In this document: positions 1 through 51,662 of the stretch, in pieces
Layout of the letters: each line of letters begins with the position of its first letter
How positions within the stretch are numbered: the stretch's first letter is position 1
IMG/VR virus record: IMGVR_UViG_2526164599_000006
Direction: 5' to 3' (one strand)
Length of the DNA: 51,662 nt
From: a virus
Taxonomy: Duplodnaviria > Heunggongvirae > Uroviricota > Caudoviricetes
Notes under the pieces: generated by a model
Databases searched by the model: none
The model's input: the letters and a program-made list of their open reading frames with translations, nothing else
What the model was told of the DNA's origin: nothing
Program-made: the position numbers and the translations under genes

Positions 1-1131
1 TCAAATGACCAGTTTTTTCCATTCCTTACCGCGTGCGTCGTTGTAAATATCGGTCATTTTTTGATTCGAATGGCCCAGCAAAATTTTGGTATCAACCCCC
101 TGCTCTCTGAACAATCGCTCTGATAAAGATCTCTGCTCATGGAAAGAGGGAGGGGTGCCATTAGCACGCCAGTTGTAATCCACAGAATCCCGGGCTTTTT
201 TAAATGCAACGGTTAATGTTGCTGGCTTAACCATCCCGCCGCGCTTAGCTGTCCCTTTCGCGTGATGGTGGTGCAATAGCCACGGACTAAGAACGCAATC
301 GCGGCAGGATGACACCACATCATCCAGGGTGAGATTTAATTTATCGCAACGCAGAGCCAGAGGGATGGCAATCCGGGTTCCTGTTTTTTGCTGTTCGACA
401 TGAAGATAACCATCCCGGATATCCGAAAATTGCATTTTGAAAATATCTGAAAGGCGCTGGCCTGTCATCAGTGCCAGCAGCATACCGCGCTGTAAAAAGT
501 AACCATCCTTTTCCGCTGCGTTATAAATCATCATCCACTCATCAAAAGTCAGTCGCTGTCTTGATATCCGCACCTGCGGTTTTTTTGCCGATTCTGCAGG
601 GTTAAAGCCTGGCGGGACATCGCCCGTTTGCTGAGCTTCCCGGAAAACATCGATCAGTACTTTCCTGAAAATTTGTCCCATTCTGTTATGTCCTCTGGCC
701 TTGTACTCTTCCAGTACTGATACCACATCTTTTACGGTTATGGCATCTAACGGTCTGGTGCCAAAACGTTCATCAAATACCCTGAGAGGGGCCGCTTTCT
801 GTTTCAGCGTGTTGAGTTTGATCTCGCCGTTTTCATATCTTTCCTGTTGAATTTTTCTGTAATTATTCAGAAAAATGGTAACGGTTGATGAACCGCCGGT
901 ATCACTAATAATTTTCTCCTGCAGACTGAGCATTTGTTCCATTTGCTGCCGGGCAAGACGGCTGTTCGCTTCTGCTGCAATAGTTTCTGCCAGTTTCTGG
1001 TCAATACTGCCGAGACCGTGATTTTTGCCTGTTATGGGATGCCTGTAACGCCAGTAAACTTTGTTATTTCTTTTGTCAAAATACGGAGATAATCCCGGAA
1101 CATCGGTTTTATATTTTCGCGGGCGCGCCAT
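1..1131 (-). CDS. int: phage integrase, tyrosine recombinase family
   Basis: 376-aa ORF; C-terminal region (HHHHAKGTAKRG...LLGHSNQKMTDIYNDARGK) has the layout of lambda-type integrase catalytic domain; sits at prophage end next to an excisionase-like gene. Confidence 0.9.
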   Translation of the reverse strand: MARPRKYKTDVPGLSPYFDKRNNKVYWRYRHPITGKNHGLGSIDQKLAETIAAEANSRLARQQMEQMLSLQEKIISDTGGSSTVTIFLNNYRKIQQERYENGEIKLNTLKQKAAPLRVFDERFGTRPLDAITVKDVVSVLEEYKARGHNRMGQIFRKVLIDVFREAQQTGDVPPGFNPAESAKKPQVRISRQRLTFDEWMMIYNAAEKDGYFLQRGMLLALMTGQRLSDIFKMQFSDIRDGYLHVEQQKTGTRIAIPLALRCDKLNLTLDDVVSSCRDCVLSPWLLHHHHAKGTAKRGGMVKPATLTVAFKKARDSVDYNWRANGTPPSFHEQRSLSERLFREQGVDTKILLGHSNQKMTDIYNDARGKEWKKLVI

Positions 1132-1357
1132 CTTCCAGTATCCTCTTCAAAGCAGGGTGATCTGTGGCGATCACCTCCGGCTTGTTTACCATTCCGACAA
1201 AGCGAGCTTGCGGATCCACTCGCCAGCGTCTTCCAACTTTTTTGGGGAGAGGAAATATCATTCCGGCTTTAGCGTATTTACTTAACGTACTCGGAGTAGG
1301 GACCGGTTCACTGAATTCCTCTTTTGCCCACTCAGTGAGCAGAATAAGTCTTGCCAT
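1109..1357 (-). CDS. xis: excisionase-like small DNA-binding protein
   Basis: 82-aa ORF overlapping int start; basic, winged-helix-like sequence (TLSKYAKAGMIFPLPKKVGRRWRV) typical of Xis/AlpA-type proteins. Confidence 0.7.
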   Translation of the reverse strand: MARLILLTEWAKEEFSEPVPTPSTLSKYAKAGMIFPLPKKVGRRWRVDPQARFVGMVNKPEVIATDHPALKRILEDGAPAKI

Positions 1358-1421
1358 GAGCGTCGTTCGCTAATCATGGTCGCCGCCACTATAGCTGGTG
1401 GGCAACGACCGGGGTTGAACA

Positions 1422-3893
1422 TTAAAAATCAGCCTGATTCGGGATCAGTTTTTGCCAGATAGCTGAAACGTATTTTGCCTGGTAACGGGCATCATCCAGC
1501 GCATTGTGGCGCTCACCTTCGAATGGGATAGCAGTTCTGGCATCGAAGTCTACGGCTTTCCCCAGCTCAACGATTGTGCGTACATCGCGATCGTTGCAGT
1601 AGCGCCACGGGCAGGGGATACCCTGTCGTTCGTATGAACGGCGCAAAATCGTGTTGTCGAAGTTGGCCCCATTACCCCAGACCTGAACAAAAAACTCACC
1701 GGAGTTTTCGTCGATAAATTCCCGCAATTGCAGTAGTGCATCATCTAACGGGATTTCATCGGTCATAATGGCAGACTGCGCTTCACGTGATTGCTTCAGC
1801 CACCATTTAATGACGTCACGATCAATGACTCCGCCAGCAGTATCCAGATCGATGGTCTTGCTAAATTCTGGTCCCATATCTCCGGTTTGCGGATCGAAAA
1901 ATATTGCGCCTATTGAGATAATCGGGGCATCGGGATTTTTTCCCATGGTTTCAAGGTCGATCATTAGATGGTCACACGTCCTGCTGGTGGATGTGATAAC
2001 GTGATGACCGTTCATCGTAATTAAGGGATCTGCCGTCTCGCCAGTTTCACTATCGCTGGCGTGATCCTGAGCGCTACCAGCATTCTCCTTGTGTGGATGT
2101 TCAGCGCCTTCCATTTCCTTCGGATCATTTTCCTGAACTTCAACCTGATTCTCTTCATCGAATGTTTCCTGGTATGTTGCGTCACCCATCACCGCGCCAC
2201 AATCAGGGCAGTTGCCGCCACCGCTTTGACCGCAGGCGGTGCAGACTTTTTCCGGTTCCTGTTGCGCTACTGGCTCAGGTTGTTTCGTTTCTGGCTCGTT
2301 TTGTTGCGTATTTGGGCTGTTTTGTTCCGCTTTCTGGTCGTTCTGTTCCGATTCTTGCTGGTTCTGGTTTACAGAATCGCGGGTTTCAATCCCCTTTACC
2401 CATTTCGGATCATTCGGGTCGCTAATCCCTGCAACAAATTCTCCGCGAGAGGCAGCAAGCAACTTATCGGCGTCAGGCTGGCTGATATTGGCTGCCTGCA
2501 TAATTTTGTTTACTTCGTCAGCGGTAACTTTTACCGGCTCTGGTTGTGCGGTCGTGTCAGATGCACCAGTATTTTGTTGTGAACCTGAGTACGTGCCGTT
2601 TTTACGTGCGAAGTATTCCTCTTTTGTGATTTCCGTAGCTCCCAAGGCTAGTGCTTTTTCCAGACCAGAAAGTTTGTTTGCGCGACCGTATTTTTCGCCA
2701 TCCTTGTCGGTGAAGAGGAAGTAGAACGGCCCCTCACGCTCTACAGATGGTTCGACTTCCACTTTGCATTCGGTTTTTTCGTTGCCCGGAATTGCCGTTT
2801 CCACTGCATCAGTTTCTGGTACTGGCGACGAGAGAGTATCAGTTGCGCTCTGATTTCTTCCTTCATCTTCAAACACGCCCTTTGTAGTCAGGTATTCAGT
2901 AATGTATTTGTTCAGTGCCACAGGGTCTTTGTGAATGTCGATCGGACGTTCACGGACAAGGCCAAAAATAGTCTGGCGGTCGTAGCGAAGGGCATCAGGC
3001 TGTTTGCGCATTGATGCCGAGATACGCTTCCAGTCTTCGCGGTCGTTGTCGATAACTTCATTTTTTGCCCAGCGATGGATGCTGCCGTCAATGTTTCCGG
3101 CATCCACATCACCAGGCCAGAGAGCGTAGGCCAGTTCGTCATCCAGTGTTTTCCATGTCTGCTTGTATTCGCGATGAATGGCAGCAATGACCGGGCTGAT
3201 TTTTCCTGTTGAATTTTCACTGTGCTGTTGATTGGTTCTGGCGCGGGCGAGATCAACAACAGACGTGTATTTTCCGGTTTCCTTGCGTTCACCTTCGCGA
3301 CGTTTTTTCCAGATGCGCATCTCTGCCTGAATTTCGGGCCATTTGGCACCAGGCTTACATTTATGCTTAACCCACCCGATGGCATGCAGCTTAAGCTCCG
3401 GATACATGGCGTTAACTTCTGGCATTTTCATCAACGCTTCAACGATATGTCCGTCGAATGTTGCCATGTCTTCCTGCAACAATTCCTGTGCGCTAATAAC
3501 CATATCAACGGTGATGTTTTCACATGTGTCGAACTTAACCATGACAGCGTTCTGTACTTCAGGGGCCAGCTTGTCAAAAGTGACGTTCATCGGATCGGAT
3601 TCAGTCTCAACCGGGACAAAGGAAGCAGACTCCTCATCCCAGCGGTTTTCCTGCATATATTCAGCATCCCAGGAATCGAGGGCAGGGCGGGGTATACCGG
3701 GTTTATCCTCGCAGACAAGAAATTTATAAGCGCAGTCCTGAGCAGCCGGATAATGCTCCAGGAATTGCCAGTGAAATTTTGCGCGGGCGCGACGTTCATC
3801 ACCGGCTTCAATGGCAGTGGCTACAGCGACGGCACCTTCTTCCTTTATTGCCTGTTCGTCCGGAATGGCGGCGCAAATAAAGACTTTACTCAT
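1422..3893 (-). CDS. putative exonuclease, C-terminal DEDD-type 3'-5' exonuclease domain (class often annotated exodeoxyribonuclease VIII in prophages)
   Basis: 823-aa ORF; C-terminus has DnaQ-like motifs (DLETMG..., FDNTILRR..., HNALDDARY); central low-complexity Q/E/N-rich linker and a CxxC...CxxC zinc-ribbon. Confidence 0.65.
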   Translation of the reverse strand: MSKVFICAAIPDEQAIKEEGAVAVATAIEAGDERRARAKFHWQFLEHYPAAQDCAYKFLVCEDKPGIPRPALDSWDAEYMQENRWDEESASFVPVETESDPMNVTFDKLAPEVQNAVMVKFDTCENITVDMVISAQELLQEDMATFDGHIVEALMKMPEVNAMYPELKLHAIGWVKHKCKPGAKWPEIQAEMRIWKKRREGERKETGKYTSVVDLARARTNQQHSENSTGKISPVIAAIHREYKQTWKTLDDELAYALWPGDVDAGNIDGSIHRWAKNEVIDNDREDWKRISASMRKQPDALRYDRQTIFGLVRERPIDIHKDPVALNKYITEYLTTKGVFEDEGRNQSATDTLSSPVPETDAVETAIPGNEKTECKVEVEPSVEREGPFYFLFTDKDGEKYGRANKLSGLEKALALGATEITKEEYFARKNGTYSGSQQNTGASDTTAQPEPVKVTADEVNKIMQAANISQPDADKLLAASRGEFVAGISDPNDPKWVKGIETRDSVNQNQQESEQNDQKAEQNSPNTQQNEPETKQPEPVAQQEPEKVCTACGQSGGGNCPDCGAVMGDATYQETFDEENQVEVQENDPKEMEGAEHPHKENAGSAQDHASDSETGETADPLITMNGHHVITSTSRTCDHLMIDLETMGKNPDAPIISIGAIFFDPQTGDMGPEFSKTIDLDTAGGVIDRDVIKWWLKQSREAQSAIMTDEIPLDDALLQLREFIDENSGEFFVQVWGNGANFDNTILRRSYERQGIPCPWRYCNDRDVRTIVELGKAVDFDARTAIPFEGERHNALDDARYQAKYVSAIWQKLIPNQADF

Positions 3894-3985
3894 TTTGTTT
3901 TACCTCATTACAGATTTAAGGGTGAACAAATCCCTGCCATTGCTGGCATATAAGAATGAAACCGGATATTTATTACGGAACTGTT

Positions 3986-4231
3986 TTAAAGACCTGCCGG
4001 GATTTCGTTATTATCCTGGTGAATAACTTTATCGACCGGGTAACAGTTACCGGGAATTTTCTGTTCGGTTGCTGCAGTCACACACTCCTGCATTGTCCTG
4101 TGAACACTGACTGCAATATCAACTGGCTCTCCGGAAACAAGAAAAACTGTCAGAACAAGTGCAAATGCTGTATTCATTGCCAGCATCCTTTTTGTATCGG
4201 ACGTAAACGGGCCAGCATTGAAAGAATGCAT
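3986..4231 (-). CDS. hypothetical small protein with N-terminal hydrophobic segment
   Basis: 81-aa ORF; possible internal start at Met16 (MLAMNTAFALVLTVFLVSG, start 4186); no recognisable family. Confidence 0.3.
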   Translation of the reverse strand: MHSFNAGPFTSDTKRMLAMNTAFALVLTVFLVSGEPVDIAVSVHRTMQECVTAATEQKIPGNCYPVDKVIHQDNNEIPAGL

Positions 4232-4467
4232 ATTTTATTTAATAGCTCCCGTTCGTGTTTTCTCTTGTTAATGGCATCTTCAGTAAATACAGGGTTACTG
4301 ATAGTGACACCAATTTCAAAACAACCTTCAGACGTATTAACGTTTGGTAATAACGTTTCCATTATCGCGTCCTCAACAATGAATTTTGTGATGCGGTGCC
4401 TGGTGCCTCCAGGTGACGTTAACCAGTTAACAATTAACGCCGGATACAGAGAATCCACCCATAACAC
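4174..4467 (-). CDS. hypothetical protein
   Basis: 97-aa ORF in early-left operon orientation; no recognisable family. Confidence 0.3.
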   Translation of the reverse strand: MLWVDSLYPALIVNWLTSPGGTRHRITKFIVEDAIMETLLPNVNTSEGCFEIGVTISNPVFTEDAINKRKHERELLNKICILSMLARLRPIQKGCWQ

Positions 4468-4892
4468 TGTTTTTGGTTTTAACTGTTCCGCGTGCGCTCA
4501 GCCGCATTCACCACATCACAAAATTCACTTTAAAAAGGGCGGCAGAGCAGTCACGGAGTAAAACTGATACCGCCAAACGTCACCAGAAAATTGATAACAG
4601 AGGGCGTTGCAGCGGGGTTGTCACTTAAGCGTATGGTCAACCTGACAACCCGGTGTCCTCAACGGGGGAAGGAATAACCCCGCCATACTTACCGCCGCGC
4701 CATTTCGCGGATTGCCACAACCGGAAGCGCACGGTCGACGAAAATTTAACGACAGGCTATCTATGAACCAGCTACCTCGCCGTGCGCTTTCGCGTTATGG
4801 TCTGACTTTTCAGGGAAATATCCTTTCAGTAAACTTGTCAACGCCAAGATTATTGGCCGTTTTTCGCCATTTTTAATGTCCGCTATTGGTCA

Positions 4893-6859
<1,967 letters not shown>

Positions 6860-7057
6860 GAGTGTTCCCTTTGTGGTGTAGGAACCTTAAGGAAACAACA
6901 TGTTGGGTGGAGCGGACAATCCAAATGGTGAATTACTGTCTTATATCATTGGCGCTGACAAACTGTCAGTGCCGGATTCTTATCCGTGTCCGGCGCACGA
7001 CCACACGCTGTCACGAGAGGTCTCCATTCTCAACCAGTAACCTCAATGGAGGATAAA

Positions 7058-7252
7058 ATGTCAGAGCAGGAGTTAAAACTTGGTGCATGTTATTGTGTTC
7101 TCAAGGAGCTGGTACACATGCTTCCATCTACTCAGTATCAACAGTTAGTTGGCAATTTAAATCAGCGAATCGAAGCTATGTTAAAATCTGATGGTTTTAA
7201 TAACGTAGAAACGCTGATGCTAAAAAGATATCTTGATGGATTAATCAGATAA
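7058..7252 (+). CDS. hypothetical small protein
   Basis: 64-aa ORF (MSEQELKLGACYCVLKEL...) with strong RBS GGAGG at 7048..7052; convergent with neighbouring minus-strand gene; adjacent to IS21 end. Confidence 0.4.
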   Translation: MSEQELKLGACYCVLKELVHMLPSTQYQQLVGNLNQRIEAMLKSDGFNNVETLMLKRYLDGLIR

Positions 7253-7591
7253 CATTTTTTTACGGCGTTCATATTCGTTAATATTTATGAAGCCTGTTGC
7301 CAGAAGCAGTTCGTTAATTTCATGGTTGTTTGGCTGTTTCTGGCTCTTTGAGCTGGGATCTTCCACTTCTTTTTCTGCAAATTGTTTTGCTGTATCCTCT
7401 GTGCCATGGATATTTAAAGCTGTATCTGAAAACAGCCCAGTAAACGCATCGCGCACATTACGAGCCATATTATCAGTGTCTTTTTTTGTTACCGATTCCA
7501 ATTCAAGTTCGTTCAGACGATGACGAAGTGTGTGTGCTGCAATCTCCTGGATTGAAGGAGGTAAATCTTTAAATTCCATCGTCAACCTCAT
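7241..7591 (-). CDS. hypothetical early-left protein
   Basis: 116-aa ORF; acidic, no recognisable family. Confidence 0.4.
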   Translation of the reverse strand: MRLTMEFKDLPPSIQEIAAHTLRHRLNELELESVTKKDTDNMARNVRDAFTGLFSDTALNIHGTEDTAKQFAEKEVEDPSSKSQKQPNNHEINELLLATGFININEYERRKKMLSD

Positions 7592-7830
7592 CAGTCAGTG
7601 TTTCTTGCTAACCAGCGATGCGCACCAGCTGCGGTTTTAAACGTTTTACTTTTGGTATACGTCATCGCGGTGAAGGTGCCGTCCTGGTTAGGGAACACAC
7701 CGCATACCAGAGATTCGTTGTTGCCAAGATTGAGCGTATCCATGTTGACCTCATTTCCCCTTAACGCCGGGGTAGCGGAACAAAAAACCTGCTGCGCTGT
7801 TATACAAAGTGTTCCCGCCGTCATGTTCAT
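7591..7830 (-). CDS. hypothetical small protein
   Basis: 79-aa ORF; likely real start at internal Met (MDTLNLGNNES..., about 7743); abuts the downstream gene. Confidence 0.35.
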   Translation of the reverse strand: MNMTAGTLCITAQQVFCSATPALRGNEVNMDTLNLGNNESLVCGVFPNQDGTFTAMTYTKSKTFKTAAGAHRWLARNTD

Positions 7831-7922
7831 ACGCCTCGGGCTGGCTACTTAACCCCTGACCACTGCCGGGTAACTCGAAGTATTTCCCTGCGTTCTGTGG
7901 GGCGGGGTGGGTTGGTATTTTT

Positions 7923-7950
7923 AGTTTAATAAACATTAAACTTAAGTCAA
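7923..7950 (-). promoter_or_regulatory. candidate leftward early promoter/operator (pL-like)
   Basis: Minus-strand TTGACT (7945..7950) and TAAACT (7923..7928) with 16-bp spacer; region is an imperfect inverted copy of the pR-like region at 8937..8966. Confidence 0.3.
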
Positions 7951-8034
7951 GTAAAAACTAAACCGCGGGGCATAACAAACACAACGCTTTTGATAAAGTC
8001 GTTGCGGTTGTTATGTTTCTATTGGTAGTGAAAG

Positions 8035-8313
8035 TTAGGGAAACTGGCGTCTTGCGTGGATCACGTTTACTACTTCAACGCTTGATGTTGTTACGCGGTA
8101 TAGAATTATATAGTTAGGGTGGGCTACAATCTCACGCAAGCCAGGTACTCTGTCGCTTGGTGGGTATAAATACGGATGTTCGGATAACGGCAGCACACAA
8201 CCCCTTAATCGCTGCCATAAGCGTTCAGCCGCATCTATGTCGAAACGAGCAATATAACTAGTTATATCATCTAGGTCGGTATCTGCGCTTTCAAGCCATA
8301 ACACGGGTAACAT
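8035..8313 (-). CDS. parE2: ParE-family toxin (ParE2-like)
   Basis: 92-aa product from internal Met of the 124-aa ORF (MLPVLWLESADTDLDD...HPNYIILYRV...); start overlaps stop of upstream antitoxin with 1-nt spacing. Confidence 0.8.
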   Translation of the reverse strand: MLPVLWLESADTDLDDITSYIARFDIDAAERLWQRLRGCVLPLSEHPYLYPPSDRVPGLREIVAHPNYIILYRVTTSSVEVVNVIHARRQFP

Positions 8314-8314
8314 T

Positions 8315-8506
8315 TTACTGCTTGCTCCGTTCCTTACGCATCTTAGCAAAGCGTTCTGCCATTCTGCGCTCAACTTCGTCATGGGGAATTGCTGGGCGCG
8401 GATCTGCAAGGCTCGTTGCTACTTTCGCACGCAGCCATTCGTTGTAACTGTTTTCTTGTTCAATGGTTTCAAATTCAGAAACCATTGGTGAAAGGGCTCT
8501 ATTCAT
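8315..8506 (-). CDS. paaA2: PaaA2-like antitoxin
   Basis: 63-aa product (MNRALSPMVSEFETIEQENSYNEWLRAK...) immediately upstream of parE-like gene; matches remembered PaaA2 of the E. coli O157:H7 paaR2-paaA2-parE2 system. Confidence 0.7.
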   Translation of the reverse strand: MNRALSPMVSEFETIEQENSYNEWLRAKVATSLADPRPAIPHDEVERRMAERFAKMRKERSKQ

Positions 8507-8526
8507 GTTTCCTCCGGTTTTATAAC

Positions 8527-8805
8527 TCAGGCGCGGCGGCATTTTTGCGCCGCAATCCATCTCGCTATGAGATCTTCCATTGATTCTTTTTTCTGCTTTA
8601 ACTCGCTGATTATCTGGCGTTGCTCATCCTCAGGGAAGGCTGAAAAAATCTGCAATAATTCCAGTTGATTAGACGTTAACCCTGCATGTGGTGGAGAAAC
8701 CCCCGGTTGTTCTGCGTATTCCGCATCCAGATACCCTTCCGGCATCCCGTATGTTTGCTCTATTCTTCTGGCAGCCTTTTCTCCAAACGAGGCTCTCCCA
8801 CTCAT
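8527..8805 (-). CDS. repressor-like regulator (PaaR2/CI-like), N-terminal HTH region apparently out of frame
   Basis: 92-aa ORF from ATG 8805; the same frame continues upstream without a start codon and encodes HTH-like residues (EIRRLRLKEWFKDKTLPPKEKSYLSQL); an ATG at 8897 is in another frame separated by an A7 tract (8887..8893). Confidence 0.5.
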   Translation of the reverse strand: MSGRASFGEKAARRIEQTYGMPEGYLDAEYAEQPGVSPPHAGLTSNQLELLQIFSAFPEDEQRQIISELKQKKESMEDLIARWIAAQKCRRA

Positions 8806-8936
8806 TAGTTGAGATAGGTAGCTCTTCTCTTTGGGTGGCAGAGTTTTATCTTTAAACCACTCCTTGAGACGTAAACGGCGAATTTCTTTTTTTGCATGTG
8901 GTAATTATCTTTAGTAATCACTAAACAAGCAAATAC

Positions 8937-8966
8937 TTGACTTAATGGTTTATTAAACACTAAACT
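8937..8966 (+). promoter_or_regulatory. candidate rightward early promoter/operator (pR-like)
   Basis: TTGACT (8937..8942) and TAAACT (8961..8966); three CACTAAAC repeats at 8919, 8958, 8977; RBS GAGGAAGG before ATG 8995. Confidence 0.35.
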
Positions 8967-8994
8967 CGCAAAAAAACACTAAACCGAGGAAGGT

Positions 8995-9297
8995 ATGACA
9001 TTAAAAGAGTTTATTAAATCATTAAGGGTTGGTGATGCTAAGAAATTCGCGGCCAGACTTGGTGTATCGCCATCTTACTTATCGCAAATGGCGTCTGGAC
9101 GAACAGCTATATCTCCAACCCGCGCCCTTATGATCGAATCTGCGACGGAAGGCCAAGTAAGTAGGGCGGAGCTACGACCCCATGATTGGGAGCTTATTTG
9201 GCCTGAGTATGCGAGCGGCATTCGTTTGGGGCAAACACATGTAGTTCATGCTGAAGGTGATTGTAGTACATGCTTATCTGATGGAGTTGATTCATGA
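8995..9297 (+). CDS. Cro/YdaS-like HTH regulator
   Basis: 100-aa ORF with XRE-type HTH (FAARLGVSPSYLSQMASGRTAIS); first gene of rightward operon, divergent from repressor-like gene. Confidence 0.7.
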   Translation: MTLKEFIKSLRVGDAKKFAARLGVSPSYLSQMASGRTAISPTRALMIESATEGQVSRAELRPHDWELIWPEYASGIRLGQTHVVHAEGDCSTCLSDGVDS

Positions 9298-9719
9298 AAA
9301 TCAAGCATGAACACATCCGCATGGCGATGAATGTCTGGGCGCATCCGGACGGCGAAAAAGTACCGGCTGCGAAAATTACCAAAGCGTATTTCGAGCTGGG
9401 AATGACGTTCCCGGAACTGTATGACGACAGCCATCCGGAAGCCCTGGCCCGTAATACCCAGAAAATTTTCCGTTGGCTGGATAAAGACACCCCTGATGCT
9501 GTTGAAAAAATGCAGGCTCTGTTACCGGCGATCGAAAAGGCGATGCCGCCTTTGCTGGTGGCCCGTATGCGCAGCCACAGTTCTGAATATTACCGTGAGA
9601 TCGTCGAACGGAGGGATCGGCTGGTGAAGGATGTCGATGATTTTGTTGCGTCAGCGGTTGTTTTGTATGACCAGATGAATCGCGGCGGCCCGGCAGGGAA
9701 TGCTGTGGTGATGCACTAA
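9294..9719 (+). CDS. YdaT-like protein (CII-position regulator)
   Basis: 141-aa ORF beginning MKIKHEHI, as remembered for Rac YdaT; overlaps stop of upstream gene. Confidence 0.6.
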   Translation: MKIKHEHIRMAMNVWAHPDGEKVPAAKITKAYFELGMTFPELYDDSHPEALARNTQKIFRWLDKDTPDAVEKMQALLPAIEKAMPPLLVARMRSHSSEYYREIVERRDRLVKDVDDFVASAVVLYDQMNRGGPAGNAVVMH

Positions 9720-9726
9720 AAGCACG

Positions 9727-10704
9727 GTGTTCGGGGGTTTTATGAGCAGCAAGCTTCATGGTCTTGTCTGGGAAGGGTGCGCCTTCACCGGCATGATCTT
9801 ATCCAGGGTGGCGGTTATGGCCCGTCTTGCAGACTACAGCAATGACGAGGGTGTGTCATGGCCTGCCATTGAAACTATCCGGCGTCAGATCGGTGCAAGA
9901 AGTGAATCCACAGTGAAATCGGCTATTGCAGAACTGGCGAAAGAGGGCTGGCTGACGAAGGAAGAGCGTAAGGTCGGTGGGCGTAATGTAAGCAATATCT
10001 ATCGGCTTAATGTGGAAAAACTCGAAGCAGCTGCGGCGGCGGCGCGTGAGTCATATAAACCGAAAAGAAAAATTAGCCCGGCAAAAAATGACCCGTTAAC
10101 AGTTGACCCGTCAAATATTGACCCCTCAACGGTTGACCCGTCAAATTTTGATGGATCAACTGTTGATAAAAAACTGCCGATTAGGGGGGCGATGATTGAC
10201 CCCGATCCGTCAGTATTAAAACCTGATCCGTCAGATAAAAGATCTTCTTGTCCGGACGCTTCGCAACCGGACCCGCAGACGGCTGAACAGGATTTTTTAA
10301 CCCGACACCCTGACGCGGTTGTGTTCAGTGCGAAAAAACGCCAGTGGGGAAGTCAGGAAGATTTGGTGTGCGCACAGTGGATCTGGGGACGAATCGTGAG
10401 TCTTTACGAGCAGGCGGCCAGCTATGATGGCGAGATCACTAGACCGAAAGAACCCAACTGGACAGCATGGGCCAATGACGTTCGCACAATGCGGATGCTG
10501 GATGGCAGAACTCACAGACAAATTTGTGAAATGTTTGGGCGTCTCCAGCGGGATTCGTTCTGGGTAAAAAACATCATGAGTCCGGCAAAACTCCGGGAAA
10601 AATGGGATGAACTGGTTATCCGCCTGGGGCGTTCGCCTGCGCAGCGTTGCGTGAATCACATTTCTGAACCGGACACTGAAATTCCGCCGGGCTTCAGGGG
10701 GTAA
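9727..10704 (+). CDS. putative replication initiation protein (O-like position), iterons embedded in coding sequence
   Basis: 325-aa ORF (track start GTG 9727; ATG at 9742 is an alternative); N-terminal winged-helix-like region, peptide repeats DPLTV/DPSNI/DPSTV/DPSNF encoded by 15-bp iterons. Confidence 0.65.
   Translation: MFGGFMSSKLHGLVWEGCAFTGMILSRVAVMARLADYSNDEGVSWPAIETIRRQIGARSESTVKSAIAELAKEGWLTKEERKVGGRNVSNIYRLNVEKLEAAAAAARESYKPKRKISPAKNDPLTVDPSNIDPSTVDPSNFDGSTVDKKLPIRGAMIDPDPSVLKPDPSDKRSSCPDASQPDPQTAEQDFLTRHPDAVVFSAKKRQWGSQEDLVCAQWIWGRIVSLYEQAASYDGEITRPKEPNWTAWANDVRTMRMLDGRTHRQICEMFGRLQRDSFWVKNIMSPAKLREKWDELVIRLGRSPAQRCVNHISEPDTEIPPGFRG
10089..10178. repeat. candidate replication origin iterons (six 15-bp-spaced TGACCCGTCAAnnnn-like repeats)
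   Basis: Direct repeats starting at 10089, 10104, 10119, 10134, 10149, 10164; followed by paired GATCCGTCAG motifs at 10204 and 10225. Confidence 0.5.
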
Positions 10705-10744
10705 GTGTTAATTTCTGGTCATGAGGTAATTTTCAGGAGGGCTT

Positions 10745-11167
10745 GTGGCAAAAGTTTTTACACAAGAAGAGCGGGAAAAAATTAAAGGGCTGATCGTGGA
10801 ATTCGTACGCCTTAACGGACGAGGCACGATTCGGCAGTTATCGGATGAAATTGGTGTCAGTCATGCGTCTGTCGGTCGTTTATGCATGGAGCTGGCCGCC
10901 AGTGGTGATGTTTACAATTCCGGTTACGGAGTATTCCCGTCTGAGCAGGCGCGCAAGGACTGGCAAAACGCCCGCAAAAAACTCTCAAGGGCAAAGCTGA
11001 AGAAACCATCTGTGGTTGATCCGGACCTTATCTGGCTATTACCAGACGGCGAAATACGCCGCTACGACAGGCGTCAGAACATAATCTGTCGCGAGTGCCG
11101 GAAGAGCGAAGTTATGCAGCGCATATTGTCGTTTTATCAGGGTAATTTTCAGGAGGTAGCGCAGTGA
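10745..11167 (+). CDS. hypothetical protein with HTH-like segment
   Basis: 140-aa ORF, GTG start preceded by GGAGGG; RQLSDEIGVSHASVGRL resembles an HTH. Confidence 0.45.
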   Translation: MAKVFTQEEREKIKGLIVEFVRLNGRGTIRQLSDEIGVSHASVGRLCMELAASGDVYNSGYGVFPSEQARKDWQNARKKLSRAKLKKPSVVDPDLIWLLPDGEIRRYDRRQNIICRECRKSEVMQRILSFYQGNFQEVAQ

Positions 11168-11658
11168 GTGCACCGGCAACCATTCTTGATATGTGCTGTG
11201 GCAGCCGCATGTTCTGGTTCGATAAGAATGACGACCGGGCGATATTTAGCGATATCAGAAAGGAAGAGCACACATTATGTGATGGACGAAGACTGATAAT
11301 TAGCCCTGACCTGATAGCAGATTTTCGTGCATTACCATTTGCAGACGCATCGTTTCCGGTGGTTGTATTCGACCCTCCGCATCTTGAGCGTGTTGGTGAT
11401 AACGCCTGGATGGGAAAGAAATATGGACGGCTGAATAAAGATACCTGGCGTGATGATTTGCGGCAGGGATTTAAAGAAGCCTTTCGTGTGTTGCGGCCAT
11501 ACAGCGTTCTGATTTTTAAATGGAATGAAACGCAAATACCTGTTCGCCAGATATTGGCACTGACCGACAGAAAGCCTGTTATCGGTCAACGAACAGGAAA
11601 GGGTGACAAGACCCACTGGATTATTTTTATGAAGGAGGCGACCAGTGAGCAAGATTGA
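11164..11658 (+). CDS. small phage Dam-like DNA N6-adenine methyltransferase (putative)
   Basis: 164-aa ORF with glycine-rich motif (DMCCGSRMFWFD) and DPPH variant of the DPPY catalytic motif (VVVFDPPHLERV). Confidence 0.5.
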   Translation: MSAPATILDMCCGSRMFWFDKNDDRAIFSDIRKEEHTLCDGRRLIISPDLIADFRALPFADASFPVVVFDPPHLERVGDNAWMGKKYGRLNKDTWRDDLRQGFKEAFRVLRPYSVLIFKWNETQIPVRQILALTDRKPVIGQRTGKGDKTHWIIFMKEATSEQD

Positions 11659-11827
11659 CTATCAAGAACTGCGCGAGGCGGCGGAACAGGCAACGCAAGA
11701 TGAATGGGTAGCATATATTTTGCCGGGTCATAACGCATTTATCCTGCGCGCACGTCTGAGGGTAGGCATTGCGGATACTTTATTGACTGGCCTGGCGTCT
11801 GTCAGGGGCGGGAGAGCATCAACATGA
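11645..11827 (+). CDS. hypothetical small protein
   Basis: 60-aa ORF; N-terminus MSKIDYQELREAAEQA is paralogous to N-termini of ORFs at 12327 and 13752. Confidence 0.35.
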   Translation: MSKIDYQELREAAEQATQDEWVAYILPGHNAFILRARLRVGIADTLLTGLASVRGGRAST

Positions 11828-12330
11828 GCATCAGAACCTACGCAGTGAATTGCAATGACGCATGGCTAAACACCGAAGGTGATGACATCTCCGGCTCATA
11901 CGTTAAGTACAAAGACCATCAGGAAGTGGTTGCCGCTCTTGAGGCCAAGTGCGCGGCGCTGACAGCGGAGAATGCGGGAATAAAGTCTGCAATTCCAGAA
12001 TCACGGGATATTGAGGATGACAATGACAATATGGATGACGTATCTCTCGCGGAAGACTTCGGGTTCAATCATGCAATAGAACGGATGAGGAGACAGATAC
12101 CTGAAACGCCAACCACTGATGCTTTCCTGGCTGAAGTCCGGGCGCAGGGGGTGGATGCTGCTATAGAAGCTGCAAAAAATCTGGTGGCCCAAGAATATGA
12201 GTATAAGGATTTCAAAGCGGCGCAGAGTGATTGCTGTATGCACCCTGGTTCAGACCTGGTAGGGAAGGTTGAAATGACTGAGTGGTTAGTTGACTTTGCT
12301 GCCCAGCTTCGCAAAGGAGGCAACCAGTGA
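11824..12330 (+). CDS. hypothetical early-region protein
   Basis: 168-aa ORF translationally coupled to neighbours; no recognisable family. Confidence 0.45.
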   Translation: MSIRTYAVNCNDAWLNTEGDDISGSYVKYKDHQEVVAALEAKCAALTAENAGIKSAIPESRDIEDDNDNMDDVSLAEDFGFNHAIERMRRQIPETPTTDAFLAEVRAQGVDAAIEAAKNLVAQEYEYKDFKAAQSDCCMHPGSDLVGKVEMTEWLVDFAAQLRKGGNQ

Positions 12331-12974
12331 GCGAAATTAATTACCAGTCACTGCGTGAGGTGGCGGAACGTGCAATTCCAGCAATGGAACGCCTGTTAAT
12401 GTTGCCAGCTGATGATGATTTGTTAAGTGAACAGGAACTTAAAGATTACGGTGTGGATATTGATGCGCTCAATGCCTTCAAATTTCTGACCGGACCAGAA
12501 ACCGTGCTGGCACTACTGGACGAACGGGAAAGAAACCAGCAATACATCAAACGCCGCGACCAGGAGAACGAGGATATTGCACTAACGGTTGGGAAACTGC
12601 GTGTTGAGCTGGAAGCCGCAGAGAAGCGCAACGCAAAATTACAAAGCGAGAATGCATACATCCGCAACCGGTTCAAAGAGCTGGACCTGTTAATCGGGAA
12701 AAACATTCTGGTCATGCAGGCTGCGATTATCGAATGGCAGGCAACTGGCGACGCTAAAAGCGGACTGGCATGGATTTATAACACACTGTTTGGCCTAGGC
12801 GAATTGCCGGACGAATCTGAGAAAGATGCTCAGGCCTACTTTAATCGCAAATATGCACCGATTGACGAAAAGCTCATGGAGCTTCACAAGTGGTTTTGGG
12901 AACAAAGTGAAGCCGAGCGCGCCGCTGGCATTCGCATCAAAGGAGAGGAGCATGGAAATAAAACCAGAGGATGA
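12327..12974 (+). CDS. hypothetical coiled-coil protein (Ea22-like class)
   Basis: 215-aa ORF; N-terminus MSEINYQSLREVAERA; central heptad-rich region. Confidence 0.45.
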   Translation: MSEINYQSLREVAERAIPAMERLLMLPADDDLLSEQELKDYGVDIDALNAFKFLTGPETVLALLDERERNQQYIKRRDQENEDIALTVGKLRVELEAAEKRNAKLQSENAYIRNRFKELDLLIGKNILVMQAAIIEWQATGDAKSGLAWIYNTLFGLGELPDESEKDAQAYFNRKYAPIDEKLMELHKWFWEQSEAERAAGIRIKGEEHGNKTRG

Positions 12975-13308
12975 GTTAAGCAATATCGTTTTATTTCCGG
13001 TAAAAGAGGATGACCCTCGTAATCAGGTTAATTTTCTTTATGAGCCATCGGAAAGACCATATTGCCATCACGCCTCTGTTCGGGTTGACGAAAAAGAGCG
13101 TCAGGTCCGCTGTAAAATCTGCGGTGCAGTTGTGGAGCCGTTTGACTGGATGCTCTCTGTGGCGAAAAGAGAAACCAGACTGGCAGATGATGTAAGGCTA
13201 TTGCGCCAGGAGGAACAGGAAAGGCGGAAAAATATAGAAAAGTTAATTCAGATTGAGCGTAACGCAAAAGCGCGGATATGCAGGGCGACAAAATCCAGAA
13301 CTGAATAA
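12952..13308 (+). CDS. hypothetical protein with CxxC...CxxC zinc-ribbon
   Basis: 118-aa product from internal Met (MEIKPEDEL...) of 160-aa ORF; cysteine pairs CHH...CKIC. Confidence 0.4.
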   Translation: MEIKPEDELSNIVLFPVKEDDPRNQVNFLYEPSERPYCHHASVRVDEKERQVRCKICGAVVEPFDWMLSVAKRETRLADDVRLLRQEEQERRKNIEKLIQIERNAKARICRATKSRTE

Positions 13309-13403
13309 TTAAATTTAGCACTGTAAATAAAATCAAATCCTTAACCGGAGGGATTTCTGCACCCTCAGAACATCAGGAGGCCGTCCGAAAGGGCGGTAGT
13401 GAA

Positions 13404-13586
13404 ATGCGAAAATTCAAAATAATTATTGAAACGGGAATAGCCGGTGGAGATTTCGAGGATGAATTCGAAGTGGATGATGATGCAACACCAGATGAAATAC
13501 AGGATGAAGCTAAAGATATTTTCTTTAACTACTGCAATTACTCATACCACGAAATAAAAGACGAAGAGGAAGAACAAAATGGCTGA
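13404..13586 (+). CDS. hypothetical acidic small protein
   Basis: 60-aa ORF rich in D/E. Confidence 0.3.
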   Translation: MRKFKIIIETGIAGGDFEDEFEVDDDATPDEIQDEAKDIFFNYCNYSYHEIKDEEEEQNG

Positions 13587-13755
13587 TTTTGGTTCAACTA
13601 AATATAACGCCAGTTTTGAAGAATGGCATGAACTGTTAATGGATTATGCAGAGTTACGCGGTGGAAGTGCCGCTGATGCTGAAGCATGGCGTGATGATTA
13701 TGAAGCAGGGAAAACACCGGTCGAAGCATATTGTGATGAGTGGGGCGATGAATGA
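13579..13755 (+). CDS. hypothetical small protein
   Basis: 58-aa ORF (MADFGSTKYNASFEEWHELL...) below the track cut-off; ATGA overlap with the next gene. Confidence 0.3.
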   Translation: MADFGSTKYNASFEEWHELLMDYAELRGGSAADAEAWRDDYEAGKTPVEAYCDEWGDE

Positions 13756-14111
13756 GCGAGATTAATTATCAGGAAGGGCATGAAAAGGCAGGGCAGGCAA
13801 AACCAGTGGCATGGCGATATCGCTACGTGAAAAAAGGCGTTACAGACTTTCAGGGGAAGCAGTGGGTTGGTGACTGGAAATATGTCCCGACAAAAGAGGA
13901 TTGCAACGACAGACCGAACTATGAAATTCAGGCGTTATTCACTGCCCCGCCTGTGCCACTGACACCAGAAGGATTGATTAAAGCAGTGCGTTTCTATGAA
14001 CAGGTAAAGCGTGAGAATCCGCCAGTCGAAACCGGAGCATGGAAAGACGCTGTTGACTGGGTGCTCAAAGAGGCTTGCCAGTCTGTAAACATTGGCATCA
14101 AAGGAGAGTGA
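13752..14111 (+). CDS. hypothetical protein
   Basis: 119-aa ORF; N-terminus MSEINYQ paralogous to ORF at 12327. Confidence 0.4.
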   Translation: MSEINYQEGHEKAGQAKPVAWRYRYVKKGVTDFQGKQWVGDWKYVPTKEDCNDRPNYEIQALFTAPPVPLTPEGLIKAVRFYEQVKRENPPVETGAWKDAVDWVLKEACQSVNIGIKGE

Positions 14112-14112
14112 T

Positions 14113-14376
14113 ATGGCAACTTTGACAAAAAAAGAACAAGCATGGTTGAGCGAATTACAGGACGTTCTTGATCGCTGTCCATCACCGAAAAAAATTGGTT
14201 TTTACACCATTGGCGATAAAAGCATTTACCTGTATGACCTGCGCCGCATGGATGAAATCATGGAGGCTCTTGATAATCGTTCGTCGATGGATTGGTGTGT
14301 TGCTGTTCATGATATGAATGCAGGGTTTGATGAAAAGATTTTGTTCCCCTCATCAGTTGAAAGCACTGCGGGTTAA
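14113..14376 (+). CDS. hypothetical protein
   Basis: 87-aa product from internal Met (MATLTKKEQ...) of the 94-aa ORF. Confidence 0.4.
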   Translation: MATLTKKEQAWLSELQDVLDRCPSPKKIGFYTIGDKSIYLYDLRRMDEIMEALDNRSSMDWCVAVHDMNAGFDEKILFPSSVESTAG

Positions 14377-14386
14377 GGAGTAACAC

Positions 14387-14554
14387 ATGACCACTATTAC
14401 CAAAGAACGTATTGAATTGTTCATTAAAAATCCGGTTGAAAACGGGCTTACCCGTGGTGAACAAATGGAACTGGCACGGATTGCGCTGGCATCGCTGGAA
14501 GCAGAGCCGGTTGTGTTCTGGTTTGAAAAATATCAAGAAGGGGCTACGGCATGA
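14387..14554 (+). CDS. hypothetical small protein
   Basis: 55-aa ORF ([12 protein letters not shown]...SLEAEP) resembling the N-terminus of the next ORF; ATGA overlap downstream. Confidence 0.3.
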
Positions 14555-14895
14555 CGACTTTTACCAGAGAGCAGTTAATAGCTCACGCAGAGGAGACTAT
14601 TGAAGCACAGAGACTGTGCATACCGGGCACAATCGACCATGACATCATCCGCACATATAAGATGGATATTGCTGTTCTGGAAATCGCACTGGTATCGCTG
14701 GCAGCAGAGCCAGCCGGTAAATTGCATGAATACAAACCAGTGGGATATCAGCGTCTGGTCGATGAGTTAACCATGCTGGTAAAGCAGTTAACCTGGCAAC
14801 TGAGGAAAGCGAAGCCAGACTGCAAATTACCGGATAAGGCGATGAGTTATCTGGAGCGGAACGGACTGATAAGCGTGGAGGATATTTTACGATGA
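14551..14895 (+). CDS. hypothetical protein
   Basis: 114-aa ORF. Confidence 0.4.
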
Positions 14896-15186
14896 CCTGG
14901 CCTGAAGCATTAACAACGGTAGGAATTGCGATGGCGGTGGCGCTGGTGGTGTATTCGATTTGCCGCTGGGGATAAAAACGGTTTGCGGTAAAGCGAGAGT
15001 TAAGTAGAATTGCTGCGGGTGCTTGAGGCTATCTGCCTCAGGCATGAACACCAAAAGGCAGATAGAGAAAAGCCCCAGTTAACATTACGCGTCCTGCAAG
15101 ACGCTTAACATTAATCTGAGGCCCAATCTATGTCTCACAAATGTAGGTTAGCCTCTTACGTGCCGAAAGGCAAGGAGAAGCAGGCT

Positions 15187-15342
15187 ATGAAGCAGCAAAA
15201 GGCGATGCTAATCGCCCTGATCGTCATCTGTTTAACCGTCATGGTGACGGCACTGGTAACGAGGAAAGACCTCTGCGAGGTACGAATCCGAACCGGCCAG
15301 ACGGAGGTCGCTGTCTTCACAGCTTACGAACCTGAGGAGTAA
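15187..15342 (+). CDS. hokD: Hok/Gef-family small membrane toxin (HokD/RelF-like)
   Basis: 51-aa product MKQQKAMLIALIVICLTVMVTALVTRKDLCEVRIRTGQTEVAVFTAYEPEE; RBS AAGGAG 8 nt upstream; in-frame upstream extension from ATG 15130. Confidence 0.8.
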   Translation: MKQQKAMLIALIVICLTVMVTALVTRKDLCEVRIRTGQTEVAVFTAYEPEE

Positions 15343-15410
15343 GAGACCCGGCGGGGGAGAAATCCCTCGCCACCGCTGATGTGTCAGGCATCCTCAACGC
15401 ACCCGCACTT

Positions 15411-15436
15411 AACCCGCTTCGGCGGGTTTTGTTTTT
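15411..15436 (+). terminator. rho-independent terminator after hok
   Basis: Hairpin ACCCGC-TTCG-GCGGGT followed by TTTTGTTTTT. Confidence 0.5.
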
Positions 15437-15508
15437 CCTGGCATTCTGGTTTACAATTCGCACACCAGCCTGAACAACTGGCACCTGCTGCGCCAGCAGA
15501 GACAACCG

Positions 15509-15787
15509 ATGGCGCACGATACCAAATTACACAATTCTGATAATTCAGCCGTCTTTGCCAGCAGGCGCGGACGGTGTTTTCACGCATTCAAATCTGACTG
15601 GTACCAGCATCCCCCATGCACTGAAGAACAGGCCGAATGGCTCATTCAGTGTTACCGCAGGCGCGGATACGAGGTTAAAAAAGCCCTTAACCTCGACTAC
15701 CGTCACTGGATAATCTCCGTCAGGCTTCCTTACTCTGAACGCCCACCGCGTCCGTCCCGCACATTCCAGCAACGCATCTGGAGGTAA
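15509..15787 (+). CDS. hypothetical protein
   Basis: 92-aa ORF. Confidence 0.35.
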   Translation: MAHDTKLHNSDNSAVFASRRGRCFHAFKSDWYQHPPCTEEQAEWLIQCYRRRGYEVKKALNLDYRHWIISVRLPYSERPPRPSRTFQQRIWR

Positions 15788-15788
15788 C

Positions 15789-16181
15789 GTGCGGGTATTA
15801 CTTCGACCTGTTCTGGTACCGGAACTCGGGCTGGTGATCGTTAAGCCGGGCCGTGAATCCATGCCGGTATTCCACAATACCCGGGTACTGGTGGAGCCGG
15901 AACCGAAAAGCATGCGTAATCTGCCGTCCGGGGTCGTTCCTGCCGTTCGCCAGCCGCTGGCGGAGGATAAATCATTACTGCCATTTTTCAGCGACGAACG
16001 AGTGATTCGTGCTGCTGGTGGCGCTGGCGCATTGTCTGACTGGTTACTGCGCCATGTTAAATCCTGCCAGTGGCCACACGGCGATTATCACCACAGTGAA
16101 ACCGTCATTCACCGTTATGGTACCGGCGCAATGGTGTTGTGCTGGCACTGCGACAACCAGTTGCGTGACCAGACCTCCTAA
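15789..16181 (+). CDS. hypothetical protein with Cys/His cluster
   Basis: 130-aa ORF; CQWPHGDYHH...CWHCDN. Confidence 0.35.
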   Translation: MRVLLRPVLVPELGLVIVKPGRESMPVFHNTRVLVEPEPKSMRNLPSGVVPAVRQPLAEDKSLLPFFSDERVIRAAGGAGALSDWLLRHVKSCQWPHGDYHHSETVIHRYGTGAMVLCWHCDNQLRDQTS

Positions 16182-16220
16182 TCACTTGAGCAACTTGCTC
16201 ACCAAAACCTGTCAGCATGG

Positions 16221-16838
16221 ATGATTGACGTCATTCGTCACGCAATGAATGGCACACAGGAGCGTGAATTATCGCTGGCTGAATTATCCTGGTGGGCGGC
16301 CTGCAATCAGGTGGTGGATGCACTACCTGAGGCAGTAGCGCGTCGTTCGCTGGGATTACCAGCGGAAAAAATCCGCTCCGTATACCGTGAGAGTGACATC
16401 GTACCGGGAGAACAGACAGCCATCAGCATACTGAAGCAGCGCACAAAAAATATTGCGCTGCCACTTCACGTCCACCAGCAACAAAATCCACCACAGGAAA
16501 AGACGGTGGTCAGCATTGCCGTTGATCCGGAGTCTCCGGAATCCTTCATGAAACGACCTAAACGTCGCCGCTGGGTTAACGAGAAATACACGCGCTGGGT
16601 GAAGACACAGCCGTGTGCGTGTTGTGGTAAGCCAGCCGACGATCCCCATCACCTGATTGGTCATGGTCAGGGCGGAATGGGGACAAAATCTCACGATATT
16701 TTCACGCTACCGCTGTGTCGGGAGCATCACAACGAGCTTCATGCGGATCCGCTGGCGTTCGAAGAAAAGCATGGCTCTCAGGTTGATTTAATTTTTCGTT
16801 TTCTTGATCACGCCTTTGCAACCGGCGTGCTCGGGTAA
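16221..16838 (+). CDS. DUF968-like protein with HNH-type motif
   Basis: 205-aa ORF; C-terminal CACCGK...DPHHLIGH...CREHHNELH; sits upstream of rusA as YdfU does in Qin. Confidence 0.5.
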   Translation: MIDVIRHAMNGTQERELSLAELSWWAACNQVVDALPEAVARRSLGLPAEKIRSVYRESDIVPGEQTAISILKQRTKNIALPLHVHQQQNPPQEKTVVSIAVDPESPESFMKRPKRRRWVNEKYTRWVKTQPCACCGKPADDPHHLIGHGQGGMGTKSHDIFTLPLCREHHNELHADPLAFEEKHGSQVDLIFRFLDHAFATGVLG

Positions 16839-16850
16839 AAGAGGTTACTG

Positions 16851-17225
16851 ATGCGTATAGAGTTTGTTTTGCCTTACCCGCCGACGGTGAACACCTACTG
16901 GCGACGTCGTGGCAGCACATATTTTGTATCAAAAGCCGGTGAGCGTTATCGCCGGGCTGTGGCGCTTATTGTTCGCCAGCAGCGGCTGAAATTAAGCCTG
17001 TCCGGAAGGCTGGCGATAAAGATTATTGCCGAGCCACCGGATAAGCGCCGCCGTGACCTGGACAATATTCTGAAAGCGCCGCTGGATGCGCTGACGCATG
17101 CGGGGTTGCTAATGGACGATGAGCAGTTTGATGAAATCAATATCGTTCGTGCTCAGCCAGTATCTGGTGGACGTCTGGGGGTGAAGATTTACCCCATAAT
17201 GCTTGCAGGGCAGGTCAAAAAATGA
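16851..17225 (+). CDS. rusA: Holliday junction resolvase RusA
   Basis: 124-aa ORF with RusA hallmarks (DxDN core RRRDLDNILKAPLDALT). Confidence 0.85.
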   Translation: MRIEFVLPYPPTVNTYWRRRGSTYFVSKAGERYRRAVALIVRQQRLKLSLSGRLAIKIIAEPPDKRRRDLDNILKAPLDALTHAGLLMDDEQFDEINIVRAQPVSGGRLGVKIYPIMLAGQVKK

Positions 17226-18043
17226 AACTGGAAGATTTACCGAAATACTACTCCCCAAAATCCCCCGGCCTGACTGATGCATCGGCCTCAACGTCGAAAG
17301 ATGCGCTGAGTATCACTGATGTGATGGCCGCGCAGGGCATGACACAGAATCGGGCTGAGATGGGGTTTTCTGCGTTCCTTGGGAAAATGGGCATTAGTAT
17401 GAATGACAGAGAGCGGGCAACAGAATTGCTGACAGAATATGCACTCAGTCGGTGTGATCGCGTGGCGGCGTTAAGAAAACTCCCGGCAGAAATAAAACCG
17501 GTAGTGATGCGCATTATGGCTTCGTACGCTTTTGAGGATTATGCCCGTAGCGCAGCGAGTAAAAAGCAGTGCCCTTGTTGCTATGGGGAAAAATTTATTG
17601 AAAGCGTAGTTTTTACAAACAAGGTCCAGTATCCGGATGGTAAGCCGCCGGTATGGGCAAAGTGTACGAAAGGTGTGTATCCGTCTTACTGGGAAGAATG
17701 GAAAAAAGTCAGGGAGGTGGTAAAAGTTGCCTGTCCGGAGTGTGGCGGAAAGGGTGAGGTTTCCACCGCCTGTAAGGATTGCCGTGGGCGTGGTGTCGCC
17801 ATTCATCGTGAAGAGTCGGTAAAACGTGGTATGCCTGTTATCAGAGACTGCCAGCGTTGTGGTGGTCGTGGCTGTGAAAGACTACCATCAACGGAGGCAT
17901 TTAATGCCATATGCGAAGTGACGAGTGCTATCACGCTTGATACGTGGAAAAAATCAGTGAAACGCTTTTACGATACGTTGGTGGTTCGGTTTGACATTGA
18001 AGAGGCATGGGCGGAGCGGCAGTTAAAGAGGGTAACGCGATAG
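17222..18043 (+). CDS. late-gene antitermination protein Q (QuuQ-like)
   Basis: 273-aa ORF with multiple CxxC zinc-finger motifs; located after rusA and immediately before a promoter/terminator pair and the lysis genes. Confidence 0.65.
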   Translation: MKLEDLPKYYSPKSPGLTDASASTSKDALSITDVMAAQGMTQNRAEMGFSAFLGKMGISMNDRERATELLTEYALSRCDRVAALRKLPAEIKPVVMRIMASYAFEDYARSAASKKQCPCCYGEKFIESVVFTNKVQYPDGKPPVWAKCTKGVYPSYWEEWKKVREVVKVACPECGGKGEVSTACKDCRGRGVAIHREESVKRGMPVIRDCQRCGGRGCERLPSTEAFNAICEVTSAITLDTWKKSVKRFYDTLVVRFDIEEAWAERQLKRVTR

Positions 18044-18048
18044 TGTTG

Positions 18049-18076
18049 TTGATTTTTCCCGAATCTGTGGTAAATT
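18049..18076 (+). promoter_or_regulatory. candidate late promoter pR'
   Basis: TTGATT (18049..18054), 16-bp spacer, extended -10 TGgTAAATT (18068..18076), directly downstream of the Q gene. Confidence 0.4.
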
Positions 18077-18125
18077 TGCTCTAACGATGGGCGTTTTATG
18101 CCTGACGTTAGAAGATTTTTTACAC

Positions 18126-18147
18126 CCCGCCGCCTGGCGGGTTTTTT
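18126..18147 (+). terminator. candidate tR'-like intrinsic terminator
   Basis: Hairpin CCCGCC-GCCT-GGCGGG followed by TTTTTT, about 50 nt downstream of candidate pR'. Confidence 0.45.
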
Positions 18148-18269
18148 ATGACTGAAATCGCGTCAGTACAGTAAACGCGCTGGTGGCGGTGAATACCTGT
18201 CTTTCAGCTTGCTGGCTTTTTCGACAAGAGTTATTGGTGTGTCACGTTAACCGGAAAAGGGAAAAAGAC

Positions 18270-18467
18270 ATGCTAAAACAGCAGGATATGACAGAAACCG
18301 CCAGAGTAGTGTTTAATGAATTAAGCGTTACCGAACCGGCGACAGTCGGGGAGATAGCGCAGAATACTTACCTTTCACGCGAACGCTGCCAGTTAATACT
18401 GGCCCAGCTGGTTATGGCGGGTCTGGCAGACTATCAGTTCGGTTGTTACAGACGCCTTCCGCAGTGA
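18270..18467 (+). CDS. hypothetical small protein
   Basis: 65-aa product from internal Met (MLKQQDMTE...) of the 94-aa ORF; stop codon lies inside a terminator hairpin. Confidence 0.35.
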   Translation: MLKQQDMTETARVVFNELSVTEPATVGEIAQNTYLSRERCQLILAQLVMAGLADYQFGCYRRLPQ

Positions 18468-18477
18468 AGGCTTTTTT
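18454..18477 (+). terminator. intrinsic terminator-like hairpin
   Basis: GCCTTC-CGCAGT-GAAGGC followed by TTTTTTATT. Confidence 0.4.
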
Positions 18478-18617
18478 ATTTGTGGTAAATGGGCGGCTGG
18501 TGGGTGTTAGGGGCACCCACCAGCCATCTGCTCATGCGTTGGGTTCACAAGCAAACCTCAGGCCCACTGCTTTGCGCAAAAGCAGAATGAGCCTATCAGA
18601 GACAGGCTTAATGATCC

Positions 18618-19667
18618 ATGCTTAATACTGTAAAAATATCCAGTTGTGAGTTAATCAACGCCGACTGCCTGGAATTTATCCGGTCGTTACCCGAAAATTC
18701 TGTTGACCTGATAGTCACGGACCCGCCGTACTTTAAAGTGAAGCCTGAGGGCTGGGATAACCAGTGGAAGGGCGACGATGATTACCTGAAGTGGCTGGAC
18801 CAGTGTCTGGCGCAGTTCTGGCGGGTGCTGAAACCTGCCGGAAGTCTTTACCTGTTCTGTGGTCATCGCCTGGCATCTGATATCGAAATCATGATGCGTG
18901 AACGCTTCAGTGTGCTGAACCATATTATCTGGGCGAAGCCGTCCGGACGCTGGAACGGATGCAACAAGGAAAGCCTGCGGGCGTATTTCCCCGCCACAGA
19001 GCGCATTCTGTTCGCGGAACATTATCAGGGGCCGTATCGTCCGAAAGATGCCGGGTATGCGGCGAAGGGCAGTGCACTGAAACAGCATGTGATGGCCCCG
19101 CTGATTTCTTACTTTCGTGATGCGCGCGTGGCCCTGGGGATAACGGCAAAACAGATTGCAGATGCCACAGGAAAGAAAAACATGGTGTCGCACTGGTTCA
19201 GTGCCAGTCAGTGGCAGCTACCGAACGAAAGCGATTATCTGAAATTACAGTCGCTGTTTGCCCGGGTGGCAGAAGAGAAACATCAGCGCGGTGAACTGGA
19301 AAAGCCCCACCACCAGCTGGTGGATACGTATACGTCACTGAACCGGCAGTATGTGGAGCTGCAGAGTGAATATAAGCATCTGCGGCGGTATTTTGGTGTG
19401 ACGGCGCAGGTGCCGTACACGGATGTGTGGACACATAAACCGGTGCAGTTCTATCCCGGGAAACATCCGTGCGAAAAACCGGCAGAAATGCTGCAGCAGA
19501 TAATCAGCGCAAGCAGTCGTCCGGGTGACCTGGTTGCAGATTTTTTTATGGGCTCAGGTTCAACGGTAAAAGCTGCACTGGCGCTCGGGCGTCGTGCGAT
19601 TGGCGTTGAACTGGAGACCGGACGTTTTGAGCAGACAGTCAGGGAAGTTCAGGATTTAATCGTTTGA
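18618..19667 (+). CDS. DNA N6-adenine methyltransferase (orphan, phage-encoded)
   Basis: 349-aa ORF with DPPY catalytic motif (LIVTDPPYF) near the N-terminus and SAM-binding motif (DFFMGSGST) near the C-terminus. Confidence 0.8.
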   Translation: MLNTVKISSCELINADCLEFIRSLPENSVDLIVTDPPYFKVKPEGWDNQWKGDDDYLKWLDQCLAQFWRVLKPAGSLYLFCGHRLASDIEIMMRERFSVLNHIIWAKPSGRWNGCNKESLRAYFPATERILFAEHYQGPYRPKDAGYAAKGSALKQHVMAPLISYFRDARVALGITAKQIADATGKKNMVSHWFSASQWQLPNESDYLKLQSLFARVAEEKHQRGELEKPHHQLVDTYTSLNRQYVELQSEYKHLRRYFGVTAQVPYTDVWTHKPVQFYPGKHPCEKPAEMLQQIISASSRPGDLVADFFMGSGSTVKAALALGRRAIGVELETGRFEQTVREVQDLIV

Positions 19668-19716
19668 AACGGATGAGATTGCAGAATTAATTACGCACCA
19701 TTATTATTCTGCTTCC

Positions 19717-19792
19717 GGCCCTTTAGCTCAGTGGTGAGAGCGAGCGACTCATAATCGCCAGGTCGCTGGTTCAAATCCAGCAAGGGCCACCA
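19717..19792 (+). tRNA. ileZ: tRNA with CAU anticodon, tRNA-Ile2 (lysidine)-like
   Basis: 76-nt cloverleaf GGCCCTT...AAGGGCCACCA; anticodon loop CTCATAA; close to remembered E. coli ileX. Confidence 0.8.
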
Positions 19793-19892
19793 TCACAAAC
19801 CGCCATTAGCTTATCAGGAAGAGCAGACGACACGATAACAGGGTTGTTGGTGCGGGGGCGGGTCCCCGATGGCGGTCCATTATCGGTATTCA

Positions 19893-19969
19893 GCGTTGTT
19901 AGCTCAGCCGGACAGAGCAATTGCCTTCTAAGCAATCGGTCACTGGTTCGAATCCAGTACAGCGCGCCA
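19893..19969 (+). tRNA. argO: tRNA-Arg (anticodon UCU)
   Basis: 77-nt cloverleaf GCGTTGT...ACAGCGCGCCA; anticodon loop CTTCTAA; TTCGAATCC T-loop. Confidence 0.8.
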
Positions 19970-20076
19970 TATTCATTCTTCCAGATTCCTTTCGGCAGAG
20001 CCTTATACTGAAATATACCTGGCTCAGGATATTGTTGAAAATATTATATGTTTGTCAAAAATAAAAGTTCTGTTAA

Positions 20077-20433
20077 GTGTTGATTGAGTGTTTGTTATAC
20101 GGTCTAATGGTTTTTTCAGCATTAAATATTTATCATTCATATGGTGTGGGTAGAGTGAATATTGATGAGGCGTCGGGGTGTTTCATCCTTAGGCAGCGTA
20201 TTGATATAGTCAATGCAGAACGAGCAAAGGCCTTCAGCCGTTTGACAGTTTTGTTCTGTACTCCTGATCGTCTTTCGGGAAGAGACGTTATTATTCTGAA
20301 TAGTGATGCTATACAGAGGGTTTGCGATGAGTTCATGGTGGCTAATTCAGAATTATTTGCTCTTGTTCAGGAGTACAACAGAATAGCCAGGACCTGTGGT
20401 ATGGATGAACTTCGGATTACTCATCTGGGGTAG
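20077..20433 (+). CDS. hypothetical protein in AT-rich cargo DNA
   Basis: 118-aa ORF (track start is GTG); no clear RBS; no recognisable family. Confidence 0.25.
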   Translation: MLIECLLYGLMVFSALNIYHSYGVGRVNIDEASGCFILRQRIDIVNAERAKAFSRLTVLFCTPDRLSGRDVIILNSDAIQRVCDEFMVANSELFALVQEYNRIARTCGMDELRITHLG

Positions 20434-20889
20434 ATACATATCTGGATTATCACCGGTTACGGTAAAAAGTGATTGCTTACTGTTTTTGTGAATGGCATTG
20501 CAGCAGCCGGATAATGTCAGTGCTGGCTGACGGTGTGCTGGTGGCGGGTGTGGTGGTTGCTGCTTTCCCGTTGCTGAAAAAGAAAACGCCAGACTGTTAG
20601 CCGGGTATCAGTTAGCGGGAGAAATTTTTAAATACTTCACAATTCAGGCGGTTGACTGTTGTCTGGTTTGCGGGGAGTTTGTTAAAAGAAACTGGCATGG
20701 TGAATCCCCCTGTGCGGAGGGGCAATCAGCGAGTAGGTATATGGGATAATCGCGGATTCAGGTGCTGGTACTGAATTCACCGGGAGGCACCCGGCACCAT
20801 GCAATGGCACATAGCGCCACTCTCCAGCCCCTCTCCGGAGGGGCTGTTTATATTGATTTTGTCAGATGTGAGTAAACTCCTTATGGACT

Positions 20890-21216
20890 TTATTGTTTTA
20901 GCCCATAAGGACATATTTGCAGAGTGCAACGGTTATTAAAGCATTCATTCAATACGTTATCTGTATTTGTAGGGCATTCCTGGCTGTTTTTGATTAAATT
21001 CCAGAATGTTTTATTGAATGGTACTACGTTGTAAATGGTTACAGGTAGCACTTTGTTATTGAGCATGATGCCTGTGTGAGTCAGTGTAAATATACTTTCA
21101 GGAGGTAAGAAAGCATCCGATTGATACCAGATTATTAATTTTATTTTACTCCATATGACTGAAAAAGATATTCCGCATGATGGCTGGATAACTGTATCAA
21201 TCACAATCCACTTCAT
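20890..21216 (-). CDS. hypothetical Cys-rich protein in AT-rich cargo DNA
   Basis: 108-aa ORF with RBS AGGA 6 nt upstream of ATG; C-terminus has five cysteines ([26 protein letters not shown]). Confidence 0.3.
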
Positions 21217-21476
21217 TTAGTTTCCTTGTTTATGCCTTGCTGGTGATGTTCTGAAAAGTATAAATGATATTTTTGATTGTAAACCATAGAGCAGAATTAT
21301 TTTTCTGATGTTGTTTATTGTTTATTTAAATGCAGGGTGGTTTATATCTCGTCTTGTAGTTTATCCATGCATATCTGCTTGATGATGAGGTTTTTAATTA
21401 AGGTATGGTTTTGTGTTTTTTCTGTATTACATGTCAGGTATTTTAAAGAATCATTTTTCAGATGGTGGAAAGAACC

Positions 21477-23330
21477 ATGGCATTTAAACACTATGATGTT
21501 GTCAGGGCGGCGTCGCCGTCAGATCTTGCGGAAAAGCTGACACATAAACTGAAAGAGGGCTGGCAGCCGTTTGGTAGTCCGGTGGCCATAACCCCTTATA
21601 CCCTGATGCAGGCGATTGCAGCAGAAGGTGATGTGGTCGTCAGTGGTGCAACTGAGCCGGAGTGGTACTACGTCATCGTACTGGCCGGGCAGTCCAATGC
21701 CATGGCTTACGGTGAAGGGCTTCCGCTTCCGGATTCATACGATGCGCCCCATCCGCGCATTAAGCAACTGGCCCGTCGTAACACAGTGACTCCCGGTGGT
21801 GAAGTATGCGTATTTAACGACATCATTCCTGCTGACCATTGTCTGCATGATGTTCAGGATATGAGTACGATTAACCATCCCCGGGCTGACCTGAGCAAAG
21901 GGCAGTACGGCTGTGTCGGACAGGGCTTACATATTGCCAAAAAACTGCTTCCGTATATCCCTAATAACGCGGGGATCCTGCTGGTACCATGCTGTCGTGG
22001 TGGTTCGGCATTCACCCAGGGCACGGAGGGGACATTCAGCGAGTCCACGGGGGCCAGTCAGGATTCGGCTCGCTGGGGAGTGGGTAAGCCGTTATATCAG
22101 GATCTGCTTTTCCGCACGAAGGCAGCATTGCAGAAAAACCCGAAAAACGTTTTGCTGGCGATATGCTGGATGCAGGGGGAATTCGATATGACGAATGCCA
22201 GTTACGCCCAGCAGCCAGCAGCATTTCTTGCAATGGTACAGCAGTTCCGTGCTGACCTTGCCGGGCTGGCGGCGCAGTGTCACGGTGGAAGTCCGGCATC
22301 AGTCCCCTGGATTTGTGGCGACACGACATACGCGTGGAAACAAGAACACGGTACGCAATATGAAGTGGTATATGGTGCATATAAAGGTAAAGAATCCCAG
22401 CAGATTTATTTTGTTCCCTTTATGACCGATGGTAGCGGAGTTAATACACCGACAAACAACCCGTCAGAAGATCCTGATATTGTCGGGTCTGGTTATTACG
22501 GTTCGGCATCCCGAACGAACAAAAACTGGGTATCATCAAATCGCCCGACGCATTTCAGCTCATGGGCGCGTCGTGGCATTATTCCCGATCGTATGGCAAC
22601 CGCTATTCTGAACGCAGCCGGGCGCACCTCAGCTTTCATCAGTGGTAAGGCACCGGAAATCAAACCCTCGCCCGGCGGCAACACGCCATCGGGGCCGTCT
22701 GAAGATGCATCCGTACGCACAATCTCCCTGTTGCCGACAGCCGGAGAGGCTGCTGCGCAGGGCTGGACCATTAAGGACGGCGGAATTCAGTTGTCGGGTG
22801 GTGTATTTAAGATCGCCAAGCAGAGCAATAAAACCTGGTCCCTGATGCATCCGGTGGATGACGCAGTCTCCCTGCTGACACGGGGTGGCAGACTGAGCTG
22901 TAAGTTTCGACTGTCAGGCGCACTGACCAACAACCAGTTCGGCCTGGGAATTTATCTGTATACCGATGTAGCGTTACCTGACGTCGTGGCGATGACCGGG
23001 ACTGGTAACCCGTTCCTGATGTCGTTCTTCACCCAGACCACAGACGGCAAACTGAATCTGATGCATCACAAGAAAGCAGGAAACACAAAGTTGGGCGAGT
23101 TCGGGAATTACAGTAATGACTGGCAGACGCTGGAACTGGTGTTCACCGCCGGCAGTGCCACGGTTACTCCGAAACTGAATGGAGTGGCTGGCCCGGCATT
23201 CCAGGTCATAAAAGACAGTCTGACACTGGGGCTGAATGCGCTGACGCTGACGGATATTACCAAAAATGCAGCGTATGGCGTTGAGATAGAAAGTCTGGTG
23301 CTGGAGATAAATGCACCGGCATCATCATAA
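21477..23330 (+). CDS. nanS-p: NanS-p-like sialate O-acetylesterase (DUF1737 N-terminus plus SASA domain)
   Basis: ORF with GQSN motif (VLAGQSNAMAYG) and DUF1737-like N-terminus (MAFKHYDVVRAASP); track start 21462, ATG 21477 preferred. Confidence 0.75.
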   Translation: MAFKHYDVVRAASPSDLAEKLTHKLKEGWQPFGSPVAITPYTLMQAIAAEGDVVVSGATEPEWYYVIVLAGQSNAMAYGEGLPLPDSYDAPHPRIKQLARRNTVTPGGEVCVFNDIIPADHCLHDVQDMSTINHPRADLSKGQYGCVGQGLHIAKKLLPYIPNNAGILLVPCCRGGSAFTQGTEGTFSESTGASQDSARWGVGKPLYQDLLFRTKAALQKNPKNVLLAICWMQGEFDMTNASYAQQPAAFLAMVQQFRADLAGLAAQCHGGSPASVPWICGDTTYAWKQEHGTQYEVVYGAYKGKESQQIYFVPFMTDGSGVNTPTNNPSEDPDIVGSGYYGSASRTNKNWVSSNRPTHFSSWARRGIIPDRMATAILNAAGRTSAFISGKAPEIKPSPGGNTPSGPSEDASVRTISLLPTAGEAAAQGWTIKDGGIQLSGGVFKIAKQSNKTWSLMHPVDDAVSLLTRGGRLSCKFRLSGALTNNQFGLGIYLYTDVALPDVVAMTGTGNPFLMSFFTQTTDGKLNLMHHKKAGNTKLGEFGNYSNDWQTLELVFTAGSATVTPKLNGVAGPAFQVIKDSLTLGLNALTLTDITKNAAYGVEIESLVLEINAPASS

Positions 23331-23480
23331 AAAGTGAGCCAGTCAAATGGAAGGTATCGTTAAACTCACCGGTAGTGTCAGTGGGTCGTCTGAGATGCCT
23401 GCATGAGTTATCAGAGCCATCAGTACTTAACTGGTGGCTTTTTTTATTGTTGTCAGCTTCCGGATAACGGGAGACGGGGT

Positions 23481-23696
23481 ATGTACCAGATGGAAAAAAT
23501 CACAACAGGTGTGTCATACACCACGTCAGCGGTGGGAACGGGCTACTGGTTCCTGCAGTTGCTGGACAGGGTTTCCCCGTCTCAGTGGGCGGCAATAGGC
23601 GTGCTGGGGAGTCTGCTGTTTGGGCTGCTGACATATCTGACTAACCTGTATTTCAAAATCAGAGAGGACCGTCGTAAGGCTGCACGGGGAGAGTAA
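23481..23696 (+). CDS. S: pinholin, phage 21 S-type class II holin
   Basis: 71-aa product with dual start MYQMEK and two TM segments; close to remembered S21 (…[14 protein letters not shown]…[15 protein letters not shown]). Confidence 0.8.
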
Positions 23697-23700
23697 TTCA

Positions 23701-24051
23701 ATGACTCAAAACTATGAACTGATTGTGAAAGGGATCCGCAATTTTGAGAATAAAGTTACGGTAACTTTAGCGTTACGGGACAAAAAACGCTTTGACGGTG
23801 AAATTTTTGACCTGGACATCTCGCTGGACCGTGTTGAAGGTGCCGCGCTGGAGTTTTATGAGGCAGCAGCCAGAAGGAGCATCAGACAGGTCTTCCTGGA
23901 TGTTGCTGCCGGGTTATGTGAAGGGGATGAGCAGTCGCCGGAAAAGCGCCCCGTAATTTTAGAGGCGCAGAATGTGTGGATAACCTACAAAGGAAAGCTA
24001 CCAGGAAGAATTACTGGTTCTCTGAAGACTCCTCCGGAATCACAACCTTAA
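23701..24051 (+). CDS. hypothetical protein between holin and endolysin (YdfR-like position)
   Basis: 116-aa ORF; same position as ydfR between essQ and rrrQ in Qin. Confidence 0.45.
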   Translation: MTQNYELIVKGIRNFENKVTVTLALRDKKRFDGEIFDLDISLDRVEGAALEFYEAAARRSIRQVFLDVAAGLCEGDEQSPEKRPVILEAQNVWITYKGKLPGRITGSLKTPPESQP

Positions 24052-24114
24052 GTCACTGACCGGAACAGATAAACCTGTCCGTGGGCAGAAACCGATAAAT
24101 CCTGATAAATATCC

Positions 24115-24648
24115 ATGAACGCAAAAATCAGATACGGCCTGTCGGCTGCCGTTCTGGCACTGATTGCCGCTGGTGCGCCTGCGCCTGACATTCTCGACCA
24201 GTTTCTGGATGAAAAGGAAGGTAACCACACCACGGCATACCGTGATGGCGCGGGTATCTGGACCATCTGCCGCGGTGCCATCCTGGTGGATGGCAAACCT
24301 GTCGTTCCGGGCATGAAGTTGTCGAAGGAAAAATGCGACCGGGTTAACGCCATTGAGCGTGATAAGGCGCTGGCATGGGTGGAGAAAAACATCAAAGTGC
24401 CATTGAGCGAACCCCAGAAAGCGGGGATCGCGTCATTCTGTCCGTACAACATTGGTCCCGGTAAGTGTTTCCCGTCGACGTTTTACAGACGAATTAATGC
24501 TGGCGATCGCAGGGGAGCATGTGAGGCGATTCGCTGGTGGATTAAGGACGGTGGCAGAGACTGCCGTATTCGTTCAAATAACTGCTATGGACAGGTCTCA
24601 CGGCGTGACCAGGAGAGCGCGCTGGCGTGCTGGGGTATCGACAGATAA
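24115..24648 (+). CDS. R: SAR endolysin (lysozyme)
   Basis: 177-aa ORF with N-terminal signal-anchor-release segment (LSAAVLALIAAGA) and lysozyme catalytic region. Confidence 0.85.
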   Translation: MNAKIRYGLSAAVLALIAAGAPAPDILDQFLDEKEGNHTTAYRDGAGIWTICRGAILVDGKPVVPGMKLSKEKCDRVNAIERDKALAWVEKNIKVPLSEPQKAGIASFCPYNIGPGKCFPSTFYRRINAGDRRGACEAIRWWIKDGGRDCRIRSNNCYGQVSRRDQESALACWGIDR

Positions 24649-24806
24649 GCAGAATATTTTGCTGAAAATAAGGCATGGCCACGCGGGCGGATAACATGAA
24701 ATCCTGCGAAGTGGCGAAACGTAAGTGAATAAAAGTAAAAACCCCGTTTGTTGGCACCAAGCGGGGTTTTGTGTTTCCTGACTCCGGAAAAGTCAAAGGA
24801 GAAAGT

Positions 24807-24944
24807 GTGTTTGATTTTAGCAAACTGATTCGGGAGATTCGAGTGGTGGCTGAAAAATTATCCACCTGGAAGTTCATTCTTATCTGGCTGGTGTTTGTGA
24901 TTATGGCCTCCGGTTATTTCATCGGTCAGATACGCTGGTGGTGA
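24807..24944 (+). CDS. candidate small membrane protein
   Basis: 45-codon ORF from GTG with RBS AAGGAG 5 nt upstream; one TM segment (FILIWLVFVIMASGYFIG); ends 1 nt before Rz ATG. Confidence 0.25.
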   Translation: MFDFSKLIREIRVVAEKLSTWKFILIWLVFVIMASGYFIGQIRWW

Positions 24945-24945
24945 A

Positions 24946-25413
24946 ATGAACCGCGTACTGTGCGTGGTCATCATTGCCCTGCTGGTGGCCTGTGGTGCGC
25001 TTAGTCTGGGGCTGAATCATTACCGTGATAACGCCATAACCTACAAAGAGCAGCGCGATAAAAAAGTCAGTGAGCTGGAGCAGGCAAATGCAACCATTAC
25101 TGATATGCAGCAGCGCCAGCGTGATGTTGCTGCACTTGATGCCAGATACTCGAGGGAATTAGCCGATGCGAGAGCTGAAAATGAAACTCTGCGCGCTGAC
25201 GTTGCCGCTGGTCGTAAGCGCCTGCGGATCAACGCCACCTGCCCCGGTACCGTGCGTGAAGCCCCCACCACCTCCGGCGTGGATAATGCAACCGGCCCCC
25301 GACTGGCAGACACCGCTGAACGGGATTATTTCACTCTCAGAGAGCGGTTGATGCTGATGCAGAAGCAGCTGGAAGTGGCGCAGGAATATATCCGCACTCA
25401 GTGCCTGAAATAA
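24946..25413 (+). CDS. Rz: i-spanin Rz
   Basis: 155-aa ORF with N-terminal TM anchor and coiled-coil periplasmic domain. Confidence 0.8.
   Translation: MNRVLCVVIIALLVACGALSLGLNHYRDNAITYKEQRDKKVSELEQANATITDMQQRQRDVAALDARYSRELADARAENETLRADVAAGRKRLRINATCPGTVREAPTTSGVDNATGPRLADTAERDYFTLRERLMLMQKQLEVAQEYIRTQCLK
25181..25351 (+). CDS. Rz1: o-spanin Rz1 (lipoprotein), embedded in Rz in the +1 frame
   Basis: Product MKLCALTLPLVVSACGS... with lipobox VSAC and proline-rich mature region. Confidence 0.7.
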   Translation: MKLCALTLPLVVSACGSTPPAPVPCVKPPPPPAWIMQPAPDWQTPLNGIISLSESG

Positions 25414-25629
25414 GTTTTGCTGATGCGCGGTATTGTCGCCGTATCCCCGCATTAACAGAGACCGCAGCCCGACCGGGAGACTCCTCTGCGCGAGTGTGCG
25501 GGGATAATCAAAAACGATACACACCGGGGTTTACCGCGTTAACGGAGCGCGGCGTTGTCCCCTCATAGTCGCCTGTCCGGTGCGATGGTGGAAGAAACCG
25601 GACTACATTGAAAATGATAACCATTATCA

Positions 25630-25850
25630 TTTTTGCGGGTCCTTTCCGGCGATCCGGGCCGTTACGGGGCGGCGACCTCGCGGTTTTTCACTATTTATGA
25701 AAATTTTTCAGGGAAAATCGTGTCGGTACTTCTCGAATATAACTTTTTGTTTTTTTAATATTGCATTCATAAATGTCCGACATGAAAGTGTCCGAAAATG
25801 CCTTTTTCTGGCGTTTTCATGTCGGGCCTTGTATTTGATAATGGGTTGTT
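25630..25850 (+). other. cos site (cosN at 25667..25678 with cosB-like repeats downstream)
   Basis: GGGCGGCGACCTCGCGG...CTATTTATGAAAATTTT matches remembered lambda cos; repeated GTCCGA(C/A)A(T/A)G-like elements at about 25770..25830 before Nu1. Confidence 0.7.
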
Positions 25851-25852
25851 CT

Positions 25853-26401
25853 ATGAAGGTTAATAAAAAGAGGCTTGCCGAAATTTTTAACGTGGACCCG
25901 CGGACGATTGAACGCTGGCAGTCTCAGGGGCTCCCTTGCGTCTCCAAAGGCAGTAAGGGCATTGAATCTGTATTTGATACTGCCATGGCAATTCAGTGGT
26001 ATGCGCAGAGGGAAACTGATATCGAAAACGAAAAGCTCCGCAAAGAACTGGCCGATTTGCGTGCGGCAGCGGAGTCAGATTTACAACCCGGCACCATTGA
26101 CTATGAACGCTACCGGCTCACAAAAGCGCAGGCAGATGCGCAGGAACTGAAAAATGCCCGTGAAGACGGAGTGGTGCTGGAAACTGAACTGTTTACCTTC
26201 ATTCTGCAACGTGTGGCACAGGAGATTTCGGGGATACTTGTGCGTGTGCCGTTGACATTACAGCGTAAATATCCGGACATTTCACCATCACACCTTGATG
26301 TGGTGAAAACTGAAATCGCGAAAGCCTCCAATGTTGCAGCTAAGGCCGGTGAAAACGTGGGCGGGTGGATCGATGATTTCAGACGCACAGAAGGCAGCTA
26401 A
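25853..26401 (+). CDS. nu1: terminase small subunit (Nu1)
   Basis: Product [28 protein letters not shown]... colinear with lambda Nu1. Confidence 0.85.
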
Positions 26402-28301
26402 TGCAGCCGGTGCGATAGCTACAGGGCTTTTATCTCTCATTATTCCTGTTCCACTGACGACAGTTCAGTGGGCCAATAAACATTATTACCTTCCTAAAGA
26501 GTCGTCTTATACCCCGGGGCGGTGGGAAACACTGCCGTTTCAGGTTGGCATCATGAACTGTATGGGCAACGATTTGATTCGCACTGTTAACCTGATTAAA
26601 TCTGCCCGTGTTGGTTATACAAAGATGTTGCTGGGAGTGGAGGCTTATTTTATTGAGCATAAATCACGCAACAGCCTTCTTTTTCAGCCCACGGACTCAG
26701 CTGCTGAAGATTTTATGAAATCTCATGTTGAGCCAACGATAAGGGATGTTCCTGCATTGCTGGAGCTGGCTCCATGGTTCGGAAGAAAACACCGCGATAA
26801 TACGCTCACCCTGAAGCGTTTTTCCTCCGGTGTGGGTTTCTGGTGTCTGGGGGGAGCGGCAGCAAAAAACTACCGTGAAAAATCCGTGGATGTGGTTTGT
26901 TATGACGAGCTTTCCTCGTTCGAACCGGATGTTGAAAAAGAGGGTTCGCCAACCCTGCTGGGGGATAAACGTATTGAGGGCTCTGTATGGCCAAAATCCA
27001 TTCGCGGCTCGACGCCTAAAATCAAAGGCTCCTGCCAGATCGAAAAAGCCGCTAACGAGTCGGCACATTTCATGCGTTTTTATGTGCCCTGTCCGCACTG
27101 TGGGGAGGAGCAGTATCTGAAATTTGGCGATGATGCCTCGCCTTTCGGTCTTAAGTGGGAGAAGAATAAGCCAGAAAGTGTTTTCTACCTTTGTGAGCAT
27201 CATGGCTGTGTGATCCATCAGTCTGAGCTTGACCAGAGTAACGGGCGGTGGATCTGTGAAAACACGGGCATGTGGACTCGTGACGGTCTGACATTTTTCA
27301 GCGCCGCGGATAATGAAATTCCGCCGCCGCGCTCCATCACATTCCATATCTGGACGGCGTACAGTCCGTTCACCACCTGGGTACAGATTGTCTATGACTG
27401 GCTGGATGCACTGAAAGATCCCAACGGCCTGAAAACCTTTGTGAACACCACGCTGGGCGAGACCTGGGAAGAGGCCGTGGGCGAAAAACTCGATCACCAG
27501 GTGCTGATGGATAAGGTTGTGCGTTACACGGCTGCGGTGCCTTCCCGGGTGGTTTATCTGACGGCGGGCATTGACTCGCAGCGAAACCGTTTTGAGATGT
27601 ATGTCTGGGGATGGGCTCCGGGAGAGGAAGCCTTTCTGGTGGATAAAATCATCATTATGGGGCGTCCCGATGAGGAAGAGACGCTGTTACGTGTGGATGT
27701 GGCGATCAACAAAAAATACCGCCATGCAGACGGAACCGAAATGACCATTTCCCGTGTCTGCTGGGACACCGGGGGGATCGATGGCGAAATTGTCTATCAG
27801 AGGTCAAAAAAACACGGTGTTTTCCGGGTGCTGCCGGTAAAAGGTGCATCTGTTTATGGCAAGCCGGTGATCACCATGCCAAAAACCCGCAATCAGCGGG
27901 GCGTGTATCTGTGCGAAGTGGGGACGGACACCGCAAAAGAAATTCTCTATGCCCGTATGAAAGCCGATCCCACGCCTGCGGATGAAGCCACGTCGTATGC
28001 CATCCGTTTTCCTGATGATCCGGAGATTTTTTCGCAGACAGAGGCGCAGCAACTGGTGGCGGAAGAGCTTGTGGAGAAGTGGGAAAAAGGAAAGATGCGT
28101 CTGCTGTGGGATAACAAAAAGCGGCGTAACGAAGCGCTGGACTGCCTGGTGTATGCCTACGCGGCATTACGTGTGTCCGTGCAACGCTGGCAGCTTGATC
28201 TGGCTGTACTGGCAAAATCCCGGGAAGAAGAGACGACCCGGCCAACCCTTAAAGAACTGGCAGCGAAGCTGTCCGGAGGAGTGAATGGTTACAGTCGCTG
28301 A
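26373..28301 (+). CDS. A: terminase large subunit (A)
   Basis: 643-aa product highly similar to remembered lambda gpA along its length. Confidence 0.9.
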
Positions 28302-28491
28302 ACTGCAGGCGCTGCGTCAGGCGCGCCTTGATTTATTAACCGGTAAACGGGTGGTGTCTGTCCAGAAAGATGGTCGCAGAATTGAATATACGGCAGCTTC
28401 TCTGGATGAGCTTAACCGGGCGATCAATGATGCGGAGTCGGTACTGGGGACAACCCGCCGTCGCCGTCGTCCGCTGGGAGTGAGGTTATGA
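28285..28491 (+). CDS. W: head-tail joining protein W
   Basis: 68-aa ORF similar to lambda gpW (LTGKRVVSVQKDGRR). Confidence 0.8.
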   Translation: MVTVAELQALRQARLDLLTGKRVVSVQKDGRRIEYTAASLDELNRAINDAESVLGTTRRRRRPLGVRL

Positions 28492-30080
28492 AACGAACGC
28501 CTGTCCTGATTGATGTGAACGGCGTTCCGCTTCGGGAGAGCCTCAGCTACACCGGTGGCGGTGCAGGATTTGGCGGGCAAATGGCAGAGTGGTTGCCACC
28601 CTCGCAGAGTGCCGATGCGGCCCTGCTGCCCGCGTTGCGTCTGGGGAATGCCCGTGCAGATGATCTGGTGCGCAATAACGGAATAGCGGCCAATGCGGTG
28701 GCCCTGCATAAGGATCACATTGTCGGGCATATGTTTCTGATTAGCTACCGTCCGAACTGGCGCTGGCTGGGGATGCGGGAGACCGCGGCAAAAAGTTTTG
28801 TCGATGAGGTGGAGGCGGCCTGGTCAGAATACGCAGAAGGGATGTTTGGTGAGATCGACGTGGAAGGGAAACGCACGTTTACGGAATTTATCCGTGAAGG
28901 TGTGGGCGTTCATGCGTTTAACGGCGAAATCTTTGTGCAGCCGGTCTGGGATACGGAGAGTACGCAACTGTTTCGTACGCGTTTTAAAGCCGTGAGTCCG
29001 AAACGGGTGGACACGCCAGGACACGGTATCGGGAACCGTTTTCTGCGGGCCGGTGTGGAGGTTGATCGATATGGCCGTGCCGTTGCGTACCATATCTGTG
29101 AGGATGATTTTCCTCGCTCCGGGAGTGGACGATGGGAACGGATCCCGCGTGAACTACCCACCGGGCGTCCGGCCATGCTGCATATTTTCGAGCCGGTGGA
29201 GGACGGGCAGACCCGTGGAGCCAATCAGTTTTACAGCGTTATGGAACGGCTGAAGATGCTGGATTCCCTGCAGGCAACACAGCTTCAGTCGGCCATAGTG
29301 AAGGCGATGTATGCAGCGACGATTGAAAGTGACCTTGATACCGAAAAGGCCTTTGAATATATCGCCGGTGCGCCGCAGGGGCAGAAGGATAATCCGCTTA
29401 TTAATATTCTGGATAAGTTCTCCACCTGGTATGACACGAATAGCGTGACGCTGGGCGGTGTCAAAATTCCGCACCTTTTCCCCGGTGATGATCTGAAACT
29501 TCAGACCGCGCAGGATTCAGACAATGGATTTTCGGCGCTTGAACAGGCGCTGCTGCGGTATATCGCCGCCGGTCTTGGCGTTTCCTACGAACAGTTGTCC
29601 CGTGATTACTCGAAGGTCAGTTACTCAAGTGCCCGCGCATCCGCCAATGAGTCGTGGCGCTATTTTATGGGGCGGCGAAAATTTATTGCGTCCCGGCTGG
29701 CCACGCAGATGTTTTCCTGCTGGCTGGAAGAGGCACTTCTTCGGGGGATTATTCGTCCGCCACGGGCACGGTTTGATTTTTATCAGGCGCGATCAGCCTG
29801 GTCACGGGCTGAGTGGATTGGAGCCGGAAGAATGGCCATTGACGGGCTCAAGGAGGTTCAGGAATCAGTGATGCGCATTGAGGCCGGACTGAGCACGTAT
29901 GAGAAAGAGCTGGCGCTGATGGGCGAGGATTATCAGGACATTTTCCGCCAGCAGGTCAGGGAATCTGCAGAGCGGGAAAAAGCCGGACTCTCACGTCCGG
30001 TGTGGATAGCGCAGGCGTATCAGCAGCAGATAGCGGAGAGTCGCAGGCCGGAAGAGGAGACAACACCACGTGAGACGTAA
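28488..30080 (+). CDS. B: portal protein (B)
   Basis: 530-aa ORF in lambda gpB position and size. Confidence 0.9.
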   Translation: MKRTPVLIDVNGVPLRESLSYTGGGAGFGGQMAEWLPPSQSADAALLPALRLGNARADDLVRNNGIAANAVALHKDHIVGHMFLISYRPNWRWLGMRETAAKSFVDEVEAAWSEYAEGMFGEIDVEGKRTFTEFIREGVGVHAFNGEIFVQPVWDTESTQLFRTRFKAVSPKRVDTPGHGIGNRFLRAGVEVDRYGRAVAYHICEDDFPRSGSGRWERIPRELPTGRPAMLHIFEPVEDGQTRGANQFYSVMERLKMLDSLQATQLQSAIVKAMYAATIESDLDTEKAFEYIAGAPQGQKDNPLINILDKFSTWYDTNSVTLGGVKIPHLFPGDDLKLQTAQDSDNGFSALEQALLRYIAAGLGVSYEQLSRDYSKVSYSSARASANESWRYFMGRRKFIASRLATQMFSCWLEEALLRGIIRPPRARFDFYQARSAWSRAEWIGAGRMAIDGLKEVQESVMRIEAGLSTYEKELALMGEDYQDIFRQQVRESAEREKAGLSRPVWIAQAYQQQIAESRRPEEETTPRET

Positions 30081-31575
30081 TCTTTCACACATTATTGCAG
30101 CAGCATTCAATGAACCGCTGCTTCTGGAGCCCGCCTATGCGCGGGTTTTCTTTTGCGCGCTGGGGCGCGAGATGGGGGCAGCAAGTCTTTCGGTACCGCA
30201 ACAGCAGGTACAGCTTGATGCGCCCGGGATGCTGGCTGAAACGGACGAGTACATGGCCGGAGGTAAACGACCGGCCCGTGTTTACCGGGTGGTGAACGGT
30301 ATTGCGGTACTGCCGGTGACCGGCACGCTGGTGCACCGGCTGGGGGGGATGCGGCCATTTTCCGGAATGACTGGCTATGACGGCATTGTCGCCTGTCTTC
30401 AGCAGGCAATGGCAGATAGCCAGGTGCGGGGCATACTGCTGGACATTGACAGTCCGGGCGGGCAGGCCGCCGGCGCGTTTGACTGCGCTGACATGATTTA
30501 CCGCCTCCGGCAGCAGAAGCCGGTCTGGGCACTGTGTAATGACACGGCCTGTTCTGCGGCCATGCTGCTGGCGTCGGCCTGCTCCCGACGGCTGGTTACC
30601 CAGACATCCCGTATCGGTTCCATTGGCGTGATGATGAGCCATGTCAGCTATGCCGGTCATCTGGCGCAGGCCGGTGTGGATATCACGCTGATTTACTCAG
30701 GGGCGCACAAGGTGGATGGCAATCAGTTTGAAGCGTTGCCGGCAGAGGTTCGCCAGGACATGCAGCAGCGGATTGATGCGGCGCGCCGGATGTTTGCCGA
30801 AAAAGTGGCGATGTTTACCGGTCTGTCTGTTGATGCAGTCACGGGAACAGAGGCCGCTGTTTTTGAAGGTCAGTCCGGCATTGAGGCCGGGCTGGCGGAT
30901 GAATTAATCAATGCGTCGGATGCCATCAGTGTGATGGCCACGGCGCTGAACAGTAATGTCAGAGGAGGCACTATGCCGCAATTAACTGCAACGGAAGCCG
31001 CCGTGCAGGAGAACCAGCGAGTGATGGGGATCCTGACATGCCAGGAAGCGAAAGGACGTGAACAGCTTGCCACGATGCTGGCAGGGCAACAGGGCATGAG
31101 CGTTGAACAGGCCCGGGCGATTCTGACCGCGGCGGCACCGCAGCAGCCGGTGGCATCCGCGCAGAGTGAAGCCGATCGCATTATGGCGTGTGAAGAAGCG
31201 AACGGTCGTGAACAACTGGCGGCAACGCTGGCGGCGATGCCGGAGATGACGGTGGAAAAAGCCCGCCCGATCCTGGCGGCTGCACCACTGGCGGATGCCG
31301 GGCCCTCGCTTCGTGATCAGATCATGGCCCTGGATGAGGCAAAAGGGGCAGAAGCGCAGGCTGAAAAACTGGCGGCCTGCCCGGGAATGACCGTGGAGAA
31401 CGCCCGGGCTGTGCTGGCTGCGGGATCAGGTAAGGCCGAACCGGTCTCTGCATCCACAACCGCCCTGTTTGAACATTTCATGGCGAATCATTCACCGGCA
31501 GCGGTGCGGGGTGGCGTGTCACAGACGTCAGCAGACGGTGATGCGGACGTGAAAATGCTCATGGCCATGCCATGA
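30070..31575 (+). CDS. C: head maturation protease / capsid assembly protein C
   Basis: 501-aa ORF; ClpP/S49-like protease region in N-terminal half, repeat-containing scaffold-like C-terminal half. Confidence 0.8.
   Translation: MRRNLSHIIAAAFNEPLLLEPAYARVFFCALGREMGAASLSVPQQQVQLDAPGMLAETDEYMAGGKRPARVYRVVNGIAVLPVTGTLVHRLGGMRPFSGMTGYDGIVACLQQAMADSQVRGILLDIDSPGGQAAGAFDCADMIYRLRQQKPVWALCNDTACSAAMLLASACSRRLVTQTSRIGSIGVMMSHVSYAGHLAQAGVDITLIYSGAHKVDGNQFEALPAEVRQDMQQRIDAARRMFAEKVAMFTGLSVDAVTGTEAAVFEGQSGIEAGLADELINASDAISVMATALNSNVRGGTMPQLTATEAAVQENQRVMGILTCQEAKGREQLATMLAGQQGMSVEQARAILTAAAPQQPVASAQSEADRIMACEEANGREQLAATLAAMPEMTVEKARPILAAAPLADAGPSLRDQIMALDEAKGAEAQAEKLAACPGMTVENARAVLAAGSGKAEPVSASTTALFEHFMANHSPAAVRGGVSQTSADGDADVKMLMAMP
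30973..31575 (+). CDS. nu3: candidate Nu3-like scaffolding protein from in-frame internal start within C
   Basis: Internal in-frame ATG at 30973 preceded by AGGAGG at 30963..30968; analogous to nested C/Nu3 in lambda. Confidence 0.45.
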   Translation: MPQLTATEAAVQENQRVMGILTCQEAKGREQLATMLAGQQGMSVEQARAILTAAAPQQPVASAQSEADRIMACEEANGREQLAATLAAMPEMTVEKARPILAAAPLADAGPSLRDQIMALDEAKGAEAQAEKLAACPGMTVENARAVLAAGSGKAEPVSASTTALFEHFMANHSPAAVRGGVSQTSADGDADVKMLMAMP

Positions 31576-31611
31576 AGTCAGTGCTGACCATCAATATGAG
31601 GTTTTAACAAA

Positions 31612-31959
31612 ATGGTGACGAAAACCATCACTGAACAGCGTGCGGAAGTACGTATTTTTGCCGGTAATGATCCGGCTCATACCGCCACAGGCAGCAGCGG
31701 GATTTCTTCTGCAACACCGGCTCTGACGCCCCTGATGCTGGATGAAGCCACCGGGAAACTGGTGGTCTGGGATGGACAGAAAGCCGGTAGTGCGGTTGGC
31801 ATACTGGTACTGCCGCTTGAAGGCACAGAGACGGTGCTGACCTATTACAAGTCGGGGACCTTTGCGACGGAGGCAATCCGCTGGCCTGACAGTGTGGATG
31901 AACACAAAAAGGCAAATGCCTTTGCCGGCACAGCCCTGAGTCACGCGGCTCTGCCGTAA
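31612..31959 (+). CDS. D: head decoration protein D
   Basis: 115-aa ORF similar to lambda gpD (DPAHTAT...YKSGTF). Confidence 0.85.
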   Translation: MVTKTITEQRAEVRIFAGNDPAHTATGSSGISSATPALTPLMLDEATGKLVVWDGQKAGSAVGILVLPLEGTETVLTYYKSGTFATEAIRWPDSVDEHKKANAFAGTALSHAALP

Positions 31960-32016
31960 CACGTTATCAGGCCACCATGGTGACCTGACTGATTTCTGAA
32001 TGAAAGGAACTGATTT

Positions 32017-33045
32017 ATGGGATTGTTTACGACCCGCCAGTTACTCGGTTATACCGAACAAAAAGTGAAATTCCGTGCGCTGTTTCTGGAGCTGTTTTTC
32101 CGCCGTACGGTGAATTTCCACACCGAAGAGGTGATGCTGGACAAAATTACCGGAAAAACGCCGGTGGCGGCCTATGTCTCCCCGATCGTTGAAGGAAAAG
32201 TGCTTCGCCATCGCGGTGGTGAAACCCGCGTGTTACGTCCGGGCTACGTCAAGCCGAAACACGAATTTAATTACCAGCAGGCGGTTGAGCGCCTTCCTGG
32301 TGAAGATCCGGCTCAGCTGAACGACCCGGCCTACCGTCGTCTGCGTATCATTACCGATAACCTCAAACAGGAAGAGCACGCCATTGTCCAGGTGGAAGAA
32401 ATGCAGGCGGTGAATGCCGTGCTGTATGGCAAATACACCATGGAAGGGGATCAGTTTGATACTGTCGAGGTGGATTTCGGGCGCTCTGAAGGAAATAACA
32501 TTGAGCAGGCTGACGGTAAAAAATGGTCTGAGCAGGACCGTGATACGTTTGATCCGACGCATGATATTGACCTCTACTGCGATCAGGCCAGCGGCCTTGT
32601 GAATATCGCCATTATGGACGGTACGGTCTGGCGTCTGCTGAATGGCTTTAAGCTGTTCCGCGAAAAACTGGATACCCGTCGCGGCTCAAATTCACAACTC
32701 GAAACGGCAGTGAAAGATCTGGGCGCAGTGGTGTCCTTCAAGGGGTATTACGGCGATCTGGCCATTGTGGTGGCGAAAACGTCTTATGTGGCAGAGGACG
32801 GTACCGAAAAACGTTATCTGCCGGAGGGCATGCTGGTCCTGGGGAATACGGCGGCAGAGGGGATTCGTTGCTATGGTGCCATTAAGGATGCACAGGCGTT
32901 GTCTGAAGGAGTGGTGGCTTCTTCCCGTTACCCGAAACACTGGCTGACCGTGGGCGATCCGTCCTGTGAATTCACCATGACGCAGTCCGCTCCGCTGATG
33001 GTGCTGCCGGATCCGGATGAGTTTGTGGTGGTACAGGTGAAATAA
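32017..33045 (+). CDS. E: major capsid protein E
   Basis: 342-aa ORF similar to lambda gpE throughout. Confidence 0.9.
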   Translation: MGLFTTRQLLGYTEQKVKFRALFLELFFRRTVNFHTEEVMLDKITGKTPVAAYVSPIVEGKVLRHRGGETRVLRPGYVKPKHEFNYQQAVERLPGEDPAQLNDPAYRRLRIITDNLKQEEHAIVQVEEMQAVNAVLYGKYTMEGDQFDTVEVDFGRSEGNNIEQADGKKWSEQDRDTFDPTHDIDLYCDQASGLVNIAIMDGTVWRLLNGFKLFREKLDTRRGSNSQLETAVKDLGAVVSFKGYYGDLAIVVAKTSYVAEDGTEKRYLPEGMLVLGNTAAEGIRCYGAIKDAQALSEGVVASSRYPKHWLTVGDPSCEFTMTQSAPLMVLPDPDEFVVVQVK

Positions 33046-33096
33046 TCCGTGAGCGGGGGCGAAATGCCCCCGTGTCTTTTTTCACAGGAGGCTGAG

Positions 33097-33480
33097 ATGG
33101 CAACAAAAGAAGAAAATCTGAATCGTCTTCGTCAACTGGCTGACCTGCTGGGGCGCGAGGCGGATATGTCGGGGAGTGCTGCGGATATTGCTCAACGTGT
33201 GTCTGAGTGGGAAGAGGAGCTTGCTGTTTCCCCGGAGGGCATTATGCACTCTGATGAGAGCGGGGCTGATCAAAATCACACAGACGATGGTGAGCAGTTG
33301 AACAACACGGATGCTCCGGATGATGTTAAAGCCGTCCGGGTACGGAAGTGCCTGCAAGTAATGGGGTATTGCCCGGAGACAGGTCGTCCCGTTGAGCTGG
33401 CGTTACGGGGTATGCGTGTTCTGGTGCCATCATCACTGGCAACGGCCATGATACAGCACGGAACGGCTGAATATGCGTGA
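33097..33480 (+). CDS. FI: DNA packaging protein FI
   Basis: Product from ATG 33097 with RBS AGGAGG; position and acidic composition as lambda FI. Confidence 0.6.
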   Translation: MATKEENLNRLRQLADLLGREADMSGSAADIAQRVSEWEEELAVSPEGIMHSDESGADQNHTDDGEQLNNTDAPDDVKAVRVRKCLQVMGYCPETGRPVELALRGMRVLVPSSLATAMIQHGTAEYA

Positions 33481-33826
33481 TTTTCAGAATGCCTTTGATG
33501 CTGCCCTCGCCGGGGTAGACAGTACGATCGTTGAAGTGATGGGGCTCTGTGCGCAGTTCACCTCGGGGGCACAGTGTGGCAGCGAAGTTCAGGGGGTTTT
33601 TGATGATCCGGAGTCGCTGGGGTTTGCCGGTGGCGGGGTCCGTATTGAAGGAAGCAGCCCGTCATTATTTGTGCGGACGGATACGGTTCGTGCCGTGCGG
33701 CGTGGTGACACGCTGACCATTAATGGTGAGATATTCTGGGTGGATCGTGTTTCTCCGGATGACGGGGGCAGCTGTTATCTCTGGCTCAACCGTGGTCAAC
33801 CACCCGCAGTTAACCGGCGACGATAA
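33473..33826 (+). CDS. FII: head completion protein FII
   Basis: 117-aa ORF similar to lambda FII (…FWVDRVSPDDGGSC…PPAVNRRR). Confidence 0.8.
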   Translation: MRDFQNAFDAALAGVDSTIVEVMGLCAQFTSGAQCGSEVQGVFDDPESLGFAGGGVRIEGSSPSLFVRTDTVRAVRRGDTLTINGEIFWVDRVSPDDGGSCYLWLNRGQPPAVNRRR

Positions 33827-33841
33827 ACGCAGGGTGAAATT

Positions 33842-34375
33842 ATGGCGATAAAAGGGCTTGATCAGGCGATTGACAATCTGAGCCGGGTTCGTAAAAACGC
33901 CATTCCGGCGGCTTCAGCAATGGCCATTAACCGCGTGGCCACAACGGCGATTAATCAGTCTTCATCACAGGTTGCCCGGGAGACAAAGGTTCGCCGGAAA
34001 CTGGTTAAGGAACGGTCCAGACTGAAACGGGCGACGGTCAGAAATCCGAATGCCAGAATTATCGTTAACCGCGGTGATCTCCCTGTGATTAAGCTGGGGA
34101 TCAGGATGCTGGGGCGTCGCCCGAACAGCATACTTAAAGCCGGTCAGCATCGGTATCAGCGGGCATTTATTCAGCGATTAAAAAATGGTCGCTGGCATGT
34201 CATGCAGCGTGTGGCCGGGAAAAACCGTTACCCCATTGATGTGGTGAAAATCCCGATGGCGGCCCCACTGAAACAGGCATTTGATGAGAATGTTGACCGT
34301 ATCCGGCGTGAACGCCTGCCTAAAGAACTGGCATACGCGCTGAAACAACAACTGAGGATTGCAATAAAACGATGA
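33842..34375 (+). CDS. Z: minor tail protein Z
   Basis: 177-aa ORF in lambda Z position. Confidence 0.8.
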   Translation: MAIKGLDQAIDNLSRVRKNAIPAASAMAINRVATTAINQSSSQVARETKVRRKLVKERSRLKRATVRNPNARIIVNRGDLPVIKLGIRMLGRRPNSILKAGQHRYQRAFIQRLKNGRWHVMQRVAGKNRYPIDVVKIPMAAPLKQAFDENVDRIRRERLPKELAYALKQQLRIAIKR

Positions 34376-34767
34376 AACACACTGACATTCGTGCCGCAGT
34401 GCTGGATGCACTCGAGCAGCATGAACACGGGGCGACGCTGTTTGATGGTCGCCCCGTTGTTTTTGACGAAGAGGATTTTCCTGCGATCGCGGTTTATCTG
34501 ACGGATGCAGAGTATACCGGTGAAGAGCTGGATGCAGATACCTGGCGGGCCACGCTGCATATTGAGGTGTTTTTACCGGCACAGGTACCGGATTCAGAGC
34601 TTGATCAGTGGATGGAAAGCCGGATTTACCCGGCGATGACCGCGATCCCGGCACTGGCAGGACTGATTACCACGATGGTTACGCAGGGCTATGAGTATCG
34701 TCGTGATGACGATATGGCGTTATGGAGTTCTGCAGATCTGACTTATTCCATTACATACGAGATGTGA
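34372..34767 (+). CDS. U: tail terminator protein U
   Basis: 131-aa ORF highly similar to lambda gpU. Confidence 0.85.
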
Positions 34768-34774
34768 GGACGAT

Positions 34775-35527
34775 ATGGCAACACCAAATCCCCTTGAGCC
34801 GGTAAAAGGTGCCGGTACCACTCTGTGGGTTTACAACGGCAAGGGTGATGCTTATGCAAACCCGTTGTCAGACGATGACTGGCAGCGACTGGCTAAGGTG
34901 AAGGATCTGACGCCGGGCGAGATGACGGCAGAATCCTACGATGATAACTACCTGGATGATGAAGACGCGGACTGGACCGCGACCGGGCAGGGGCAGAAAT
35001 CTGCAGGTGATACCAGTTTTACGCTGGCCTGGAAACCGGGAGAGGAAGGCCAGAAAGGGCTTATAGGCTGGTTTGAAAGCGGCGATGTCCGGGCCTATAA
35101 AATCCGTTTTCCGAATGGCACGGTGGATGTGTTTCGTGGCTGGGTCAGCAGTATCGGTAAGGCCGTGACGGCGAAAGAAGTGATCACCCGCACGGTGAAA
35201 GTCACTAACGTGGGTAAACCTTCTGTAGCGGAAGAACGCAGCAAAATTACGCCGGTCAGTGCGATTAAGGTGACGCCGACATCCGGTACGGTGGCAAAAG
35301 GGAAAACAACCACCCTGACGGTTTCTTTTGAGCCGGAAAGTGCAACCGACAAGACGTTCAGAGCGGTTTCCGCCGATCCGTCGAAAGCCACCATTAGTGT
35401 GAAAGATATGACAATTACGGTAAACGGCGTGGCGACAGGTAAGGTGCAGATCCCTGTGGTGAGCGGAAATGGTCAGTTCGCCGCAGTGGCTGAAGTCACC
35501 GTTACTGAAGCGGGCGCTGCAGGGTAA
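34775..35527 (+). CDS. V: major tail protein V
   Basis: 250-aa ORF similar to lambda gpV, with C-terminal Ig-like extension. Confidence 0.85.
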
Positions 35528-35540
35528 ACGGAGGTAATAC

Positions 35541-35969
35541 ATGTTTCTGAAAACAGAACAATTTGAATATAACGGTGTGTCTGTCACGCTTTCCGAATTG
35601 TCTGCGCTGCAGCGTATCGAGCATCTTGCCCTCCTGAAACGGCGTGCAGAACAGGCAGAATCCTGCGGCAACCTGCAGGTAAGCGTGGAAGATCTCGTCA
35701 GAACCGGCGCGTTTCTGGTGGCGATGTCCCTGTGGCATAACCATCCACAGAAAACGCAGTCACCGTCAATGAATGAGGCCGTGATGAAGATAGAGCAGGA
35801 AGTGCTCACCACCTGGCCTGCCGATGCCATTGCCCGGGCGGAAGACGTGGTGTTGTGCCTGTCCGGGATGATCGAAGCTGTTCGTCCGGATACTGATATT
35901 ACTGAAGTGGCGAAAAATAACACGCTGACTGATGATTTTTCTGCGGGAAAGTCTTCGACGGCGAGCTGA
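35541..35969 (+). CDS. G: tail assembly chaperone G
   Basis: 142-aa ORF similar to lambda gpG. Confidence 0.85.
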   Translation: MFLKTEQFEYNGVSVTLSELSALQRIEHLALLKRRAEQAESCGNLQVSVEDLVRTGAFLVAMSLWHNHPQKTQSPSMNEAVMKIEQEVLTTWPADAIARAEDVVLCLSGMIEAVRPDTDITEVAKNNTLTDDFSAGKSSTAS

Positions 35970-36400
35970 ACTTTGCCCTCAGACTGGCGCGTGAGATGGG
36001 GAGACCCGACTGGCGCGCCATGCTTGCCGGGATGACATCCACCGAATATGCCGACTGGCACCGTTTTTACCGCACGCATTATTTTCAGGATACCCAGCTG
36101 GATATGCATTTTTCCGGGCTGACGTACGCTGTACTCAGCCTGTTTTTTTGCGATCCGGATATGCATCCCTCTGATTTCAGTCTGCTTGTCCCCCGGCATG
36201 AGGAAGAGCAGGTGGAGAGGCCGGATGAGGACAAAATGCTGATGCAGAAAGCGGCAGGACTTGCCGGAGGCGTCCGGTTCGGTGGGGACGGAGGGCGCGA
36301 TATTTTATCGTCTGCGGATGTCATGGTGGATGATGCCGCATTAATGATGGCTTCAGCGGGGATTCCGGGAGGTGTGAGATATGTCCCAGCCGGTTGGTGA
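35541..36400 (+). CDS. GT: tail assembly protein G-T fusion via programmed -1 ribosomal frameshift
   Basis: Slippery heptamer G GGA AAG at 35945..35951 near the 3' end of G; -1 frame is open through 36400 (T segment). Confidence 0.75.
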
Positions 36401-38954
36401 TCTTGTTATTGACCTGAGTCTGGATGCTGTCCGTTTCGATGAGCAGATGAGCCGGGTAAGGCGTCATTTTTCAGGTCTGGATACCGACGCCAGAAAAACC
36501 GCCAGTGCTGTTGAACAGGGCCTGAGCCGCCAGGCGCTGGCTGCACAAAAAGCCGGGATTTCCGTCGGGCAGTATAAAGCGGCCATGCGAACCCTGCCCG
36601 CACAGTTTACGGATATCGCCACGCAGCTTGCAGGTGGTCAGAATCCCTGGCTGATCCTGCTGCAACAGGGCGGTCAGGTGAAGGACTCCTTCGGCGGGAT
36701 GATCCCCATGTTCAGGGGGCTTGCCGGTGCGATCACCCTGCCGATGGTCGGGGTCACCTCGCTGGCGGTGGCGACAGGTGCGCTGGTGTACGCCTGGTAC
36801 CAGGGAGATTCCACGCTTTCAGCGTTTAATAAAACCCTGGTTCTTTCCGGTAATCAGTCCGGACTGACTGCCGATCGTATGCTGACTCTCTCAAGAGCCG
36901 GGCAGGCAGCAGGGCTGACGTTTAACCAGGCGAGAGAGTCACTGGCAGCCCTGGTGAATGCCGGTGTGCGTGGTGGTGAACAGTTTGATGCCATCAACCA
37001 GAGTGTCGCGCGTTTTGCGTCTGCATCCGGTGTGGAGGTGGATAAAGTCGCTGAAGCCTTCGGGAAGCTGACCACTGACCCGACGTCGGGACTGATGGCG
37101 ATGGCGCGCCAGTTCCGTAACGTGACGGCAGAGCAGATTGCGTATGTTGCACAGCTGCAGCGTTCCGGAGACGAGGCCGGGGCATTGCAGGCGGCGAACG
37201 ATATCGCCACGAAAGGCTTTGATGAGCAGACCCGTCGCCTGAAAGAAAACATGGGAACACTGGAGACCTGGGCGGATAAAACAGGGAAGGCATTCAAATC
37301 GATGTGGGATGCCATTCTGGATATCGGTCGTCCTGAATCCTCAGCGGATATGCTCGCCAGTGCGCAGAAGGCATTTGATGAGGCGGATAAAAAATGGCAG
37401 TGGTACCAGAGTCGGAGCCAGCGCCGGGGAAAGACCTCCTCTTTTCGTGCGAACCTTCAGGGGGCATGGGATGACCGGGAAAATGCCCGTCTGGGTCTGG
37501 CAGCGGCCACGCTGCAGTCGGATATGGAAAAAGCCGGTGAACTGGCGGCAAGGGACCGGGCTGAGCGTGAGGCGTCACAGCTGAAGTATACCGGAGAGGC
37601 GCAGAAGGCGTATGAGCGCCTGCAGACGCCGCTGGATAAATATACCGCCCGTCAGAAAGAGCTGAATAAGGCCCTGAAAGACGGAAAAATCCTGCAGGCG
37701 GATTACAACACGCTGATGGCGTCGGCAAAAAAGGATTATGAATCGACGCTGAAAAAGCCGTCAGGTGTGAAGGTGTCTGCCGGTGAGCGCCAGGAAGACC
37801 GGGCGCATGCAGCCATGCTGGCGCTTGAAACCGAGCTCAGGACGCTGGAAAAACACAGCGGTGTGAATGAGAAAATCAGCCAGCAGCGCCGGGATTTATG
37901 GGAAGCGGAAAATCAGTATGTGGTCCTGAAAGAGGCCGCCACGAAACGGCAGTTATCTGAGCAGGAAAAATCCCTGCTGGCTCATGAGAAAGAGACGCTG
38001 GAGTACAAACGCCAGCTGGCTGAGCTGGGAGACAAGATTGAACACCAGAAGCGGCTGAATGAGCTGGCACAGCAGGCGGCGCGGTTTGAACAGCAGCAGA
38101 GCGCGAAGCAGGCGGCAATCAGCGCAAAAGCCCGCGGCCTCACTGACCGTCAGGCGCAGCGGGAGTCGGAAGAGCAGCGCCTTCGTGAGGTGTACGGTGA
38201 TAATCCGGCTGCGCTGGCGAAGGCCACATCTGCACTGAAGAACACCTGGTCTGCGGAGGAGCAGCTTCGTGGAAGCTGGATGGCCGGGATGAAGTCCGGC
38301 TGGGGCGAGTGGGCGGAAAGTGCGACGGACAGTTTTTCGCAGGTTAAAAACGCGGCCACGCAGACCTTTGACGGTATTGCACAGAATATGGCGGCGATGC
38401 TGACCGGCAGCGAACAGAACTGGCGTGGTTTCACCCGTTCTGTGCTGTCCATGCTGACAGAGATTTTTCTGAAGCAGGCGATGGTGGGGATAGTCGGGAG
38501 TATCGGCAGCGCCATTGGCGGTGCTTTCGGTGGTGGTGCGTCTGCCTCCACGGGGACGGCCATTCAGGCTGCGGCGGCGAACTTCCATTTCGCGACCGGG
38601 GGATTTACGGGGACGGGGGGGAAATATGAACCTGCGGGGATTGTTCATCGCGGGGAGTTTGTCTTCACGAAGGAGGCGACCAGCCGGATTGGCGTGGGAA
38701 ATCTTTACCGGCTGATGCGCGGCTATGCCACCGGCGGTTATGTCGGTGGCACCGGAAGTCCGGCGCAAATGCGGCGTTCAGAGGGTATCAGATTTGAGCA
38801 GAACAACAACGTGGTGATTCAGAACGACGGTACGAATGGTCTGCCAGGTCCACAGATGCTGAAGGCAGTGTATGACATGGCCCGCAAGGGTGCCCGTGAT
38901 GAAATTCAGGCACAGATGCGCGATGGTGGTCTGTTCTCCGGAGGTGGACGATGA
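36381..38954 (+). CDS. H: tail tape measure protein H
   Basis: 857-aa ORF in lambda gpH position and size. Confidence 0.9.
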   Translation: MSQPVGDLVIDLSLDAVRFDEQMSRVRRHFSGLDTDARKTASAVEQGLSRQALAAQKAGISVGQYKAAMRTLPAQFTDIATQLAGGQNPWLILLQQGGQVKDSFGGMIPMFRGLAGAITLPMVGVTSLAVATGALVYAWYQGDSTLSAFNKTLVLSGNQSGLTADRMLTLSRAGQAAGLTFNQARESLAALVNAGVRGGEQFDAINQSVARFASASGVEVDKVAEAFGKLTTDPTSGLMAMARQFRNVTAEQIAYVAQLQRSGDEAGALQAANDIATKGFDEQTRRLKENMGTLETWADKTGKAFKSMWDAILDIGRPESSADMLASAQKAFDEADKKWQWYQSRSQRRGKTSSFRANLQGAWDDRENARLGLAAATLQSDMEKAGELAARDRAEREASQLKYTGEAQKAYERLQTPLDKYTARQKELNKALKDGKILQADYNTLMASAKKDYESTLKKPSGVKVSAGERQEDRAHAAMLALETELRTLEKHSGVNEKISQQRRDLWEAENQYVVLKEAATKRQLSEQEKSLLAHEKETLEYKRQLAELGDKIEHQKRLNELAQQAARFEQQQSAKQAAISAKARGLTDRQAQRESEEQRLREVYGDNPAALAKATSALKNTWSAEEQLRGSWMAGMKSGWGEWAESATDSFSQVKNAATQTFDGIAQNMAAMLTGSEQNWRGFTRSVLSMLTEIFLKQAMVGIVGSIGSAIGGAFGGGASASTGTAIQAAAANFHFATGGFTGTGGKYEPAGIVHRGEFVFTKEATSRIGVGNLYRLMRGYATGGYVGGTGSPAQMRRSEGIRFEQNNNVVIQNDGTNGLPGPQMLKAVYDMARKGARDEIQAQMRDGGLFSGGGR

Positions 38955-39280
38955 AGACCTTCCACTGGAAAGTGAAACCCGGTATGGATGTGGCTTCAGC
39001 CCCTTCCGTCAGGAAAGTGCGCTTTGGTGATGGCTATTCCCAGCGAGCGCCTGCCGGGCTGAATGCCGACCTGAAAACGTACAGCGTGACGCTTTCTGTT
39101 CCCCGTTGGGAGGCCACGGCGCTTGAGTCGTTTCTGGCTGAGCACGGGGGCTGGAAATCCTTTCTGTGGACGCCGCCTTATGAGTGGCGGCAGATAAAGG
39201 TGACCTGCGCAAAATGGTCGTCGCGGGTCAGTATGCTGCGTGTTGAGTTCAGCGCAGAGTTTGAACAGGTGGTGAACTGA
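38951..39280 (+). CDS. M: minor tail protein M
   Basis: 109-aa ORF similar to lambda gpM. Confidence 0.85.
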   Translation: MKTFHWKVKPGMDVASAPSVRKVRFGDGYSQRAPAGLNADLKTYSVTLSVPRWEATALESFLAEHGGWKSFLWTPPYEWRQIKVTCAKWSSRVSMLRVEFSAEFEQVVN

Positions 39281-39978
39281 TGCAGGATATCCGGCAGGAA
39301 ACACTGAATGAATGCACCCGTGCGGAGCAGTCGGCCAGCGTGGTGCTCTGGGAAATCGATCTGACAGAGGTCGGTGGAGAACGTTATTTTTTCTGTAATG
39401 AGCAGAACGAAAAAGGTGAGCCGGTCACCTGGCAGGGGCGACAGTATCAGCCGTATCCCATTCAGGGGAGTGGTTTTGAACTGAATGGCAAAGGCACCAG
39501 TACGCGCCCCACGCTGACGGTTTCTAACCTGTACGGTATGGTCACCGGTATGGTGGAAGATATGCAGAGTCTGGTCGGCGGAACGGTGGTCCGGCGTAAG
39601 GTTTACGCCCGTTTTCTGGATGCGGTGAACTTCGTCAACGGAAACAGTGACGCCGATCCGGAGCAGGAGGTGATCAGCCGCTGGCGCATCGAGCAGTGCA
39701 GCGAACTGAGCGCGGTGAGTGCCTCCTTTGTACTGTCCACGCCGACGGAAACGGATGGCGCTGTTTTTCCGGGACGTATCATGCTGGCCAACACCTGCAC
39801 CTGGACCTATCGCGGTGATGAGTGCGGTTATCACGGTCCGGCAGTCGCGGATGAATATGACCAGCCGACGTCCGATATCACGAAGGATAAATGCAGCAAA
39901 TGCCTGAGCGGCTGTAAGTTTCGCAATAACGTCGGCAACTTTGGCGGCTTCCTTTCCATTAACAAACTTTCGCAGTAA
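39280..39978 (+). CDS. L: minor tail protein L
   Basis: 232-aa ORF similar to lambda gpL. Confidence 0.85.
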   Translation: MQDIRQETLNECTRAEQSASVVLWEIDLTEVGGERYFFCNEQNEKGEPVTWQGRQYQPYPIQGSGFELNGKGTSTRPTLTVSNLYGMVTGMVEDMQSLVGGTVVRRKVYARFLDAVNFVNGNSDADPEQEVISRWRIEQCSELSAVSASFVLSTPTETDGAVFPGRIMLANTCTWTYRGDECGYHGPAVADEYDQPTSDITKDKCSKCLSGCKFRNNVGNFGGFLSINKLSQ

Positions 39979-39982
39979 TCCC

Positions 39983-40726
39983 ATGACAGAGACAGAATCA
40001 GCGATTCTGGCGCACGCCCGGCGATGTGCGCCAGCGGAGTCGTGCGGCTTCGTGGTGAGAGCGCCGGAGGGGGAAAGATATTTTCCCTGCGTGAATATTT
40101 CCGGTGAGCCGGAGGATTATTTCCGGATGGCTCCGGAGGACTGGCTGCAGGCAGAGATGCAGGGTGAGATTGTGGCACTGGTCCACAGTCATCCCGGTGG
40201 TCTGCCCTGGCTGAGTGAGGCTGACCGGCGGCTGCAGGTGCAGAGTGATTTGCCGTGGTGGCTGGTCTGCCGGGGTGAGATTCATAAATTCCGCTGTGTG
40301 CCGCATCTCACCGGGCGGCGCTTTGAGCACGGGGTGACGGACTGTTACACGCTGTTCCGGGATGCTTATCATCTGGCGGGGATTGAGATGCCGGATTTTC
40401 ATCGCGGGGATGACTGGTGGCGTCACGGTCAGAATCTCTATCTGGATAATCTGGAGGCCACAGGGCTGTATCAGGTGCCGTTGTCAGCGGCGCAGCCGGG
40501 CGATGTGCTGCTGTGCTGTTTTGGTTCATCGGTGCCGAATCATGCCGCCATTTACTGTGGTGACGGCGAGCTGCTGCACCATATTCCTGAACAACTGAGC
40601 AAACGAGAGAGGTACACCGACAAATGGCAGCGACGCACACACTCCCTCTGGCGTCACCAGGCATGGCACGCATCTGCCTTTACGGGGATTTGCAACGATT
40701 TGGCCGCCGCATCGACCTTCGTGTGA
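39983..40726 (+). CDS. K: tail assembly protein K (NlpC/P60 and JAB-like)
   Basis: Product MTETESAILAHARRCAPAESCGFVV... as lambda gpK. Confidence 0.85.
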   Translation: MTETESAILAHARRCAPAESCGFVVRAPEGERYFPCVNISGEPEDYFRMAPEDWLQAEMQGEIVALVHSHPGGLPWLSEADRRLQVQSDLPWWLVCRGEIHKFRCVPHLTGRRFEHGVTDCYTLFRDAYHLAGIEMPDFHRGDDWWRHGQNLYLDNLEATGLYQVPLSAAQPGDVLLCCFGSSVPNHAAIYCGDGELLHHIPEQLSKRERYTDKWQRRTHSLWRHQAWHASAFTGICNDLAAASTFV

Positions 40727-41264
40727 AACGGGGGCTGAAGCCATCCGGGCACTGGCCACACAGCTCCCGGCGTTTCGTCAGAAACTGAGCGATGGCTGGT
40801 ATCAGGTACGGATTGCCGGGCGGGATGCAGGAGAAACCGAATTATCATCCCGTCTTAATGAGCCGCTGGCAAATGGTGCCGTGATCCACATCGTGCCGCG
40901 TCTTGCGGGAGCAAAAAGTGGCGGTGTGTTTCAGGCGGTGCTGGGTGCGGCGTTGATTGCTACGGCAATCTGGATGCCGGGGATCAGTATCGCTTTCAGT
41001 GACATTCTCTTTTCAATGGGTGCGGCGATGACGCTTGGTGGTGTGGCGCAGATGCTGGCACCGAAAGCCAGAACTCCACGTACACAGACAACGGATAACG
41101 GCAAACAGAACACCTATTTCTCCTCACTGGATAACATGGTTGCCCAGGGCAATGTCCTGCCTGTTCTGTACGGTGAAATGCGCGTGGGGTCACGTGTGGC
41201 ATCTCAGGAGATCAGCACGGCAGATGAAGGGGATGGTGGTCAGGTTGTGGTAATTGGGCGGTAA
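40624..41264 (+). pseudogene. I: tail assembly protein I, interrupted by a 1-nt frame disruption
   Basis: N-terminal 54 codons in frame 1 (ATG 40624, stop 40786..40788); remaining I-like sequence in frame 0 is open from 40599 to 41264 with no ATG; shift lies at AAA/GGGGG tracts 40726..40734. Confidence 0.5.
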
Positions 41265-41336
41265 TATTATTTACTCATGTTCTAACTGATTTAATATTTA
41301 TATCGAACACTGATAATTATTCTATTGGTTAGCTAT

Positions 41337-41675
41337 ATGAACAAAACGATTTTATTCTGCACGATTATTGCCTTAACAGGATGTAAATCTTTGGATTACG
41401 TAAAATCCGGAAAACCTGTAATGGAAGGTAATTCATTAAAAAATATTGATGAATTGTCAGGCTGCATATCCAGACAATGGGCTGGTAATGGAACACCTAT
41501 AACATCCCTTCCTATTGAGAATGGGGTAAGCCTTTTAGTTCCACAGGCTATGGGGGGATATGATGTTGTGCTTGATATCAAAAAAGCAGGAAATGGCAGT
41601 AGTTTTACTCTTTATGAACGTGTACCAGCATTAACGCCAAAAATTTTTGCTGATAGTGTTAATGCATGTAAATAA
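41337..41675 (+). CDS. lipoprotein of unknown function (moron between I and J)
   Basis: Product MNKTILFCTIIALTGCKS... with lipobox LTGC; AT-rich DNA; own terminator downstream. Confidence 0.5.
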   Translation: MNKTILFCTIIALTGCKSLDYVKSGKPVMEGNSLKNIDELSGCISRQWAGNGTPITSLPIENGVSLLVPQAMGGYDVVLDIKKAGNGSSFTLYERVPALTPKIFADSVNACK

Positions 41676-41699
41676 TAGTTAATCCTGCCGTAACTCATG

Positions 41700-41727
41700 A
41701 GCCGCCTTTTGGGCGGCTTTGTTGTTT
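41700..41727 (+). terminator. rho-independent terminator
   Basis: AGCCGCC-TTTTG-GGCGGCT followed by TTGTTGTTT. Confidence 0.5.
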
Positions 41728-41741
41728 ATGGAGTGTGAGGA

Positions 41742-44700
41742 ATGGGTAAAGGAAGCAGTAAGGGGCATACCCCGCGCGAAGCGAAGGACAACCTGAAGTC
41801 CACGCAGCTGCTGAGTGTGATCGATGCCATCAGCGAAGGGCCGGTTGAAGGTCCGGTGGACGGATTAAAAAGCGTGCTGCTGAACAGTACGCCGGTGCTG
41901 GACAGTGAGGGGAATACCAATATATCCGGTGTCACGGTGGTGTTCCGGGCAGGTGAGCAGGAGCAGACACCGCCGGAGGGATTTGAATCCTCCGGCTCCG
42001 AGACGGTGCTGGGTACGGAAGTGAAATATGACACGCCGATCACCCGGACCATCACGTCGGCAAACATCGACCGTCTGCGCTTTACCTTCGGTGTGCAGGC
42101 ACTGGTGGAAACCACCTCAAAGGGGGACAGGAATCCGTCGGAAGTCCGCCTGCTGGTTCAGATCCAGCGTAACGGTGGCTGGGTGACGGAAAAAGACATC
42201 ACCATTAAGGGCAAAACCACCTCGCAGTATCTGGCCTCGGTGGTGGTGGATAACCTGCCGCCGCGCCCGTTCAATATCCGGATGCGCAGGATGACGCCGG
42301 ACAGCACCACAGACCAGCTGCAGAACAAAACGCTCTGGTCGTCATACACCGAAATCATCGATGTGAAACAGGGCTACCCGAACACGGCACTGGTCGGCGT
42401 GCAGGTGGATTCGGAGCAGTTCGGCAGCCAGCAGGTGAGCCGTAATTATCATCTTCGCGGGCGCATTCTGCAGGTGCCGTCGAACTATAACCCGCAGACG
42501 CGGCAATACAGCGGTATCTGGGACGGAACGTTTAAGCCAGCATACAGCAACAACATGGCCTGGTGTCTGTGGGATATGCTGACCCATCCGCGCTACGGCA
42601 TGGGGAAGCGTCTCGGTGCGGCGGATGTGGACAAATGGGCGCTGTATGTCATCGGCCAGAATTGCGACCAGTCGGTGCCGGATGGCTTTGGTGGCACGGA
42701 GCCGCGCATCACCTGTAATGCCTACCTGACCACACAGCGCAAGGCGTGGGATGTTCTCAGTGATTTCTGCTCGGCGATGCGCTGTATGCCGGTATGGAAC
42801 GGGCAGACGCTGACGTTCGTGCAGGACCGACCGTCGGATAAGGTGTGGACCTATAACCGCAGTAATGTGGTGATGCCGGATGATGGCGCGCCGTTCCGCT
42901 ACAGCTTCAGCGCCCTGAAGGACCGCCATAATGCCGTTGAGGTGAACTGGATTGACCCGGATAACGGCTGGGAGACGGCGACAGAGCTTGTGGAGGATAC
43001 GCAGGCCATTGCCCGTTACGGTCGTAACGTCACGAAGATGGATGCCTTTGGCTGTACCAGCCGGGGGCAGGCACATCGCGCCGGGCTGTGGCTGATTAAA
43101 ACAGAACTGCTGGAAACGCAGACCGTGGACTTCAGCGTGGGCGCAGAAGGGCTTCGCCATGTGCCGGGCGATGTCATTGAAATCTGTGATGATGACTATG
43201 CCGGTATCAGCATCGGCGGGCGCGTGCTGGCGGTAAACAGCCAGACCCGGACGCTGACGCTCGACCGTGAAATCACGCTGCCATTCTCCGGTACCACGCT
43301 GATAAGCCTGGTTGACGGAAGTGGCAATCCGGTCAGCGTGGAGGTTCAGTCCGTCACCGACGGCGTGAAGGTGAAAGTGAGCCGTGTTCCTGACGGCGTT
43401 GCTGAATACAGCGTGTGGGGGCTGAAGCTGCCGACGCTGCGCCAGCGCCTGTTCCGCTGCGTGAGTATCCGTGAGAACGACGACGGCACATATGCCATCA
43501 CCGCCGTGCAGCATGTACCGGAAAAAGAAGCCATCGTGGATAACGGGGCGCACTTTGACGGCGACCAGAGCGGCACGGTGAATGGTGTCACGCCGCCAGC
43601 GGTGCAGCACCTGACTGCCGAAGTCACCGCAGACAGCGGGGAGTATCAGGTACTGGCCCGCTGGGACACGCCGAAGGTGGTGAAGGGCGTGAGCTTCCTG
43701 CTTCGCCTGACCGTGACAGCGGACGATGGCAGTGAGCGGCTGGTCAGCACGGCCCGGACGACGGAAACCACATACCGCTTCAGGCAGCTGGCGCTGGGGC
43801 GTTACATGTTGACGGTCCGGGCGGTAAATGCGTGGGGACAGCAGGGCGATCCGGCGTCGGTATCGTTCCGGATTGCCGCACCGGCAGCGCCGTCGCGGAT
43901 TGAGCTGACGCCGGGCTATTTTCAGATAACCGCCACGCCGCATCTTGCCGTTTATGACCCGACGGTACAGTTTGAGTTCTGGTTTTCGGAAAAGCGGATT
44001 ACCGATATCAGGAAGGTTGAAACCACAGCGCGCTATCTTGGCACGGGGCTGTACTGGATAGCCGCCAGTATCAATATCAAACCGGGCCATGATTATTATT
44101 TTTACGTTCGCAGTGTGAACACCGTTGGCAAATCGGCATTCGTGGAGGCTGTTGGTCAGCCGAGTGATGATGCATCCGGTTATCTGGATTTTTTCAAAGG
44201 CGAGATAGGGAAAACCCATCTGGCTCAGGAGCTGTGGACGCAGATTGATAACGGTCAGCTTGCGCCTGACCTGGCTGAAATCAGGACGTCCATTAAGGAT
44301 GTCAGCAATGAAATCACGCAGACCGTCAATAAGAAACTGGAAGACCAGAGTGCGGCAATTCAGCAGATACAGAAAGTTCAGGTTGATACAAATAATAACC
44401 TGAACAGCATGTGGGCTGTGAAGCTGCAACAGATGAAGGACGGACGCCTTTATATTGCGGGTATCGGTGCCGGTATTGAGAATACGCCAGCAGGAATGCA
44501 GAGTCAGGTGCTGCTGGCGGCAGACAGGATTGCGATGATTAATCCTGCGAATGGCAACACAAAGCCGATGTTTGTTGGTCAGGGCGATCAGATATTCATG
44601 AACGACGTGTTCCTGAAACGCCTGACGGCTCCGACCATTACCAGCGGCGGTAATCCTCCGGCATTTTCCCTGACACCGGACGGGCGGCTGACGGCGAAAA

Positions 44701-45221
44701 ATGCCGATATCAGCGGTAACGTGAATGCGAACTCCGGGACGCTCAACAACGTCACGATTAACGAGAACTGTCGGGTTCTGGGAAAACTGTCCGCCAACCA
44801 GATTGAAGGCGATCTCGTTAAAACAGTGGGCAAAGCTTTCCCCCGGGACTCCCGTGCACCGGAGCGGTGGCCATCAGGGACCATTACCGTCAGGGTTTAT
44901 GACGATCAGCCGTTTGACCGGCAAATTGTTATTCCGGCGGTGGCATTCAGTGGCGCTAAGCATGAGAGAGAGCATACTGATATTTACTCCTCATGCCGTC
45001 TGATAGTGCGGAAAAACGGTGCTGAAATTTATAACCGTACCGCGCTGGATAATACGCTGATTTACAGTGGCGTTATTGATATGCCTGCCGGTCACGGTCA
45101 CATGACACTGGAGTTTTCGGTGTCAGCATGGCTGGTAAATAACTGGTATCCCACAGCAAGTATCAGCGATTTGCTGGTTGTGGTGATGAAGAAAGCCACT
45201 ACAGGCATCACGATTAGCTGA
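41742..45221 (+). CDS. J: host specificity protein J (central tail fibre)
   Basis: 1159-aa ORF in lambda gpJ position and size. Confidence 0.9.
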
Positions 45222-45288
45222 ATTTTATAACCCAGATACGGGCACCAGAAATGGTGCCTTTTTTATTGCAGAAAAGCGAGAGGTAATT

Positions 45289-45888
45289 ATGCGTAAATTA
45301 TGTGCTGTTATTCTGTCCGCAGTAGTCTGGCTGGTTGCCGCTGGTATGCCAGCGAGCGCAGCAGAGCATCAGTCCACACTAAGCGCCGGGTATCTTCAGA
45401 CCCATACTGATATGCCAGGCAGCGATGATCTGAACGGGATTAACGTGAAATACCGTTATGAGTTTACGGACACGCTGGGGCTGGTGACGTCATTCAGTTA
45501 TGCCAATGCCAAAGATGAGCAAAAAACGCATTACAGCGATACCCGCTGGCATGAAGATTCCGTTCGTAACCGCTGGTTCAGCGTAATGGCGGGGCCGTCT
45601 GTGCGCGTGAATGAATGGTTCAGCGCGTATGCGATGGCGGGTGTAGCTTACAGCCGTGTGTCGACTTTCTCCGGGGATTATCTTCGCGTAACTGACAACA
45701 AGGGGAAAAAGCACGATGTGCTGACCGGAAGTGATGACGGTCGCCACAGCAACACGTCTCTGGCGTGGGGGGCTGGCGTGCAGTTTAACCCGACCGAATC
45801 CGTGGCCATTGATATTGCTTATGAAGGCTCCGGCAGTGGTGACTGGCGCACTGACGGTTTCATCGTGGGTGTCGGTTATAAATTCTGA
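45289..45888 (+). CDS. lom: outer membrane protein Lom (Ail/Lom family)
   Basis: 199-aa ORF with signal peptide and beta-barrel signature ending in GYKF. Confidence 0.85.
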   Translation: MRKLCAVILSAVVWLVAAGMPASAAEHQSTLSAGYLQTHTDMPGSDDLNGINVKYRYEFTDTLGLVTSFSYANAKDEQKTHYSDTRWHEDSVRNRWFSVMAGPSVRVNEWFSAYAMAGVAYSRVSTFSGDYLRVTDNKGKKHDVLTGSDDGRHSNTSLAWGAGVQFNPTESVAIDIAYEGSGSGDWRTDGFIVGVGYKF

Positions 45889-45914
45889 TTAGCCAGGTAA
45901 CACAGTGTTATGAC

Positions 45915-45941
45915 AGCCCGCCGGTTCAGGCGGGCTTTTTT
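45915..45941 (+). terminator. rho-independent terminator
   Basis: AGCCCGCC-GGTTCA-GGCGGGCT followed by TTTTTTGT. Confidence 0.5.
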
Positions 45942-45952
45942 GTGGGGTGAAT

Positions 45953-48900
45953 ATGGCAGTAAAGATTTCAGGTGTACTGAAAGACGGCACAGGAAAACCG
46001 GTACAGAACTGCACAATCCAGCTGAAAGCAAAACGTAACAGCACCACGGTGGTGGTGAACACGCTGGCCTCAGAAAATCCGGATGAAGCCGGGCGTTACA
46101 GCATGGACGTTGAGTACGGTCAGTACAGCGTTATTCTGTTGGTGGAAGGGTTCCCGCCGTCACATGTCGGGACCATCACCGTGTATGAAGATTCCCGACC
46201 CGGTACGCTGAATGATTTTCTCGGTGCCATGACGGAGGATGATGCCCGTCCGGAGGCTCTGCGCCGTTTTGAACTGATGGTGGAAGAGGTGGCGCGTAAC
46301 GCGTCCGCGGTGGCACAGAACACGGCAGCCGCGAAGAAGTCAGCCGGCGATGCCGGCACATCTGCCCGTGAGGCGGCAACCCATGCGACTGATGCTGCAG
46401 GCTCAGCACGCGCAGCCAGCACGTCAGCCGGACAGGCCGCTTCGTCGGCTCAGTCAGCGTCTTCCAGCGCAGGAGCGGCATCAACAAAGGCCAGTGAAGC
46501 ATCGAAAAGTGCTGCTGCTGCAGAGTCCTCAAAAAGCGCGGCAGCTACCAGTGCCAGTGCCGCGAAAACGTCAGAAACGAATGCGGCAGCGTCACAACAA
46601 TCAGCAGCCACTTCTGCATCCACCGCGACCACGAAAGCGTCAGAAGCAGCCACTTCAGCACGGGATGCGTCGGCTTCAAAAGAGGCGGCAAAATCATCAG
46701 AAACGAACGCAGCCTCGAGCGCCAGCAGCGCAGCTTCCTCGGCAACGGCGGCAGCAAATTCTGCGAAGGCGGCAAAAACGTCCGAGACGAACGCCAGGTC
46801 TTCTGAAACGGCAGCGGGACAGAGCGCCTCAGCTGCGGCAGACTCAAAAACAGCGGCTGCATTATCTGCCAGTGCCGCGTCAACAAGTGCCGGGCAGGCC
46901 TCAGCCAGTGCCACCGCCGCCGGAAAATCGGCAGAAAGTGCTGCATCGTCTGCTTCAACAGCCACAACGAAGGCTGGCGAAGCCGCTGTACAGGCCAGCG
47001 CAGCAGCGAGGTCTGCTTCCGCAGCGAAGACATCCGAGACGAACGCGAAAGCGTCGGAAACCAGCGCAGAATCCTCAAAAACGGCTGCCGCATCGTCCGC
47101 CAGTTCGGCGGCGTCATCGGCATCATCTGCGTCTGCTTCAAAAGATGAGGCGACCAGACAGGCGTCAGCAGCAAAGGGCAGCGCCACGACGGCATCCACG
47201 AAGGCGACAGAGGCAGCTGGCAGTGCGACGGCGGCAGCTCAGAGCAAAAGTACGGCGGAATCCGCGGCAACGCGCGCTGAGACAGCGGCAAAACGGGCAG
47301 AGGATATTGCATCCGCCGTGGCGCTTGAGGATGCGAGCACGACGAAAAAGGGGATAGTACAGCTCAGCAGTGCGACTAACAGCACTTCCGAGTCACTGGC
47401 GGCAACGCCAAAAGCCGTTAAGGCCGCGTATGAGCTGGCTAACGGGAAATACACCGCACAGGATGCAACGACAGCACAGAAAGGGATAGTTCAGCTTAGC
47501 AACGCGACCAACAGCACATCTGAAATGCTGGCGGCAACGCCAAAGTCGGTAAAGGCAGCCTATGACCTTGCTAACGGGAAATATACTGCTCAGGACGCTA
47601 CGACAGCACAAAAAGGAATTGTCCAGCTCAGTAGTGCAACCAACAGCACATCTGAAATGCTGGCGGCAACGCCAAAGTCGGTAAAGGCAGCCTATGACCT
47701 TGCTAACGGGAAATATACTGCTCAGGACGCTACGACAGCACAAAAAGGAATTGTCCAGCTCAGTAGTGCAACCAACAGCGCATCTGAAACGCTTGCCGCG
47801 ACACCGAAAGCAGTGAAAGCAGCTAATGATAATGCGAATGGTCGGGTACCTTCTGCCCGTAAGGTGAATGGTAAGGCGCTTTCAGCGGATATAACACTGA
47901 CGCCGAAAGATATTGGTACGCTTAACTCAACAACAATGTCATTCAGCGGTGGTGCTGGTTGGTTCAAATTAGCAACGGTAACCATGCCACAGGCGAGTTC
48001 TGTTGTTTCAATTACGTTGATTGGTGGTGCGGGATTTAACGTGGGGTCACCTCAACAGGCAGGTATATCTGAACTTGTTTTGCGTGCAGGTAATGGTAAT
48101 CCGAAGGGGATTACTGGTGCTTTATGGCAGCGCACATCGACAGGGTTTACAAATTTTGCCTGGGTCAATACATCTGGTGATACTTACGATATTTACGTTG
48201 CAATCGGAAATTATGCGACTGGTGTAAATATTCAATGGGATTATACCAGTAATGCCAGCGTGACGATTCATACGTCACCAGCATATTCTGCTAATAAGCC
48301 GGAAGGGTTAACGGACGGTACAGTTTATTCACTCTATACGCCATCAGAGCAGTTTTATCCGCCTGGCGCACCAATCCCGTGGCCATCAGATACCGTTCCG
48401 TCTGGCTATGCCCTGATGCAGGGGCAGACTTTTGACAAATCTGCATACCCGAAACTTGCAGCCGCTTATCCGTCAGGCGTGATCCCTGATATGCGTGGCT
48501 GGACGATTAAGGGCAAACCCGCCAGTGGTCGTGCCGTATTGTCTCAGGAACAGGACGGCATTAAATCGCACACCCACAGCGCCAGCGCATCCAGTACGGA
48601 TTTGGGGACGAAAAACACATCGTCGTTTGATTACGGAACCAAATCCACGAATAACACCGGGGCGCATACGCACAGTCTGAGTGGCTCTACGGGGTCTGCC
48701 GGTGATCATACTCATGGTAATGGTATTCGTTGGCCAGGAGGCGGCGGTTCTGCGTTAGCATTTTATGATGGCGGTGGGTTCACTTATGTCCAGGATTCAC
48801 AGTATCAAGTAAGCCCGGGGACTTCTTCCCGTAGATCGTATTATCAACGTATTCAGACACAGTCAGCAGGTGCTCATACCCACTCGCTGTCTGGTACTGC

Positions 48901-49060
48901 AGCAAGTTCTGGCGCACATGCACATACTGTAGGTATTGGTGCGCATACGCACTCCGTTGCGATTGGTTCACATGGACACACCATCACCGTTAACGCTGCT
49001 GGTAACGCGGAAAACACCGTCAAAAACATCGCATTTAACTATATTGTGAGGCTTGCATAA
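45953..49060 (+). CDS. stf: side tail fibre protein Stf
   Basis: About 1035-aa product (track start GTG 45947); Ala/Ser-rich low-complexity region, four 44-aa tandem repeats, His-rich C-terminal region (HTHS repeats). Confidence 0.85.
47338..47850 (+). repeat. tandem 132-bp repeats (about 4 units) inside stf
   Basis: Near-identical units beginning at about 47338, 47470, 47602 and 47734, each encoding [18 protein letters not shown]...AYDLANG. Confidence 0.7.
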
Positions 49061-49644
49061 TGGCATTCAGAATGAGTGAACAAGCACGGACCATAAAAAT
49101 TTATAATCTGCTGGCCGGAACTAATGAATTTATTGGTGAAGGTGACGCATATATTCCGCCTCATACAGGTCTGCCAGCAAACAGTACCGATATTGCACCA
49201 CCAGATATTCCTGCTGGCTTTGTGGCTGTTTTCAACAGTGATGAGGCATCGTGGCATCTCGTTGAAGACCATCGGGGAAAAACGGTTTATGACGTAGCGT
49301 CAGGGGACGAGTTATTTATTTCTGAACTCGGTCCGTTACCGGAAAATGTTACCTGGTTATCGCCGGAAGGGGAGTTTCAGAAGTGGAACGGCACAGCCTG
49401 GGTGAAGGATACGGAAGCAGAAAAAATGTTCCGGATCCGGGAGGCGGAAGAAACAAAAAACAACCTGATGCAGGTAGCCAGTGAGCATATTGCGCCGCTT
49501 CAGGATGCTGCAGATCTGGAAATTGCAACGGAGGAAGAAACCTCATTGCTGGAAGCCTGGAAAAAGTATCGGGTGTTGCTGAACCGTGTTGATACATCAA
49601 CTGCACCTGATATTGAGTGGCCTACGAACCCTGTCAGGGAGTAA
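49060..49644 (+). CDS. tfa: tail fibre assembly protein Tfa
   Basis: 194-aa ORF overlapping stf stop; Tfa-like N- and C-termini. Confidence 0.85.
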
Positions 49645-49693
49645 TCATTGGGATTATGCCGCAGCACGTCTTAAGCAAGAACGTGCTGCGGTT
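49483..49693 (+). repeat. direct repeat copy 1 (tfa 3' end plus downstream hairpin)
   Basis: About 90 percent identical to 50532..50743; includes an 11-bp perfect-stem hairpin CCGCAGCACGT...ACGTGCTGCGG. Confidence 0.7.
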
Positions 49694-49698
49694 GGATG

Positions 49699-50367
49699 CT
49701 ATTTTTTCCCTGAAGCGGAAAACATTACTACAGTACCTTGAACCTTGGTTTTAACATTCTCGAAATGCTCTGAGAGTATATGTGTTAAGCCTTCTTCGGA
49801 ATCTTTTGTGTTTGAAAAGATGCCTTTCTGATTGTAAATGCGCATCAGTTTTTGACCGAAGCTATTGTGCACAACTCCATCGCCAAGAATTGTGGCTCCG
49901 TATAGAGTTCCATCGTCAGTTAAGGCCTGCGCCGCATTGCGTATTACACAGCTTTTTGTAGATATATTTCCAGGCAGGCAGTGAAGAAGGTAAAACATGG
50001 AAATGGAATCAAATTGACCATGTAACGCCGCGGGATAAGGTTCAAAAACATCATGGCTAATTTTATGTTTAATTTTTGATTCCCCAGCCCTTGTAGATGC
50101 CGCGTTCAGGCTAGCTTCGTTCAAATCCATTAAAGATATCAGACTACTCTCAGGTACGTGAGTAAGGTAAAACCCAGTTCCAACACCAATATCCAGATGG
50201 TTGTTACCTACATGTTCCAGAAAGTGTGGAAGAAGGTGTTCCTTTGTAGGACATCCCCATGCAAGCCGATTTGATACTCCCAAAACCCACCAGTCATAAA
50301 GCTTTAGGGTAAGTGGTGTGTAAATTTTAGCCCCATCATCTGTGTTTTTTTTCATTGATTTCACCAT
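49699..50367 (-). CDS. class I SAM-dependent methyltransferase (substrate unknown)
   Basis: 222-aa ORF with motif I LDIGVGTG; AT-rich DNA; opposite strand to late operon. Confidence 0.55.
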   Translation of the reverse strand: MVKSMKKNTDDGAKIYTPLTLKLYDWWVLGVSNRLAWGCPTKEHLLPHFLEHVGNNHLDIGVGTGFYLTHVPESSLISLMDLNEASLNAASTRAGESKIKHKISHDVFEPYPAALHGQFDSISMFYLLHCLPGNISTKSCVIRNAAQALTDDGTLYGATILGDGVVHNSFGQKLMRIYNQKGIFSNTKDSEEGLTHILSEHFENVKTKVQGTVVMFSASGKK

Positions 50368-50423
50368 GTTATAGTTTTATTTGTGAATTAAATCAATTAT
50401 GGCGATGAATTACAAGGGGTTAA

Positions 50424-50693
50424 ATGCTGCCGCAGCATAGCGATATTGAAATAGCCTGGTATGCTTCGATACAGCAGGAGCCGAATGGCTGGAAGACCGT
50501 CACCACACAGTTCTACATCCAGGAATTCAGTGAGTATATTGCGCCACTGCAGGATGCTGTAGATCTGGAAATCGCAACGGAGGAAGAAAGATCGTTGCTG
50601 GAGGCATGGAATAAATATCGGGTATTGTTGAATCGTGTTGATACATCAACTGCACCTGATATTGAGTGGCCTGCAAATCCTGTCAGGGAGTAA
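50424..50693 (+). pseudogene. tail fibre assembly gene fragment (duplicated tfa C-terminal region)
   Basis: 89-aa ORF whose C-terminal about 55 aa nearly match the Tfa C-terminus; N-terminal part unrelated. Confidence 0.5.
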
Positions 50694-50743
50694 TCATTGG
50701 GATTATGCCGCAGACACGTCGTATGCAGGAACGTGCTGCGGTT
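50532..50743 (+). repeat. direct repeat copy 2 (tfa 3' end plus downstream hairpin)
   Basis: Matches 49483..49693. Confidence 0.7.
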
Positions 50744-50807
50744 AGTTTGTGAGCTTTCGATAGTGGTTGTTATTTTTGCCCTTATTTGTTCCGGAGGCCA
50801 TGGTTCA

Positions 50808-50978
50808 ATGGTCCGTCTGCCCCCTGTGGTGATGTCAGCAAAATCAGCCACTGCGCGAACCACAATAGCCCGGGAAGATGCTGAAGATCACCAGGTAAAG
50901 CTGTCAGCGCAGAAACTGGAAGAACTGCTCGCATCAATGGTTAAGGATGAGGTTGATCGCAATGATGGGATTTATTGA
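50808..50978 (+). CDS. hypothetical small protein
   Basis: 56-aa product from internal Met (MVRLPPVVMSAKSATAR...) of the 93-aa ORF. Confidence 0.3.
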   Translation: MVRLPPVVMSAKSATARTTIAREDAEDHQVKLSAQKLEELLASMVKDEVDRNDGIY

Positions 50979-51072
50979 CGTCAGCGAGAGCAGAAGGAAG
51001 AACTGAATAACCTGAATGATTTACGCTCAATCAGAGCGATGGCGATTAGCGGCAATCACGCTCGATAAAATT

Positions 51073-51097
51073 AACCCCGGTGATCATCCGGGGTTTT
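51073..51097. terminator. bidirectional terminator-like hairpin
   Basis: AACCCCGG-TGATCAT-CCGGGGTT with T-run on plus strand and A/T-rich flank on minus strand; lies between convergent genes. Confidence 0.45.
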
Positions 51098-51104
51098 GCA
51101 TTCA

Positions 51105-51662
51105 TTAAAACCGCATCAACCTTTCCACCAATTGTTCTTTACGGGCAACGATCCACCCATGTTGCTCCAGATAAAATTTAAACCGTTCCAGCGTGCATAC
51201 CATCGCATCGGCGGGGACTTTTTCTGTGAACTCGACCTGACCGTGTTTATCGAAGTGGATCAGTAATGCGCATCCATTATTTGGGGCGGGGGAGTTTTGT
51301 GCTGCAGGAGGACGTTTGTGGAGTTCTTCTTCCATTGCGTTAAATTTTTCAATGTAAGCTTCTTTTAGTCTGGCTGCTTTTTTGCCAGTAAATCCCATTA
51401 CGAGGAACATGAAGCCGTCTTTTGTGATCAGGTAGCATCGTGATTCACGTTCTGCGCCGTTGCCAATTTCGACAGTCTGAACATCGGCCGAAAAGTTGGC
51501 TGATGTAAATTCGGGAGAGCAGTCGAGTGTGTCAATCTTAGCTAAAACGTGTTTATGTTGTTTATCGAAGTAGTCGGCAACAGCTTGAGAGGTGGTAACC
51601 AGGCGACCATCTTTGAAAAAGACTTTTGGTGACTCGTTAGAAAAAGTTATAGCTGTATTCAT
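51105..51662 (-). CDS. Rha-family phage regulatory protein (antirepressor-like)
   Basis: 185-aa ORF; N-terminus (VTTSQAVADYFDKQHKHVLAKI) typical of Rha/ORF6N; start codon at the window edge, so the true N-terminus could lie outside. Confidence 0.55.
   Translation of the reverse strand: MNTAITFSNESPKVFFKDGRLVTTSQAVADYFDKQHKHVLAKIDTLDCSPEFTSANFSADVQTVEIGNGAERESRCYLITKDGFMFLVMGFTGKKAARLKEAYIEKFNAMEEELHKRPPAAQNSPAPNNGCALLIHFDKHGQVEFTEKVPADAMVCTLERFKFYLEQHGWIVARKEQLVERLMRF

What the first reader, a model, noticed from the sequence alone, without database searches (positions are those of the whole stretch)
1422..3893. Recombination module is a single large DEDD-type exonuclease without recognisable annealase
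The early-left operon encodes an 823-aa protein with a C-terminal DnaQ-like exonuclease domain, a zinc-ribbon and a Q/E/N-rich linker, but no obvious RecT/Bet/Erf-type partner or Gam is evident nearby. An annealase gene may have been lost or interrupted by the IS21 insertion.
Basis: inference. Interest (0 to 1): 0.35.

Follow-up and report, generated by a model that had tools for sequence, protein, structure and literature searches.

The report
RecE scaffold carrying a 3'-5' exonuclease
The 823-residue prophage gene is intact and very common: it is a RecE-like protein whose usual 5'-3' nuclease and partner annealase gene (recT) were replaced long ago by a DexA-type 3'-5' exonuclease domain, so the missing annealase is the normal state of this phage lineage and was not caused by the nearby IS21 insertion.

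Summary
Window 1422..3893 (-) is an intact 823-aa ORF with an Rv2179c/DexA-type DEDDh domain (aa 642-813; D646, E648, D746, H796, D801), a Q/E/N-rich linker and a CxxC...CxxC motif. No RecT, Bet, Erf, Sak or Gam was found in the window.

The IS21 explanation is refuted. The IS (4836..6960) is a simple insertion with a 4-bp duplication (AACT) and no deletion. Contigs with the identical protein but no IS, and isolated phages (mEp460_ev081, Tritos), share the gene order int-xis-exo-ydfD-dicB and show no annealase.

Residues 246-626 are homologous to the RecE N-terminal/central region, ending at the start of the RecE nuclease domain. In 43 species-level loci with this scaffold:
- 29 end in a RecE PD-(D/E)XK nuclease, and all 29 have recT next door.
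- 10 end in DEDDh, and none has recT.
- 4 end in a domain that structure search assigns to Rad52/Erf-type annealases.

The N-terminal 470 residues show no annealase fold.

Most likely this is a 3'-5' DNA exonuclease on a RecE-type scaffold, not half of an exonuclease-annealase pair. Its biological role is unknown. The DEDDh-coding DNA occurs in 4086 of 5426 complete E. coli genomes; K-12 ydfE appears to be a truncated remnant.

The parts
1422..3893 (-). Intact 823-aa gene: RecE-type scaffold fused to a DEDDh 3'-5' exonuclease (PHROG 2082; Pfam YdfE_N + YdfE_C + Rv2179c-like)
3279..3893 (-). aa 1-205: N-terminal alpha/beta plus helical domain (YdfE_N type). Confident AF2 model, no match to any solved fold or any Pfam family in the local copy
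   Evidence: the same N-terminal type occurs with a RecE nuclease plus recT in L022
2859..3161 (-). aa 245-345: helical domain homologous to the RecE central region (NCBIfam PRK09709 positions about 271 onward)
2589..2741 (-). aa 385-435: small beta-alpha domain (GPFYF...GRANKL...EI..EEY), invariant across the N1-type family
2400..2462 (-). aa 478-498: conserved short motif LAAsRGEFVaGISDPNDPKW, shared by DEDDh, RecE-nuclease and many type-3 scaffold proteins. It coincides with the DNA-level mosaic joints
2016..2474 (-). aa 474-626: linker 74% identical to Rac-SA53 RecE 471-616, containing the Q/E/N-rich tract. It ends where the RecE nuclease domain would begin
2199..2243 (-). aa 551-565: CxxC-x7-CxxC putative zinc ribbon, also present in K-12-type RecE
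   Evidence: sub-threshold zinc-ribbon hits
1455..1970 (-). aa 642-813: DEDDh (DnaQ-like) exonuclease domain, Rv2179c-like/DexA family. Catalytic residues D646, E648, D746, H796, D801
1109..1357 (-). Excisionase, immediately downstream of the exonuclease gene. There is no room for an annealase gene
1..1131 (-). Integrase (prophage at the ompW site)
3986..4231 (-). YdfD / DUF1482, the upstream operon neighbour
4174..4467 (-). DicB cell-division inhibitor (annotated CDS is the last 62 codons)
4537..4588 (-). DicF sRNA
   Evidence: 76.7 bits, gathering score 48
4836..6960 (-). IS21-family element (istA 5687..6859, istB 4893..5690). Simple insertion with TSD AACT at 4832-4835 and 6961-6964. Not part of the exonuclease feature and no gene was lost

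Best explanation
The gene encodes a RecE-derived chimera. It keeps the RecE-type N-terminal/central scaffold: a YdfE_N-type N-terminal domain, a RecE-homologous helical domain, a conserved GISDPNDPKW motif, an acidic/Q-rich linker and a Cys4 motif. The RecE 5'-3' PD-(D/E)XK nuclease domain, together with the adjacent recT gene, has been replaced by a DexA/Rv2179c-type DEDDh domain.

Shown:
- the architecture, the intact catalytic residues and the homology boundaries;
- the strict association across species of nuclease type with presence or absence of recT;
- conservation of the annealase-less arrangement in IS-free relatives and in isolated phages;
- that IS21 removed nothing.

Inferred:
- The protein is a metal-dependent 3'-5' exonuclease acting on DNA.
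- The shared scaffold brings it to the same target that RecE uses, such as DNA ends or a host factor.
- It is made from the early-left (dicBF-type) operon after induction.
- Because 3'-5' digestion removes the 3' tails that annealases and RecA need, it is not the nuclease half of a single-strand-annealing pair. It more likely trims or degrades 3' ends.
- Candidate roles are degradation of host or competitor-phage DNA, as shown for T4 DexA and E. coli EcD, or 3'-flap and end processing during phage DNA metabolism.
- Any recombination the phage needs would use host RecA pathways and the phage RusA resolvase (16851..17225).
For: Architecture:
- Pfam and PHROG matches.
- Precomputed Pfam architecture YdfE_N + YdfE_C + Rv2179c-like.
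- The only solved relative by sequence is T4 DexA, 8KEL.
- DEDDh residues are invariant.

RecE ancestry:
- BLASTP aligns aa 262-626 to RecE 278-592, E 5e-64. aa 474-626 are 74% identical to Rac-SA53 RecE 471-616.
- The NCBIfam RecE model matches positions 271-603 only, 283 bits against a cut-off of 1269.

Module swapping:
- A sister form in vB_EcoS-689R5 has the full RecE N-terminus (model positions 1-602) plus DEDDh, and no recT.
- L022 has this window's N-terminal type (86% identical) plus a RecE nuclease plus recT.
- DNA homology breaks at about aa 454-498 and at aa 626.

Comparative test on 43 loci from different species:
- 29 of 29 PD-(D/E)XK forms have recT immediately downstream.
- 0 of 10 DEDDh forms have it. 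In most of those the next large ORFs are of excisionase and integrase size and position. These ORFs were assigned functions only in the window's own lineage.
- The small neighbours show no annealase family.

IS21 is a clean insertion. Isolated phages share the gene order.

DNA substrate precedent: T4 DexA and the E. coli homologue EcD degrade DNA, and EcD protects against T4 (PMC12153337).

N-terminal 470 aa:
- AF2 gives confident domains with no Foldseek hit in the PDB at E <= 0.001.
- No Pfam hit even at E <= 10.
Against: - No biochemical data exist for this protein. Polarity and substrate (DNA or RNA) are inferred from family membership. The founding member of PF16473, Rv2179c, is an exoribonuclease, and NCBI often names these proteins 3'-5' exoribonuclease.
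- The scaffold's function is unknown even in RecE (PMC11611040), so 'delivery to the same target' is conjecture.
- The DexA residues reported for 5hmC recognition (W152, D169) align to C766 and A780 here, so the EcD-type mechanism may not apply.
- The gene lies in an operon that is repressed in lysogens in the K-12 Qin model. A standing defence role would need leaky or separate expression.
- Annealases of unknown fold cannot be excluded among the uncharacterised small ORFs.
Confidence: 0.75

Rival explanations
1. One reading: this was a normal exonuclease-annealase recombination module, and its annealase was deleted or disrupted by the IS21 insertion.
For: An IS21-family element lies 370 bp upstream of dicB in the same operon. 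Lambdoid phages usually keep exo/bet or recE/recT in this position.
Against: - The IS has intact inverted-repeat ends and a 4-bp target duplication.
- IS-free contigs with the identical exonuclease match the window up to both IS junctions, with no extra sequence at the site.
- mEp460_ev081, Tritos and O157:H7 prophages lack both the IS and any annealase.
- 0 of 10 DEDDh loci in other species carry recT.
Confidence: 0.02
2. The annealase is hidden inside the protein: the N-terminal 626 residues carry a cryptic single-strand annealing activity, making the protein a self-sufficient recombinase.
For: - Full-length RecE outperforms its nuclease domain in linear-linear recombination (PMC11611040), so the shared scaffold contributes something to recombination.
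- A sister family (type 3) fuses this scaffold to an annealase-like domain, showing that fusions of this kind occur.
Against: - The same scaffold in all 29 RecE-type loci is accompanied by a separate recT.
- In type 3 the annealase-like part is a distinct C-terminal domain, not the scaffold.
- The AF2 model of aa 1-470 has no Rad52, Redbeta, RecT or Erf match in the PDB.
- No Pfam hit at E <= 10.
Confidence: 0.05
3. It is a prophage-encoded defence nuclease of the HREX/EcD kind, a DexA homologue that selectively destroys the modified DNA of superinfecting T-even-like phages.
For: - The C-terminal domain is a DexA homologue.
- A stand-alone E. coli homologue, EcD, degrades 5hmC DNA and protects against T4 (PMC12153337).
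- The domain-coding DNA is in 4086 of 5426 complete E. coli genomes and absent from K-12, as that paper notes for DexA homologues.
- Neighbouring genes (dicB, parE/paaA2) are accessory host-interaction genes.
Against: - EcD starts MIDTET and ends TIPETY according to its cloning primers. It is a different, stand-alone protein.
- The reported 5hmC-recognition residues W152 and D169 align to C766 and A780. The tetramer residue D90, replaced by Ala in EcD, is retained here as D718.
- The gene sits in the repressed early-left operon.
- This reading does not explain the 626-residue RecE scaffold.
Confidence: 0.15
4. It is an exoribonuclease, as Rv2179c is, that processes or degrades RNA during lytic growth. 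Targets could be host transcripts or the operon's own DicF precursor.
For: The Pfam family is named for an RNase. NCBI names many members 3'-5' exoribonuclease. DicF RNA is processed from the same transcript.
Against: - The characterised phage and E. coli relatives, DexA and EcD, act on DNA.
- The scaffold comes from a DNA exonuclease and is interchangeable with DNA nuclease or annealase domains.
Confidence: 0.08

Closest known systems
RecE (exodeoxyribonuclease VIII) of the Rac prophage, with RecT
   Same: Same genomic position between xis/int and the kil/dicB-type genes. Homologous central region and linker: aa 246-626 match RecE model positions 271-603, with up to 74% identity including the Cys4 motif and the GISDPNDPKW motif. 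Some sister proteins share the entire RecE N-terminus.
   Different: The C-terminal PD-(D/E)XK 5'-3' nuclease is absent and replaced by a DEDDh domain of predicted opposite polarity. There is no recT. The first 245 residues are a different N-terminal type.
T4 DexA (exonuclease A; PDB 8KEL/8KEN) and E. coli EcD (HREX)
   Same: Same DEDDh family with all catalytic residues conserved. DexA is the only solved structure found by sequence.
   Different: Only about 24-27% identical. DexA and EcD are stand-alone proteins of about 190-230 aa, whereas here the domain is the C-terminus of an 823-aa scaffold protein. W152 and D169 are not conserved and D90 is retained.
Mycobacterium tuberculosis Rv2179c (founder of PF16473)
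   Same: Strong Pfam match over the full model, positions 2-177 of 177.
   Different: Rv2179c is a stand-alone cellular exoribonuclease. Nothing links it to phages or to a RecE scaffold.
YdfE of the E. coli K-12 Qin prophage
   Same: The Pfam families YdfE_N and YdfE_C cover the N-terminal part of this protein. Qin has the same dicF-dicB-ydfD-ydfE order.
   Different: From my own knowledge, not re-tested here: K-12 ydfE is a roughly 300-residue remnant cut off by an IS, so it lacks the linker and the exonuclease domain.
Scaffold-annealase fusions (PHROG 2489), annotated 'exodeoxyribonuclease VIII' in Enterobacter, Salmonella, Pantoea and Erwinia
   Same: Same YdfE_N/YdfE_C scaffold, about 42% identical over the first 440 residues, and the same operon position.
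   Different: The C-terminal domain is not a nuclease. It has a Rad52/Erf-like SSAP fold by Foldseek against BFVD, with weak Rad52_Rad22 Pfam hits. It is followed by a Mu Gam-like gene.

Membership tests
RecE / exodeoxyribonuclease VIII (NCBIfam PRK09709; Pfam Exonuc_VIII PF06630) | C-terminal PD-(D/E)XK 5'-3' nuclease domain | tested here: not met
   No PF06630 hit. The NCBIfam score is 283 bits against a cut-off of 1269, covering model positions 271-603 only. No BLASTP match to either RecE nuclease type.
RecE / exodeoxyribonuclease VIII (NCBIfam PRK09709; Pfam Exonuc_VIII PF06630) | Homologous N-terminal/central region | tested here: met
   aa 262-626 align with RecE 278-592, E 5e-64. aa 474-626 are 74% identical to Rac-SA53 RecE.
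RecE / exodeoxyribonuclease VIII (NCBIfam PRK09709; Pfam Exonuc_VIII PF06630) | Adjacent recT partner gene | tested here: not met
   xis follows directly. tblastn of two RecT types against the window found nothing. 0 of 10 DEDDh loci have recT, against 29 of 29 RecE loci.
DEDDh (DnaQ-like) exonucleases, Rv2179c-like family PF16473 | Family HMM match above the curated threshold | tested here: met
   221 bits against a cut-off of 27, E 1.2e-65, aa 642-813.
DEDDh (DnaQ-like) exonucleases, Rv2179c-like family PF16473 | Catalytic Asp-Glu-Asp-Asp plus His residues | tested here: met
   D646, E648, D746, H796 and D801 are invariant in alignment A1 and align with DexA D7, E9, H186 and D191.
DEDDh (DnaQ-like) exonucleases, Rv2179c-like family PF16473 | 3'-5' exonuclease activity | not testable with these tools
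   Needs an enzyme assay.
HREX (EcD/DexA-type exonuclease specific for 5hmC DNA) | Residues reported for 5hmC recognition (DexA W152, D169) | tested here: not met
   They align to C766 and A780 in the MAFFT alignment. The alignment in this segment is gapped, so the result is of moderate reliability.
HREX (EcD/DexA-type exonuclease specific for 5hmC DNA) | Loss of the tetramer-forming Asp (DexA D90, Ala in EcD) | tested here: not met
   D718 is retained at the aligned column.
HREX (EcD/DexA-type exonuclease specific for 5hmC DNA) | Protection against T4-like phages | not testable with these tools
   Needs plaque or growth assays.
Phage exonuclease-annealase recombination pair (Red, RecET type) | 5'-3' dsDNA exonuclease of the lambda Exo/RecE/YqaJ type | tested here: not met
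   No PD-(D/E)XK nuclease was found in the gene. tblastn with lambda Exo and the RecE nuclease found nothing elsewhere in the window.
Phage exonuclease-annealase recombination pair (Red, RecET type) | Adjacent single-strand annealing protein (RecT/Redbeta, Erf, Rad52/Sak, Sak4) | tested here: not met
   Pfam and PHROG scans of all neighbours and early genes found none. tblastn was negative. The N-terminal fold search was negative.
Pfam YdfE_N / YdfE_C architecture | Hits to PF27430 and PF27432 | tested here: met
   These are precomputed hits listed for this exact protein. The models are not in the local Pfam copy, so they could not be rerun.

The most novel reading that the evidence does not exclude
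The YdfE/RecE N-terminal scaffold may be a general delivery platform that enterobacterial temperate phages combine with interchangeable DNA-end effectors. Three are seen: a 5'-3' PD-(D/E)XK nuclease with RecT, a fused Rad52/Erf-like annealase with a Gam-like partner, or a 3'-5' DEDDh exonuclease alone. The conserved GISDPNDPKW motif would be the docking site for a common, still unidentified host or DNA target. On this reading the DEDDh form is a third, uncharacterised mode of phage DNA-end processing, for example destruction of the 3' tails of host or rival recombination intermediates. It would be carried by prophages in about three quarters of E. coli genomes.
Probability: 0.3. Interest if true: 0.65.

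Novelty: new variant of a known kind. Interest (0 to 1): 0.45.

Why it matters
This is one of the most widespread prophage genes in E. coli. Its DEDDh-coding DNA is found in 4086 of 5426 complete genomes, with up to 7 copies per genome, yet it has no assigned role and is variously labelled exonuclease, exodeoxyribonuclease VIII or exoribonuclease.

Three consequences follow from showing that it is a RecE scaffold with a swapped nuclease of predicted opposite polarity and a consistent absence of recT:
- It corrects the idea that these prophages carry a damaged RecET-type module.
- It warns against transferring the name 'exonuclease VIII' by N-terminal similarity.
- It gives a handle on the long-unexplained N-terminal two thirds of RecE. 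The same scaffold serves three different effector domains, so its function should be separable and testable.

It also offers a candidate link to the recently described DexA/EcD nuclease defence.

Tried and rejected
- IS21-mediated loss: rejected by the empty-site comparison.
- Annealase among the small flanking ORFs: none found by Pfam or PHROGs in the window or in related DEDDh loci.
- Annealase fold in the N-terminal domain: the AF2 model searched with Foldseek against the PDB gave no hit at E <= 0.001. Pfam at E <= 10 was empty.
- Sequence search of the PDB with the whole protein found only DexA.
- Stand-alone DEDDh homologues as habitual partners of annealases: in five diverse phages, none was annotated next to an annealase.
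- Identity with EcD of the HREX paper: the cloning primers show a different stand-alone protein, MIDTET...TIPETY.
- Gifsy-1 RNA-repair paper (PMC9879122), checked for a link to an exoribonuclease: unrelated genes.
- Promoter and terminator scan of 1000-4900: counts at chance level, uninformative.
- Literature searches for Rv2179c in phages, YdfE and PF16473 found no functional study. One search was wasted on word-start matching of 'RecE'.
- Type-3 C-terminal domain: profile search of the PDB, Foldseek against the PDB with the full-length model and hhalign against ul36 Sak were all negative. Only Foldseek against BFVD and sub-threshold Pfam Rad52_Rad22 hits support the annealase assignment.
- The search for related loci with the broad alignment A2 failed for lack of conserved columns. 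It worked with the subset A3.
Full report
**1. What is in the window**

ORF 1422..3893 on the minus strand is 823 aa long.
- It matches PHROG 2082 ('exonuclease') over all 823 positions.
- The identical protein is encoded on 11 public contigs, so it is an intact gene.
- In the local Pfam copy only the C-terminus is recognised: PF16473 Rv2179c-like 3'-5' exoribonuclease domain, aa 642-813, E 1.2e-65.
- The only solved structure related by sequence is T4 DexA, 8KEL/8KEN.
- Aligned with DexA and five stand-alone phage homologues, the DEDDh residues are invariant: D646, E648, D746, H796, D801.
- The Q/E/N-rich tract (about aa 505-550) and a CxxC-x7-CxxC motif (aa 551-565) are visible in the translation. 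Zinc-ribbon models hit the motif only below threshold.

The neighbours on the same strand are:
- int (1..1131) and xis (1109..1357) downstream;
- ydfD/DUF1482 (3986..4231), dicB (4174..4467) and DicF RNA (4537..4588) upstream;
- then an IS21-family element, a DUF1391 gene, and the parE/paaA2/paaR2-like genes up to the cro-like gene at 8995.

No RecT, Redbeta, Erf, Sak, Sak4 or Gam family appears among these genes or among the early-right genes up to 20.4 kb. tblastn with RecT (two types), lambda Bet, Exo and Gam, ul36 Sak and an annealase-like domain found later gave nothing significant anywhere in the 51.6 kb.

**2. IS21 did not remove an annealase**

- Window 1-9500 is 100% identical to contig AIHI01000010 (L012).
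- Three other contigs (L013-L015) encode the identical 823-aa protein without the IS.
- They align with the window at 99.7-100% identity on both sides of the IS junctions.
- The element occupies 4836..6960, begins TGTCAACGCC and ends GGCGCTGACA, and is flanked by a 4-bp duplication, AACT. The empty site reads ...CAGTAAACTGTCAGTG....
- Nothing is missing. The insertion lies in the spacer between DicF and the next small genes.

Isolated phages mEp460_ev081 and Tritos, and O157:H7 prophages at ompW, have the order int-xis-exonuclease-ydfD-dicB-(DicF)-small ORFs-repressor and no annotated annealase.

**3. What the protein is**

BLASTP and the NCBIfam RecE model show that aa 246-626 are homologous to the N-terminal/central region of RecE.
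- aa 262-626 align with K-12-type RecE 278-592, E 5e-64.
- aa 474-626 are 74% identical to Rac-SA53 RecE 471-616.
- The RecE model matches at positions 271-603 of 877, scoring 283 bits against a cut-off of 1269.
- The homology stops close to where published work places the start of the RecE nuclease domain (residue 564 according to PMC11611040).

A sister protein in phage vB_EcoS-689R5 has the whole RecE N-terminus (model positions 1-602) followed by the same DEDDh domain, again without recT. True RecE genes in Rac-type phages are followed by recT. Newer Pfam families precomputed for this protein are YdfE_N and YdfE_C. The K-12 Qin gene ydfE therefore appears to be the truncated N-terminal remnant of such a gene; the truncation itself is from my own knowledge.

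**4. Family-wide test**

An exhaustive HMMER search of 1.84 billion representative proteins with aa 1-640 found only 247 clusters, so this is a narrow, mainly enterobacterial family. Among 47 long representatives:
- 19 carry Exonuc_VIII;
- 10 carry the PDDEXK-like DUF3799;
- 6 carry Rv2179c-like;
- 1 carries a RecT domain.

Both N-terminal types occur with both nuclease types.

A scan of one genome per GTDB species with the conserved motifs returned 43 loci. I classified them by BLASTP:
- 29 loci end in a RecE-type PD-(D/E)XK nuclease. All 29 have recT immediately downstream; in a few it is pseudogenised.
- 10 loci end in DEDDh (Escherichia, Klebsiella, Kluyvera and others). None has recT within 8 kb. 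In most, the exonuclease gene is followed by ORFs of excisionase and integrase size and position. I assigned functions to these downstream ORFs only in the window's own lineage.
- 4 loci have a third kind of C-terminus.

L022 combines this window's N-terminal type (86% identical) with a RecE nuclease and recT. In the DEDDh loci, the ORFs between the repressor and the exonuclease are almost all 128 aa or shorter and match no annealase family.

At the DNA level:
- homology to L022 runs from upstream of the start codon to about aa 498;
- homology to the vB_EcoS-689R5 gene starts at about aa 454;
- homology to K-12-type recE covers only aa 475-625.

The conserved motif LAAxRGE[FY]VxGISDPNDPKW (aa 478-498) therefore sits at the joints where modules were exchanged. 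The simplest history is replacement of the 'nuclease domain plus recT' cassette by a DEDDh domain in an ancestor of this lineage.

**5. Is an annealase hidden in the N-terminus?**

AlphaFold2 with a 43-sequence alignment gave confident domains at aa 1-205 (alpha/beta plus helical), 245-345 (helical) and 385-435 (small beta-alpha), separated by disordered linkers.
- Foldseek against the PDB returned no match at E <= 0.001, and none of the 50 best-ranked matches shown was Rad52, Redbeta or RecT.
- Pfam at E <= 10 on each piece was empty.
- The same scaffold in RecE is always accompanied by a separate recT.

I therefore reject a cryptic annealase, with the caveat that a completely new annealase fold cannot be excluded.

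**6. The third family form (found in passing)**

Proteins of about 750-790 aa in Enterobacter, Salmonella, Klebsiella, Pantoea and Erwinia are named 'exodeoxyribonuclease VIII' by their sources. They share the YdfE_N/YdfE_C scaffold but have a different C-terminus (PHROG 2489/7838).
- That domain has the motif DGEAxKKSLTDAIKKALSLLGFSADVWLGLYD.
- Sub-threshold Rad52_Rad22 hits appear in 9 of 12 members, best E 0.0019.
- Foldseek against BFVD gave 13 hits at E <= 1e-3. The named ones, here and just below this cut-off, are Rad52/59/22, RAD52-like recombinase, Erf, RecT and 'single-strand annealing protein'.
- The PDB searches and hhalign against ul36 Sak were negative.
- The BFVD output does not give query coordinates.

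The assignment to the C-terminal domain is therefore probable, not proven. The next gene is a Mu Gam-like/Sipho_Gp157 protein. This suggests the scaffold serves as a carrier for different recombination-related effectors.

**7. How the window protein most likely works**

Shown: an intact DEDDh active site on a RecE-type scaffold, no annealase partner, and a position in the early-left operon.

Inferred: it is a metal-dependent 3'-5' exonuclease acting on DNA.
- The closest characterised relatives, T4 DexA and E. coli EcD, degrade DNA.
- DexA takes part in host-DNA scavenging and in double-strand-break processing during intron homing.
- EcD protects against T4 (PMC12153337).

Because 3'-5' digestion removes the 3' single strands that RecT, Redbeta and RecA act on, the protein is unlikely to be the resection half of a single-strand-annealing system.

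A direct EcD-like mechanism is uncertain:
- EcD is a different, stand-alone protein.
- DexA W152 and D169 align with C766 and A780 here, and D90 is retained as D718.

Stand-alone homologues are common in phages. tblastn found 1365 records, and in five sampled genomes none lay next to an annotated annealase. The phage still carries a RusA resolvase (16851..17225). Any recombination it needs could run through host pathways.

**8. Novelty and score**

The gene is annotated in databases, and its domain families exist in recent Pfam releases. I found no functional or evolutionary study of it.

New from this analysis, as far as these searches show:
- the RecE-scaffold/nuclease-swap reading;
- the clean 29/29 versus 0/10 association with recT;
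- the probable annealase fusion mislabelled as exonuclease VIII.

These are moderately interesting.

Noticed in passing
L023:7974-10322 (Enterobacter hormaechei); also L035-L037 and proteins P0271-P0356: Proteins annotated 'exodeoxyribonuclease VIII' share the YdfE/RecE scaffold but have no nuclease domain. Their C-terminal domain looks like a Rad52/Erf-type single-strand annealing protein: BFVD Foldseek hits down to 7.5e-11, with named SSAP hits, and sub-threshold Pfam Rad52_Rad22 hits in 9 of 12 members. The next gene is Mu Gam-like/Sipho_Gp157. This is probably a mis-annotation and a fused annealase.
   Followed up: partly
window 2400..2462 (aa 478-498): The motif LAAxRGE[FY]VxGISDPNDPKW lies in an otherwise disordered linker. 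It is nearly invariant across DEDDh, RecE-nuclease and many type-3 scaffold proteins, and it coincides with the DNA-level mosaic joints. It may be a docking motif for an unknown partner.
   Followed up: partly
window 4836..6960: IS21-family element (PGAP calls the match ISEc62-like) inserted between DicF and the ydfC-side small genes, with a 4-bp AACT target duplication. It separates dicF/dicB/ydfD/exonuclease from their upstream promoter region and may therefore silence the operon in this strain.
   Followed up: partly
window 8035..8805: ParE-toxin, PaaA2-antitoxin and PaaR2-like regulator genes (the three-component paaR2-paaA2-parE2 type) sit between the early-left genes and the cro-like gene.
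   Followed up: no
window 15789..16181 and 16221..16838: Two adjacent ORFs match the first 129 and the last 190 positions of the same 334-residue PHROG 96 ('HNH endonuclease'). This is probably one gene split by a stop codon or frameshift.
   Followed up: no
window 7241..7591: A 116-aa ORF matches only the first 101 of 212 positions of PHROG 2151. Related loci carry 124-128-aa variants with different C-termini (PHROGs 6937, 33007), so this small early gene family is itself mosaic.
   Followed up: no
window 11164..11658 and 18618..19667: Two DNA methyltransferase genes lie in the early-right/nin region. The first matches only part of its PHROG 954 profile (positions 52-206 of 229).
   Followed up: no
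L021 (labelled Veillonella parvula MAG) and L034 (labelled Roseburia MAG): These contigs carry Escherichia-type prophage genes. L021 has a DEDDh domain 95% identical to the window's, and L034 has RecE/RecT 98% identical to the E. coli forms. They are most likely binning contamination in the metagenome-assembled genomes.
   Followed up: no
L025:5196-6128 and L025:4726-5199: One DEDDh-type locus (an unnamed Enterobacteriaceae genome) has an extra 310-aa protein of unknown function (PHROG 6603) and a DUF6932 protein between the repressor and the exonuclease. These are the only ORFs of 150 aa or more in that position in any of the 10 DEDDh loci.
   Followed up: partly

What the first reader, a model, noticed from the sequence alone, without database searches (positions are those of the whole stretch)
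7923..8966. Repressor-antitoxin-toxin operon (PaaR2/PaaA2/ParE2-like) filling the prophage immunity region
The divergently transcribed unit opposite the cro-like gene encodes a repressor-like protein followed by a PaaA2-like antitoxin (8315..8506) and a ParE-family toxin (8035..8313), with 1-nt spacing between antitoxin stop and toxin start. The region is flanked by mirrored promoter-like elements (minus-strand TTGACT/TAAACT at 7923..7950; plus-strand TTGACT/TAAACT at 8937..8966) and inverted 11-mers (7924..7934 GTTTAATAAAC versus 8948..8958 GTTTATTAAAC). This places the TA pair where lambda carries rexAB, suggesting coupling of lysogeny maintenance to addiction or abortive-infection functions. 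The paaR2-paaA2-parE2 system is described from E. coli O157:H7; the name assignment here is from memory.
Basis: partly seen in the sequence, partly recalled or inferred. Interest (0 to 1): 0.55.

Follow-up and report, generated by a model that had tools for sequence, protein, structure and literature searches.

The report
Known PaaR2-PaaA2-ParE2 prophage immunity module
This is the already published PaaR2-PaaA2-ParE2 toxin-antitoxin operon that sits in the immunity region of an E. coli lambda-like prophage; the only departure is a one-base deletion that breaks the repressor gene as sequenced, and that is probably a sequencing error.

Summary
ParE2 (8035..8313, minus strand) and PaaA2 (8315..8506, minus strand) are 100% identical to the solved E. 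coli O157:H7 proteins. YdaS and YdaT (Cro-like and CII-like) match the solved CP-933P proteins. The 97-bp paaR2-ydaS intergenic region is identical to an O157:H7 genome. That paper already shows PaaR2 acting like CI, YdaS like Cro and YdaT like CII, a leaderless paaR2 mRNA, operators at both ends of the operon, bistable expression, and addiction. The A8 run at codons 2-4 is A7 (T7 at 8887..8893), so no intact 123-aa repressor is encoded. A7 occurs in 3 of 593 complete E. coli genomes carrying this stretch. Seven of the eight contigs shown carrying the resulting 118-aa product are 2012-era drafts. One of them is 100% identical to window 3527..13883. Two of the others show further homopolymer length differences. 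I judge the deletion about 70% likely to be an artefact. If real, the switch would be locked in the ydaST-on state. No evidence supports an abortive-infection role. Novelty: already known. Interest: low.

The parts
7923..7950 (-). PL933P-type leftward promoter (TTGACT, 16 nt, TAAACT)
   Evidence: Found by the consensus scan. It lies inside the PL933P-gfp fragment of Jurenas 2021, whose primers map to 7917..8033. PaaR2 and YdaS repressed that fragment about 100-fold.
7917..7975 (.). OL-type operator region
   Evidence: It is similar to the OR region in both orientations, beyond every shuffle and every random genomic 59-mer tested. GTTTATTAA lies at 7926..7934(-). The paper describes OL1-OL3 here.
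7971..8015 (-). Strong hairpin between the parE2 stop and PL; candidate end-of-operon terminator (no U tract directly after the stem)
   Evidence: Inverted repeat I3, 21-nt arms. RNA fold -21.3 kcal/mol, z = -4.58. The terminator function is inferred.
8035..8313 (-). parE2, ParE-family toxin, 92 aa
   Evidence: 100% identical to PDB 5CW7_B. Pfam ParE_toxin, E = 1.9e-16.
8315..8506 (-). paaA2, antitoxin without a DNA-binding domain, 63 aa
   Evidence: Residues 2-63 are identical to PDB 3ZBE_A. Pfam PaaA2, E = 1e-19.
8527..8897 (-). paaR2, CI-like repressor gene, frameshifted as sequenced (371 nt instead of 372)
   Evidence: The two frames are shown. The 1-nt deletion is the only difference from L001 across 1451 nt. 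The frame-corrected product matches PDB 7NKV. The published EDL933 primer carries A8.
8887..8893 (-). A7 run (T7 on the + strand) at codons 2-4 of paaR2; the reference allele is A8
8898..8994 (.). 97-bp OR region holding PRM (leftward) and PR (rightward), with three CACTAAAC repeats and GTTTAGTAA-type palindromes
   Evidence: No differences from O157:H7 strain PV15-279. The length equals the published 97 bp, and PaaR2 and YdaS footprint it.
8937..8966 (+). PR933P-type rightward promoter (TTGACT, 18 nt, TAAACT)
   Evidence: Found by the consensus scan. It lies inside the PR933P fragment at 8898..8971. In the paper, 5' RACE start sites fitted the predicted promoters.
8903..8932 (-). PRM-type promoter as I assign it (TTGCTT, 18 nt, GATAAT); the +1 would be the A of the ATG at 8897 (leaderless mRNA)
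   Evidence: The hexamers are my own reading. The leaderless start and the MQKKE N-terminus were shown for the CP-933P sequence.
8995..9297 (+). ydaS, Cro-like regulator, 100 aa
   Evidence: Matches PDB 8C7K, 'Phage antirepressor protein Cro', E = 5.5e-63. Pfam YdaS_toxin and HTH_3.
9294..9719 (+). ydaT, CII-like activator, 141 aa
   Evidence: Matches PDB 8BT1, E = 7.4e-93. Pfam YdaT_toxin. PHROG 'CII-like transcriptional activator'.
9287..9304 (.). YdaT operator TTGATT-N6-AATCAA, within the PRE933P fragment (9204..9323, leftward)
   Evidence: The only match in the window. The motif is from PMC9986795. The PRE primers map here.

Best explanation
Region 7917..9719 is the immunity region of a lambda-like E. 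coli prophage and carries the published paaR2-paaA2-parE2 ('RAE2') module of CP-933P/Sp12.

How it works, taken from experiments on an essentially identical sequence:
- paaR2 is transcribed leftward from PRM as a leaderless mRNA, together with paaA2 and parE2.
- PaaR2 acts like CI. It binds repeated operators in the 97-bp OR region and at OL beyond parE2, and it represses PR and PL.
- YdaS acts like Cro. It competes for the same operators, which makes expression bistable.
- YdaT acts like CII. It binds TTGATT-N6-AATCAA and activates a leftward PRE promoter.
- PaaA2 has no DNA-binding domain and neutralises the ParE2 toxin. Loss of the locus frees ParE2, which gives addiction (post-segregational killing).
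- The TA pair sits where lambda has rexA-rexB.

The prophage in this window looks full length. It carries this cassette where a close relative carries a LexA-type cI and cro.

As sequenced, paaR2 has a 1-nt deletion (A8 to A7) at codons 2-4. I consider this most likely (about 70%) a homopolymer under-call in a 2012-era draft assembly, in which case the module is simply wild type.
For: Shown here:
- ParE2 and PaaA2 are 100% identical to the solved O157:H7 proteins and both pass Pfam.
- Frame-corrected PaaR2 matches 7NKV. YdaT matches 8BT1 and YdaS matches 8C7K.
- Across 7900..9720 the window differs from an O157:H7 genome at 5 substitutions and 1 indel, with none in OR. It differs from ATCC 25922-like genomes only by the single T.
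- The published primers map the PL, PR/PRM and PRE fragments onto the window. The YdaT site is unique in the window.
- OL/OR similarity exceeds every control.

From the literature: regulation, the leaderless start, footprints, bistability and addiction.

Mosaic context: the H71 prophage shares the backbone but has a LexA-family repressor and Cro at this position. Phage Evi carries the module.

For the artefact reading of the deletion:
- A7 occurs in only 3 of 593 complete genomes carrying this stretch.
- It is absent from GTDB species representatives and from JGI metagenomes.
- 7 of the 8 contigs shown with the 118-aa product are 2012-era drafts, in at least six haplotypes. One of them (AIHI01000010.1) is 100% identical to window 3527..13883.
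- Sister drafts show further homopolymer length differences from an O157:H7 genome: A5 to A4 in L008; T8 to T7 and C5 to C6 in L013.
- A null repressor would not be expected to persist in a prophage whose int/xis, Q and late genes look intact. This last point is inference.
Against: - Nineteen of the 20 long homopolymer runs in the window have the same length as in relatives where a relative could be matched, or could not be compared at all (two runs). Only the paaR2 run differs, so this assembly shows no general homopolymer problem.
- The prophage has two lesions that do not look like homopolymer errors: an IS21-family insertion with a 4-bp target duplication, and a GAA-to-TAA nonsense codon in DUF968. 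Some decay has therefore happened, and a real paaR2 mutation is plausible.
- A7 also appears in three 2023 complete genomes and in a 2023 run assembly.
- I could not confirm the sequencing technology of the source assembly.
- No experiment was done on this particular strain.
Confidence: 0.9

Rival explanations
1. The A7 frameshift is real, so this prophage has lost PaaR2. The 5'-terminal AUG would be translated into a 30-aa peptide (MQKKKFAVYV...) ending at 8805..8807. At most an N-terminally truncated protein without the first HTH helices could follow, by re-initiation at the overlapping TAATG (8803..8807) or from the ATT at 8881..8883 that PGAP chose as start codon. By analogy with the published paaR2 stop mutant, the switch would be locked in the ydaST-on state. 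paaA2-parE2 would still be transcribed at a low level from PRM and PRE, so addiction would persist. PL and PR would be restrained only by YdaS.
For: - The frames are shown. PGAP annotates a 118-aa ATT-start product in ETEC1732.
- The paaR2 stop mutant lost the RAE2-on subpopulation, while RAE2 transcription stayed detectable in both states.
- The same deletion occurs in a different haplotype, ETEC1732 (3 differences in paaR2 and 76 in ydaT relative to the window), so it has arisen more than once.
- No other homopolymer discordance is seen in the window.
- The prophage has other lesions.
- The IS21-family insertion at 4836..6960 separates PL from DicF and dicB. That could make a derepressed PL tolerable; this point is inference.
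Against: - The allele is strongly enriched in 2012 draft assemblies from two accession series, and these drafts show other homopolymer miscalls.
- It is rare in complete genomes.
- The rightward operon (replication, Q, lysis, and a late region collinear with other prophages) has no obvious lesion. Loss of the repressor should then be lethal or lead to loss of the prophage.
Confidence: 0.25
2. The A run is a functional contingency or recoding site. Slippage during replication (A7/A8/A9) would switch the repressor off and on heritably. Alternatively, a -1 ribosomal slip on the in-frame A_AAA_AAG of the A7 allele would regenerate wild-type PaaR2 (MQKKEIRR...) at a low level.
For: - In the A7 allele the zero frame reads CA-A_AAA_AAG. 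A -1 slip gives exactly the wild-type sequence (my reading).
- A_AAA_AAG is among the most efficient motifs in E. coli when stimulatory elements are present.
- A7, A8 and A9 alleles are all on record.
- A7 is seen in several haplotypes.
Against: - Without stimulatory elements, motifs gave only 2.1 to 10 times a 0.055% background, which is at most about 0.5% frameshifting.
- There is no significant downstream RNA structure (z = -0.77) and no upstream sequence at all, because the mRNA is leaderless.
- The tract is not conserved. Phage Evi encodes the same residues with CAG, which breaks the run.
- The length variants track sequencing projects.
Confidence: 0.04
3. The TA pair acts mainly as a Rex-like phage-exclusion (abortive-infection) module of the lysogen, rather than as an addiction module.
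For: It occupies the rexA-rexB position and is co-transcribed with the repressor. Prophage TA systems are known to act as defence elements; this is general knowledge and was not tested here.
Against: - No PADLOC model matches any of the three proteins.
- The published data show plasmid stabilisation by post-segregational killing, and no ParE2 activation in either transcriptional state.
- The authors propose that the module stabilises the immunity region.
Confidence: 0.1

Closest known systems
paaR2-paaA2-parE2 (RAE2) with ydaS-ydaT in cryptic prophage CP-933P / Sp12 of E. coli O157:H7 (Hallez et al. 2010, as cited; Jurenas et al. 2021, PMC8630535)
   Same: - Same genes in the same order and with the same spacing.
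- ParE2 and PaaA2 are identical to the solved proteins.
- The OR region is identical to that of an O157:H7 genome.
- PL/OL, PRE and the YdaT site are all present.
   Different: - paaR2 has A7 instead of A8 as sequenced.
- Two substitutions lie in the OL-side region.
- The host prophage looks full length, about 50 kb with a lambda-type late region, rather than the IS-disrupted CP-933P.
Lambda immunity region: PL/OL - rexB - rexA - cI - PRM/OR/PR - cro - cII
   Same: - Same layout, with a repressor operon carrying two passenger genes between OL and OR.
- Leaderless repressor mRNA.
- Cro-like and CII-like partners, and a PRE-type promoter.
   Different: - PaaR2 has 123 aa and no S24 peptidase domain, so no RecA-driven self-cleavage is expected.
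- The operators differ: four 18-bp palindromes plus direct repeats.
- The passengers are a ParE-type TA pair, not RexAB.
Sister prophages with the same backbone but a LexA-family CI and Cro (for example NZ_CM136155.1, hit H71)
   Same: int, xis, exonuclease, dicB, DUF1391, ydaT, the O-like gene, Q, the methyltransferase and the lysis genes are collinear at 95-97% identity.
   Different: The immunity cassette is swapped. A 717-nt LexA-family repressor and a 216-nt cro stand in place of paaR2-paaA2-parE2 and ydaS.
Escherichia phage Evi (LR597642.1)
   Same: It carries the whole module at 95.5% identity, with an intact 372-nt paaR2.
   Different: It is deposited as a phage genome. Its Gln codon is CAG, which breaks the A run. 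parE2 is not annotated there.
racR-ydaS-ydaT of prophage Rac and dicA-dicC-dicB of prophage Qin (E. coli K-12)
   Same: A non-cleavable repressor faces a Cro-like gene, with a leftward operon that contains DicF and dicB.
   Different: The paper reports only 26% and 31% identity to Rac YdaS and YdaT. I recall no TA pair downstream of those repressors; that is my own knowledge and was not tested here.

Membership tests
PaaR2-PaaA2-ParE2 three-component toxin-antitoxin system | ParE-family toxin of about 92 aa | tested here: met
   Pfam ParE_toxin, 60.9 bits against a cut-off of 23. 92 of 92 residues identical to PDB 5CW7_B.
PaaR2-PaaA2-ParE2 three-component toxin-antitoxin system | PaaA2-type antitoxin, 63 aa, with no DNA-binding domain | tested here: met
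   Pfam PaaA2, 70.7 bits against a cut-off of 27, and no HTH or RHH family hit. Residues 2-63 identical to PDB 3ZBE_A.
PaaR2-PaaA2-ParE2 three-component toxin-antitoxin system | A third, upstream, co-oriented gene encoding the PaaR2 regulator | tested here: inconclusive
   The gene is present at 8527..8897 but carries a 1-nt deletion, so no 123-aa ORF exists as sequenced. The frame-corrected product matches the PaaR2 N-terminal domain in 7NKV. The deletion is probably an artefact.
PaaR2-PaaA2-ParE2 three-component toxin-antitoxin system | Operon order R-A-E with tight spacing | tested here: met
   20 nt separate the paaR2 stop from the paaA2 start, and 1 nt separates the paaA2 stop from the parE2 start. 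All three genes are on the minus strand.
PaaR2-PaaA2-ParE2 three-component toxin-antitoxin system | ParE2 toxicity, neutralisation by PaaA2, and post-segregational killing | not testable with these tools
   Reported for the CP-933P system, whose solved toxin and antitoxin are identical to those here (citing Hallez 2010).
Lambdoid immunity region (CI/Cro/CII switch with OL and OR) | Divergent repressor and cro-like genes sharing a short operator region with repeated sites | tested here: met
   A 97-bp intergenic region with no differences from an O157:H7 genome. Three clustered CACTAAAC repeats and GTTTAGTAA-type palindromes. Footprints are reported.
Lambdoid immunity region (CI/Cro/CII switch with OL and OR) | A second operator and promoter set (OL/PL) on the far side of the repressor operon | tested here: met
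   7917..7975 is similar to OR beyond all controls. The same -35 and -10 hexamers as at PR are present. It corresponds to the PL933P fragment.
Lambdoid immunity region (CI/Cro/CII switch with OL and OR) | CII-like activator with its site at a leftward PRE promoter | tested here: met
   YdaT matches PDB 8BT1. TTGATT-N6-AATCAA is unique, at 9287..9304. It lies inside the PRE933P fragment. Activation is taken from the literature.
Lambdoid immunity region (CI/Cro/CII switch with OL and OR) | Repressor with a RecA-stimulated S24 self-cleavage domain | tested here: not met
   The 123-aa product has no Pfam family at all, so no Peptidase_S24. The paper states that the motif is absent. The switch therefore works like lambda's but is not induced the lambda way.
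Rex-type or other catalogued anti-phage defence system | Sequence match to a known or candidate defence protein model | tested here: not met
   PADLOC-DB 2.0 gives no hit for ParE2, PaaA2 or PaaR2 at E <= 0.01.
Rex-type or other catalogued anti-phage defence system | Exclusion of superinfecting phages | not testable with these tools
   Not reported in PMC8630535 or in the abstract of PMC9986795.

The most novel reading that the evidence does not exclude
The A8 run at codons 2-4 of the leaderless paaR2 gene could be a hypermutable switch. Slippage to A7 or A9 would turn the prophage repressor off heritably and reversibly, adding a genetic layer to the known epigenetic bistability. The A7 allele would stay slightly leaky, because a -1 ribosomal slip on its in-frame A_AAA_AAG regenerates exactly the wild-type protein. 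A7 alleles in several haplotypes and one A9 allele are on record. Their distribution looks technology-linked.
Probability: 0.04. Interest if true: 0.5.

Novelty: already known. Interest (0 to 1): 0.12.

Why it matters
The finding adds little. It is a correct re-identification of a well-characterised system for which structures of PaaA2-ParE2, YdaS, YdaT and the PaaR2 N-terminal domain are available. It also re-derives the published idea that a TA pair rides in the rexAB slot of a lambdoid immunity region.

Three points have some practical value:
- The module here sits in a prophage that looks full length, and it alternates with a LexA-type cI/cro cassette on the same backbone. That fits the published proposal that the TA pair protects an immunity cassette against replacement.
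- The A8 run at the start of paaR2 is a recurrent site of length miscalls or mutations. It produces spurious 92-aa and 118-aa 'hypothetical proteins' in databases.
- If the A7 allele were real in this strain, it would be a natural repressor-null version of the published stop-codon mutant.

Tried and rejected
- Pfam on PaaR2, broken or frame-corrected, gave nothing. Identification came from the PDB sequence search and PHROGs.
- Exact-pattern scans for the T7 allele found nothing in GTDB species representatives or in JGI metagenomes.
- The sequencing technology of the source assembly could not be established. Full-text searches for its accession and for the DEC genome paper failed, and the DOI is not held.
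- Table S1 and Figs 1B and S2 of the mBio paper, which give the exact hexamers and operators, are not held as text. I mapped the promoters through the primer table instead.
- A -1 frameshift stimulator downstream of the A run was rejected: the fold has z = -0.77.
- I first suspected an IS in the tail region (the 443-aa minus-strand ORF at 34868..36199). That was rejected. It has no Pfam hit, the region is collinear with other prophages, and the major tail gene on the plus strand is intact.
- Pervasive homopolymer error in this window was not found.
- Two early scripts failed because a locus file had not yet been written.
Full report
OBSERVATION. All coordinates in the finding are correct. On the minus strand, a 63-aa ORF (8315..8506) is followed after one base by a 92-aa ORF (8035..8313); the junction reads TAA-A-ATG. 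TTGACT-16 nt-TAAACT lies at 7950..7923 on the minus strand and TTGACT-18 nt-TAAACT at 8937..8966 on the plus strand. The consensus scan returned both, although the scan as a whole is not above expectation (5 sites against 2.8 +/- 1.7). The 11-mers GTTTAATAAAC (7924..7934) and GTTTATTAAAC (8948..8958) are present. They belong to longer repeats: 24-nt arms at 79% complementarity, and a perfect 12-mer TTAAGTCAAGTA / TACTTGACTTAA.

A local alignment of 7917..7975 against 8898..8994 scores 30 in inverted orientation and 37 in direct orientation. None of 2000 shuffles and none of 2929 random 59-mers from the window reached either score. The relation is therefore real. It is both direct and inverted because the core motif GTTTA(A/T)TAAAC is itself nearly palindromic. 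CACTAAAC occurs only three times in 51.6 kb, all within 66 bp (8919..8984).

IDENTITY. The toxin is 92/92 identical to chain B of PDB 5CW7 (ParE2) and passes Pfam ParE_toxin. The antitoxin is identical over residues 2-63 to PDB 3ZBE (PaaA2) and passes Pfam PaaA2. On the plus strand, the 100-aa product (8995..9297) matches PDB 8C7K, 'Phage antirepressor protein Cro'. The 141-aa product (9294..9719) matches PDB 8BT1, YdaT of CP-933P. Across 7900..9720 the window differs from an O157:H7 genome at 5 substitutions and 1 indel, with none in the 97-bp intergenic region. It differs from ATCC 25922-type genomes by a single base. The module is common: 592 of 5426 complete E. coli genomes hold at least 80% of 7850..9300.

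WHAT IS ALREADY KNOWN. Jurenas et al. 2021 (PMC8630535) studied this locus in CP-933P. They report the following:
- PaaR2 is a CI analogue, translated from a leaderless mRNA. The N-terminus MQKKE was confirmed by protein sequencing.
- PaaR2 and YdaS footprint the 97-bp intergenic region, which holds PRM933P and PR933P.
- A further promoter, PL933P, has the same -35 and -10 elements as PR933P and three operators. It lies beyond parE2 and is repressed about 100-fold by either regulator.
- YdaT activates a PRE promoter between ydaS and ydaT.
- The locus is bistable and addictive.

Their primer table maps onto the window. The PL933P fragment is 7917..8033 (leftward), the PR/PRM fragment is 8898..8971, and the PRE fragment is 9204..9323. 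The YdaT recognition sequence TTGATT-N6-AATCAA (PMC9986795) occurs once in the window, at 9287..9304. The paper also makes the comparison with lambda cI-rexA-rexB.

paaR2 is not an intact ORF here. The ATG at 8897 is followed by A7 (T7 at 8887..8893 on the plus strand). That frame reads MQKKKFAVYV... and stops at 8805..8807. The rest of PaaR2 lies in another frame, as the 92-aa ORF 8527..8805. Adding one A gives the 123-aa protein, whose first 66 residues are identical to the PaaR2 N-terminal domain in PDB 7NKV. The EDL933 primer reads ATGC-A8-G. In a 1451-nt alignment this deletion is the only difference from L001.

IS THE FRAMESHIFT REAL?

Evidence that it is an artefact:
- Among 593 complete genomes carrying this stretch, only three have T7: ETEC1732, ETEC1734 and ETEC1749, all pig isolates with adjacent accession numbers.
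- The T7 pattern is absent from GTDB species representatives and from JGI metagenomes.
- The intact 123-aa protein is on at least 999 contigs. The 92-aa and 118-aa products of the broken gene are on 24 and 9 contigs.
- Of the eight places shown for the 118-aa product, seven are 2012-era NCBI drafts (AIHI, AIFU, AIGI, AKBC, AKAW, AJVV, AJVX). They represent at least six haplotypes, 97.3-100% identical to the window.
- One of them, AIHI01000010.1 (GCA_000250375.2), is 100% identical to window 3527..13883 and is presumably the source.
- Sister drafts show further homopolymer length differences from an O157:H7 genome: A5 to A4 in L008; T8 to T7 and C5 to C6 in L013.
- The rest of the prophage looks able to grow lytically. 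int, xis, the exonuclease, the O-like gene, Q, the lysis genes and a lambda-type late region collinear with other genomes at 99.2% identity are all present. A repressor-null allele should not persist in such a prophage; this is inference.

Evidence that it is real:
- Only the paaR2 run differs among the 20 long homopolymer runs in the window. Seventeen of the other 19 could be compared with relatives and all of those agree, including a T8 run.
- The prophage has two lesions that do not look like homopolymer errors. One is an IS21-family element at 4836..6960 with the target duplication AACT. The other is a GAA-to-TAA stop in DUF968 at 16179..16181.
- A7 also appears in 2023 assemblies, and one run assembly has A9.

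I could not establish the sequencing technology. My estimate is about 70% artefact.

IF THE FRAMESHIFT IS REAL. The published paaR2 stop mutant lost the RAE2-on subpopulation, while RAE2 transcription stayed detectable. The prediction is therefore a switch locked in the ydaST-on state, with the TA pair still expressed. A -1 ribosomal slip on the in-frame A_AAA_AAG would regenerate exactly MQKKEIRR.... Motifs without stimulatory elements, however, give only 2.1 to 10 times a 0.055% background (PMC4066793). The downstream RNA shows no significant structure (z = -0.77). Phage Evi uses CAG, which breaks the run. A designed recoding or phase-variation site is therefore unlikely.

CONTEXT. The window is a prophage of about 50 kb. 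A near-identical backbone in NZ_CM136155.1 carries a LexA-family repressor and cro where this one has paaR2-paaA2-parE2 and ydaS. The module thus behaves as an exchangeable immunity cassette, in line with the authors' proposal that the TA pair guards the cassette. One deposited phage, Evi, carries the module. PaaR2 has no peptidase domain, so induction cannot follow the lambda route. No PADLOC model matches the three proteins, so the abortive-infection suggestion stays unsupported.

VERDICT. The one extra feature, the paaR2 frameshift, is probably a sequencing artefact. Interest is low.

Noticed in passing
window 8887..8893: paaR2 carries A7 instead of A8 at codons 2-4, which breaks the repressor reading frame. 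The same contraction is seen in several haplotypes, mostly in 2012-era draft assemblies. One run assembly (ERR13317903, L021) has A9.
   Followed up: yes
window 4836..6960: An IS21-family element (istA 5687..6859, istB 4893..5690, both on the minus strand) with terminal inverted repeats TGTCAACGCCAA / TGTCAGCGCCAA and a 4-bp target duplication AACT. It is inserted in the leftward PL operon, between the 116-aa ORF (7241..7591) and DicF/dicB. It would be expected to cut PL transcription off from DicF, dicB, the exonuclease, xis and int.
   Followed up: partly
window 16179..16181: In-frame TAA in the DUF968 gene (15789..16838) where two relatives have GAA. This is a nonsense substitution, so the prophage shows some real decay.
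   Followed up: partly
window 7241..9297 compared with L006 (NZ_CM136155.1) 6826..8235: A prophage with the same backbone carries a LexA-family repressor and a Cro in place of paaR2-paaA2-parE2 and ydaS. This is a mosaic swap of the immunity cassette, with ydaT retained on both.
   Followed up: partly
window 9006..9026: A further operator-like copy (AGAGTTTATTAAATCATTAAG, containing GTTTATTAA) lies inside the first codons of ydaS. It forms a 21-nt, 86% inverted repeat with 8941..8961 at the PR -35/-10 region. I did not see it described as an operator in the text I read.
   Followed up: no
window 7971..8015: A strong hairpin (21-nt arms; -21.3 kcal/mol for the 90-nt fold; z = -4.6) lies between the parE2 stop and PL. 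It looks like an end-of-operon terminator but has no U tract directly after the stem.
   Followed up: partly
window 4537..4588 (-), 15017..15192 (+), 19717..19789 and 19893..19966 (+), 20666..20855 (+), 49403..49601 (+): Rfam matches: DicF RNA; sok antisense RNA (a 70-aa ORF, probably Hok, lies at 15130..15342); two tRNAs upstream of the lysis region; sRNA STnc100; and 'IS009' inside the tail-fibre assembly gene.
   Followed up: no
window 51105..51662 (-): A Rha-family regulatory protein gene lies at the far right end, and its ATG is the last base of the window. PaaR2 lacks a self-cleavage domain, so an antirepressor encoded far from the immunity region could be the inducer. Its upstream region lies outside the window.
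   Followed up: no
window 3527..13883: 100% identical to NCBI draft contig AIHI01000010.1 (GCA_000250375.2), which is presumably the source of the window. No complete RefSeq E. coli genome covers 80% or more of window 1..25000.
   Followed up: yes
L003 (NZ_CP122823.1) 8672..9028: In ETEC1732, PGAP annotates the frameshifted paaR2 as a 118-aa 'hypothetical protein' that starts at an ATT codon, not as a pseudogene. This hides the frameshift in protein databases.
   Followed up: partly

What the first reader, a model, noticed from the sequence alone, without database searches (positions are those of the whole stretch)
8806..8897. Repressor-like gene has its HTH-encoding 5' region out of frame at an A7 tract
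The 92-aa ORF (8527..8805) continues upstream in frame without any start codon and encodes HTH-like sequence there. The only upstream ATG (minus strand, 8897) is in a different frame and separated by a run of seven A (plus-strand T-run 8887..8893); eight A would fuse them into an approximately 126-aa repressor. This is either a real frameshift mutation, a phase-variable or slippage-prone tract, or a homopolymer sequencing error.
Basis: seen in the sequence. Interest (0 to 1): 0.45.

Follow-up and report, generated by a model that had tools for sequence, protein, structure and literature searches.

The report
Probable sequencing error in prophage repressor
The gene is the known prophage repressor PaaR2, and its apparent one-base frameshift in a run of A's is most likely a homopolymer sequencing error in an old draft genome, so it is ordinary.

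Summary
On the minus strand, ATG 8897..8895 is followed by an A7 run (8893..8887), and the rest of the gene (92-aa ORF, 8527..8805) is in another frame. The gene is paaR2, the characterised CI-like repressor of lambdoid prophages carrying the paaR2-paaA2-parE2 toxin-antitoxin operon. Its start, MQKKE on a leaderless mRNA, was determined experimentally.

Of 593 complete E. coli genomes with this locus, 579 match the A8 probe exactly and 3 match A7. The window comes from a 2012 draft (AIHI01000010.1, DECA collection). All eight NCBI A7 calls for this allele come from two draft projects of that period. They cover at least four clonal backgrounds whose finished genomes are otherwise identical (for example 5,135 nt, 0 mismatches, 1 gap).

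The window carries two more rare one-base deletions in A/T runs. One breaks tail gene I and is absent from about 9,800 other copies.

Most likely this is a homopolymer undercall (about 0.75). A real mutation is the rival (about 0.2). It would probably be leaky, because A7 creates an in-phase A_AAA_AAG slippery site. Nothing supports programmed recoding or phase variation. Interest is low.

The parts
8527..8897 (-). paaR2, the CI-like prophage repressor, as recorded with a one-base frameshift. With A8 it would encode 123 aa (MQKKEIRRLRLKEWF...CRRA).
   Evidence: Intact 372-nt CDS in EDL933, M16807, M1 and AVS0501. 100% protein identity to M16807 WP_001169687.1 over residues 3-123. PDB 7NKV/8C3K/8C3L. 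Function described in PMC8630535.
8895..8897 (-). Native ATG of paaR2. By identity with EDL933 it is also the 5' end of the leaderless PRM933P transcript.
   Evidence: Upstream DNA identical to EDL933. 5' RACE, Edman sequence MQKKE and intact mass reported in PMC8630535. The transcription start is inferred by identity and was not measured in this strain.
8887..8893 (-). A7 homopolymer (A8 in nearly all other genomes); the site of the apparent one-base deletion.
   Evidence: 579 of 593 complete genomes match the A8 probe exactly and 3 match A7. Metagenome contigs: 5 of 6 have A8 and one has CAGAAAAAAG.
8886..8892 (-). A_AAA_AAG heptamer created by the A7 state, in phase with the ATG frame (codons CAA AAA AAG). 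A -1 slip here would give exactly MQKKE...
   Evidence: Read directly. Shiftiness of A_AAA_AAG in E. coli from PMC5009743. Rescue of one-base deletions at C-AAA-AAA near a start codon from PMC1851650. Use of this site here is inference only.
8805..8897 (-). ATG-frame short ORF as recorded: 30 codons (MQKKKFAVYVSRSGLKIKLCHPKRRATYLN) plus a TAA stop at 8807..8805 that overlaps ATG 8805 (TAATG).
   Evidence: This exact peptide is not in the 15-billion-protein collection.
8527..8805 (-). 92-aa ORF, equal to PaaR2 residues 32-123. It lacks helix 1 and most of the HTH.
   Evidence: The same product is called on 24 contigs, nearly all under 2 kb.
8881..8883 (-). ATT codon (Ile6 of PaaR2) that NCBI's PGAP uses as the start of a 118-aa CDS in A7 genomes, so the frameshift is not flagged as a pseudogene.
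   Evidence: WP_134790997.1, WP_282835446.1. A leaderless mRNA has no ribosome-binding site upstream of it, so this start is unsupported.
8898..8994 (.). 97-bp divergent control region with the PRM933P and PR933P promoters and the OR operators. A likely PRM -10 element, GATAAT, lies at 8909..8904 on the minus strand.
   Evidence: The 97-bp spacing and footprints are in PMC8630535. The sequence aligned upstream of the ATG (about 60 nt) is identical to EDL933. The -10 assignment is my inference.
8315..8506 (-). paaA2 antitoxin (63 aa).
   Evidence: Pfam PF21217, E = 1e-19. 100% identity to WP_001302048.1.
8035..8313 (-). parE2 toxin (92 aa).
   Evidence: Pfam PF05016, E = 1.9e-16. 100% identity to WP_001303511.1.
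8995..9297 (+). ydaS, the Cro analogue transcribed divergently from paaR2.
   Evidence: Pfam YdaS_toxin and HTH_3. Role described in PMC8630535.
9294..9719 (+). ydaT, the CII analogue.
   Evidence: Pfam PF06254. Role described in PMC8630535 and PMC9986795.

Best explanation
The gene is paaR2, the CI-like repressor of a lambdoid prophage that carries the paaR2-paaA2-parE2 toxin-antitoxin operon. In the living strain it is most probably intact, with A8 and 123 aa. In that case it is translated from a leaderless mRNA starting at ATG 8897, represses the divergent ydaS-ydaT promoter and the PL-like promoter, and autoregulates its own promoter. The A7 in this record is most probably a homopolymer undercall in the 2012 draft assembly the window comes from (GCA_000250375.2, contig AIHI01000010.1, E. 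coli DECA collection), so the frameshift is a sequencing artefact. Shown here: gene identity, the native start, the A8 consensus, the source record, and the clustering of A7 calls by sequencing project. Inferred: that the base is truly present in the strain's DNA, and that the platform was 454 pyrosequencing.
For: (1) The intact state is the norm. 579 of 593 complete genomes match the A8 probe exactly and 3 match A7. The intact 123-aa protein is on at least 999 contigs, against 24 for the 92-aa form and 9 for the 118-aa form.
(2) A7 tracks the project, not the lineage. All eight NCBI assemblies with a real A7 call for this allele are 2012-era drafts from two projects: AIFU, AIGI, AIHH, AIHI (DECA) and AJVV, AJVX, AKAW, AKBC (the GenBank names of the 92-aa form include CVM O26:H11 and O111:H8 strains). 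They cover at least four backgrounds.
(3) Drafts and read-set assemblies differ from finished genomes of the same clone only at the tract. L061 versus O26:H11 11368: 5,135 nt, 0 mismatches, 1 gap. L045 (SRR497698, contig in 11 samples): 0 mismatches. L047 versus O111:H8 9662: 0 mismatches. L062 versus EDL933: 3 mismatches. L046 (identical to the window) versus M16807: 0 mismatches.
(4) Where the O157 allele shows a length variant at this tract, the assembly often has other homopolymer errors. ABHM02 has 7 homopolymer indels in 3.3 kb and reads A9 at the tract. GL896788 has 3 in 2 kb and reads A7. L048 also has T7 to T6.
(5) The window has two more rare one-base deletions in A/T runs: T8 to T7 at 25750 (1 exact match in 573 genomes) and A4 to A3 at 40726, which frameshifts tail gene I (0 exact matches among 9,803 copies in 4,080 genomes). 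The related DECA assembly AIHJ, which encodes the identical tail fibre protein, has the intact A4.
(6) There is no secondary decay: the rest of PaaR2, PaaA2, ParE2, YdaS and YdaT are 100% identical to intact relatives.
(7) The prophage is otherwise complete, with 24 of 25 structural genes full length. A true repressor null would be hard to maintain in such a lysogen (inference).
(8) The same centre and lab was using 454 Titanium with the Celera assembler for E. coli in 2012 (PMC3491183).
Against: The raw reads could not be inspected. Independent assemblies of the read sets reproduce A7 (SRR096911 is 100% identical to the window). So it is not an assembler artefact and must be either a platform bias or real. 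The platform of the DECA runs is not documented in any paper I could read, and the 454 link is indirect. Undercalling is not uniform in this assembly: of four checkable 8-base runs, two are correct (T8 at 50345 and an A8 in the trp flank), all 7-base runs are correct, and 7.4 kb of host flank has no indel. A4 to A3 is not a typical consensus-level homopolymer error. Three complete genomes from another project and one long-contig 2021 assembly also show A7 with no neighbouring errors. Real A7 variants may therefore exist, and A8 runs are genuine replication-slippage hotspots.
Confidence: 0.75

Rival explanations
1. A real one-base deletion by replication slippage at the A8 run inactivates or strongly reduces PaaR2. 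Translation of the leaderless mRNA from AUG 8897 would mostly yield a 30-aa peptide. Some 92-aa HTH-less protein might arise by reinitiation at the TAATG overlap. A small fraction of full-length, wild-type PaaR2 could be made by -1 slippage on the in-phase A_AAA_AAG or by RNA polymerase slippage. The result would be a hypomorphic repressor, with the immunity switch biased towards the YdaS-on state.
For: The A7 is in the record and in independent assemblies of the read sets. A8 runs are mutational hotspots. A7 occurs in 3 complete genomes on two backgrounds and A9 in one read set. The prophage shows other possible decay: an IS21-family insertion and a gene I frameshift. A PaaR2-off state is viable for the cryptic prophage CP-933P, where the locus is bistable. 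Leakiness is plausible because A_AAA_AAG is among the most shift-prone heptamers in E. coli, and a lysine-codon run next to a start codon rescued one-base deletions at 25-60% under overexpression.
Against: A real mutation would have to recur independently in at least four clones, almost only in strains sequenced by two contemporaneous draft projects. Finished genomes of the same clones, identical over up to 5 kb, carry A8. There is no secondary decay of the gene. The prophage is otherwise intact, so a repressor null should be counter-selected. No downstream stimulatory structure exists (z = -0.71), and a leaderless mRNA cannot carry an upstream Shine-Dalgarno stimulator.
Confidence: 0.2
2. The tract is a functional switch. 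Either it is a phase-variable contingency tract that turns the repressor on and off, or it is a programmed recoding site where frameshifting or transcriptional slippage is the normal way to express paaR2.
For: The tract lies at codons 2-4 of a regulator, at about +5 to +12 of a leaderless transcript. Length variants A7 and A9 exist in public data. The A7 state gives a textbook in-phase slippery heptamer.
Against: The in-frame A8 state is present in 579 of 593 complete genomes. None of 27 diverged homologues has an A-run at this position although the N-terminal peptide is conserved. A natural allele breaks the run with a synonymous CAG. No stimulatory elements are present. The variants cluster with sequencing projects.
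Confidence: 0.03
3. The short forms are native proteins: the 118-aa product from ATT 8883, as annotated by PGAP, or the 92-aa product from ATG 8805.
For: PGAP annotates the 118-aa form as a normal CDS in A7 genomes. Gene callers call the 92-aa ORF.
Against: Edman sequencing and intact mass show the protein starts MQKKE on a leaderless mRNA, so there is no ribosome-binding site for an internal ATT. Every diverged homologue starts at the equivalent of ATG 8897. The solved domain starts at residue 1. Met32 lies inside the recognition helix.
Confidence: 0.02

Closest known systems
PaaR2 of cryptic prophage CP-933P, E. coli O157:H7 EDL933 (WP_001169686.1; PDB 7NKV, 8C3K, 8C3L)
   Same: Same gene. 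One amino-acid difference (Val instead of Gly at residue 67). Same operon, paaR2-paaA2-parE2. Same divergent ydaS-ydaT genes and 97-bp control region. The aligned sequence upstream of the ATG (about 60 nt) is identical.
   Different: The record has A7 instead of A8, so the reading frame is broken after codon 4. Here the gene sits in an apparently complete lambdoid prophage, not in the cryptic CP-933P.
Lambda CI repressor
   Same: Same position in the immunity region. Leaderless mRNA from a PRM-type promoter. Represses PR and PL analogues and autoregulates. Forms octamers (PMC8630535).
   Different: No detectable sequence similarity. PaaR2 has no peptidase or RecA-cleavage domain and does not respond to mitomycin C. 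It is co-transcribed with a toxin-antitoxin pair.
dnaX-type programmed -1 ribosomal frameshifting (A_AAA_AAG)
   Same: The A7 state has the identical heptamer in the correct phase, and a -1 shift would restore the native protein.
   Different: There is no upstream Shine-Dalgarno or downstream stem-loop stimulator. The frameshift configuration is not conserved. The heptamer exists only as a by-product of the missing base.
Incidental frameshift rescue at C-AAA-AAA in the pDEST17 attB1 site, and 'savior indel' cases such as the herpesvirus thymidine kinase G-run
   Same: A one-base indel close to the start codon, within or next to a lysine-codon or homopolymer run, is compensated by low- or moderate-level slippage (PMC1851650, PMC5009743).
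   Different: Those cases were shown by protein sequencing. Here nothing shows that the indel exists in the DNA, nor that any rescue occurs.
Homopolymer-length errors in pyrosequencing and long-read draft assemblies
   Same: A single-base length change in a run of 8. It recurs across unrelated strains from the same projects, is accompanied by other homopolymer indels, and is absent from finished genomes of the same clones.
   Different: Not every 8-base run in this assembly is affected, and the platform of this particular assembly is not documented in the sources I could read.

Membership tests
PaaR2 (CI-like repressor of paaR2-paaA2-parE2 modules) | Sequence identity to the characterised PaaR2, including the N-terminal DNA-binding domain | tested here: met
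   The restored protein differs from EDL933 PaaR2 at one residue and matches PDB 7NKV at E = 1e-40. 100% identity to WP_001169687.1 over residues 3-123.
PaaR2 (CI-like repressor of paaR2-paaA2-parE2 modules) | Operon context: directly upstream of paaA2 and parE2, and divergent from ydaS-ydaT | tested here: met
   Pfam hits for PaaA2, ParE_toxin, YdaS_toxin and YdaT_toxin on the neighbouring ORFs. Same gene order as EDL933.
PaaR2 (CI-like repressor of paaR2-paaA2-parE2 modules) | Leaderless transcript starting at the A of the ATG | not testable with these tools
   Shown for EDL933 by 5' RACE and Edman sequencing. Here only the identical promoter and start sequence can be shown.
PaaR2 (CI-like repressor of paaR2-paaA2-parE2 modules) | Uninterrupted 123-codon reading frame | tested here: not met
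   The record has A7, so the frame is broken after codon 4. I attribute this to the record and not to the gene.
Programmed -1 ribosomal frameshift site (dnaX type) | Slippery heptamer X_XXY_YYZ in phase with the upstream frame | tested here: met
   CAA AAA AAG after the ATG, at 8892..8886.
Programmed -1 ribosomal frameshift site (dnaX type) | Two-frame arrangement conserved among homologues | tested here: not met
   579 of 593 genomes are in frame with A8. 27 diverged homologues are in frame with no A-run.
Programmed -1 ribosomal frameshift site (dnaX type) | Stimulatory elements: an upstream Shine-Dalgarno-like sequence and/or a downstream structure | tested here: not met
   A leaderless mRNA has no upstream RNA. 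The downstream 88 nt fold no better than shuffled sequence, z = -0.71.
Phase-variable (contingency) homopolymer tract | Tract-length polymorphism within and between lineages in reliable assemblies | tested here: not met
   3 of 593 complete genomes have A7, all from one project. Other A7 or A9 calls are in old drafts or read-set assemblies.
Phase-variable (contingency) homopolymer tract | Tract maintained by selection, that is, conserved despite synonymous alternatives | tested here: not met
   Absent from all 27 diverged homologues. One allele interrupts it with a synonymous CAG.
Homopolymer sequencing artefact | The variant clusters by sequencing project or technology and not by phylogeny | tested here: met
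   All eight real A7 calls for this allele come from two 2012-era projects and cover at least four backgrounds. Drafts are identical to finished genomes of the same clone except at the tract.
Homopolymer sequencing artefact | Other homopolymer-length discrepancies in the same assembly | tested here: inconclusive
   Two more rare one-base A/T-run deletions occur in the window. However, 7.4 kb of host flank is clean and two of four 8-base runs are correct.
Homopolymer sequencing artefact | Raw reads or flowgrams are ambiguous at the site, and an orthogonal platform gives A8 | not testable with these tools
   No access to reads. The platform is inferred only from a contemporaneous paper by the same centre.

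The most novel reading that the evidence does not exclude
The A7 allele is real and acts as a hypomorph, not a null. Deleting one A from the A8 run turns codons 2-4 of a leaderless repressor mRNA into an in-phase A_AAA_AAG. Ribosomal -1 slippage, or RNA polymerase slippage so close to the 5' end, then regenerates exactly wild-type PaaR2 at a low level. That would lower the repressor set-point and bias the bistable prophage and toxin-antitoxin switch towards the YdaS-on state. Recurrent A8/A7/A9 changes would serve as a heritable, reversible dial on prophage immunity.
Probability: 0.06. Interest if true: 0.5.

Novelty: not a real feature. Interest (0 to 1): 0.1.

Why it matters
If the frameshift is an artefact, the value is practical. 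A characterised prophage repressor is misrepresented in several public draft genomes. NCBI's pipeline also hides the problem by annotating a 118-aa protein from an unsupported ATT start, which created RefSeq protein families (for example WP_134790997.1) that probably do not exist. Anyone inferring a repressor-defective prophage or a deregulated ParE2 toxin module from these records would be misled.

If the deletion were real, it would show how a single slippage event in a leaderless repressor gene can weaken prophage immunity without abolishing it. That idea is testable, but the present evidence does not favour it.

Tried and rejected
- Pfam gave no hit for the restored PaaR2. Identity came from synteny, the PDB and the literature instead.
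- An exact variable-length pattern scan of species-representative genomes found nothing. A protein-based scan then gave 27 diverged homologues.
- I considered the window to be one of the three complete A7 ETEC genomes and rejected it. They are only 92-94% identical in the region, while A8 strains are 99.9% identical.
- I took the nine contigs carrying the 118-aa form as nine A7 calls. One (DAZGTS) merely begins inside the gene, and so does L071 for the O157 allele. Several contigs carrying the 92-aa form also start at the ORF.
- I looked up the window's gene I fragment to see whether the A3 lesion recurs. The five hits carry other lesions, or do not span the junction, and come from other assemblies, some with many gaps. 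This was uninformative.
- I looked for a frameshift-stimulating RNA structure downstream of the heptamer. None was significant.
- I tried to read the DECA genome announcement for the platform. It is not held, and an accession search gave an unrelated paper.
- I rejected PGAP's ATT start and the 92-aa form as native proteins.

Full report
**1. What is in the sequence**

On the minus strand the window reads ...GATAATTACCAC ATG C AAAAAAA G AAATTCGCC... The ATG lies at 8897..8895 and seven A at 8893..8887. The ATG frame gives a 30-codon ORF (MQKKKFAVYVSRSGLKIKLCHPKRRATYLN). It ends at TAA 8807..8805, which overlaps the ATG at 8805 of a 92-aa ORF (8527..8805) in another frame. That second frame stays open upstream to a TAA at 8907..8905 and has no ATG, GTG or TTG before 8805.

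**2. What the gene is**

The two ORFs downstream are a PaaA2 antitoxin (Pfam PF21217) and a ParE toxin (PF05016). The divergent genes are YdaS and YdaT family members. In EDL933, M16807, M1 and AVS0501 the same position holds an intact 372-nt CDS, MQKKEIRRLRLKEWF....

This is paaR2 of the paaR2-paaA2-parE2 module, characterised by Jurenas et al. 2021 (PMC8630535). PaaR2 is a lambda-CI analogue. It represses the ydaS-ydaT promoter and a PL-like promoter, and it autoregulates its own promoter. It lacks a RecA-cleavable domain. The paper shows by 5' RACE that the mRNA is leaderless. It shows by Edman sequencing and intact mass that the protein begins MQKKE.

Solved structures of the N-terminal domain (7NKV, 8C3K, 8C3L) begin at residue 1. 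PaaR2 residues 3-48 align with the HTH_3 region of YdaS, SYLSQLMSGR against SYLSQMASGR. Met32 therefore lies inside the recognition helix, and a 92-aa product could not bind DNA through this domain.

**3. Is the short form native?**

No. All 27 diverged homologues recovered from species-representative genomes start at the equivalent of ATG 8897. They include Xenorhabdus, Photorhabdus, Yersinia, Erwinia, Raoultella and others. They share a conserved M-x-x-K-x-I-R-R-x-R-L-K-x-W-F...LPxKEK N-terminus, and none starts at the equivalent of Met32. None has an A-run at this position. One metagenome allele breaks the run with a synonymous CAG. The tract is a peculiarity of the E. coli allele and is not a conserved element.

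**4. Population frequencies**

| Data set | Intact (A8) | A7 or truncated |
|---|---|---|
| 593 complete E. coli genomes with the locus | 579 exact A8 | 3 exact A7 |
| Six metagenome contigs | 5 A8, plus 1 in-frame CAG variant | 0 |
| Protein collection, window allele | 123-aa form on at least 999 contigs | 92-aa form on 24; 118-aa form on 9 |

The three complete A7 genomes are pig ETEC isolates from one Belgian project. They are only 92-94% identical to the window in this region, whereas A8 strains M16807 and AVS0501 are 99.8-99.9% identical. The window's A7 is therefore independent of theirs.

**5. Where the window comes from**

The window's exact tail fibre protein occurs in two NCBI drafts. 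Contig AIHI01000010.1 (GCA_000250375.2) is 100% identical to the window over 15,710 nt, up to the window's last base. The same contig holds the immunity region. The AIHI accession falls in the ranges of the E. coli DECA collection (PMC3558956). A 2012 paper from the same centre and lab describes 454 Titanium paired-end sequencing with the Celera assembler for its E. coli genomes (PMC3491183). I could not read the DECA announcement itself, so the platform is an inference.

**6. Artefact or mutation?**

The key result is that A7 follows sequencing projects and not lineages.
- All eight real NCBI A7 calls for this allele are from DECA (AIFU, AIGI, AIHH, AIHI) or from a second 2012-era draft set (AJVV, AJVX, AKAW, AKBC). 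The GenBank entries for the 92-aa form are named for CVM O26:H11 and O111:H8 strains.
- The ninth contig simply begins inside the gene.
- The eight contigs lie on at least four backgrounds.

Compared with finished genomes of the same clones, the tract is often the only difference:

| A7 contig | Finished genome | Aligned nt | Mismatches | Gaps |
|---|---|---|---|---|
| L061 | O26:H11 11368 | 5,135 | 0 | 1 |
| L066 | O26:H11 11368 | 3,497 | 1 | 1 |
| L064 | O26:H11 11368 | 3,749 | 2 | 1 |
| L062 | EDL933 | 3,702 | 3 | 1 |
| L045 (SRR497698, contig in 11 samples) | O26:H11 11368 | 1,454 | 0 | 1 |
| L047 (SRR495239) | O111:H8 9662 | 1,304 | 0 | 1 |
| L046 (SRR096911, identical to the window) | M16807 | 1,415 | 0 | 1 |

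For the O157 allele, the 118-aa call appears in three informative assemblies: ABHM02, GL896788 and JAHCTZ01.
- ABHM02 has seven homopolymer indels in 3.3 kb and reads A9 at the tract.
- GL896788 has three homopolymer deletions in 2 kb and reads A7.
- JAHCTZ01, a 2021 assembly with very long contigs, reads A7 and differs from EDL933 by no other indel.

A real mutation would have to recur in several clones almost only in strains handled by these projects. A platform-specific undercall explains the pattern simply.

**7. Other indels in the window**

Against relatives that are 99-99.8% identical, the window has two further one-base deletions in A/T runs.
- T8 to T7 at 25750, in an intergenic stretch. 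Only 1 of 573 genomes shares it.
- A4 to A3 at 40726. This frameshifts the lambda-I-type tail assembly gene after MARICLYGDLQRFGRRIDLRVK. It has no exact match among 9,803 copies in 4,080 genomes. The related DECA assembly AIHJ, which encodes the identical tail fibre protein, has the intact A4 there and a different private lesion in gpJ.

Otherwise 24 of 25 structural genes are full length, at 94-100% protein identity to strain GZ04-0086. The proteins of the immunity region are 100% identical to intact relatives.

There are counterpoints. All 7-base runs agree with relatives. Two of four checkable 8-base runs are correct. The 7.4 kb of trp-operon flank on the same contig has no indel against a finished genome. 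Undercalling in this assembly is therefore sporadic and not systematic.

**8. If the deletion were real**

Because the mRNA is leaderless, ribosomes would still start at AUG 8897 and mostly make the 30-aa peptide. The TAATG overlap could allow some reinitiation to give the HTH-less 92-aa protein.

The A7 state also creates CAA AAA AAG, which is A_AAA_AAG in phase. This is the dnaX heptamer and one of the most shift-prone sequences in E. coli (PMC5009743). A -1 shift there yields exactly MQKKEIRR... A comparable run, C-AAA-AAA next to a start codon, rescued engineered one-base deletions at 25-60% under overexpression (PMC1851650). So a real A7 allele would probably be leaky.

No stimulatory structure follows the site (z = -0.71), and a leaderless mRNA cannot carry an upstream stimulator. 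Nothing suggests a programmed event.

**9. Annotation side effect**

In A7 genomes, PGAP does not flag a pseudogene. It annotates a 118-aa CDS starting at an ATT codon, equivalent to window 8883..8881. Given the leaderless transcript and the measured N-terminus, that start is unsupported.

**10. Verdict**

| Explanation | Probability |
|---|---|
| Known gene (paaR2); homopolymer sequencing artefact of an old draft assembly | about 0.75 |
| Real loss-of-function or hypomorphic slippage mutation | about 0.2 |
| Functional phase variation or programmed recoding | about 0.03 |
| Native short protein | about 0.02 |

Interest is low. The decisive test is a read pile-up or Sanger resequencing across 8860..8920.

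Noticed in passing
window 40663..41264 (+), lesion at 40726..40728: The lambda-I-type tail assembly gene is frameshifted by a one-base deletion (A4 to A3) just after the stop codon of gene K. The ATG frame reads MARICLYGDLQRFGRRIDLRVK and then goes out of frame. There is no exact match among 9,803 copies in 4,080 complete genomes. The related DECA draft AIHJ, which encodes the identical tail fibre protein, has the intact A4.
   Followed up: yes
window 25750..25756: An intergenic T-run upstream of the small terminase gene is T7 here and T8 in 572 of 573 complete genomes with the locus. Only strain ST648 shares T7. This is another one-base shortening of an 8-base run.
   Followed up: yes
window about 4841..6959: A segment of about 2.1 kb is absent at the equivalent position in M16807 and AVS0501. 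It encodes an IstA-like transposase (rve, Mu-transpos_C_2) and has weak similarity to an IstB-type ATPase, so it is probably an IS21-family insertion in the early-left region of the prophage. The related DECA draft AIHH lacks it.
   Followed up: partly
window 8881..8883 (-); L005 and L006 3058..3414: PGAP annotates A7 alleles as a 118-aa protein starting at an ATT codon and does not flag a frameshifted pseudogene. This has created RefSeq proteins such as WP_134790997.1, WP_134790801.1 and WP_282835446.1, which are probably artefactual.
   Followed up: yes
L013-L039, 30 nt upstream of position 1501: Many diverged PaaR2 homologues (Yersinia, Raoultella, Enterobacter, Erwinia, Arsenophonus and even Massilia) share a motif like TGTTTAG-N-ATTACTAATCAAAAT directly upstream of the ATG, with a -10-like hexamer ending 6-8 nt before it. 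This suggests conserved operators and a leaderless arrangement across the family.
   Followed up: no
L049 (ERR13317903) and L010 (metagenome ERZ1643250): Other states of the tract exist in public data. One read-set assembly has A9, which is also out of frame. One metagenome contig has a synonymous CAG AAA AAA allele, in frame, with the run broken to A6.
   Followed up: partly
L058 (AIHJ01000012.1) about 4159, equivalent to window about 43320: The related DECA draft AIHJ has gpJ split into 550-aa and 614-aa ORFs by an extra C that is not in a homopolymer. The same few bases also differ between the window and GZ04-0086 by a compensated indel pair. This may be a locally variable or mosaic junction.
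   Followed up: partly
L004 (AVS0501) 1501..2203, equivalent to window 8970..8976: The complete genome AVS0501 has T8 where the window and the other genomes examined have T7, in the paaR2-ydaS intergenic operator region. The drafts L048 and L069 have T6 there. This second homopolymer in the control region also varies between assemblies.
   Followed up: no
window 51662 and L057 15711..23108: The window ends at a Rha/Ash-type gene pair next to a truncated ompW and the yciE-yciF-yciG-trpA-E genes. The prophage therefore appears to sit in the ompW-trp region of the chromosome, with its integrase at the other end (4..1125).
   Followed up: partly

Follow-up and report, generated by a model that had tools for sequence, protein, structure and literature searches.

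The segment at 10066-10253 of the window (the whole stretch of 51,662 nucleotides that was analysed) is very probably, on the evidence of its sequence, the vegetative replication origin of an E. coli lambdoid prophage, located inside the linker-coding part of the initiator gene. The best explanation as a whole, which joins this origin to loading by the host and to coupling through a DnaT-like peptide at the end of the initiator, we put at somewhat better than an even chance. The initiator gene, its parts and the genes upstream of it are as follows.

8995-9297, plus strand: Cro/YdaS-like gene (Pfam YdaS_toxin/HTH_3)
9294-9719, plus strand: CII-like/YdaT gene (Pfam YdaT_toxin); PHROG 35 / 163 for the two upstream genes
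9742-10704, plus strand: replication initiator gene, "O-like", 320 aa (PHROG 391, HTH_36, lambda O homology)
9742-10056, plus strand: N-terminal winged-helix DNA-binding domain, aa 1-105 (AF2, Foldseek, Pfam)
10066-10278, plus strand: linker-coding segment, aa 109-179, predicted disordered, holding the entire putative origin
10279-10632, plus strand: C-terminal domain, aa 180-297 (lambda O homology; weakly DnaD/G39P-like fold)
10633-10701, plus strand: disordered C-terminal tail, aa 298-320, with the last 21 residues AQRCVNHISEPDTEIPPGFRG, DnaT-like

The initiator aligns from end to end with PHROG 391 ("replication initiation O-like"; E 2e-115), and 914 homologues were found across Enterobacterales. 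Its length had been given as 325 aa, counted from GTG 9727; the start is most likely ATG 9742 (320 aa) instead, because every homologue has MSSKLHG as its N-terminus and the RefSeq annotation gives 320 aa. The gene is presumably co-transcribed with the upstream early-right genes (8995-9719). Pfam places HTH_36 at residues 25-71 of the N-terminal domain and finds no Rep_3 domain in the initiator; the AF2 model of this domain (pLDDT 74-90, topology H-H-H-H-E-E-H) matches MarR/ArsR-type winged helices in Foldseek, and the domain is presumed to be the iteron reader. The linker (pLDDT <50 in the AF2 model) lies between the winged helix and the helical C-terminal domain. A domain search of the C-terminus, as the earlier note proposed, finds homology to the lambda O C-terminal domain: residues 153-300 align with lambda 39118-39516 at 35% identity (tblastn, E 1e-18), and the match begins exactly at lambda iteron 4. 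The idea that the iterons sit inside the initiator gene as ori-lambda sits inside O is borne out by PHROG 391, by this homology and by the synonymous conservation described below.

The repeats and the conserved element 3' of them occupy the following positions.

10073-10174, no strand: iteron array, seven 12-bp sites at exact 15-bp spacing
10103-10114: good iteron, TTGACCCGTCAA
10118-10129: good iteron, TTGACCCCTCAA
10133-10144: good iteron, TTGACCCGTCAA
10148-10159: good iteron, TTGATGGATCAA
10088-10099: weaker iteron
10073-10084 and 10163-10174: degenerate iterons
10196-10253, no strand: conserved distal origin box (exact repeat, conservation, GATC density)

Tandem Repeats Finder reports a period of 15 with ~5 copies (span 10068-10145/10166) and a period-30 super-repeat over the array with 80-84% matches, and copies in register start at 10074, 10089, 10104, 10119, 10134, 10149 and 10164. 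Each site is dyad-symmetric (TTGAC-N2-GTCAA). Two copies, at 10103 and 10133, match the 12-bp core TTGACNNGTCAA perfectly; the copy at 10118 departs from it at one base, and those at 10088 and 10148 at two. No further site with <=1 mismatch to the core exists in the 51.6-kb window. The total for a looser pattern in the window is not above chance (13 observed vs 14.3 expected); the clustering is, with four sites within 60 bp, where none of 300 Markov-1 random sequences reaches even three. Thus the place and spacing of the array claimed in the earlier note stand, and its count of six does not: four copies are good and three are weak. At 15 bp, successive sites would face nearly opposite sides of the helix, unlike those of studied iteron arrays.

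The paired motifs noted 3' of the repeats are also present: the window has two copies of GATCCGTCAG and no more, at 10204 and 10225, at a distance of 21 bp. The distal box begins with TTGACCCC, continues with two iteron-like GATC boxes (CCGATCCGTCAG at 10202-10213 and CTGATCCGTCAG at 10223-10234, likewise 21 bp apart) and then has ATAAAAGATCTTCTT. GATC is found at 10204, 10225 and 10241, and a fourth time at 10154 within an iteron; these four in ~10145-10253 (100-bp windows starting at 10145-10154) make the highest GATC density per 100 bp in the window.

A repeat inside a coding sequence may have no DNA-site role. The array is in frame and encodes DPSNI/DPSTV repeats, and homologue lengths step by 5 aa (305/310/315/320), which points to changes in iteron copy number between close relatives. 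Such variable copy number fits slippage, so that the repeats could be a by-product of a DPSxx pentapeptide linker; they could alternatively be operators of a neighbouring regulator. We consider either very improbable in view of the conservation among relatives. All relatives that share this winged-helix N-domain, in ~25 Enterobacterales genera, have the array and the box as well, and GGGGATCCGTCAGTAAA is nearly invariant across 56 distinct genes. Synonymous third positions in these 56 genes are far more conserved in the box than in the N-domain (0.90 vs 0.53, p 5e-6), which speaks against a mere peptide by-product. Moreover, relatives carry the dyad site in both orientations (TTGACCCCTCAA and TTGAGGGGTCAA), which therefore encode different peptides.

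It is also evident that the repeats co-vary with the N-domain of the initiator only. The C-terminal-domain scan of viral contigs was unusable for co-variation (80 loci, with domain matches 99-100% identical, the viral-contig ORFs being near-identical over their full length), and the sample was instead drawn from phage records and a scan of genome contigs. In all initiators of the HTH_36 type, a 15-bp array and the GGGGATCCGTCAG box stand at the corresponding position, and the two are kept even where the C-terminal domain differs (YeP3, Phi06_2987). Five N-domain types carry five repeat types at the same position. Among initiators with other N-domains, those of Evi and Tritos have 10-11 bp GTCACG units, that of PhiR42_1 has 23-bp units, and lambda O has its own iterons at the corresponding place; Tandem Repeats Finder detects no 23-bp array in mEp460, though its initiator protein is nearly identical to that of PhiR42_1. 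The same Cro/YdaT genes (Evi, Tritos) and the same DUF977 gene (mEp460, Evi) pair with three repeat types, which argues against operators of a neighbouring regulator.

These results favor the origin reading, and the arrangement closely parallels lambda ori/O: dyad iterons placed in the linker-coding part of the initiator ORF, between the two domains, an N-domain that appears to give specificity and co-varies with the iterons, a homologous C-terminal domain, and the gene order cro, cII-like gene, O. The two differ in that the lambda O N-domain is PF04492 (Phage_rep_O) and the window initiator has HTH_36 only, and in that lambda has 18-bp iterons at an annotated 20-24-bp spacing, compared with 12-bp sites at 15 bp here. 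Unlike lambda, the module here has no long AT-rich block by the iterons, has GATC-bearing boxes and has no P gene; finally, lambda O ends in TDWIYGVDL, whereas the tail of the window initiator is DnaT-like.

The A-rich stretch described in the earlier note holds in part. Both flanks of the array are rich in A+T but modestly so (65-80% over ~20 bp), and no long AT-rich block or other strong AT-rich element was found near the iterons. Searches at the origin returned no IHF consensus and weak matches alone to the oriC 13-mer. One perfect DnaA box lies at 10011, within the conserved LNVEKL codons; it is not kept in relatives, and there is no conserved DnaA box. These host-factor sites (DnaA box, IHF, 13-mer, AT-rich element) were set aside as origin evidence. 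A promoter and terminator scan inside the initiator gene yielded nothing that exceeds shuffled sequences. In iteron plasmids (pSC101 RepA, R6K pi, F RepE), a winged-helix initiator acts on tandem iterons and, lacking its own loader, depends on host DnaB-DnaC; the iterons of these plasmids are sited outside rep, measure ~17-22 bp at ~22-bp spacing and are usually accompanied by DnaA boxes. The module here differs from them in having iterons inside the gene, no conserved DnaA box and no Rep_3 domain.

Two genes follow the initiator.

10745-11167, plus strand: DUF977 / LygF / "Ren-like" winged-helix protein, 140 aa (PF06163, PHROG 142)
11164-11658, plus strand: small SAM-dependent DNA methyltransferase, 164 aa (PHROG 954, E 3e-87)

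The first of these is 140 aa long, as had been claimed, and is not a P- or DnaC-type loader, also as claimed: it belongs to DUF977 (PF06163, E 2.7e-31, 108.9 bits vs the gathering cut-off of 22.1), bears the PHROG label "Ren-like exclusion protein", and has no PF06992 or PF01695 loader match in Pfam or PHROG. DUF977 sits at the lambda ren position, after the replication genes, and not at the P position; in Rac-like phages it comes after the DnaC-like gene, and it is missing from most relatives of the initiator. It is probably a bystander in the ren position rather than replication machinery. A relationship between DUF977 and the YfdN-like (winged helix + PerC) protein that follows the initiators of many relatives was considered, and so was a single conserved accessory protein downstream of the initiator; both were rejected, as BLASTP finds no similarity between the two proteins. 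In most loci the initiator family is followed by methyltransferase genes (Dam PF05869 or MT-A70), and at many of them Dam or MT-A70 is within the next two ORFs. Our literature search returned nothing relevant on DUF977/LygF/YdaU/YdaW or on "DnaT-like" phage proteins.

No lambda P, DnaC or DnaB gene was found in the window. The sole match of tblastn with lambda P and DnaC-like queries, a DnaC-like one at 4959-5393, is IstB of an IS21 element and adjoins istA, and no ORF of >=120 aa near the module has a Walker A motif. A 99.7%-identical module is present in a fully annotated prophage without helicase or loader, and the order O then LygF is known from the phage genome records of mEp460, Evi, Tritos and PhiR42_1. 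The suggestion that recruitment may differ from lambda for want of a recognisable P or DnaC-type loader is therefore supported, with no homologue in the window except IstB. The window thus belongs to the O-only modules, which have a single O homologue and no helicase or loader gene. This class comprises phage LLS and 34 of 314 Enterobacteriales lambdoid phages, and its replication was described in 2025 as unstudied and "not yet understood" (PMC12315714); the class was reported there without an origin, a mechanism or mention of a DnaT-like tail. It is likely that the host loader is used in place of a phage one. In the prophage copy of the window an IS21 element has inserted and the start of the repressor is frameshifted, so that this copy may be decaying.

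As to how replication might start, initiator binding to the repeats, the unwinding site and the binding partner of the tail are inferred. The N-terminal winged-helix domain would bind the 12-bp dyad iterons at 15-bp spacing together with the GATC boxes 21 bp apart, and the bound initiator would form a nucleoprotein complex resembling the O-some, which would destabilise the A/T-rich DNA on its flanks. With no P, DnaC or DnaB gene in the phage, recruitment of the host DnaB-DnaC complex would fall to the initiator. The likeliest coupling element would be the lambda-O-type (DnaD-like) C-terminal domain together with the disordered tail, which would mimic the last ~20 residues of host DnaT, a restart protein thought to recruit DnaB/DnaC.

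The likeness of this tail to DnaT is strong and confined to the peptide. Of the final 21 residues, 15 are identical between the initiator and E. coli DnaT (RxVNxxSEPDxxIPPGFRG-COOH), so that the initiator has the conserved C-terminal peptide ...VNxVSEPDxxIPPGFRG. The tail matches the PDB DnaT chains 2ru8/6aep/9zbt (phmmer) and aligns with positions 159-179 of NCBIfam DnaT, and hhalign of initiator against DnaT gives a probability of 94.6% with the tail alone aligned. The peptide is disordered in both proteins, and both would be adaptors upstream of DnaB-DnaC loading; they differ in that the initiator lacks the DnaT fold beyond the tail, namely the PF17948 DNA-binding three-helix domain and the DnaT N-domain. 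The label "Primosomal protein I" on phage homologues is a misnomer, with only the tail DnaT-like.

It is worth noting that the type of tail is associated with the presence of a P gene. Among 79 loci, with tail, C-terminal-domain and ORF classes assigned by ad hoc regular expressions and a simple ORF caller, the next two ORFs after an initiator with a GFR-type tail include P in 0/50, a DnaC-like gene in 2/50 and no loader in 48/50, whereas W-type (lambda-O-like) tails have a P homologue next in 11/11 (P = 2e-12, Fisher's exact test, on counts that are not phylogenetically independent). The association persists when only initiators with the lambda-O-type C-terminal domain are counted, and it is seen in two N-domain families. 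Phage records show the tail on initiators only, and wherever the gene after such an initiator was inspected, it is DnaC-like or there is no loader; the tail is borne by at least three unrelated C-terminal domains. The Rac/Gifsy/POCJ13 modules (a YdaU-like initiator plus the DnaC-like YdaV) share with the window the DnaT-like tail and a downstream DUF1627/DUF977 gene; they differ in having their own DnaC paralogue, which the window lacks, and other N- and C-terminal domains.

The tail could have another function at the same origin. In published work the DnaT tail serves trimerisation and the cooperative binding of ssDNA, as removal of the C-terminal 18 residues turns the trimer into a dimer and lowers the cooperativity (PMC5314882, PMC4132743), and the latest preprimosome structures (2026) suggest that the DnaT N-domain, rather than the tail, may be the recruiter of DnaB/DnaC (PMC13377028). 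Hence the tail might be an element for self-association or ssDNA cooperativity, and DnaB-DnaC might come through the folded C-terminal domain, whose DnaD/G39P-like fold (including PHROG matches) is used by helicase-loading adaptors, or with DnaA assistance of the kind seen in iteron plasmids. This is rather unlikely: a generic oligomerisation element is not expected to be absent from every P-partnered initiator (0/50 vs 11/11), nor to occur on at least three unrelated C-terminal domains, and against DnaA help, relatives do not keep the sole perfect DnaA box nearby.

Another candidate partner is PriA. In the sections of PMC13377028 used here, the DnaT C-terminal domain contacts PriA by a hydrophobic surface and DnaT works within PriA/PriB complexes, and both the replication of pBR322 and the lytic growth of Mu require DnaT (PMC4129139). 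The tail might accordingly dock the initiator onto PriA/PriB, with a PriA-type primosome assembled at the opened origin and replication PriA-dependent like that of pBR322 or Mu. However, those sections do not ascribe the PriA contact to the extreme DnaT tail, and tail-bearing initiators often adjoin a phage DnaC paralogue (Rac, Gifsy-2, POCJ13), which points to the loader rather than PriA; we regard PriA docking as improbable.

Coupling of the origin complex to the host loader by the tail has, in our estimate, a little less than an even chance. More tentatively, the ~20-residue peptide of DnaT and the initiators could be a portable short linear motif that binds a DnaC-type loader or DnaB-DnaC, which phages attached to unrelated origin-binding proteins instead of P, and the W-type tail would then be a P-binding motif.

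Taken alone, the iteron array is ordinary, because origins within O-like genes are well known from lambda. Less ordinary is the combination of a large initiator family in ~25 genera with tight 15-bp iterons, a near-invariant GATC box and no phage loader. The DnaT-like tail on O-only initiators appears to be a new lead and may explain how these phages borrow the host loader. Whether a P gene is present can be predicted from the tail type, and the tail of the loader-less initiators is a near copy of the DnaT end; this comparison provides a concrete and cheap experimental handle. The finding bears on how replication starts in temperate phages of the O-only class, among them prophages in pathogenic E. 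coli, and on how DnaT couples the restart preprimosome to DnaB-DnaC. If the portable motif is true, it would explain the replication of O-only lambdoid phages, and the tail would be the long-sought element by which DnaT hands the preprimosome to DnaB/DnaC.

The window is a lambdoid prophage of Escherichia coli, and positions 9284-11700 show 99.7% identity to prophages of many sequenced strains, O104:H4 among them. Features needed here are as follows, the plus-strand genes in their local order:

About 4840-7000, minus strand: IS21-family element in the early-left region (istB 4893-5690, istA 5687-6859)
8995-9297, plus strand: Cro/YdaS-like gene
9294-9719, plus strand: CII-like/YdaT gene
9742-10704, plus strand: initiator gene, 320 aa, annotated "helix-turn-helix domain-containing protein"
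10745-11167, plus strand: DUF977 gene
11164-11658, plus strand: small SAM-dependent methyltransferase gene
Downstream of the methyltransferase gene, plus strand: Ead/Ea22-like genes

The CI-like repressor gene (8527-8898, minus strand) is 98% identical to the phage Evi repressor over residues 3-123. At its start the sequence is ATGCAAAAAAAG, with an A7 run at about 8886-8892; seven related loci carry A8 at this point, and Evi carries ATGCAGAAAAAAG. The reading frame of the ATG thus differs from that of the remaining gene, which points either to a homopolymer sequencing error or to an inactivated repressor. A toxin-antitoxin pair at 8035-8560 (minus strand) adjoins the immunity region; its antitoxin is of the PaaA2 type (81 aa, PF21217) and its toxin is ParE (124 aa, PF05016).

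The initiator gene probably starts at the ATG at 9742 and thus encodes 320 aa rather than the 325 aa read earlier. A match to PHROG 391 ("replication initiation O-like"; E = 2e-115) spans the whole protein, whose sole Pfam match is an HTH_36 winged helix at aa 25-71. A domain search of the C-terminus, proposed in the earlier note, shows aa 153-300 to be homologous to the lambda O C-terminal domain (tblastn against phage genomes; 35% identity, E = 1e-18), and the match begins at lambda coordinate 39118, the end of annotated lambda iteron 4. An AlphaFold model built from 16 homologues predicts four segments:

aa 1-105: winged-helix domain
aa 109-179: disordered segment (pLDDT <50), encoded by 10066-10278
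aa 180-297: helical C-terminal domain
aa 298-320: disordered tail

In a Foldseek search the neighbours of the N-domain are MarR/ArsR-type winged helices. The DNA encoding the disordered segment coincides exactly with the repeat region; with this interdomain position and the O-like C-terminal domain, the earlier proposal that the iterons lie inside the initiator gene as ori-lambda lies inside O is borne out.

Tandem Repeats Finder (TRF) detects a period-15 array over 10068-10166 together with a period-30 super-repeat, and the copies are in register, with one start per 15 bp from 10074 to 10164. The iteron core is a 12-bp dyad, TTGAC-N2-GTCAA. The copies at 10103 and 10133 match it perfectly, the one at 10118 deviates at a single position, those at 10088 and 10148 deviate at two each, and those at 10073 and 10163 are degenerate. 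The 15-bp spacing noted before is thus real, but the repeats are not equal copies. The core with at most one mismatch does not occur outside the array in the 51.6-kb window; four sites fall within 60 bp, against at most two in any of 300 Markov-1 random sequences. On the 3' side of the array lie two exact GATCCGTCAG boxes, at 10204 and 10225 (21 bp apart), which are the paired motifs of the earlier reading; the box form CTGATCCGTCAG is identical to the iteron at 9/12 positions. GATC density peaks in the origin region at 4 per 100 bp, the highest seen in the window. The A-rich stretch described earlier holds only as modestly A-rich flanks. No long AT-rich element was found at the origin, nor a conserved DnaA or IHF site. 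The array is almost certainly an origin.

The whole iteron array also makes up an imperfect inverted repeat (10098-10164; 33 nt + 33 nt, 79% complementary, 1-nt gap, centre 10131), because palindromic units alternate in a 30-bp super-period; it might matter, for instance as a cruciform. The sequence TTGATACATCAA, related to the iteron dyad with one mismatch, occurs twice towards the right end of the window (49589-49600 and 50638-50649, 1049 bp apart), probably as a chance match or as a piece of an unrelated repeat. GATC sites at 10154, 10204, 10225 and 10241 fall within the best-conserved stretch of the origin, the near-invariant boxes being 21 bp apart (two-turn spacing), and most loci of this initiator family (L092-L170 of the genome scan) have a Dam (PF05869) or MT-A70 gene within the next two ORFs; these hint that the origin may be controlled by methylation or SeqA.

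We compared the initiator genes of twelve phages or prophages. All four with the same HTH_36-type N-domain (PhiR49_1, Kp4872-1, YeP3 and Phi06_2987) have an array with a 15-bp period at this point of the gene too, with the unit TCTGAC(C/G)C(G/A)TCAAAA followed by GGGGGATCCGTCAG, and YeP3 and Phi06_2987 retain it despite a different C-terminal domain (Phg_2220_C). Where the N-domain differs, so do the repeats at the corresponding position: Evi and Tritos have five GTCACGNNNN units, PhiR42_1 has 23-bp units, and lambda has its own iterons, as annotated in the lambda record. TRF found no 23-bp array in mEp460, though its initiator protein is nearly identical to that of PhiR42_1. Because the upstream Cro/YdaT and downstream DUF977 genes are common to phages with differing repeat types, the repeats vary with the initiator N-domain alone.

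In a scan of one genome per species (79 loci, about 25 Enterobacterales genera), all HTH_36-type genes have 3-8 iterons at 15 bp, a spacer, and then TTTTGACCCGTCAGAATCTGGCGGGGATCCGTCAGTAAA...GATCC(A/G)TCAGATAAAA. In the subfamily nearest the window the iteron site occurs in alternation as TTGACCCCTCAA and as the reverse complement of this, TTGAGGGGTCAA, and the two orientations encode different peptides (DPS vs EGS/EGL); it is therefore the DNA site that is conserved, not the peptide. Third-codon identity at conserved amino acids is 0.90 around the GATC box and 0.53 in the N-domain (56 distinct genes; P = 5e-6, Mann-Whitney test). Close relatives have protein lengths of 305, 310, 315 and 320, and these five-residue steps indicate gain or loss of whole iterons. 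Taken together, these comparative features are the ones that classically mark a lambdoid ori/initiator specificity module. Some abundant E. coli homologues (P0099, P0103, P0104 and P0106) have lost almost all their iterons (linker SDSDPSKSGGDPSV or SESGGDPSV) but retain the GATC box and intact domains; they may be origin-defective prophages, or the GATC box alone may suffice.

The downstream gene is, as the earlier note held, no recognisable P or DnaC-type loader: it encodes DUF977 (PF06163; PHROG label "Ren-like exclusion protein"), and neither Pfam nor PHROG gave any support for a loader. DUF977 follows a DnaC-like gene in Rac-type phages and is absent from most relatives of this initiator, which places it at the lambda ren position, not that of P. 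Where it is absent, the next gene encodes a YfdN-like winged-helix/PerC protein, a Dam or MT-A70 methyltransferase, or DUF1627. A tblastn search of the window with two lambda-P and two DnaC-like queries found no phage loader; its single match, at 4959-5393, was rejected as IstB (E = 1e-87), which in the IS21-family element adjoins an IstA with rve and Mu-transposase C-terminal domains. At the site of this insertion, a Rha-family gene is present in the related prophage of strain Ecol_316. Helicase and loader are likewise missing from a closely related, fully annotated prophage beside ompW, and the genes are arranged in the same way in the genome records of phages mEp460, Evi, Tritos and PhiR42_1, so this is no peculiarity of the present prophage.

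The last 21 residues of the initiator, AQRCVNHISEPDTEIPPGFRG, match the extreme C-terminus of E. coli and Klebsiella DnaT (NCBIfam; PDB sequence search). Since a C-terminal-domain profile aligns with DnaT in the tail only (29 columns, probability 94.6%), the automated label "Primosomal protein I" on phage homologues is explained by this match and is wrong as an identity. The tail is borne by initiators with at least four unrelated N-domains and at least three unrelated C-terminal domains, and in phage records it occurs only at the initiator C-terminus (e.g., Rac YdaU, Gifsy-1/2, POCJ13, SPN1S and Klebsiella phages). Tail and domain classes were assigned by ad hoc regular expressions, and clusters were checked by Pfam.

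Tail type and the next two ORFs, classed in the 79 genome loci
IPxGFRG (DnaT-like) tail: P gene, 0/50; DnaC-like gene, 2/50; no loader found, 48/50
W-type tail (HWNSPEAWENTL, NTDWIDGIE): P gene, 11/11, usually with ATGA overlap; DnaC-like gene, 0; no loader, 0

Tail type and P gene are associated (P = 2e-12, Fisher's exact test, with loci counted regardless of phylogenetic kinship), and the association persists within lambda-O-type C-terminal domains only and within two N-domain families. Lambda O itself ends in TDWIYGVDL, like the W-type tails. An Edwardsiella locus (L092) comes close to a natural tail swap: it agrees with the window in N-domain, iterons and C-terminal domain (aa 1-296, 67% identity), yet has a W-type tail and a P gene. 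The tail-bearing initiators of the phage records have a DnaC paralogue after them in PhiR5_2, Gifsy-2 and POCJ13, and no loader in SPN1S and Klebsiella phi3.2.

The evidence best supports a lambda-style origin lying within a chimeric O-like gene of a phage that has to rely on host DnaB-DnaC. From the tail/P association and the DnaT mimicry, the tail may be the element coupling the initiator to host DnaB-DnaC. Published work weighs against such a role: the DnaT tail has been assigned to trimerisation and cooperative ssDNA binding (PMC5314882, PMC4132743), and the latest preprimosome structures favour the DnaT N-domain for DnaB/DnaC recruitment, leaving the mode unknown (PMC13377028). The limits of the counts weigh against it as well: related loci are not independent, two downstream ORFs were covered, and the classes come from ad hoc expressions. 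As a feature the origin is of an ordinary kind, though the variant is uncharacterised. The module without a loader falls in a class that was recently noted to be unexplained (PMC12315714), and the dichotomy between DnaT-like tail and P gene found here is a testable lead.

What the first reader, a model, noticed from the sequence alone, without database searches (positions are those of the whole stretch)
11164..11658. Additional small Dam-like methyltransferase in the early region (three methyltransferases in one prophage)
A 164-aa ORF with a DPPH catalytic-type motif lies in the early rightward operon, in addition to the 349-aa late-region MTase and the 222-aa tfa-proximal MTase. Multiple orphan MTases suggest anti-restriction or epigenetic roles.
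Basis: partly seen in the sequence, partly recalled or inferred. Interest (0 to 1): 0.35.

Follow-up and report, generated by a model that had tools for sequence, protein, structure and literature searches.

The report
Small prophage methyltransferase, not Dam-like
A real 164-codon gene in the early operon of an E. coli lambdoid prophage encodes a minimal SAM-dependent methyltransferase from a widespread phage family that is already annotated but has no tested activity; it is not a Dam relative, and the finding is ordinary.

Summary
The ORF is real: 11164-11658 (+), 164 aa, GTG start, AGGAGG ribosome-binding site, translationally coupled to both neighbours, with DPPH at residues 70-73. It is an intact class I SAM-dependent methyltransferase. 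The SAM-binding residues (D9/G13, D30, D53) and DPPH are conserved or invariant in 87 homologues, and the AlphaFold model is confident (pLDDT 94).

It is not Dam-like. It does not match the Dam Pfam families, no Dam structure appears in the top 50 Foldseek hits, and motif I lies only 60 residues before motif IV, leaving no room for a target-recognition domain.

It belongs to a stand-alone family of about 155 aa (phrog_954; PADLOC MTase_II/oMTase; RefSeq "class I SAM-dependent methyltransferase"). This family sits in the early/replication modules of temperate phages across bacterial phyla. It also turned up on one Microviridae-like contig and in one conjugative element.

The most likely function is orphan methylation of amino groups on DNA bases (N6-adenine or N4-cytosine), made early after induction. 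No member was found to have been characterised.

"Three methyltransferases" is only partly right. The 349-aa gene is an M.EcoGI/II-type DNA methyltransferase. The 222-aa gene is a generic class I methyltransferase without an amino-methyltransferase motif. This copy also has Ser at a position where 97% of the family has Gly (residue 114).

The parts
11164..11658 (+). ORF of 164 aa (GTG start, TGA stop): minimal class I SAM-dependent methyltransferase, phrog_954 / PADLOC MTase_II family
   Evidence: exact protein on 344 public contigs, named class I SAM-dependent methyltransferase
11151..11156 (+). AGGAGG ribosome-binding site 7 nt upstream of the GTG; the start overlaps the stop of the upstream DUF977 ORF (GTGA at 11164-11167)
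   Evidence: read directly from the sequence
11182..11205 (+). Motif I, residues 7-14 ILDMCCGS (strand 1 plus the cofactor loop); L8, D9, C12 and G13 are at least 92% conserved
11251..11253 (+). D30, invariant acidic residue at the end of strand 2 (motif II position, which binds the SAM ribose in class I methyltransferases)
   Evidence: the role is inferred from general knowledge of the fold
11305..11325 (+). Residues 48-54 PDLIADF: invariant P48, then D49, D53 and F54 (motif III region; aligns with the 'gDa..LPF' segment of Methyltransf_11 and with residues 13-20 of the beta-class enzyme)
11371..11382 (+). Motif IV, DPPH (residues 70-73), invariant in the family, directly after strand 64-69
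11476..11523 (+). Residues 105-120 EAFRVLRPYSVLIFKW (motif V/VI-like 'RVLkpgG' helix end plus strand 5); E105, R108, V109, L110, K119 and W120 are at least 99% conserved
11503..11505 (+). Codon AGC = Ser114, where 97% of the family (84 of 87) and 109 of 111 close relatives have Gly. This is the only strongly conserved position at which this copy deviates
   Evidence: the O104:H4 copy has Arg here plus K119N
10745..11167 (+). Upstream, translationally coupled DUF977 / Ren-like gene (context only; not conserved next to the methyltransferase in other phyla)
18618..19667 (+). Second methyltransferase of the prophage: 349-aa beta-class N6_N4 DNA methyltransferase with N-terminal DPPY, M.EcoGI/II type, downstream of the Q antiterminator
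   Evidence: PMC5778455
49699..50367 (-). Third methyltransferase-fold gene: 222-aa generic class I enzyme (Methyltransf_12/23/25), no amino-methyltransferase motif, phrog_2132 of unknown function

Best explanation
The gene encodes a stand-alone amino-group methyltransferase of about 155 aa with no target-recognition domain.

Shown:
- The ORF is intact and translationally coupled to its neighbours in the early (Cro - YdaT - O-like - DUF977) operon.
- The predicted fold is a class I SAM-dependent methyltransferase.
- The cofactor-binding residues are conserved, and DPPH sits at the catalytic position.
- The family is confined to mobile elements. It usually lies directly after replication genes and sometimes next to other DNA methyltransferases.

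Inferred:
- On prophage induction it is made early, together with the replication proteins.
- It uses SAM to methylate an exocyclic amino group of a DNA base (adenine N6 or cytosine N4) on replicating phage DNA.
- This would protect progeny DNA against restriction-type defences in the next host.
- In the lysogen it should be silent, because the operon is repressor-controlled.
- Its sequence specificity is unknown. With no recognition domain, it is either very short or absent.
For: - ORF, ribosome-binding site and coupling.
- Operon context.
- Full-length matches to phrog_954 'DNA methyltransferase' (2.7e-87) and to PADLOC MTase_II PDLC03288 (2.6e-73) and oMTase PDLC03730 (3.8e-49).
- Conservation: D30, P48, D70, P71, P72, H73 and R108 are invariant; D9 and G13 are 98-99% and D53 94% conserved.
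- Structure: AF2 pLDDT 94.2, pTM 0.88. Foldseek returns only SAM-dependent methyltransferases, including the amino-methyltransferases Trm11, M.TaqI and HemK.
- hhalign of the family profile against the prophage's own beta-class DNA methyltransferase: 92% probability, E 6e-7, over residues 46-118 versus 13-79, covering DPPH/DPPY and the RVLKP segment. 14 of 88 relatives give weak PF01555 hits.
- Distribution: 254 phage genomes across Proteobacteria, Firmicutes, Actinobacteria, Bacteroidota, Fusobacteria and a haloarchaeal virus, and at least 590 matching stretches in the one-genome-per-species set.
- Position: directly after the DnaD-like loader in Listeria A006, after primase genes and one hypothetical gene in Porphyromonas phages, and downstream of the replication protein in pneumophage IPP22. 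It lies beside a large DNA methyltransferase in Gordonia and Porphyromonas phages and beside a C5 methylase. One member is in a conjugative element next to SSB and topoisomerase, and one is on a 5.9-kb contig with a Microviridae capsid gene.
- The core is mildly basic (median pI 8.6).
Against: - No member was found to have been tested biochemically, so 'DNA' rests on context and on database names.
- The best Pfam and PDB sequence matches are generic (Methyltransf_11/25 below threshold; PH0226). The nearest amino-methyltransferase by profile is the tRNA enzyme Trm11, not a DNA enzyme.
- There is no recognisable DNA-binding or target-recognition domain.
- None of 116 neighbouring genes is a recognisable restriction endonuclease, which would have tied the family to DNA.
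- This copy has Ser instead of the 97%-conserved Gly114.
Confidence: 0.55

Rival explanations
1. It is an RNA methyltransferase of the Trm11/RsmD type (m2G or m6A on tRNA or rRNA) that a phage uses to alter host translation or to mark its own transcripts.
For: - The family profile hits archaeal Trm11 at E 0.035 over the DPPH region, and the RsmD-like HI0767 at E 0.64.
- Foldseek TM-scores (normalised by query length) to Trm11 (0.56-0.58) and Bud23 (0.50-0.54) are at least as good as to M.TaqI (0.48-0.50).
- RefSeq names one homologue 'TRM11 family methyltransferase'.
- About 50% identity between E. coli and Streptococcus phage copies would suit a universally conserved substrate.
Against: - There is no THUMP or other RNA-binding domain. 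Extensions in homologues are unconserved and there are no informative fusions.
- The family is found only in mobile elements, beside replication genes and DNA methyltransferases.
- PHROG and PADLOC class it with DNA methyltransferases.
- hhalign links it at 92% probability to a beta-class DNA methyltransferase.
Confidence: 0.15
2. It methylates something other than a nucleic acid, such as a small molecule or a protein side chain, like most Methyltransf_11/25-type enzymes.
For: The only Pfam matches are Methyltransf_11/25, below threshold for this copy and matched by 74 and 54 of 88 relatives. The top PDB hits are PH0226, a phosphatidylethanolamine N-methyltransferase, and other generic or small-molecule enzymes.
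Against: An invariant DPPH placed exactly at motif IV is the hallmark of enzymes that methylate amino groups of bases, or glutamine (general knowledge of the family; invariance). There is local profile similarity to N6_N4 DNA methyltransferases. The gene sits in replication modules of phages from many phyla, with no metabolic partner genes.
Confidence: 0.08
3. The family is a DNA methyltransferase, but this particular allele is weakened or inactive: a decaying gene in a resident prophage.
For: Ser114 replaces a Gly that is present in 84 of 87 family members and in 109 of 111 close relatives, in the turn before strand 5. The otherwise 99%-identical O104:H4 copy has Arg114 and also K119N at a 99%-conserved Lys. 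This suggests relaxed constraint in this E. coli sub-lineage. The neighbouring Ead/Ea22 gene is split into two ORFs.
Against: The ORF is full length, and every cofactor and catalytic residue is retained. The exact allele is on 344 contigs. The AF2 model is confident throughout, although AF2 is not sensitive to single substitutions. Gly to Ser is a mild change.
Confidence: 0.15
4. One reading: a Dam-like (GATC) adenine methyltransferase.
For: A DPPH/DPPY-type motif is present. Very small phage Dam enzymes do exist: S. aureus prophage PamA is 141 aa, has NPPY at residues 64-67, and makes DNA DpnI-sensitive (PMC12435837).
Against: No hit to PF02086 or PF05869 at E<=1. No Dam structure in the top 50 Foldseek hits. 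The motif order and spacing are incompatible with the alpha class. The host already has Dam, so GATC methylation would add little for an E. coli phage (inference).
Confidence: 0.05

Closest known systems
phrog_954 'DNA methyltransferase'; PADLOC PDLC03288 (MTase_II) and PDLC03730 (oMTase); RefSeq 'class I SAM-dependent methyltransferase' (e.g. WP_001275732.1 in E. coli Ecol_316)
   Same: Full-length, high-scoring membership (2.7e-87, 2.6e-73, 3.8e-49). The exact protein is already in public databases on 344 contigs. The gene and its context are the same in 899 of 5426 complete E. coli genomes.
   Different: Nothing differs except Ser114 in place of the family's Gly. These names are classifications; no activity test was found for any member.
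M.EcoGI / M.EcoGII (beta-class, non-specific adenine DNA methyltransferase of E. coli prophages; PMC5778455)
   Same: Encoded in the same type of prophage; the window's 349-aa ORF is 98% identical to the O104:H4 enzyme. Both are orphans. Motifs III-IV-VI of the small protein align with the N-terminal 80 residues of this enzyme (hhalign 92%).
   Different: The small protein is half the size and has no central target-recognition domain. Its SAM-binding motif I lies N-terminal to DPPH (I then IV) rather than C-terminal (IV ... I). It fails the PF01555 model and sits in the early operon rather than downstream of Q.
PamA and other small phage Dam enzymes (PMC12435837)
   Same: Very small (141 aa versus 164 aa), prophage-borne orphans, with the xPPx motif near residue 65-70.
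   Different: PamA is described as a Dam homologue with NPPY and confers GATC methylation. The window protein does not match either Dam Pfam family. I could not align the two directly because no PamA sequence was at hand.
Trm11 / RsmD-type RNA m2G methyltransferases
   Same: Same motif order (I then IV: DPPY or DPPF). Closest amino-methyltransferases by profile and by fold.
   Different: Only marginal scores (E 0.035 and 0.64; TM 0.56-0.58). No THUMP domain. Found in mobile elements rather than as a housekeeping gene.
M.EcoGIX / M.BceJIII, replication-associated single-strand-specific plasmid methyltransferases (PMC7736820)
   Same: Functional analogy only: orphan methyltransferases of mobile elements with little sequence specificity, acting on DNA exposed during replication or transfer. 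One relative of the small enzyme sits next to SSB and topoisomerase in a conjugative element, and one is on a Microviridae-like contig.
   Different: Those enzymes are beta-class with DPPY. Single-strand specificity of the small family is pure speculation.

Membership tests
Dam / alpha-class N6-adenine DNA methyltransferases (Pfam PF02086 MethyltransfD12) | Sequence match to the family model | tested here: not met
   hmmscan against Pfam at E<=1 lists only Methyltransf_11 and Methyltransf_25; none of 88 relatives matches it
Dam / alpha-class N6-adenine DNA methyltransferases (Pfam PF02086 MethyltransfD12) | Motif I, then a target-recognition domain of more than 100 aa, then DPPY near the C-terminus | tested here: not met
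   Motif I is at residues 7-14 and DPPH at 70-73, with only a beta hairpin between them
Dam / alpha-class N6-adenine DNA methyltransferases (Pfam PF02086 MethyltransfD12) | Methylation of GATC | not testable with these tools
   Needs DpnI/MboI digestion or SMRT sequencing after expression in a dam-minus host
Small phage Dam family (Pfam PF05869, T1 / PamA type) | Sequence match to the family model | tested here: not met
   No hit at E<=1
Class I (Rossmann-like) SAM-dependent methyltransferase fold | Predicted central beta sheet with the class I topology, and structural neighbours that are SAM-dependent methyltransferases | tested here: met
   AF2 pLDDT 94.2. 136 PDB matches at E<=0.001, and the top 50 are all SAM-dependent methyltransferases or relatives, with TM 0.41-0.58. 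The modest TM values reflect missing helices between strands 1-2 and 2-4
Class I (Rossmann-like) SAM-dependent methyltransferase fold | Motif I acidic residue plus Gly loop after strand 1, and an acidic residue at the end of strand 2 | tested here: met
   D9 99%, G13 98%, D30 100% conserved
Amino-methyltransferases of nucleic-acid bases ((D/N/S)PP(Y/F/W/H) motif IV) | The tetrapeptide directly after strand 4, conserved in the family | tested here: met
   DPPH at 70-73 after strand 64-69, invariant in 87 homologues
Amino-methyltransferases of nucleic-acid bases ((D/N/S)PP(Y/F/W/H) motif IV) | Transfer of a methyl group to adenine N6, cytosine N4 or guanine N2 | not testable with these tools
   Needs an enzymatic assay or methylome sequencing
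Beta-class N6_N4_Mtase (Pfam PF01555) | Match above the Pfam gathering score | tested here: not met
   No hit for the window protein; 14 of 88 relatives give only weak hits, best 3.1e-4
Beta-class N6_N4_Mtase (Pfam PF01555) | Motif order IV ... target-recognition domain ... I | tested here: not met
   Motif I precedes motif IV, and there is no recognition domain
Beta-class N6_N4_Mtase (Pfam PF01555) | Homology of the catalytic half | tested here: inconclusive
   hhalign 92% probability, E 6e-7, over 67 aligned columns against one sequence. This suggests common ancestry with circular permutation but does not prove it
phrog_954 / PADLOC MTase_II PDLC03288 | Full-length match to the family profile | tested here: met
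   Residues 5-162 versus profile 52-206 of 229, 2.7e-87; residues 6-160 versus 3-164 of 169, 2.6e-73
Trm11 / RsmD RNA m2G methyltransferases | Significant sequence match, and for Trm11 an N-terminal THUMP domain | tested here: not met
   E 0.035 and 0.64 only. The protein starts 6 residues before strand 1, so there is no room for THUMP. NCBIfam gives no hit above cut-off

The most novel reading that the evidence does not exclude
The family could be a so-far uncharacterised class of minimal (about 155 aa) DNA amino-methyltransferases with no recognition domain. It would be related by circular permutation to the beta class and would methylate with little or no sequence specificity, perhaps on single-stranded or replicating DNA. 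That could explain three things: it sits beside replication genes in temperate phages of many phyla; it fits on a Microviridae-like contig and in a conjugative element next to SSB; and it is about 50% identical between E. coli and Gram-positive phages.
Probability: 0.2. Interest if true: 0.5.

Novelty: already known. Interest (0 to 1): 0.2.

Why it matters
For this window it matters little. The gene is a common, already-annotated prophage gene, present in 899 of 5426 complete E. coli genomes, and the prophage's methyltransferase content is typical of Rac-like/lambdoid prophages that carry M.EcoGI/II-type enzymes.

The wider family is more useful. It is one of the smallest methyltransferase folds with an amino-methyltransferase motif, it is spread across mobile elements of most bacterial phyla, and no activity test was found for it. 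A single expression-plus-methylome experiment would assign a function to thousands of database entries. It would also show whether phages carry a second, very compact way to methylate DNA broadly, which could serve as a tool in the way M.EcoGII does.

Tried and rejected
- Single-sequence phmmer against PDB chains found nothing meaningful; the best hits were a metallo-beta-lactamase and a cutinase at E about 1.
- NCBIfam gave no family above cut-off.
- I looked for a conserved extra domain. N- and C-terminal extensions of homologues are unconserved, probably mis-called starts or read-through fusions with the next gene, such as Ea22 in P0005. Pfam on ten long homologues gave no informative fusion.
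- I looked for a linked restriction endonuclease or a conserved partner. Pfam on 116 same-strand neighbours from 59 loci showed only prophage early genes: integrases, DUF1376, C5 methylases, PAPS reductase, RusA, lambda P, RdgC, NinX and so on. Six further context look-ups gave phage early regions, one conjugative element and one Microviridae-like contig.
- Literature searches for a characterised member found none.
- The PADLOC papers did not say whether the sequences behind the MTase_II/oMTase models were experimentally characterised.
- The ST131 methylome paper lists prophage methyltransferases but not this one.
- I first suspected the 349-aa ORF might be the DUF968 protein, which has nearly the same size in related prophages. 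Rejected: it is PF01555 at 1.8e-44.
- The 106-aa antisense ORF 11332-11652 has nothing to support it and was ignored.

Full report
**Observation**

- An AGGAGG box lies 7 nt upstream of the GTG.
- The GTG overlaps the TGA stop of the upstream DUF977 gene (GTGA).
- The 3' end overlaps by 14 nt the GTG start of the next gene, which is Ead/Ea22-like.
- DPPH is at residues 70-73 (nt 11371-11382).
- The gene is fifth in a + strand series: Cro/YdaS-like, YdaT, O-like replication initiator, DUF977, methyltransferase, then Ead/Ea22 genes.
- No terminator signal above the shuffled background separates these genes, and a promoter-like site lies just upstream of the Cro-like gene.

The window is a Rac-like/lambdoid E. 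coli prophage. In strain Ecol_316 a near-identical element (this gene 99.8% identical) lies between ompW and later phage genes, with the same gene order.

**What the protein is**

Pfam gives only sub-threshold Methyltransf_11/25 hits, and NCBIfam gives nothing above cut-off. Three family profiles match over the full length:
- phrog_954 'DNA methyltransferase', 2.7e-87
- PADLOC MTase_II PDLC03288, 2.6e-73
- PADLOC oMTase PDLC03730, 3.8e-49

RefSeq calls it 'class I SAM-dependent methyltransferase', and once 'TRM11 family methyltransferase'. The exact protein is on 344 public contigs. The gene is in 899 of 5426 complete E. coli genomes.

The family is large: 7828 clusters at 90% identity and 2020 representatives at 50% identity.

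An alignment of 88 members, 40-94% identical to the query, gives this conservation:
- Invariant: D30, P48, D70, P71, P72, H73 and R108.
- At least 94% conserved: D9, C12, G13, R32, D49, D53, Y87, W95, E105, K119 and W120.

These map onto the standard class I motifs:
- Motif I: ILDMCCGS, after strand 1.
- Motif II: the acidic residue D30, at the end of strand 2.
- Motif III: D53 in 'DFRALPF'.
- Motif IV: DPPH, after strand 4.
- Motif V/VI: the 'E..RVL.P.G.L' helix and strand.

It is therefore not met.

**Structure**

The AlphaFold2 model built on that alignment is confident (pLDDT 94.2, pTM 0.88). It shows a stripped-down fold. There is no helix between strands 1 and 2, and a beta hairpin (34-46) sits where class I enzymes usually have helices.
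- Foldseek against the PDB returns only SAM-dependent methyltransferases and relatives, at modest TM (0.41-0.58). These include PH0226, a phosphatidylethanolamine N-methyltransferase, Bud23, nucleomethylin, Trm11, M.TaqI and HemK. No Dam structure is in the top 50.
- In the viral structure library, the only close match is an unnamed homologue (TM 0.90, 50% identity).
- A profile search of PDB sequences gives PH0226 (3e-5), then Trm11 (0.035) and an RsmD-like protein (0.64).

**Not Dam-like**

- No Dam Pfam family (PF02086 or PF05869) appears among the hits at E<=1.
- Motif I lies 60 residues before motif IV with no intervening recognition domain, which is the opposite of the alpha-class layout.
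- The core of about 155 aa is the whole protein. Extensions in homologues are unconserved, and long homologues carry no informative extra domain.

A profile comparison with the prophage's own 349-aa enzyme does align residues 46-118 with residues 13-79 of that beta-class methyltransferase (92% probability, E 6e-7). In addition, 14 of 88 relatives weakly touch PF01555. The catalytic half therefore resembles N6/N4 DNA amino-methyltransferases, but with the SAM-binding motif on the other side. That is compatible with a circularly permuted relative, not with membership.

**Distribution and context**

tblastn finds the gene in 254 phage genomes. Hosts include Streptococcus, Vibrio, Acinetobacter, Porphyromonas, Listeria, Gordonia, Enterococcus, Lactobacillus, Staphylococcus, Bacteroides, Fusobacterium and Corynebacterium, plus a Halorubrum virus. 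Identity is typically 47-65%. A genome scan found at least 590 matching stretches in a one-genome-per-species set, spanning Proteobacteria, Actinobacteria, Firmicutes and Verrucomicrobia.

Wherever annotation exists, the gene sits in the early/replication module:
- directly after the DnaD-like loader in Listeria A006
- downstream of the replication protein in pneumophage IPP22
- beside a large DNA methyltransferase in Gordonia Nymphadora
- after primase genes and one hypothetical gene, and before a large methyltransferase, in Porphyromonas phages

Pfam on 116 neighbouring genes from 59 loci shows only prophage early functions and no restriction endonuclease. Further look-ups found members in four other settings:
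- next to a C5 DNA methylase
- in a conjugative element between SSB/topoisomerase/SLT/SNase genes
- on a 5.9-kb contig with a Microviridae major capsid gene
- in other phage early regions

The family is therefore an orphan gene of mobile elements, not half of a restriction-modification pair.

**Mechanism**

- Shown: an intact, translationally coupled early gene; a SAM-dependent fold with the amino-methyltransferase tetrapeptide; an exclusive association with mobile-element replication regions.
- Inferred: after induction it is co-expressed with the replication proteins and methylates adenine N6 or cytosine N4 in replicating phage DNA. This would protect progeny from restriction in the next host.
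- Confidence: about 0.55.
- Rivals: an RNA m2G/m6A enzyme (0.15), a non-nucleic-acid substrate (0.08), and, on a separate axis, an impaired allele (0.15).

The impaired-allele rival rests on Ser114. Gly occupies this position in 84 of 87 family members and in 109 of 111 close relatives. The O104:H4 copy, 99% identical, has Arg114 plus K119N.

No paper that tests a member of the family was found. The small S. aureus prophage enzyme PamA (141 aa, NPPY, GATC) is described as a Dam homologue. The window protein matches neither Dam Pfam family, and I could not compare the two sequences directly.

**The 'three methyltransferases' claim**

- The 349-aa ORF (18618-19667) is a genuine beta-class DNA methyltransferase (PF01555, 1.8e-44). 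It lies downstream of the Q antiterminator and upstream of two tRNA genes. It is 98% identical to the corresponding enzyme of an O104:H4 prophage. That places it in the M.EcoGI/M.EcoGII group, which is 349 aa, non-specific for adenine, and silent in lysogens (PMC5778455).
- The 222-aa ORF (49699-50367, - strand) is a generic Methyltransf_12/23/25 protein. It falls in a PHROG of unknown function, has no (D/N/S)PP(Y/F/W/H) motif, and shows no profile similarity to the small enzyme. It matches at least 80% of the query in 2608 of 5426 E. coli genomes.

So the prophage has one proven-type DNA methyltransferase, one probable one, and one methyltransferase-fold gene with no link to DNA.

**Verdict**

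The gene is already annotated and common, so interest for this window is low. The residual interest is that this very compact, widely spread family appears never to have been assayed.

Noticed in passing
L089 4001-4456 (ENA contig k147_2848839, 5949 nt): A 151-aa member of the same small methyltransferase family (43% identical, E 3.4e-37) lies on a 5.9-kb contig whose other genes include a Microviridae major capsid protein (PF02305 Phage_F). A single-stranded DNA phage therefore seems to carry this enzyme.
   Followed up: partly
L090 4001-4486 (Logan SRR7457774_4948): Another family member sits in a conjugative-element region between TrbL, topoisomerase (Toprim/Topoisom_bac), SSB, SLT and SNase genes. 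The family is therefore not restricted to phages.
   Followed up: no
window 11645-11827 and 11824-12330: The Ead/Ea22-like gene just downstream of the methyltransferase is split into a 60-aa ORF and a 168-aa ORF, matching profile positions 1-30 and 48-138. The same split is annotated in strain Ecol_316, whereas O104:H4 has a single 228-aa gene.
   Followed up: partly
window 11503-11505: Ser114 replaces a Gly that is 97% conserved in the family. The O104:H4 allele has Arg at the same codon plus K119N. Three different residues at one first-codon position (AGC here; Gly and Arg would be GGC and CGC by inference) hint at relaxed constraint in this E. coli lineage.
   Followed up: partly
window 19717-19792 and 19893-19969: tRNA-Met (CAT) and tRNA-Arg (TCT) genes lie directly downstream of the 349-aa M.EcoGI/II-type methyltransferase. 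Related prophages have tRNA-Ile/Arg at the same place.
   Followed up: no
window 4537-4588 (-), 15017-15192 (+), 20666-20855 (+), 49403-49601 (+): Rfam matches above gathering score: DicF antisense RNA, the sok antitoxin RNA of a hok/sok module, the sRNA STnc100, and IS009 RNA near the tail-fibre assembly gene.
   Followed up: no
window 8035-8409 (-): A ParE/RelE-family toxin gene (PF05016, 4.7e-16) lies beside the immunity region. The related O104:H4 prophage has a RelE/RelB pair at the same place.
   Followed up: no
window 11164-11658 (AF2 model mdf7964b1d45a): The predicted fold lacks the usual helices between strands 1-2 and 2-4 of class I methyltransferases; a loop and a beta hairpin (34-46) take their place. 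This explains the modest TM-scores (0.41-0.58) to all solved structures despite pLDDT 94.
   Followed up: no
window 49699-50367 (-): The 222-aa class I methyltransferase next to the tail-fibre assembly gene is one of the commonest prophage cargo genes in E. coli (at least 80% of the query matched in 2608 of 5426 genomes). It belongs to a PHROG of unknown function, and its substrate is unknown.
   Followed up: partly
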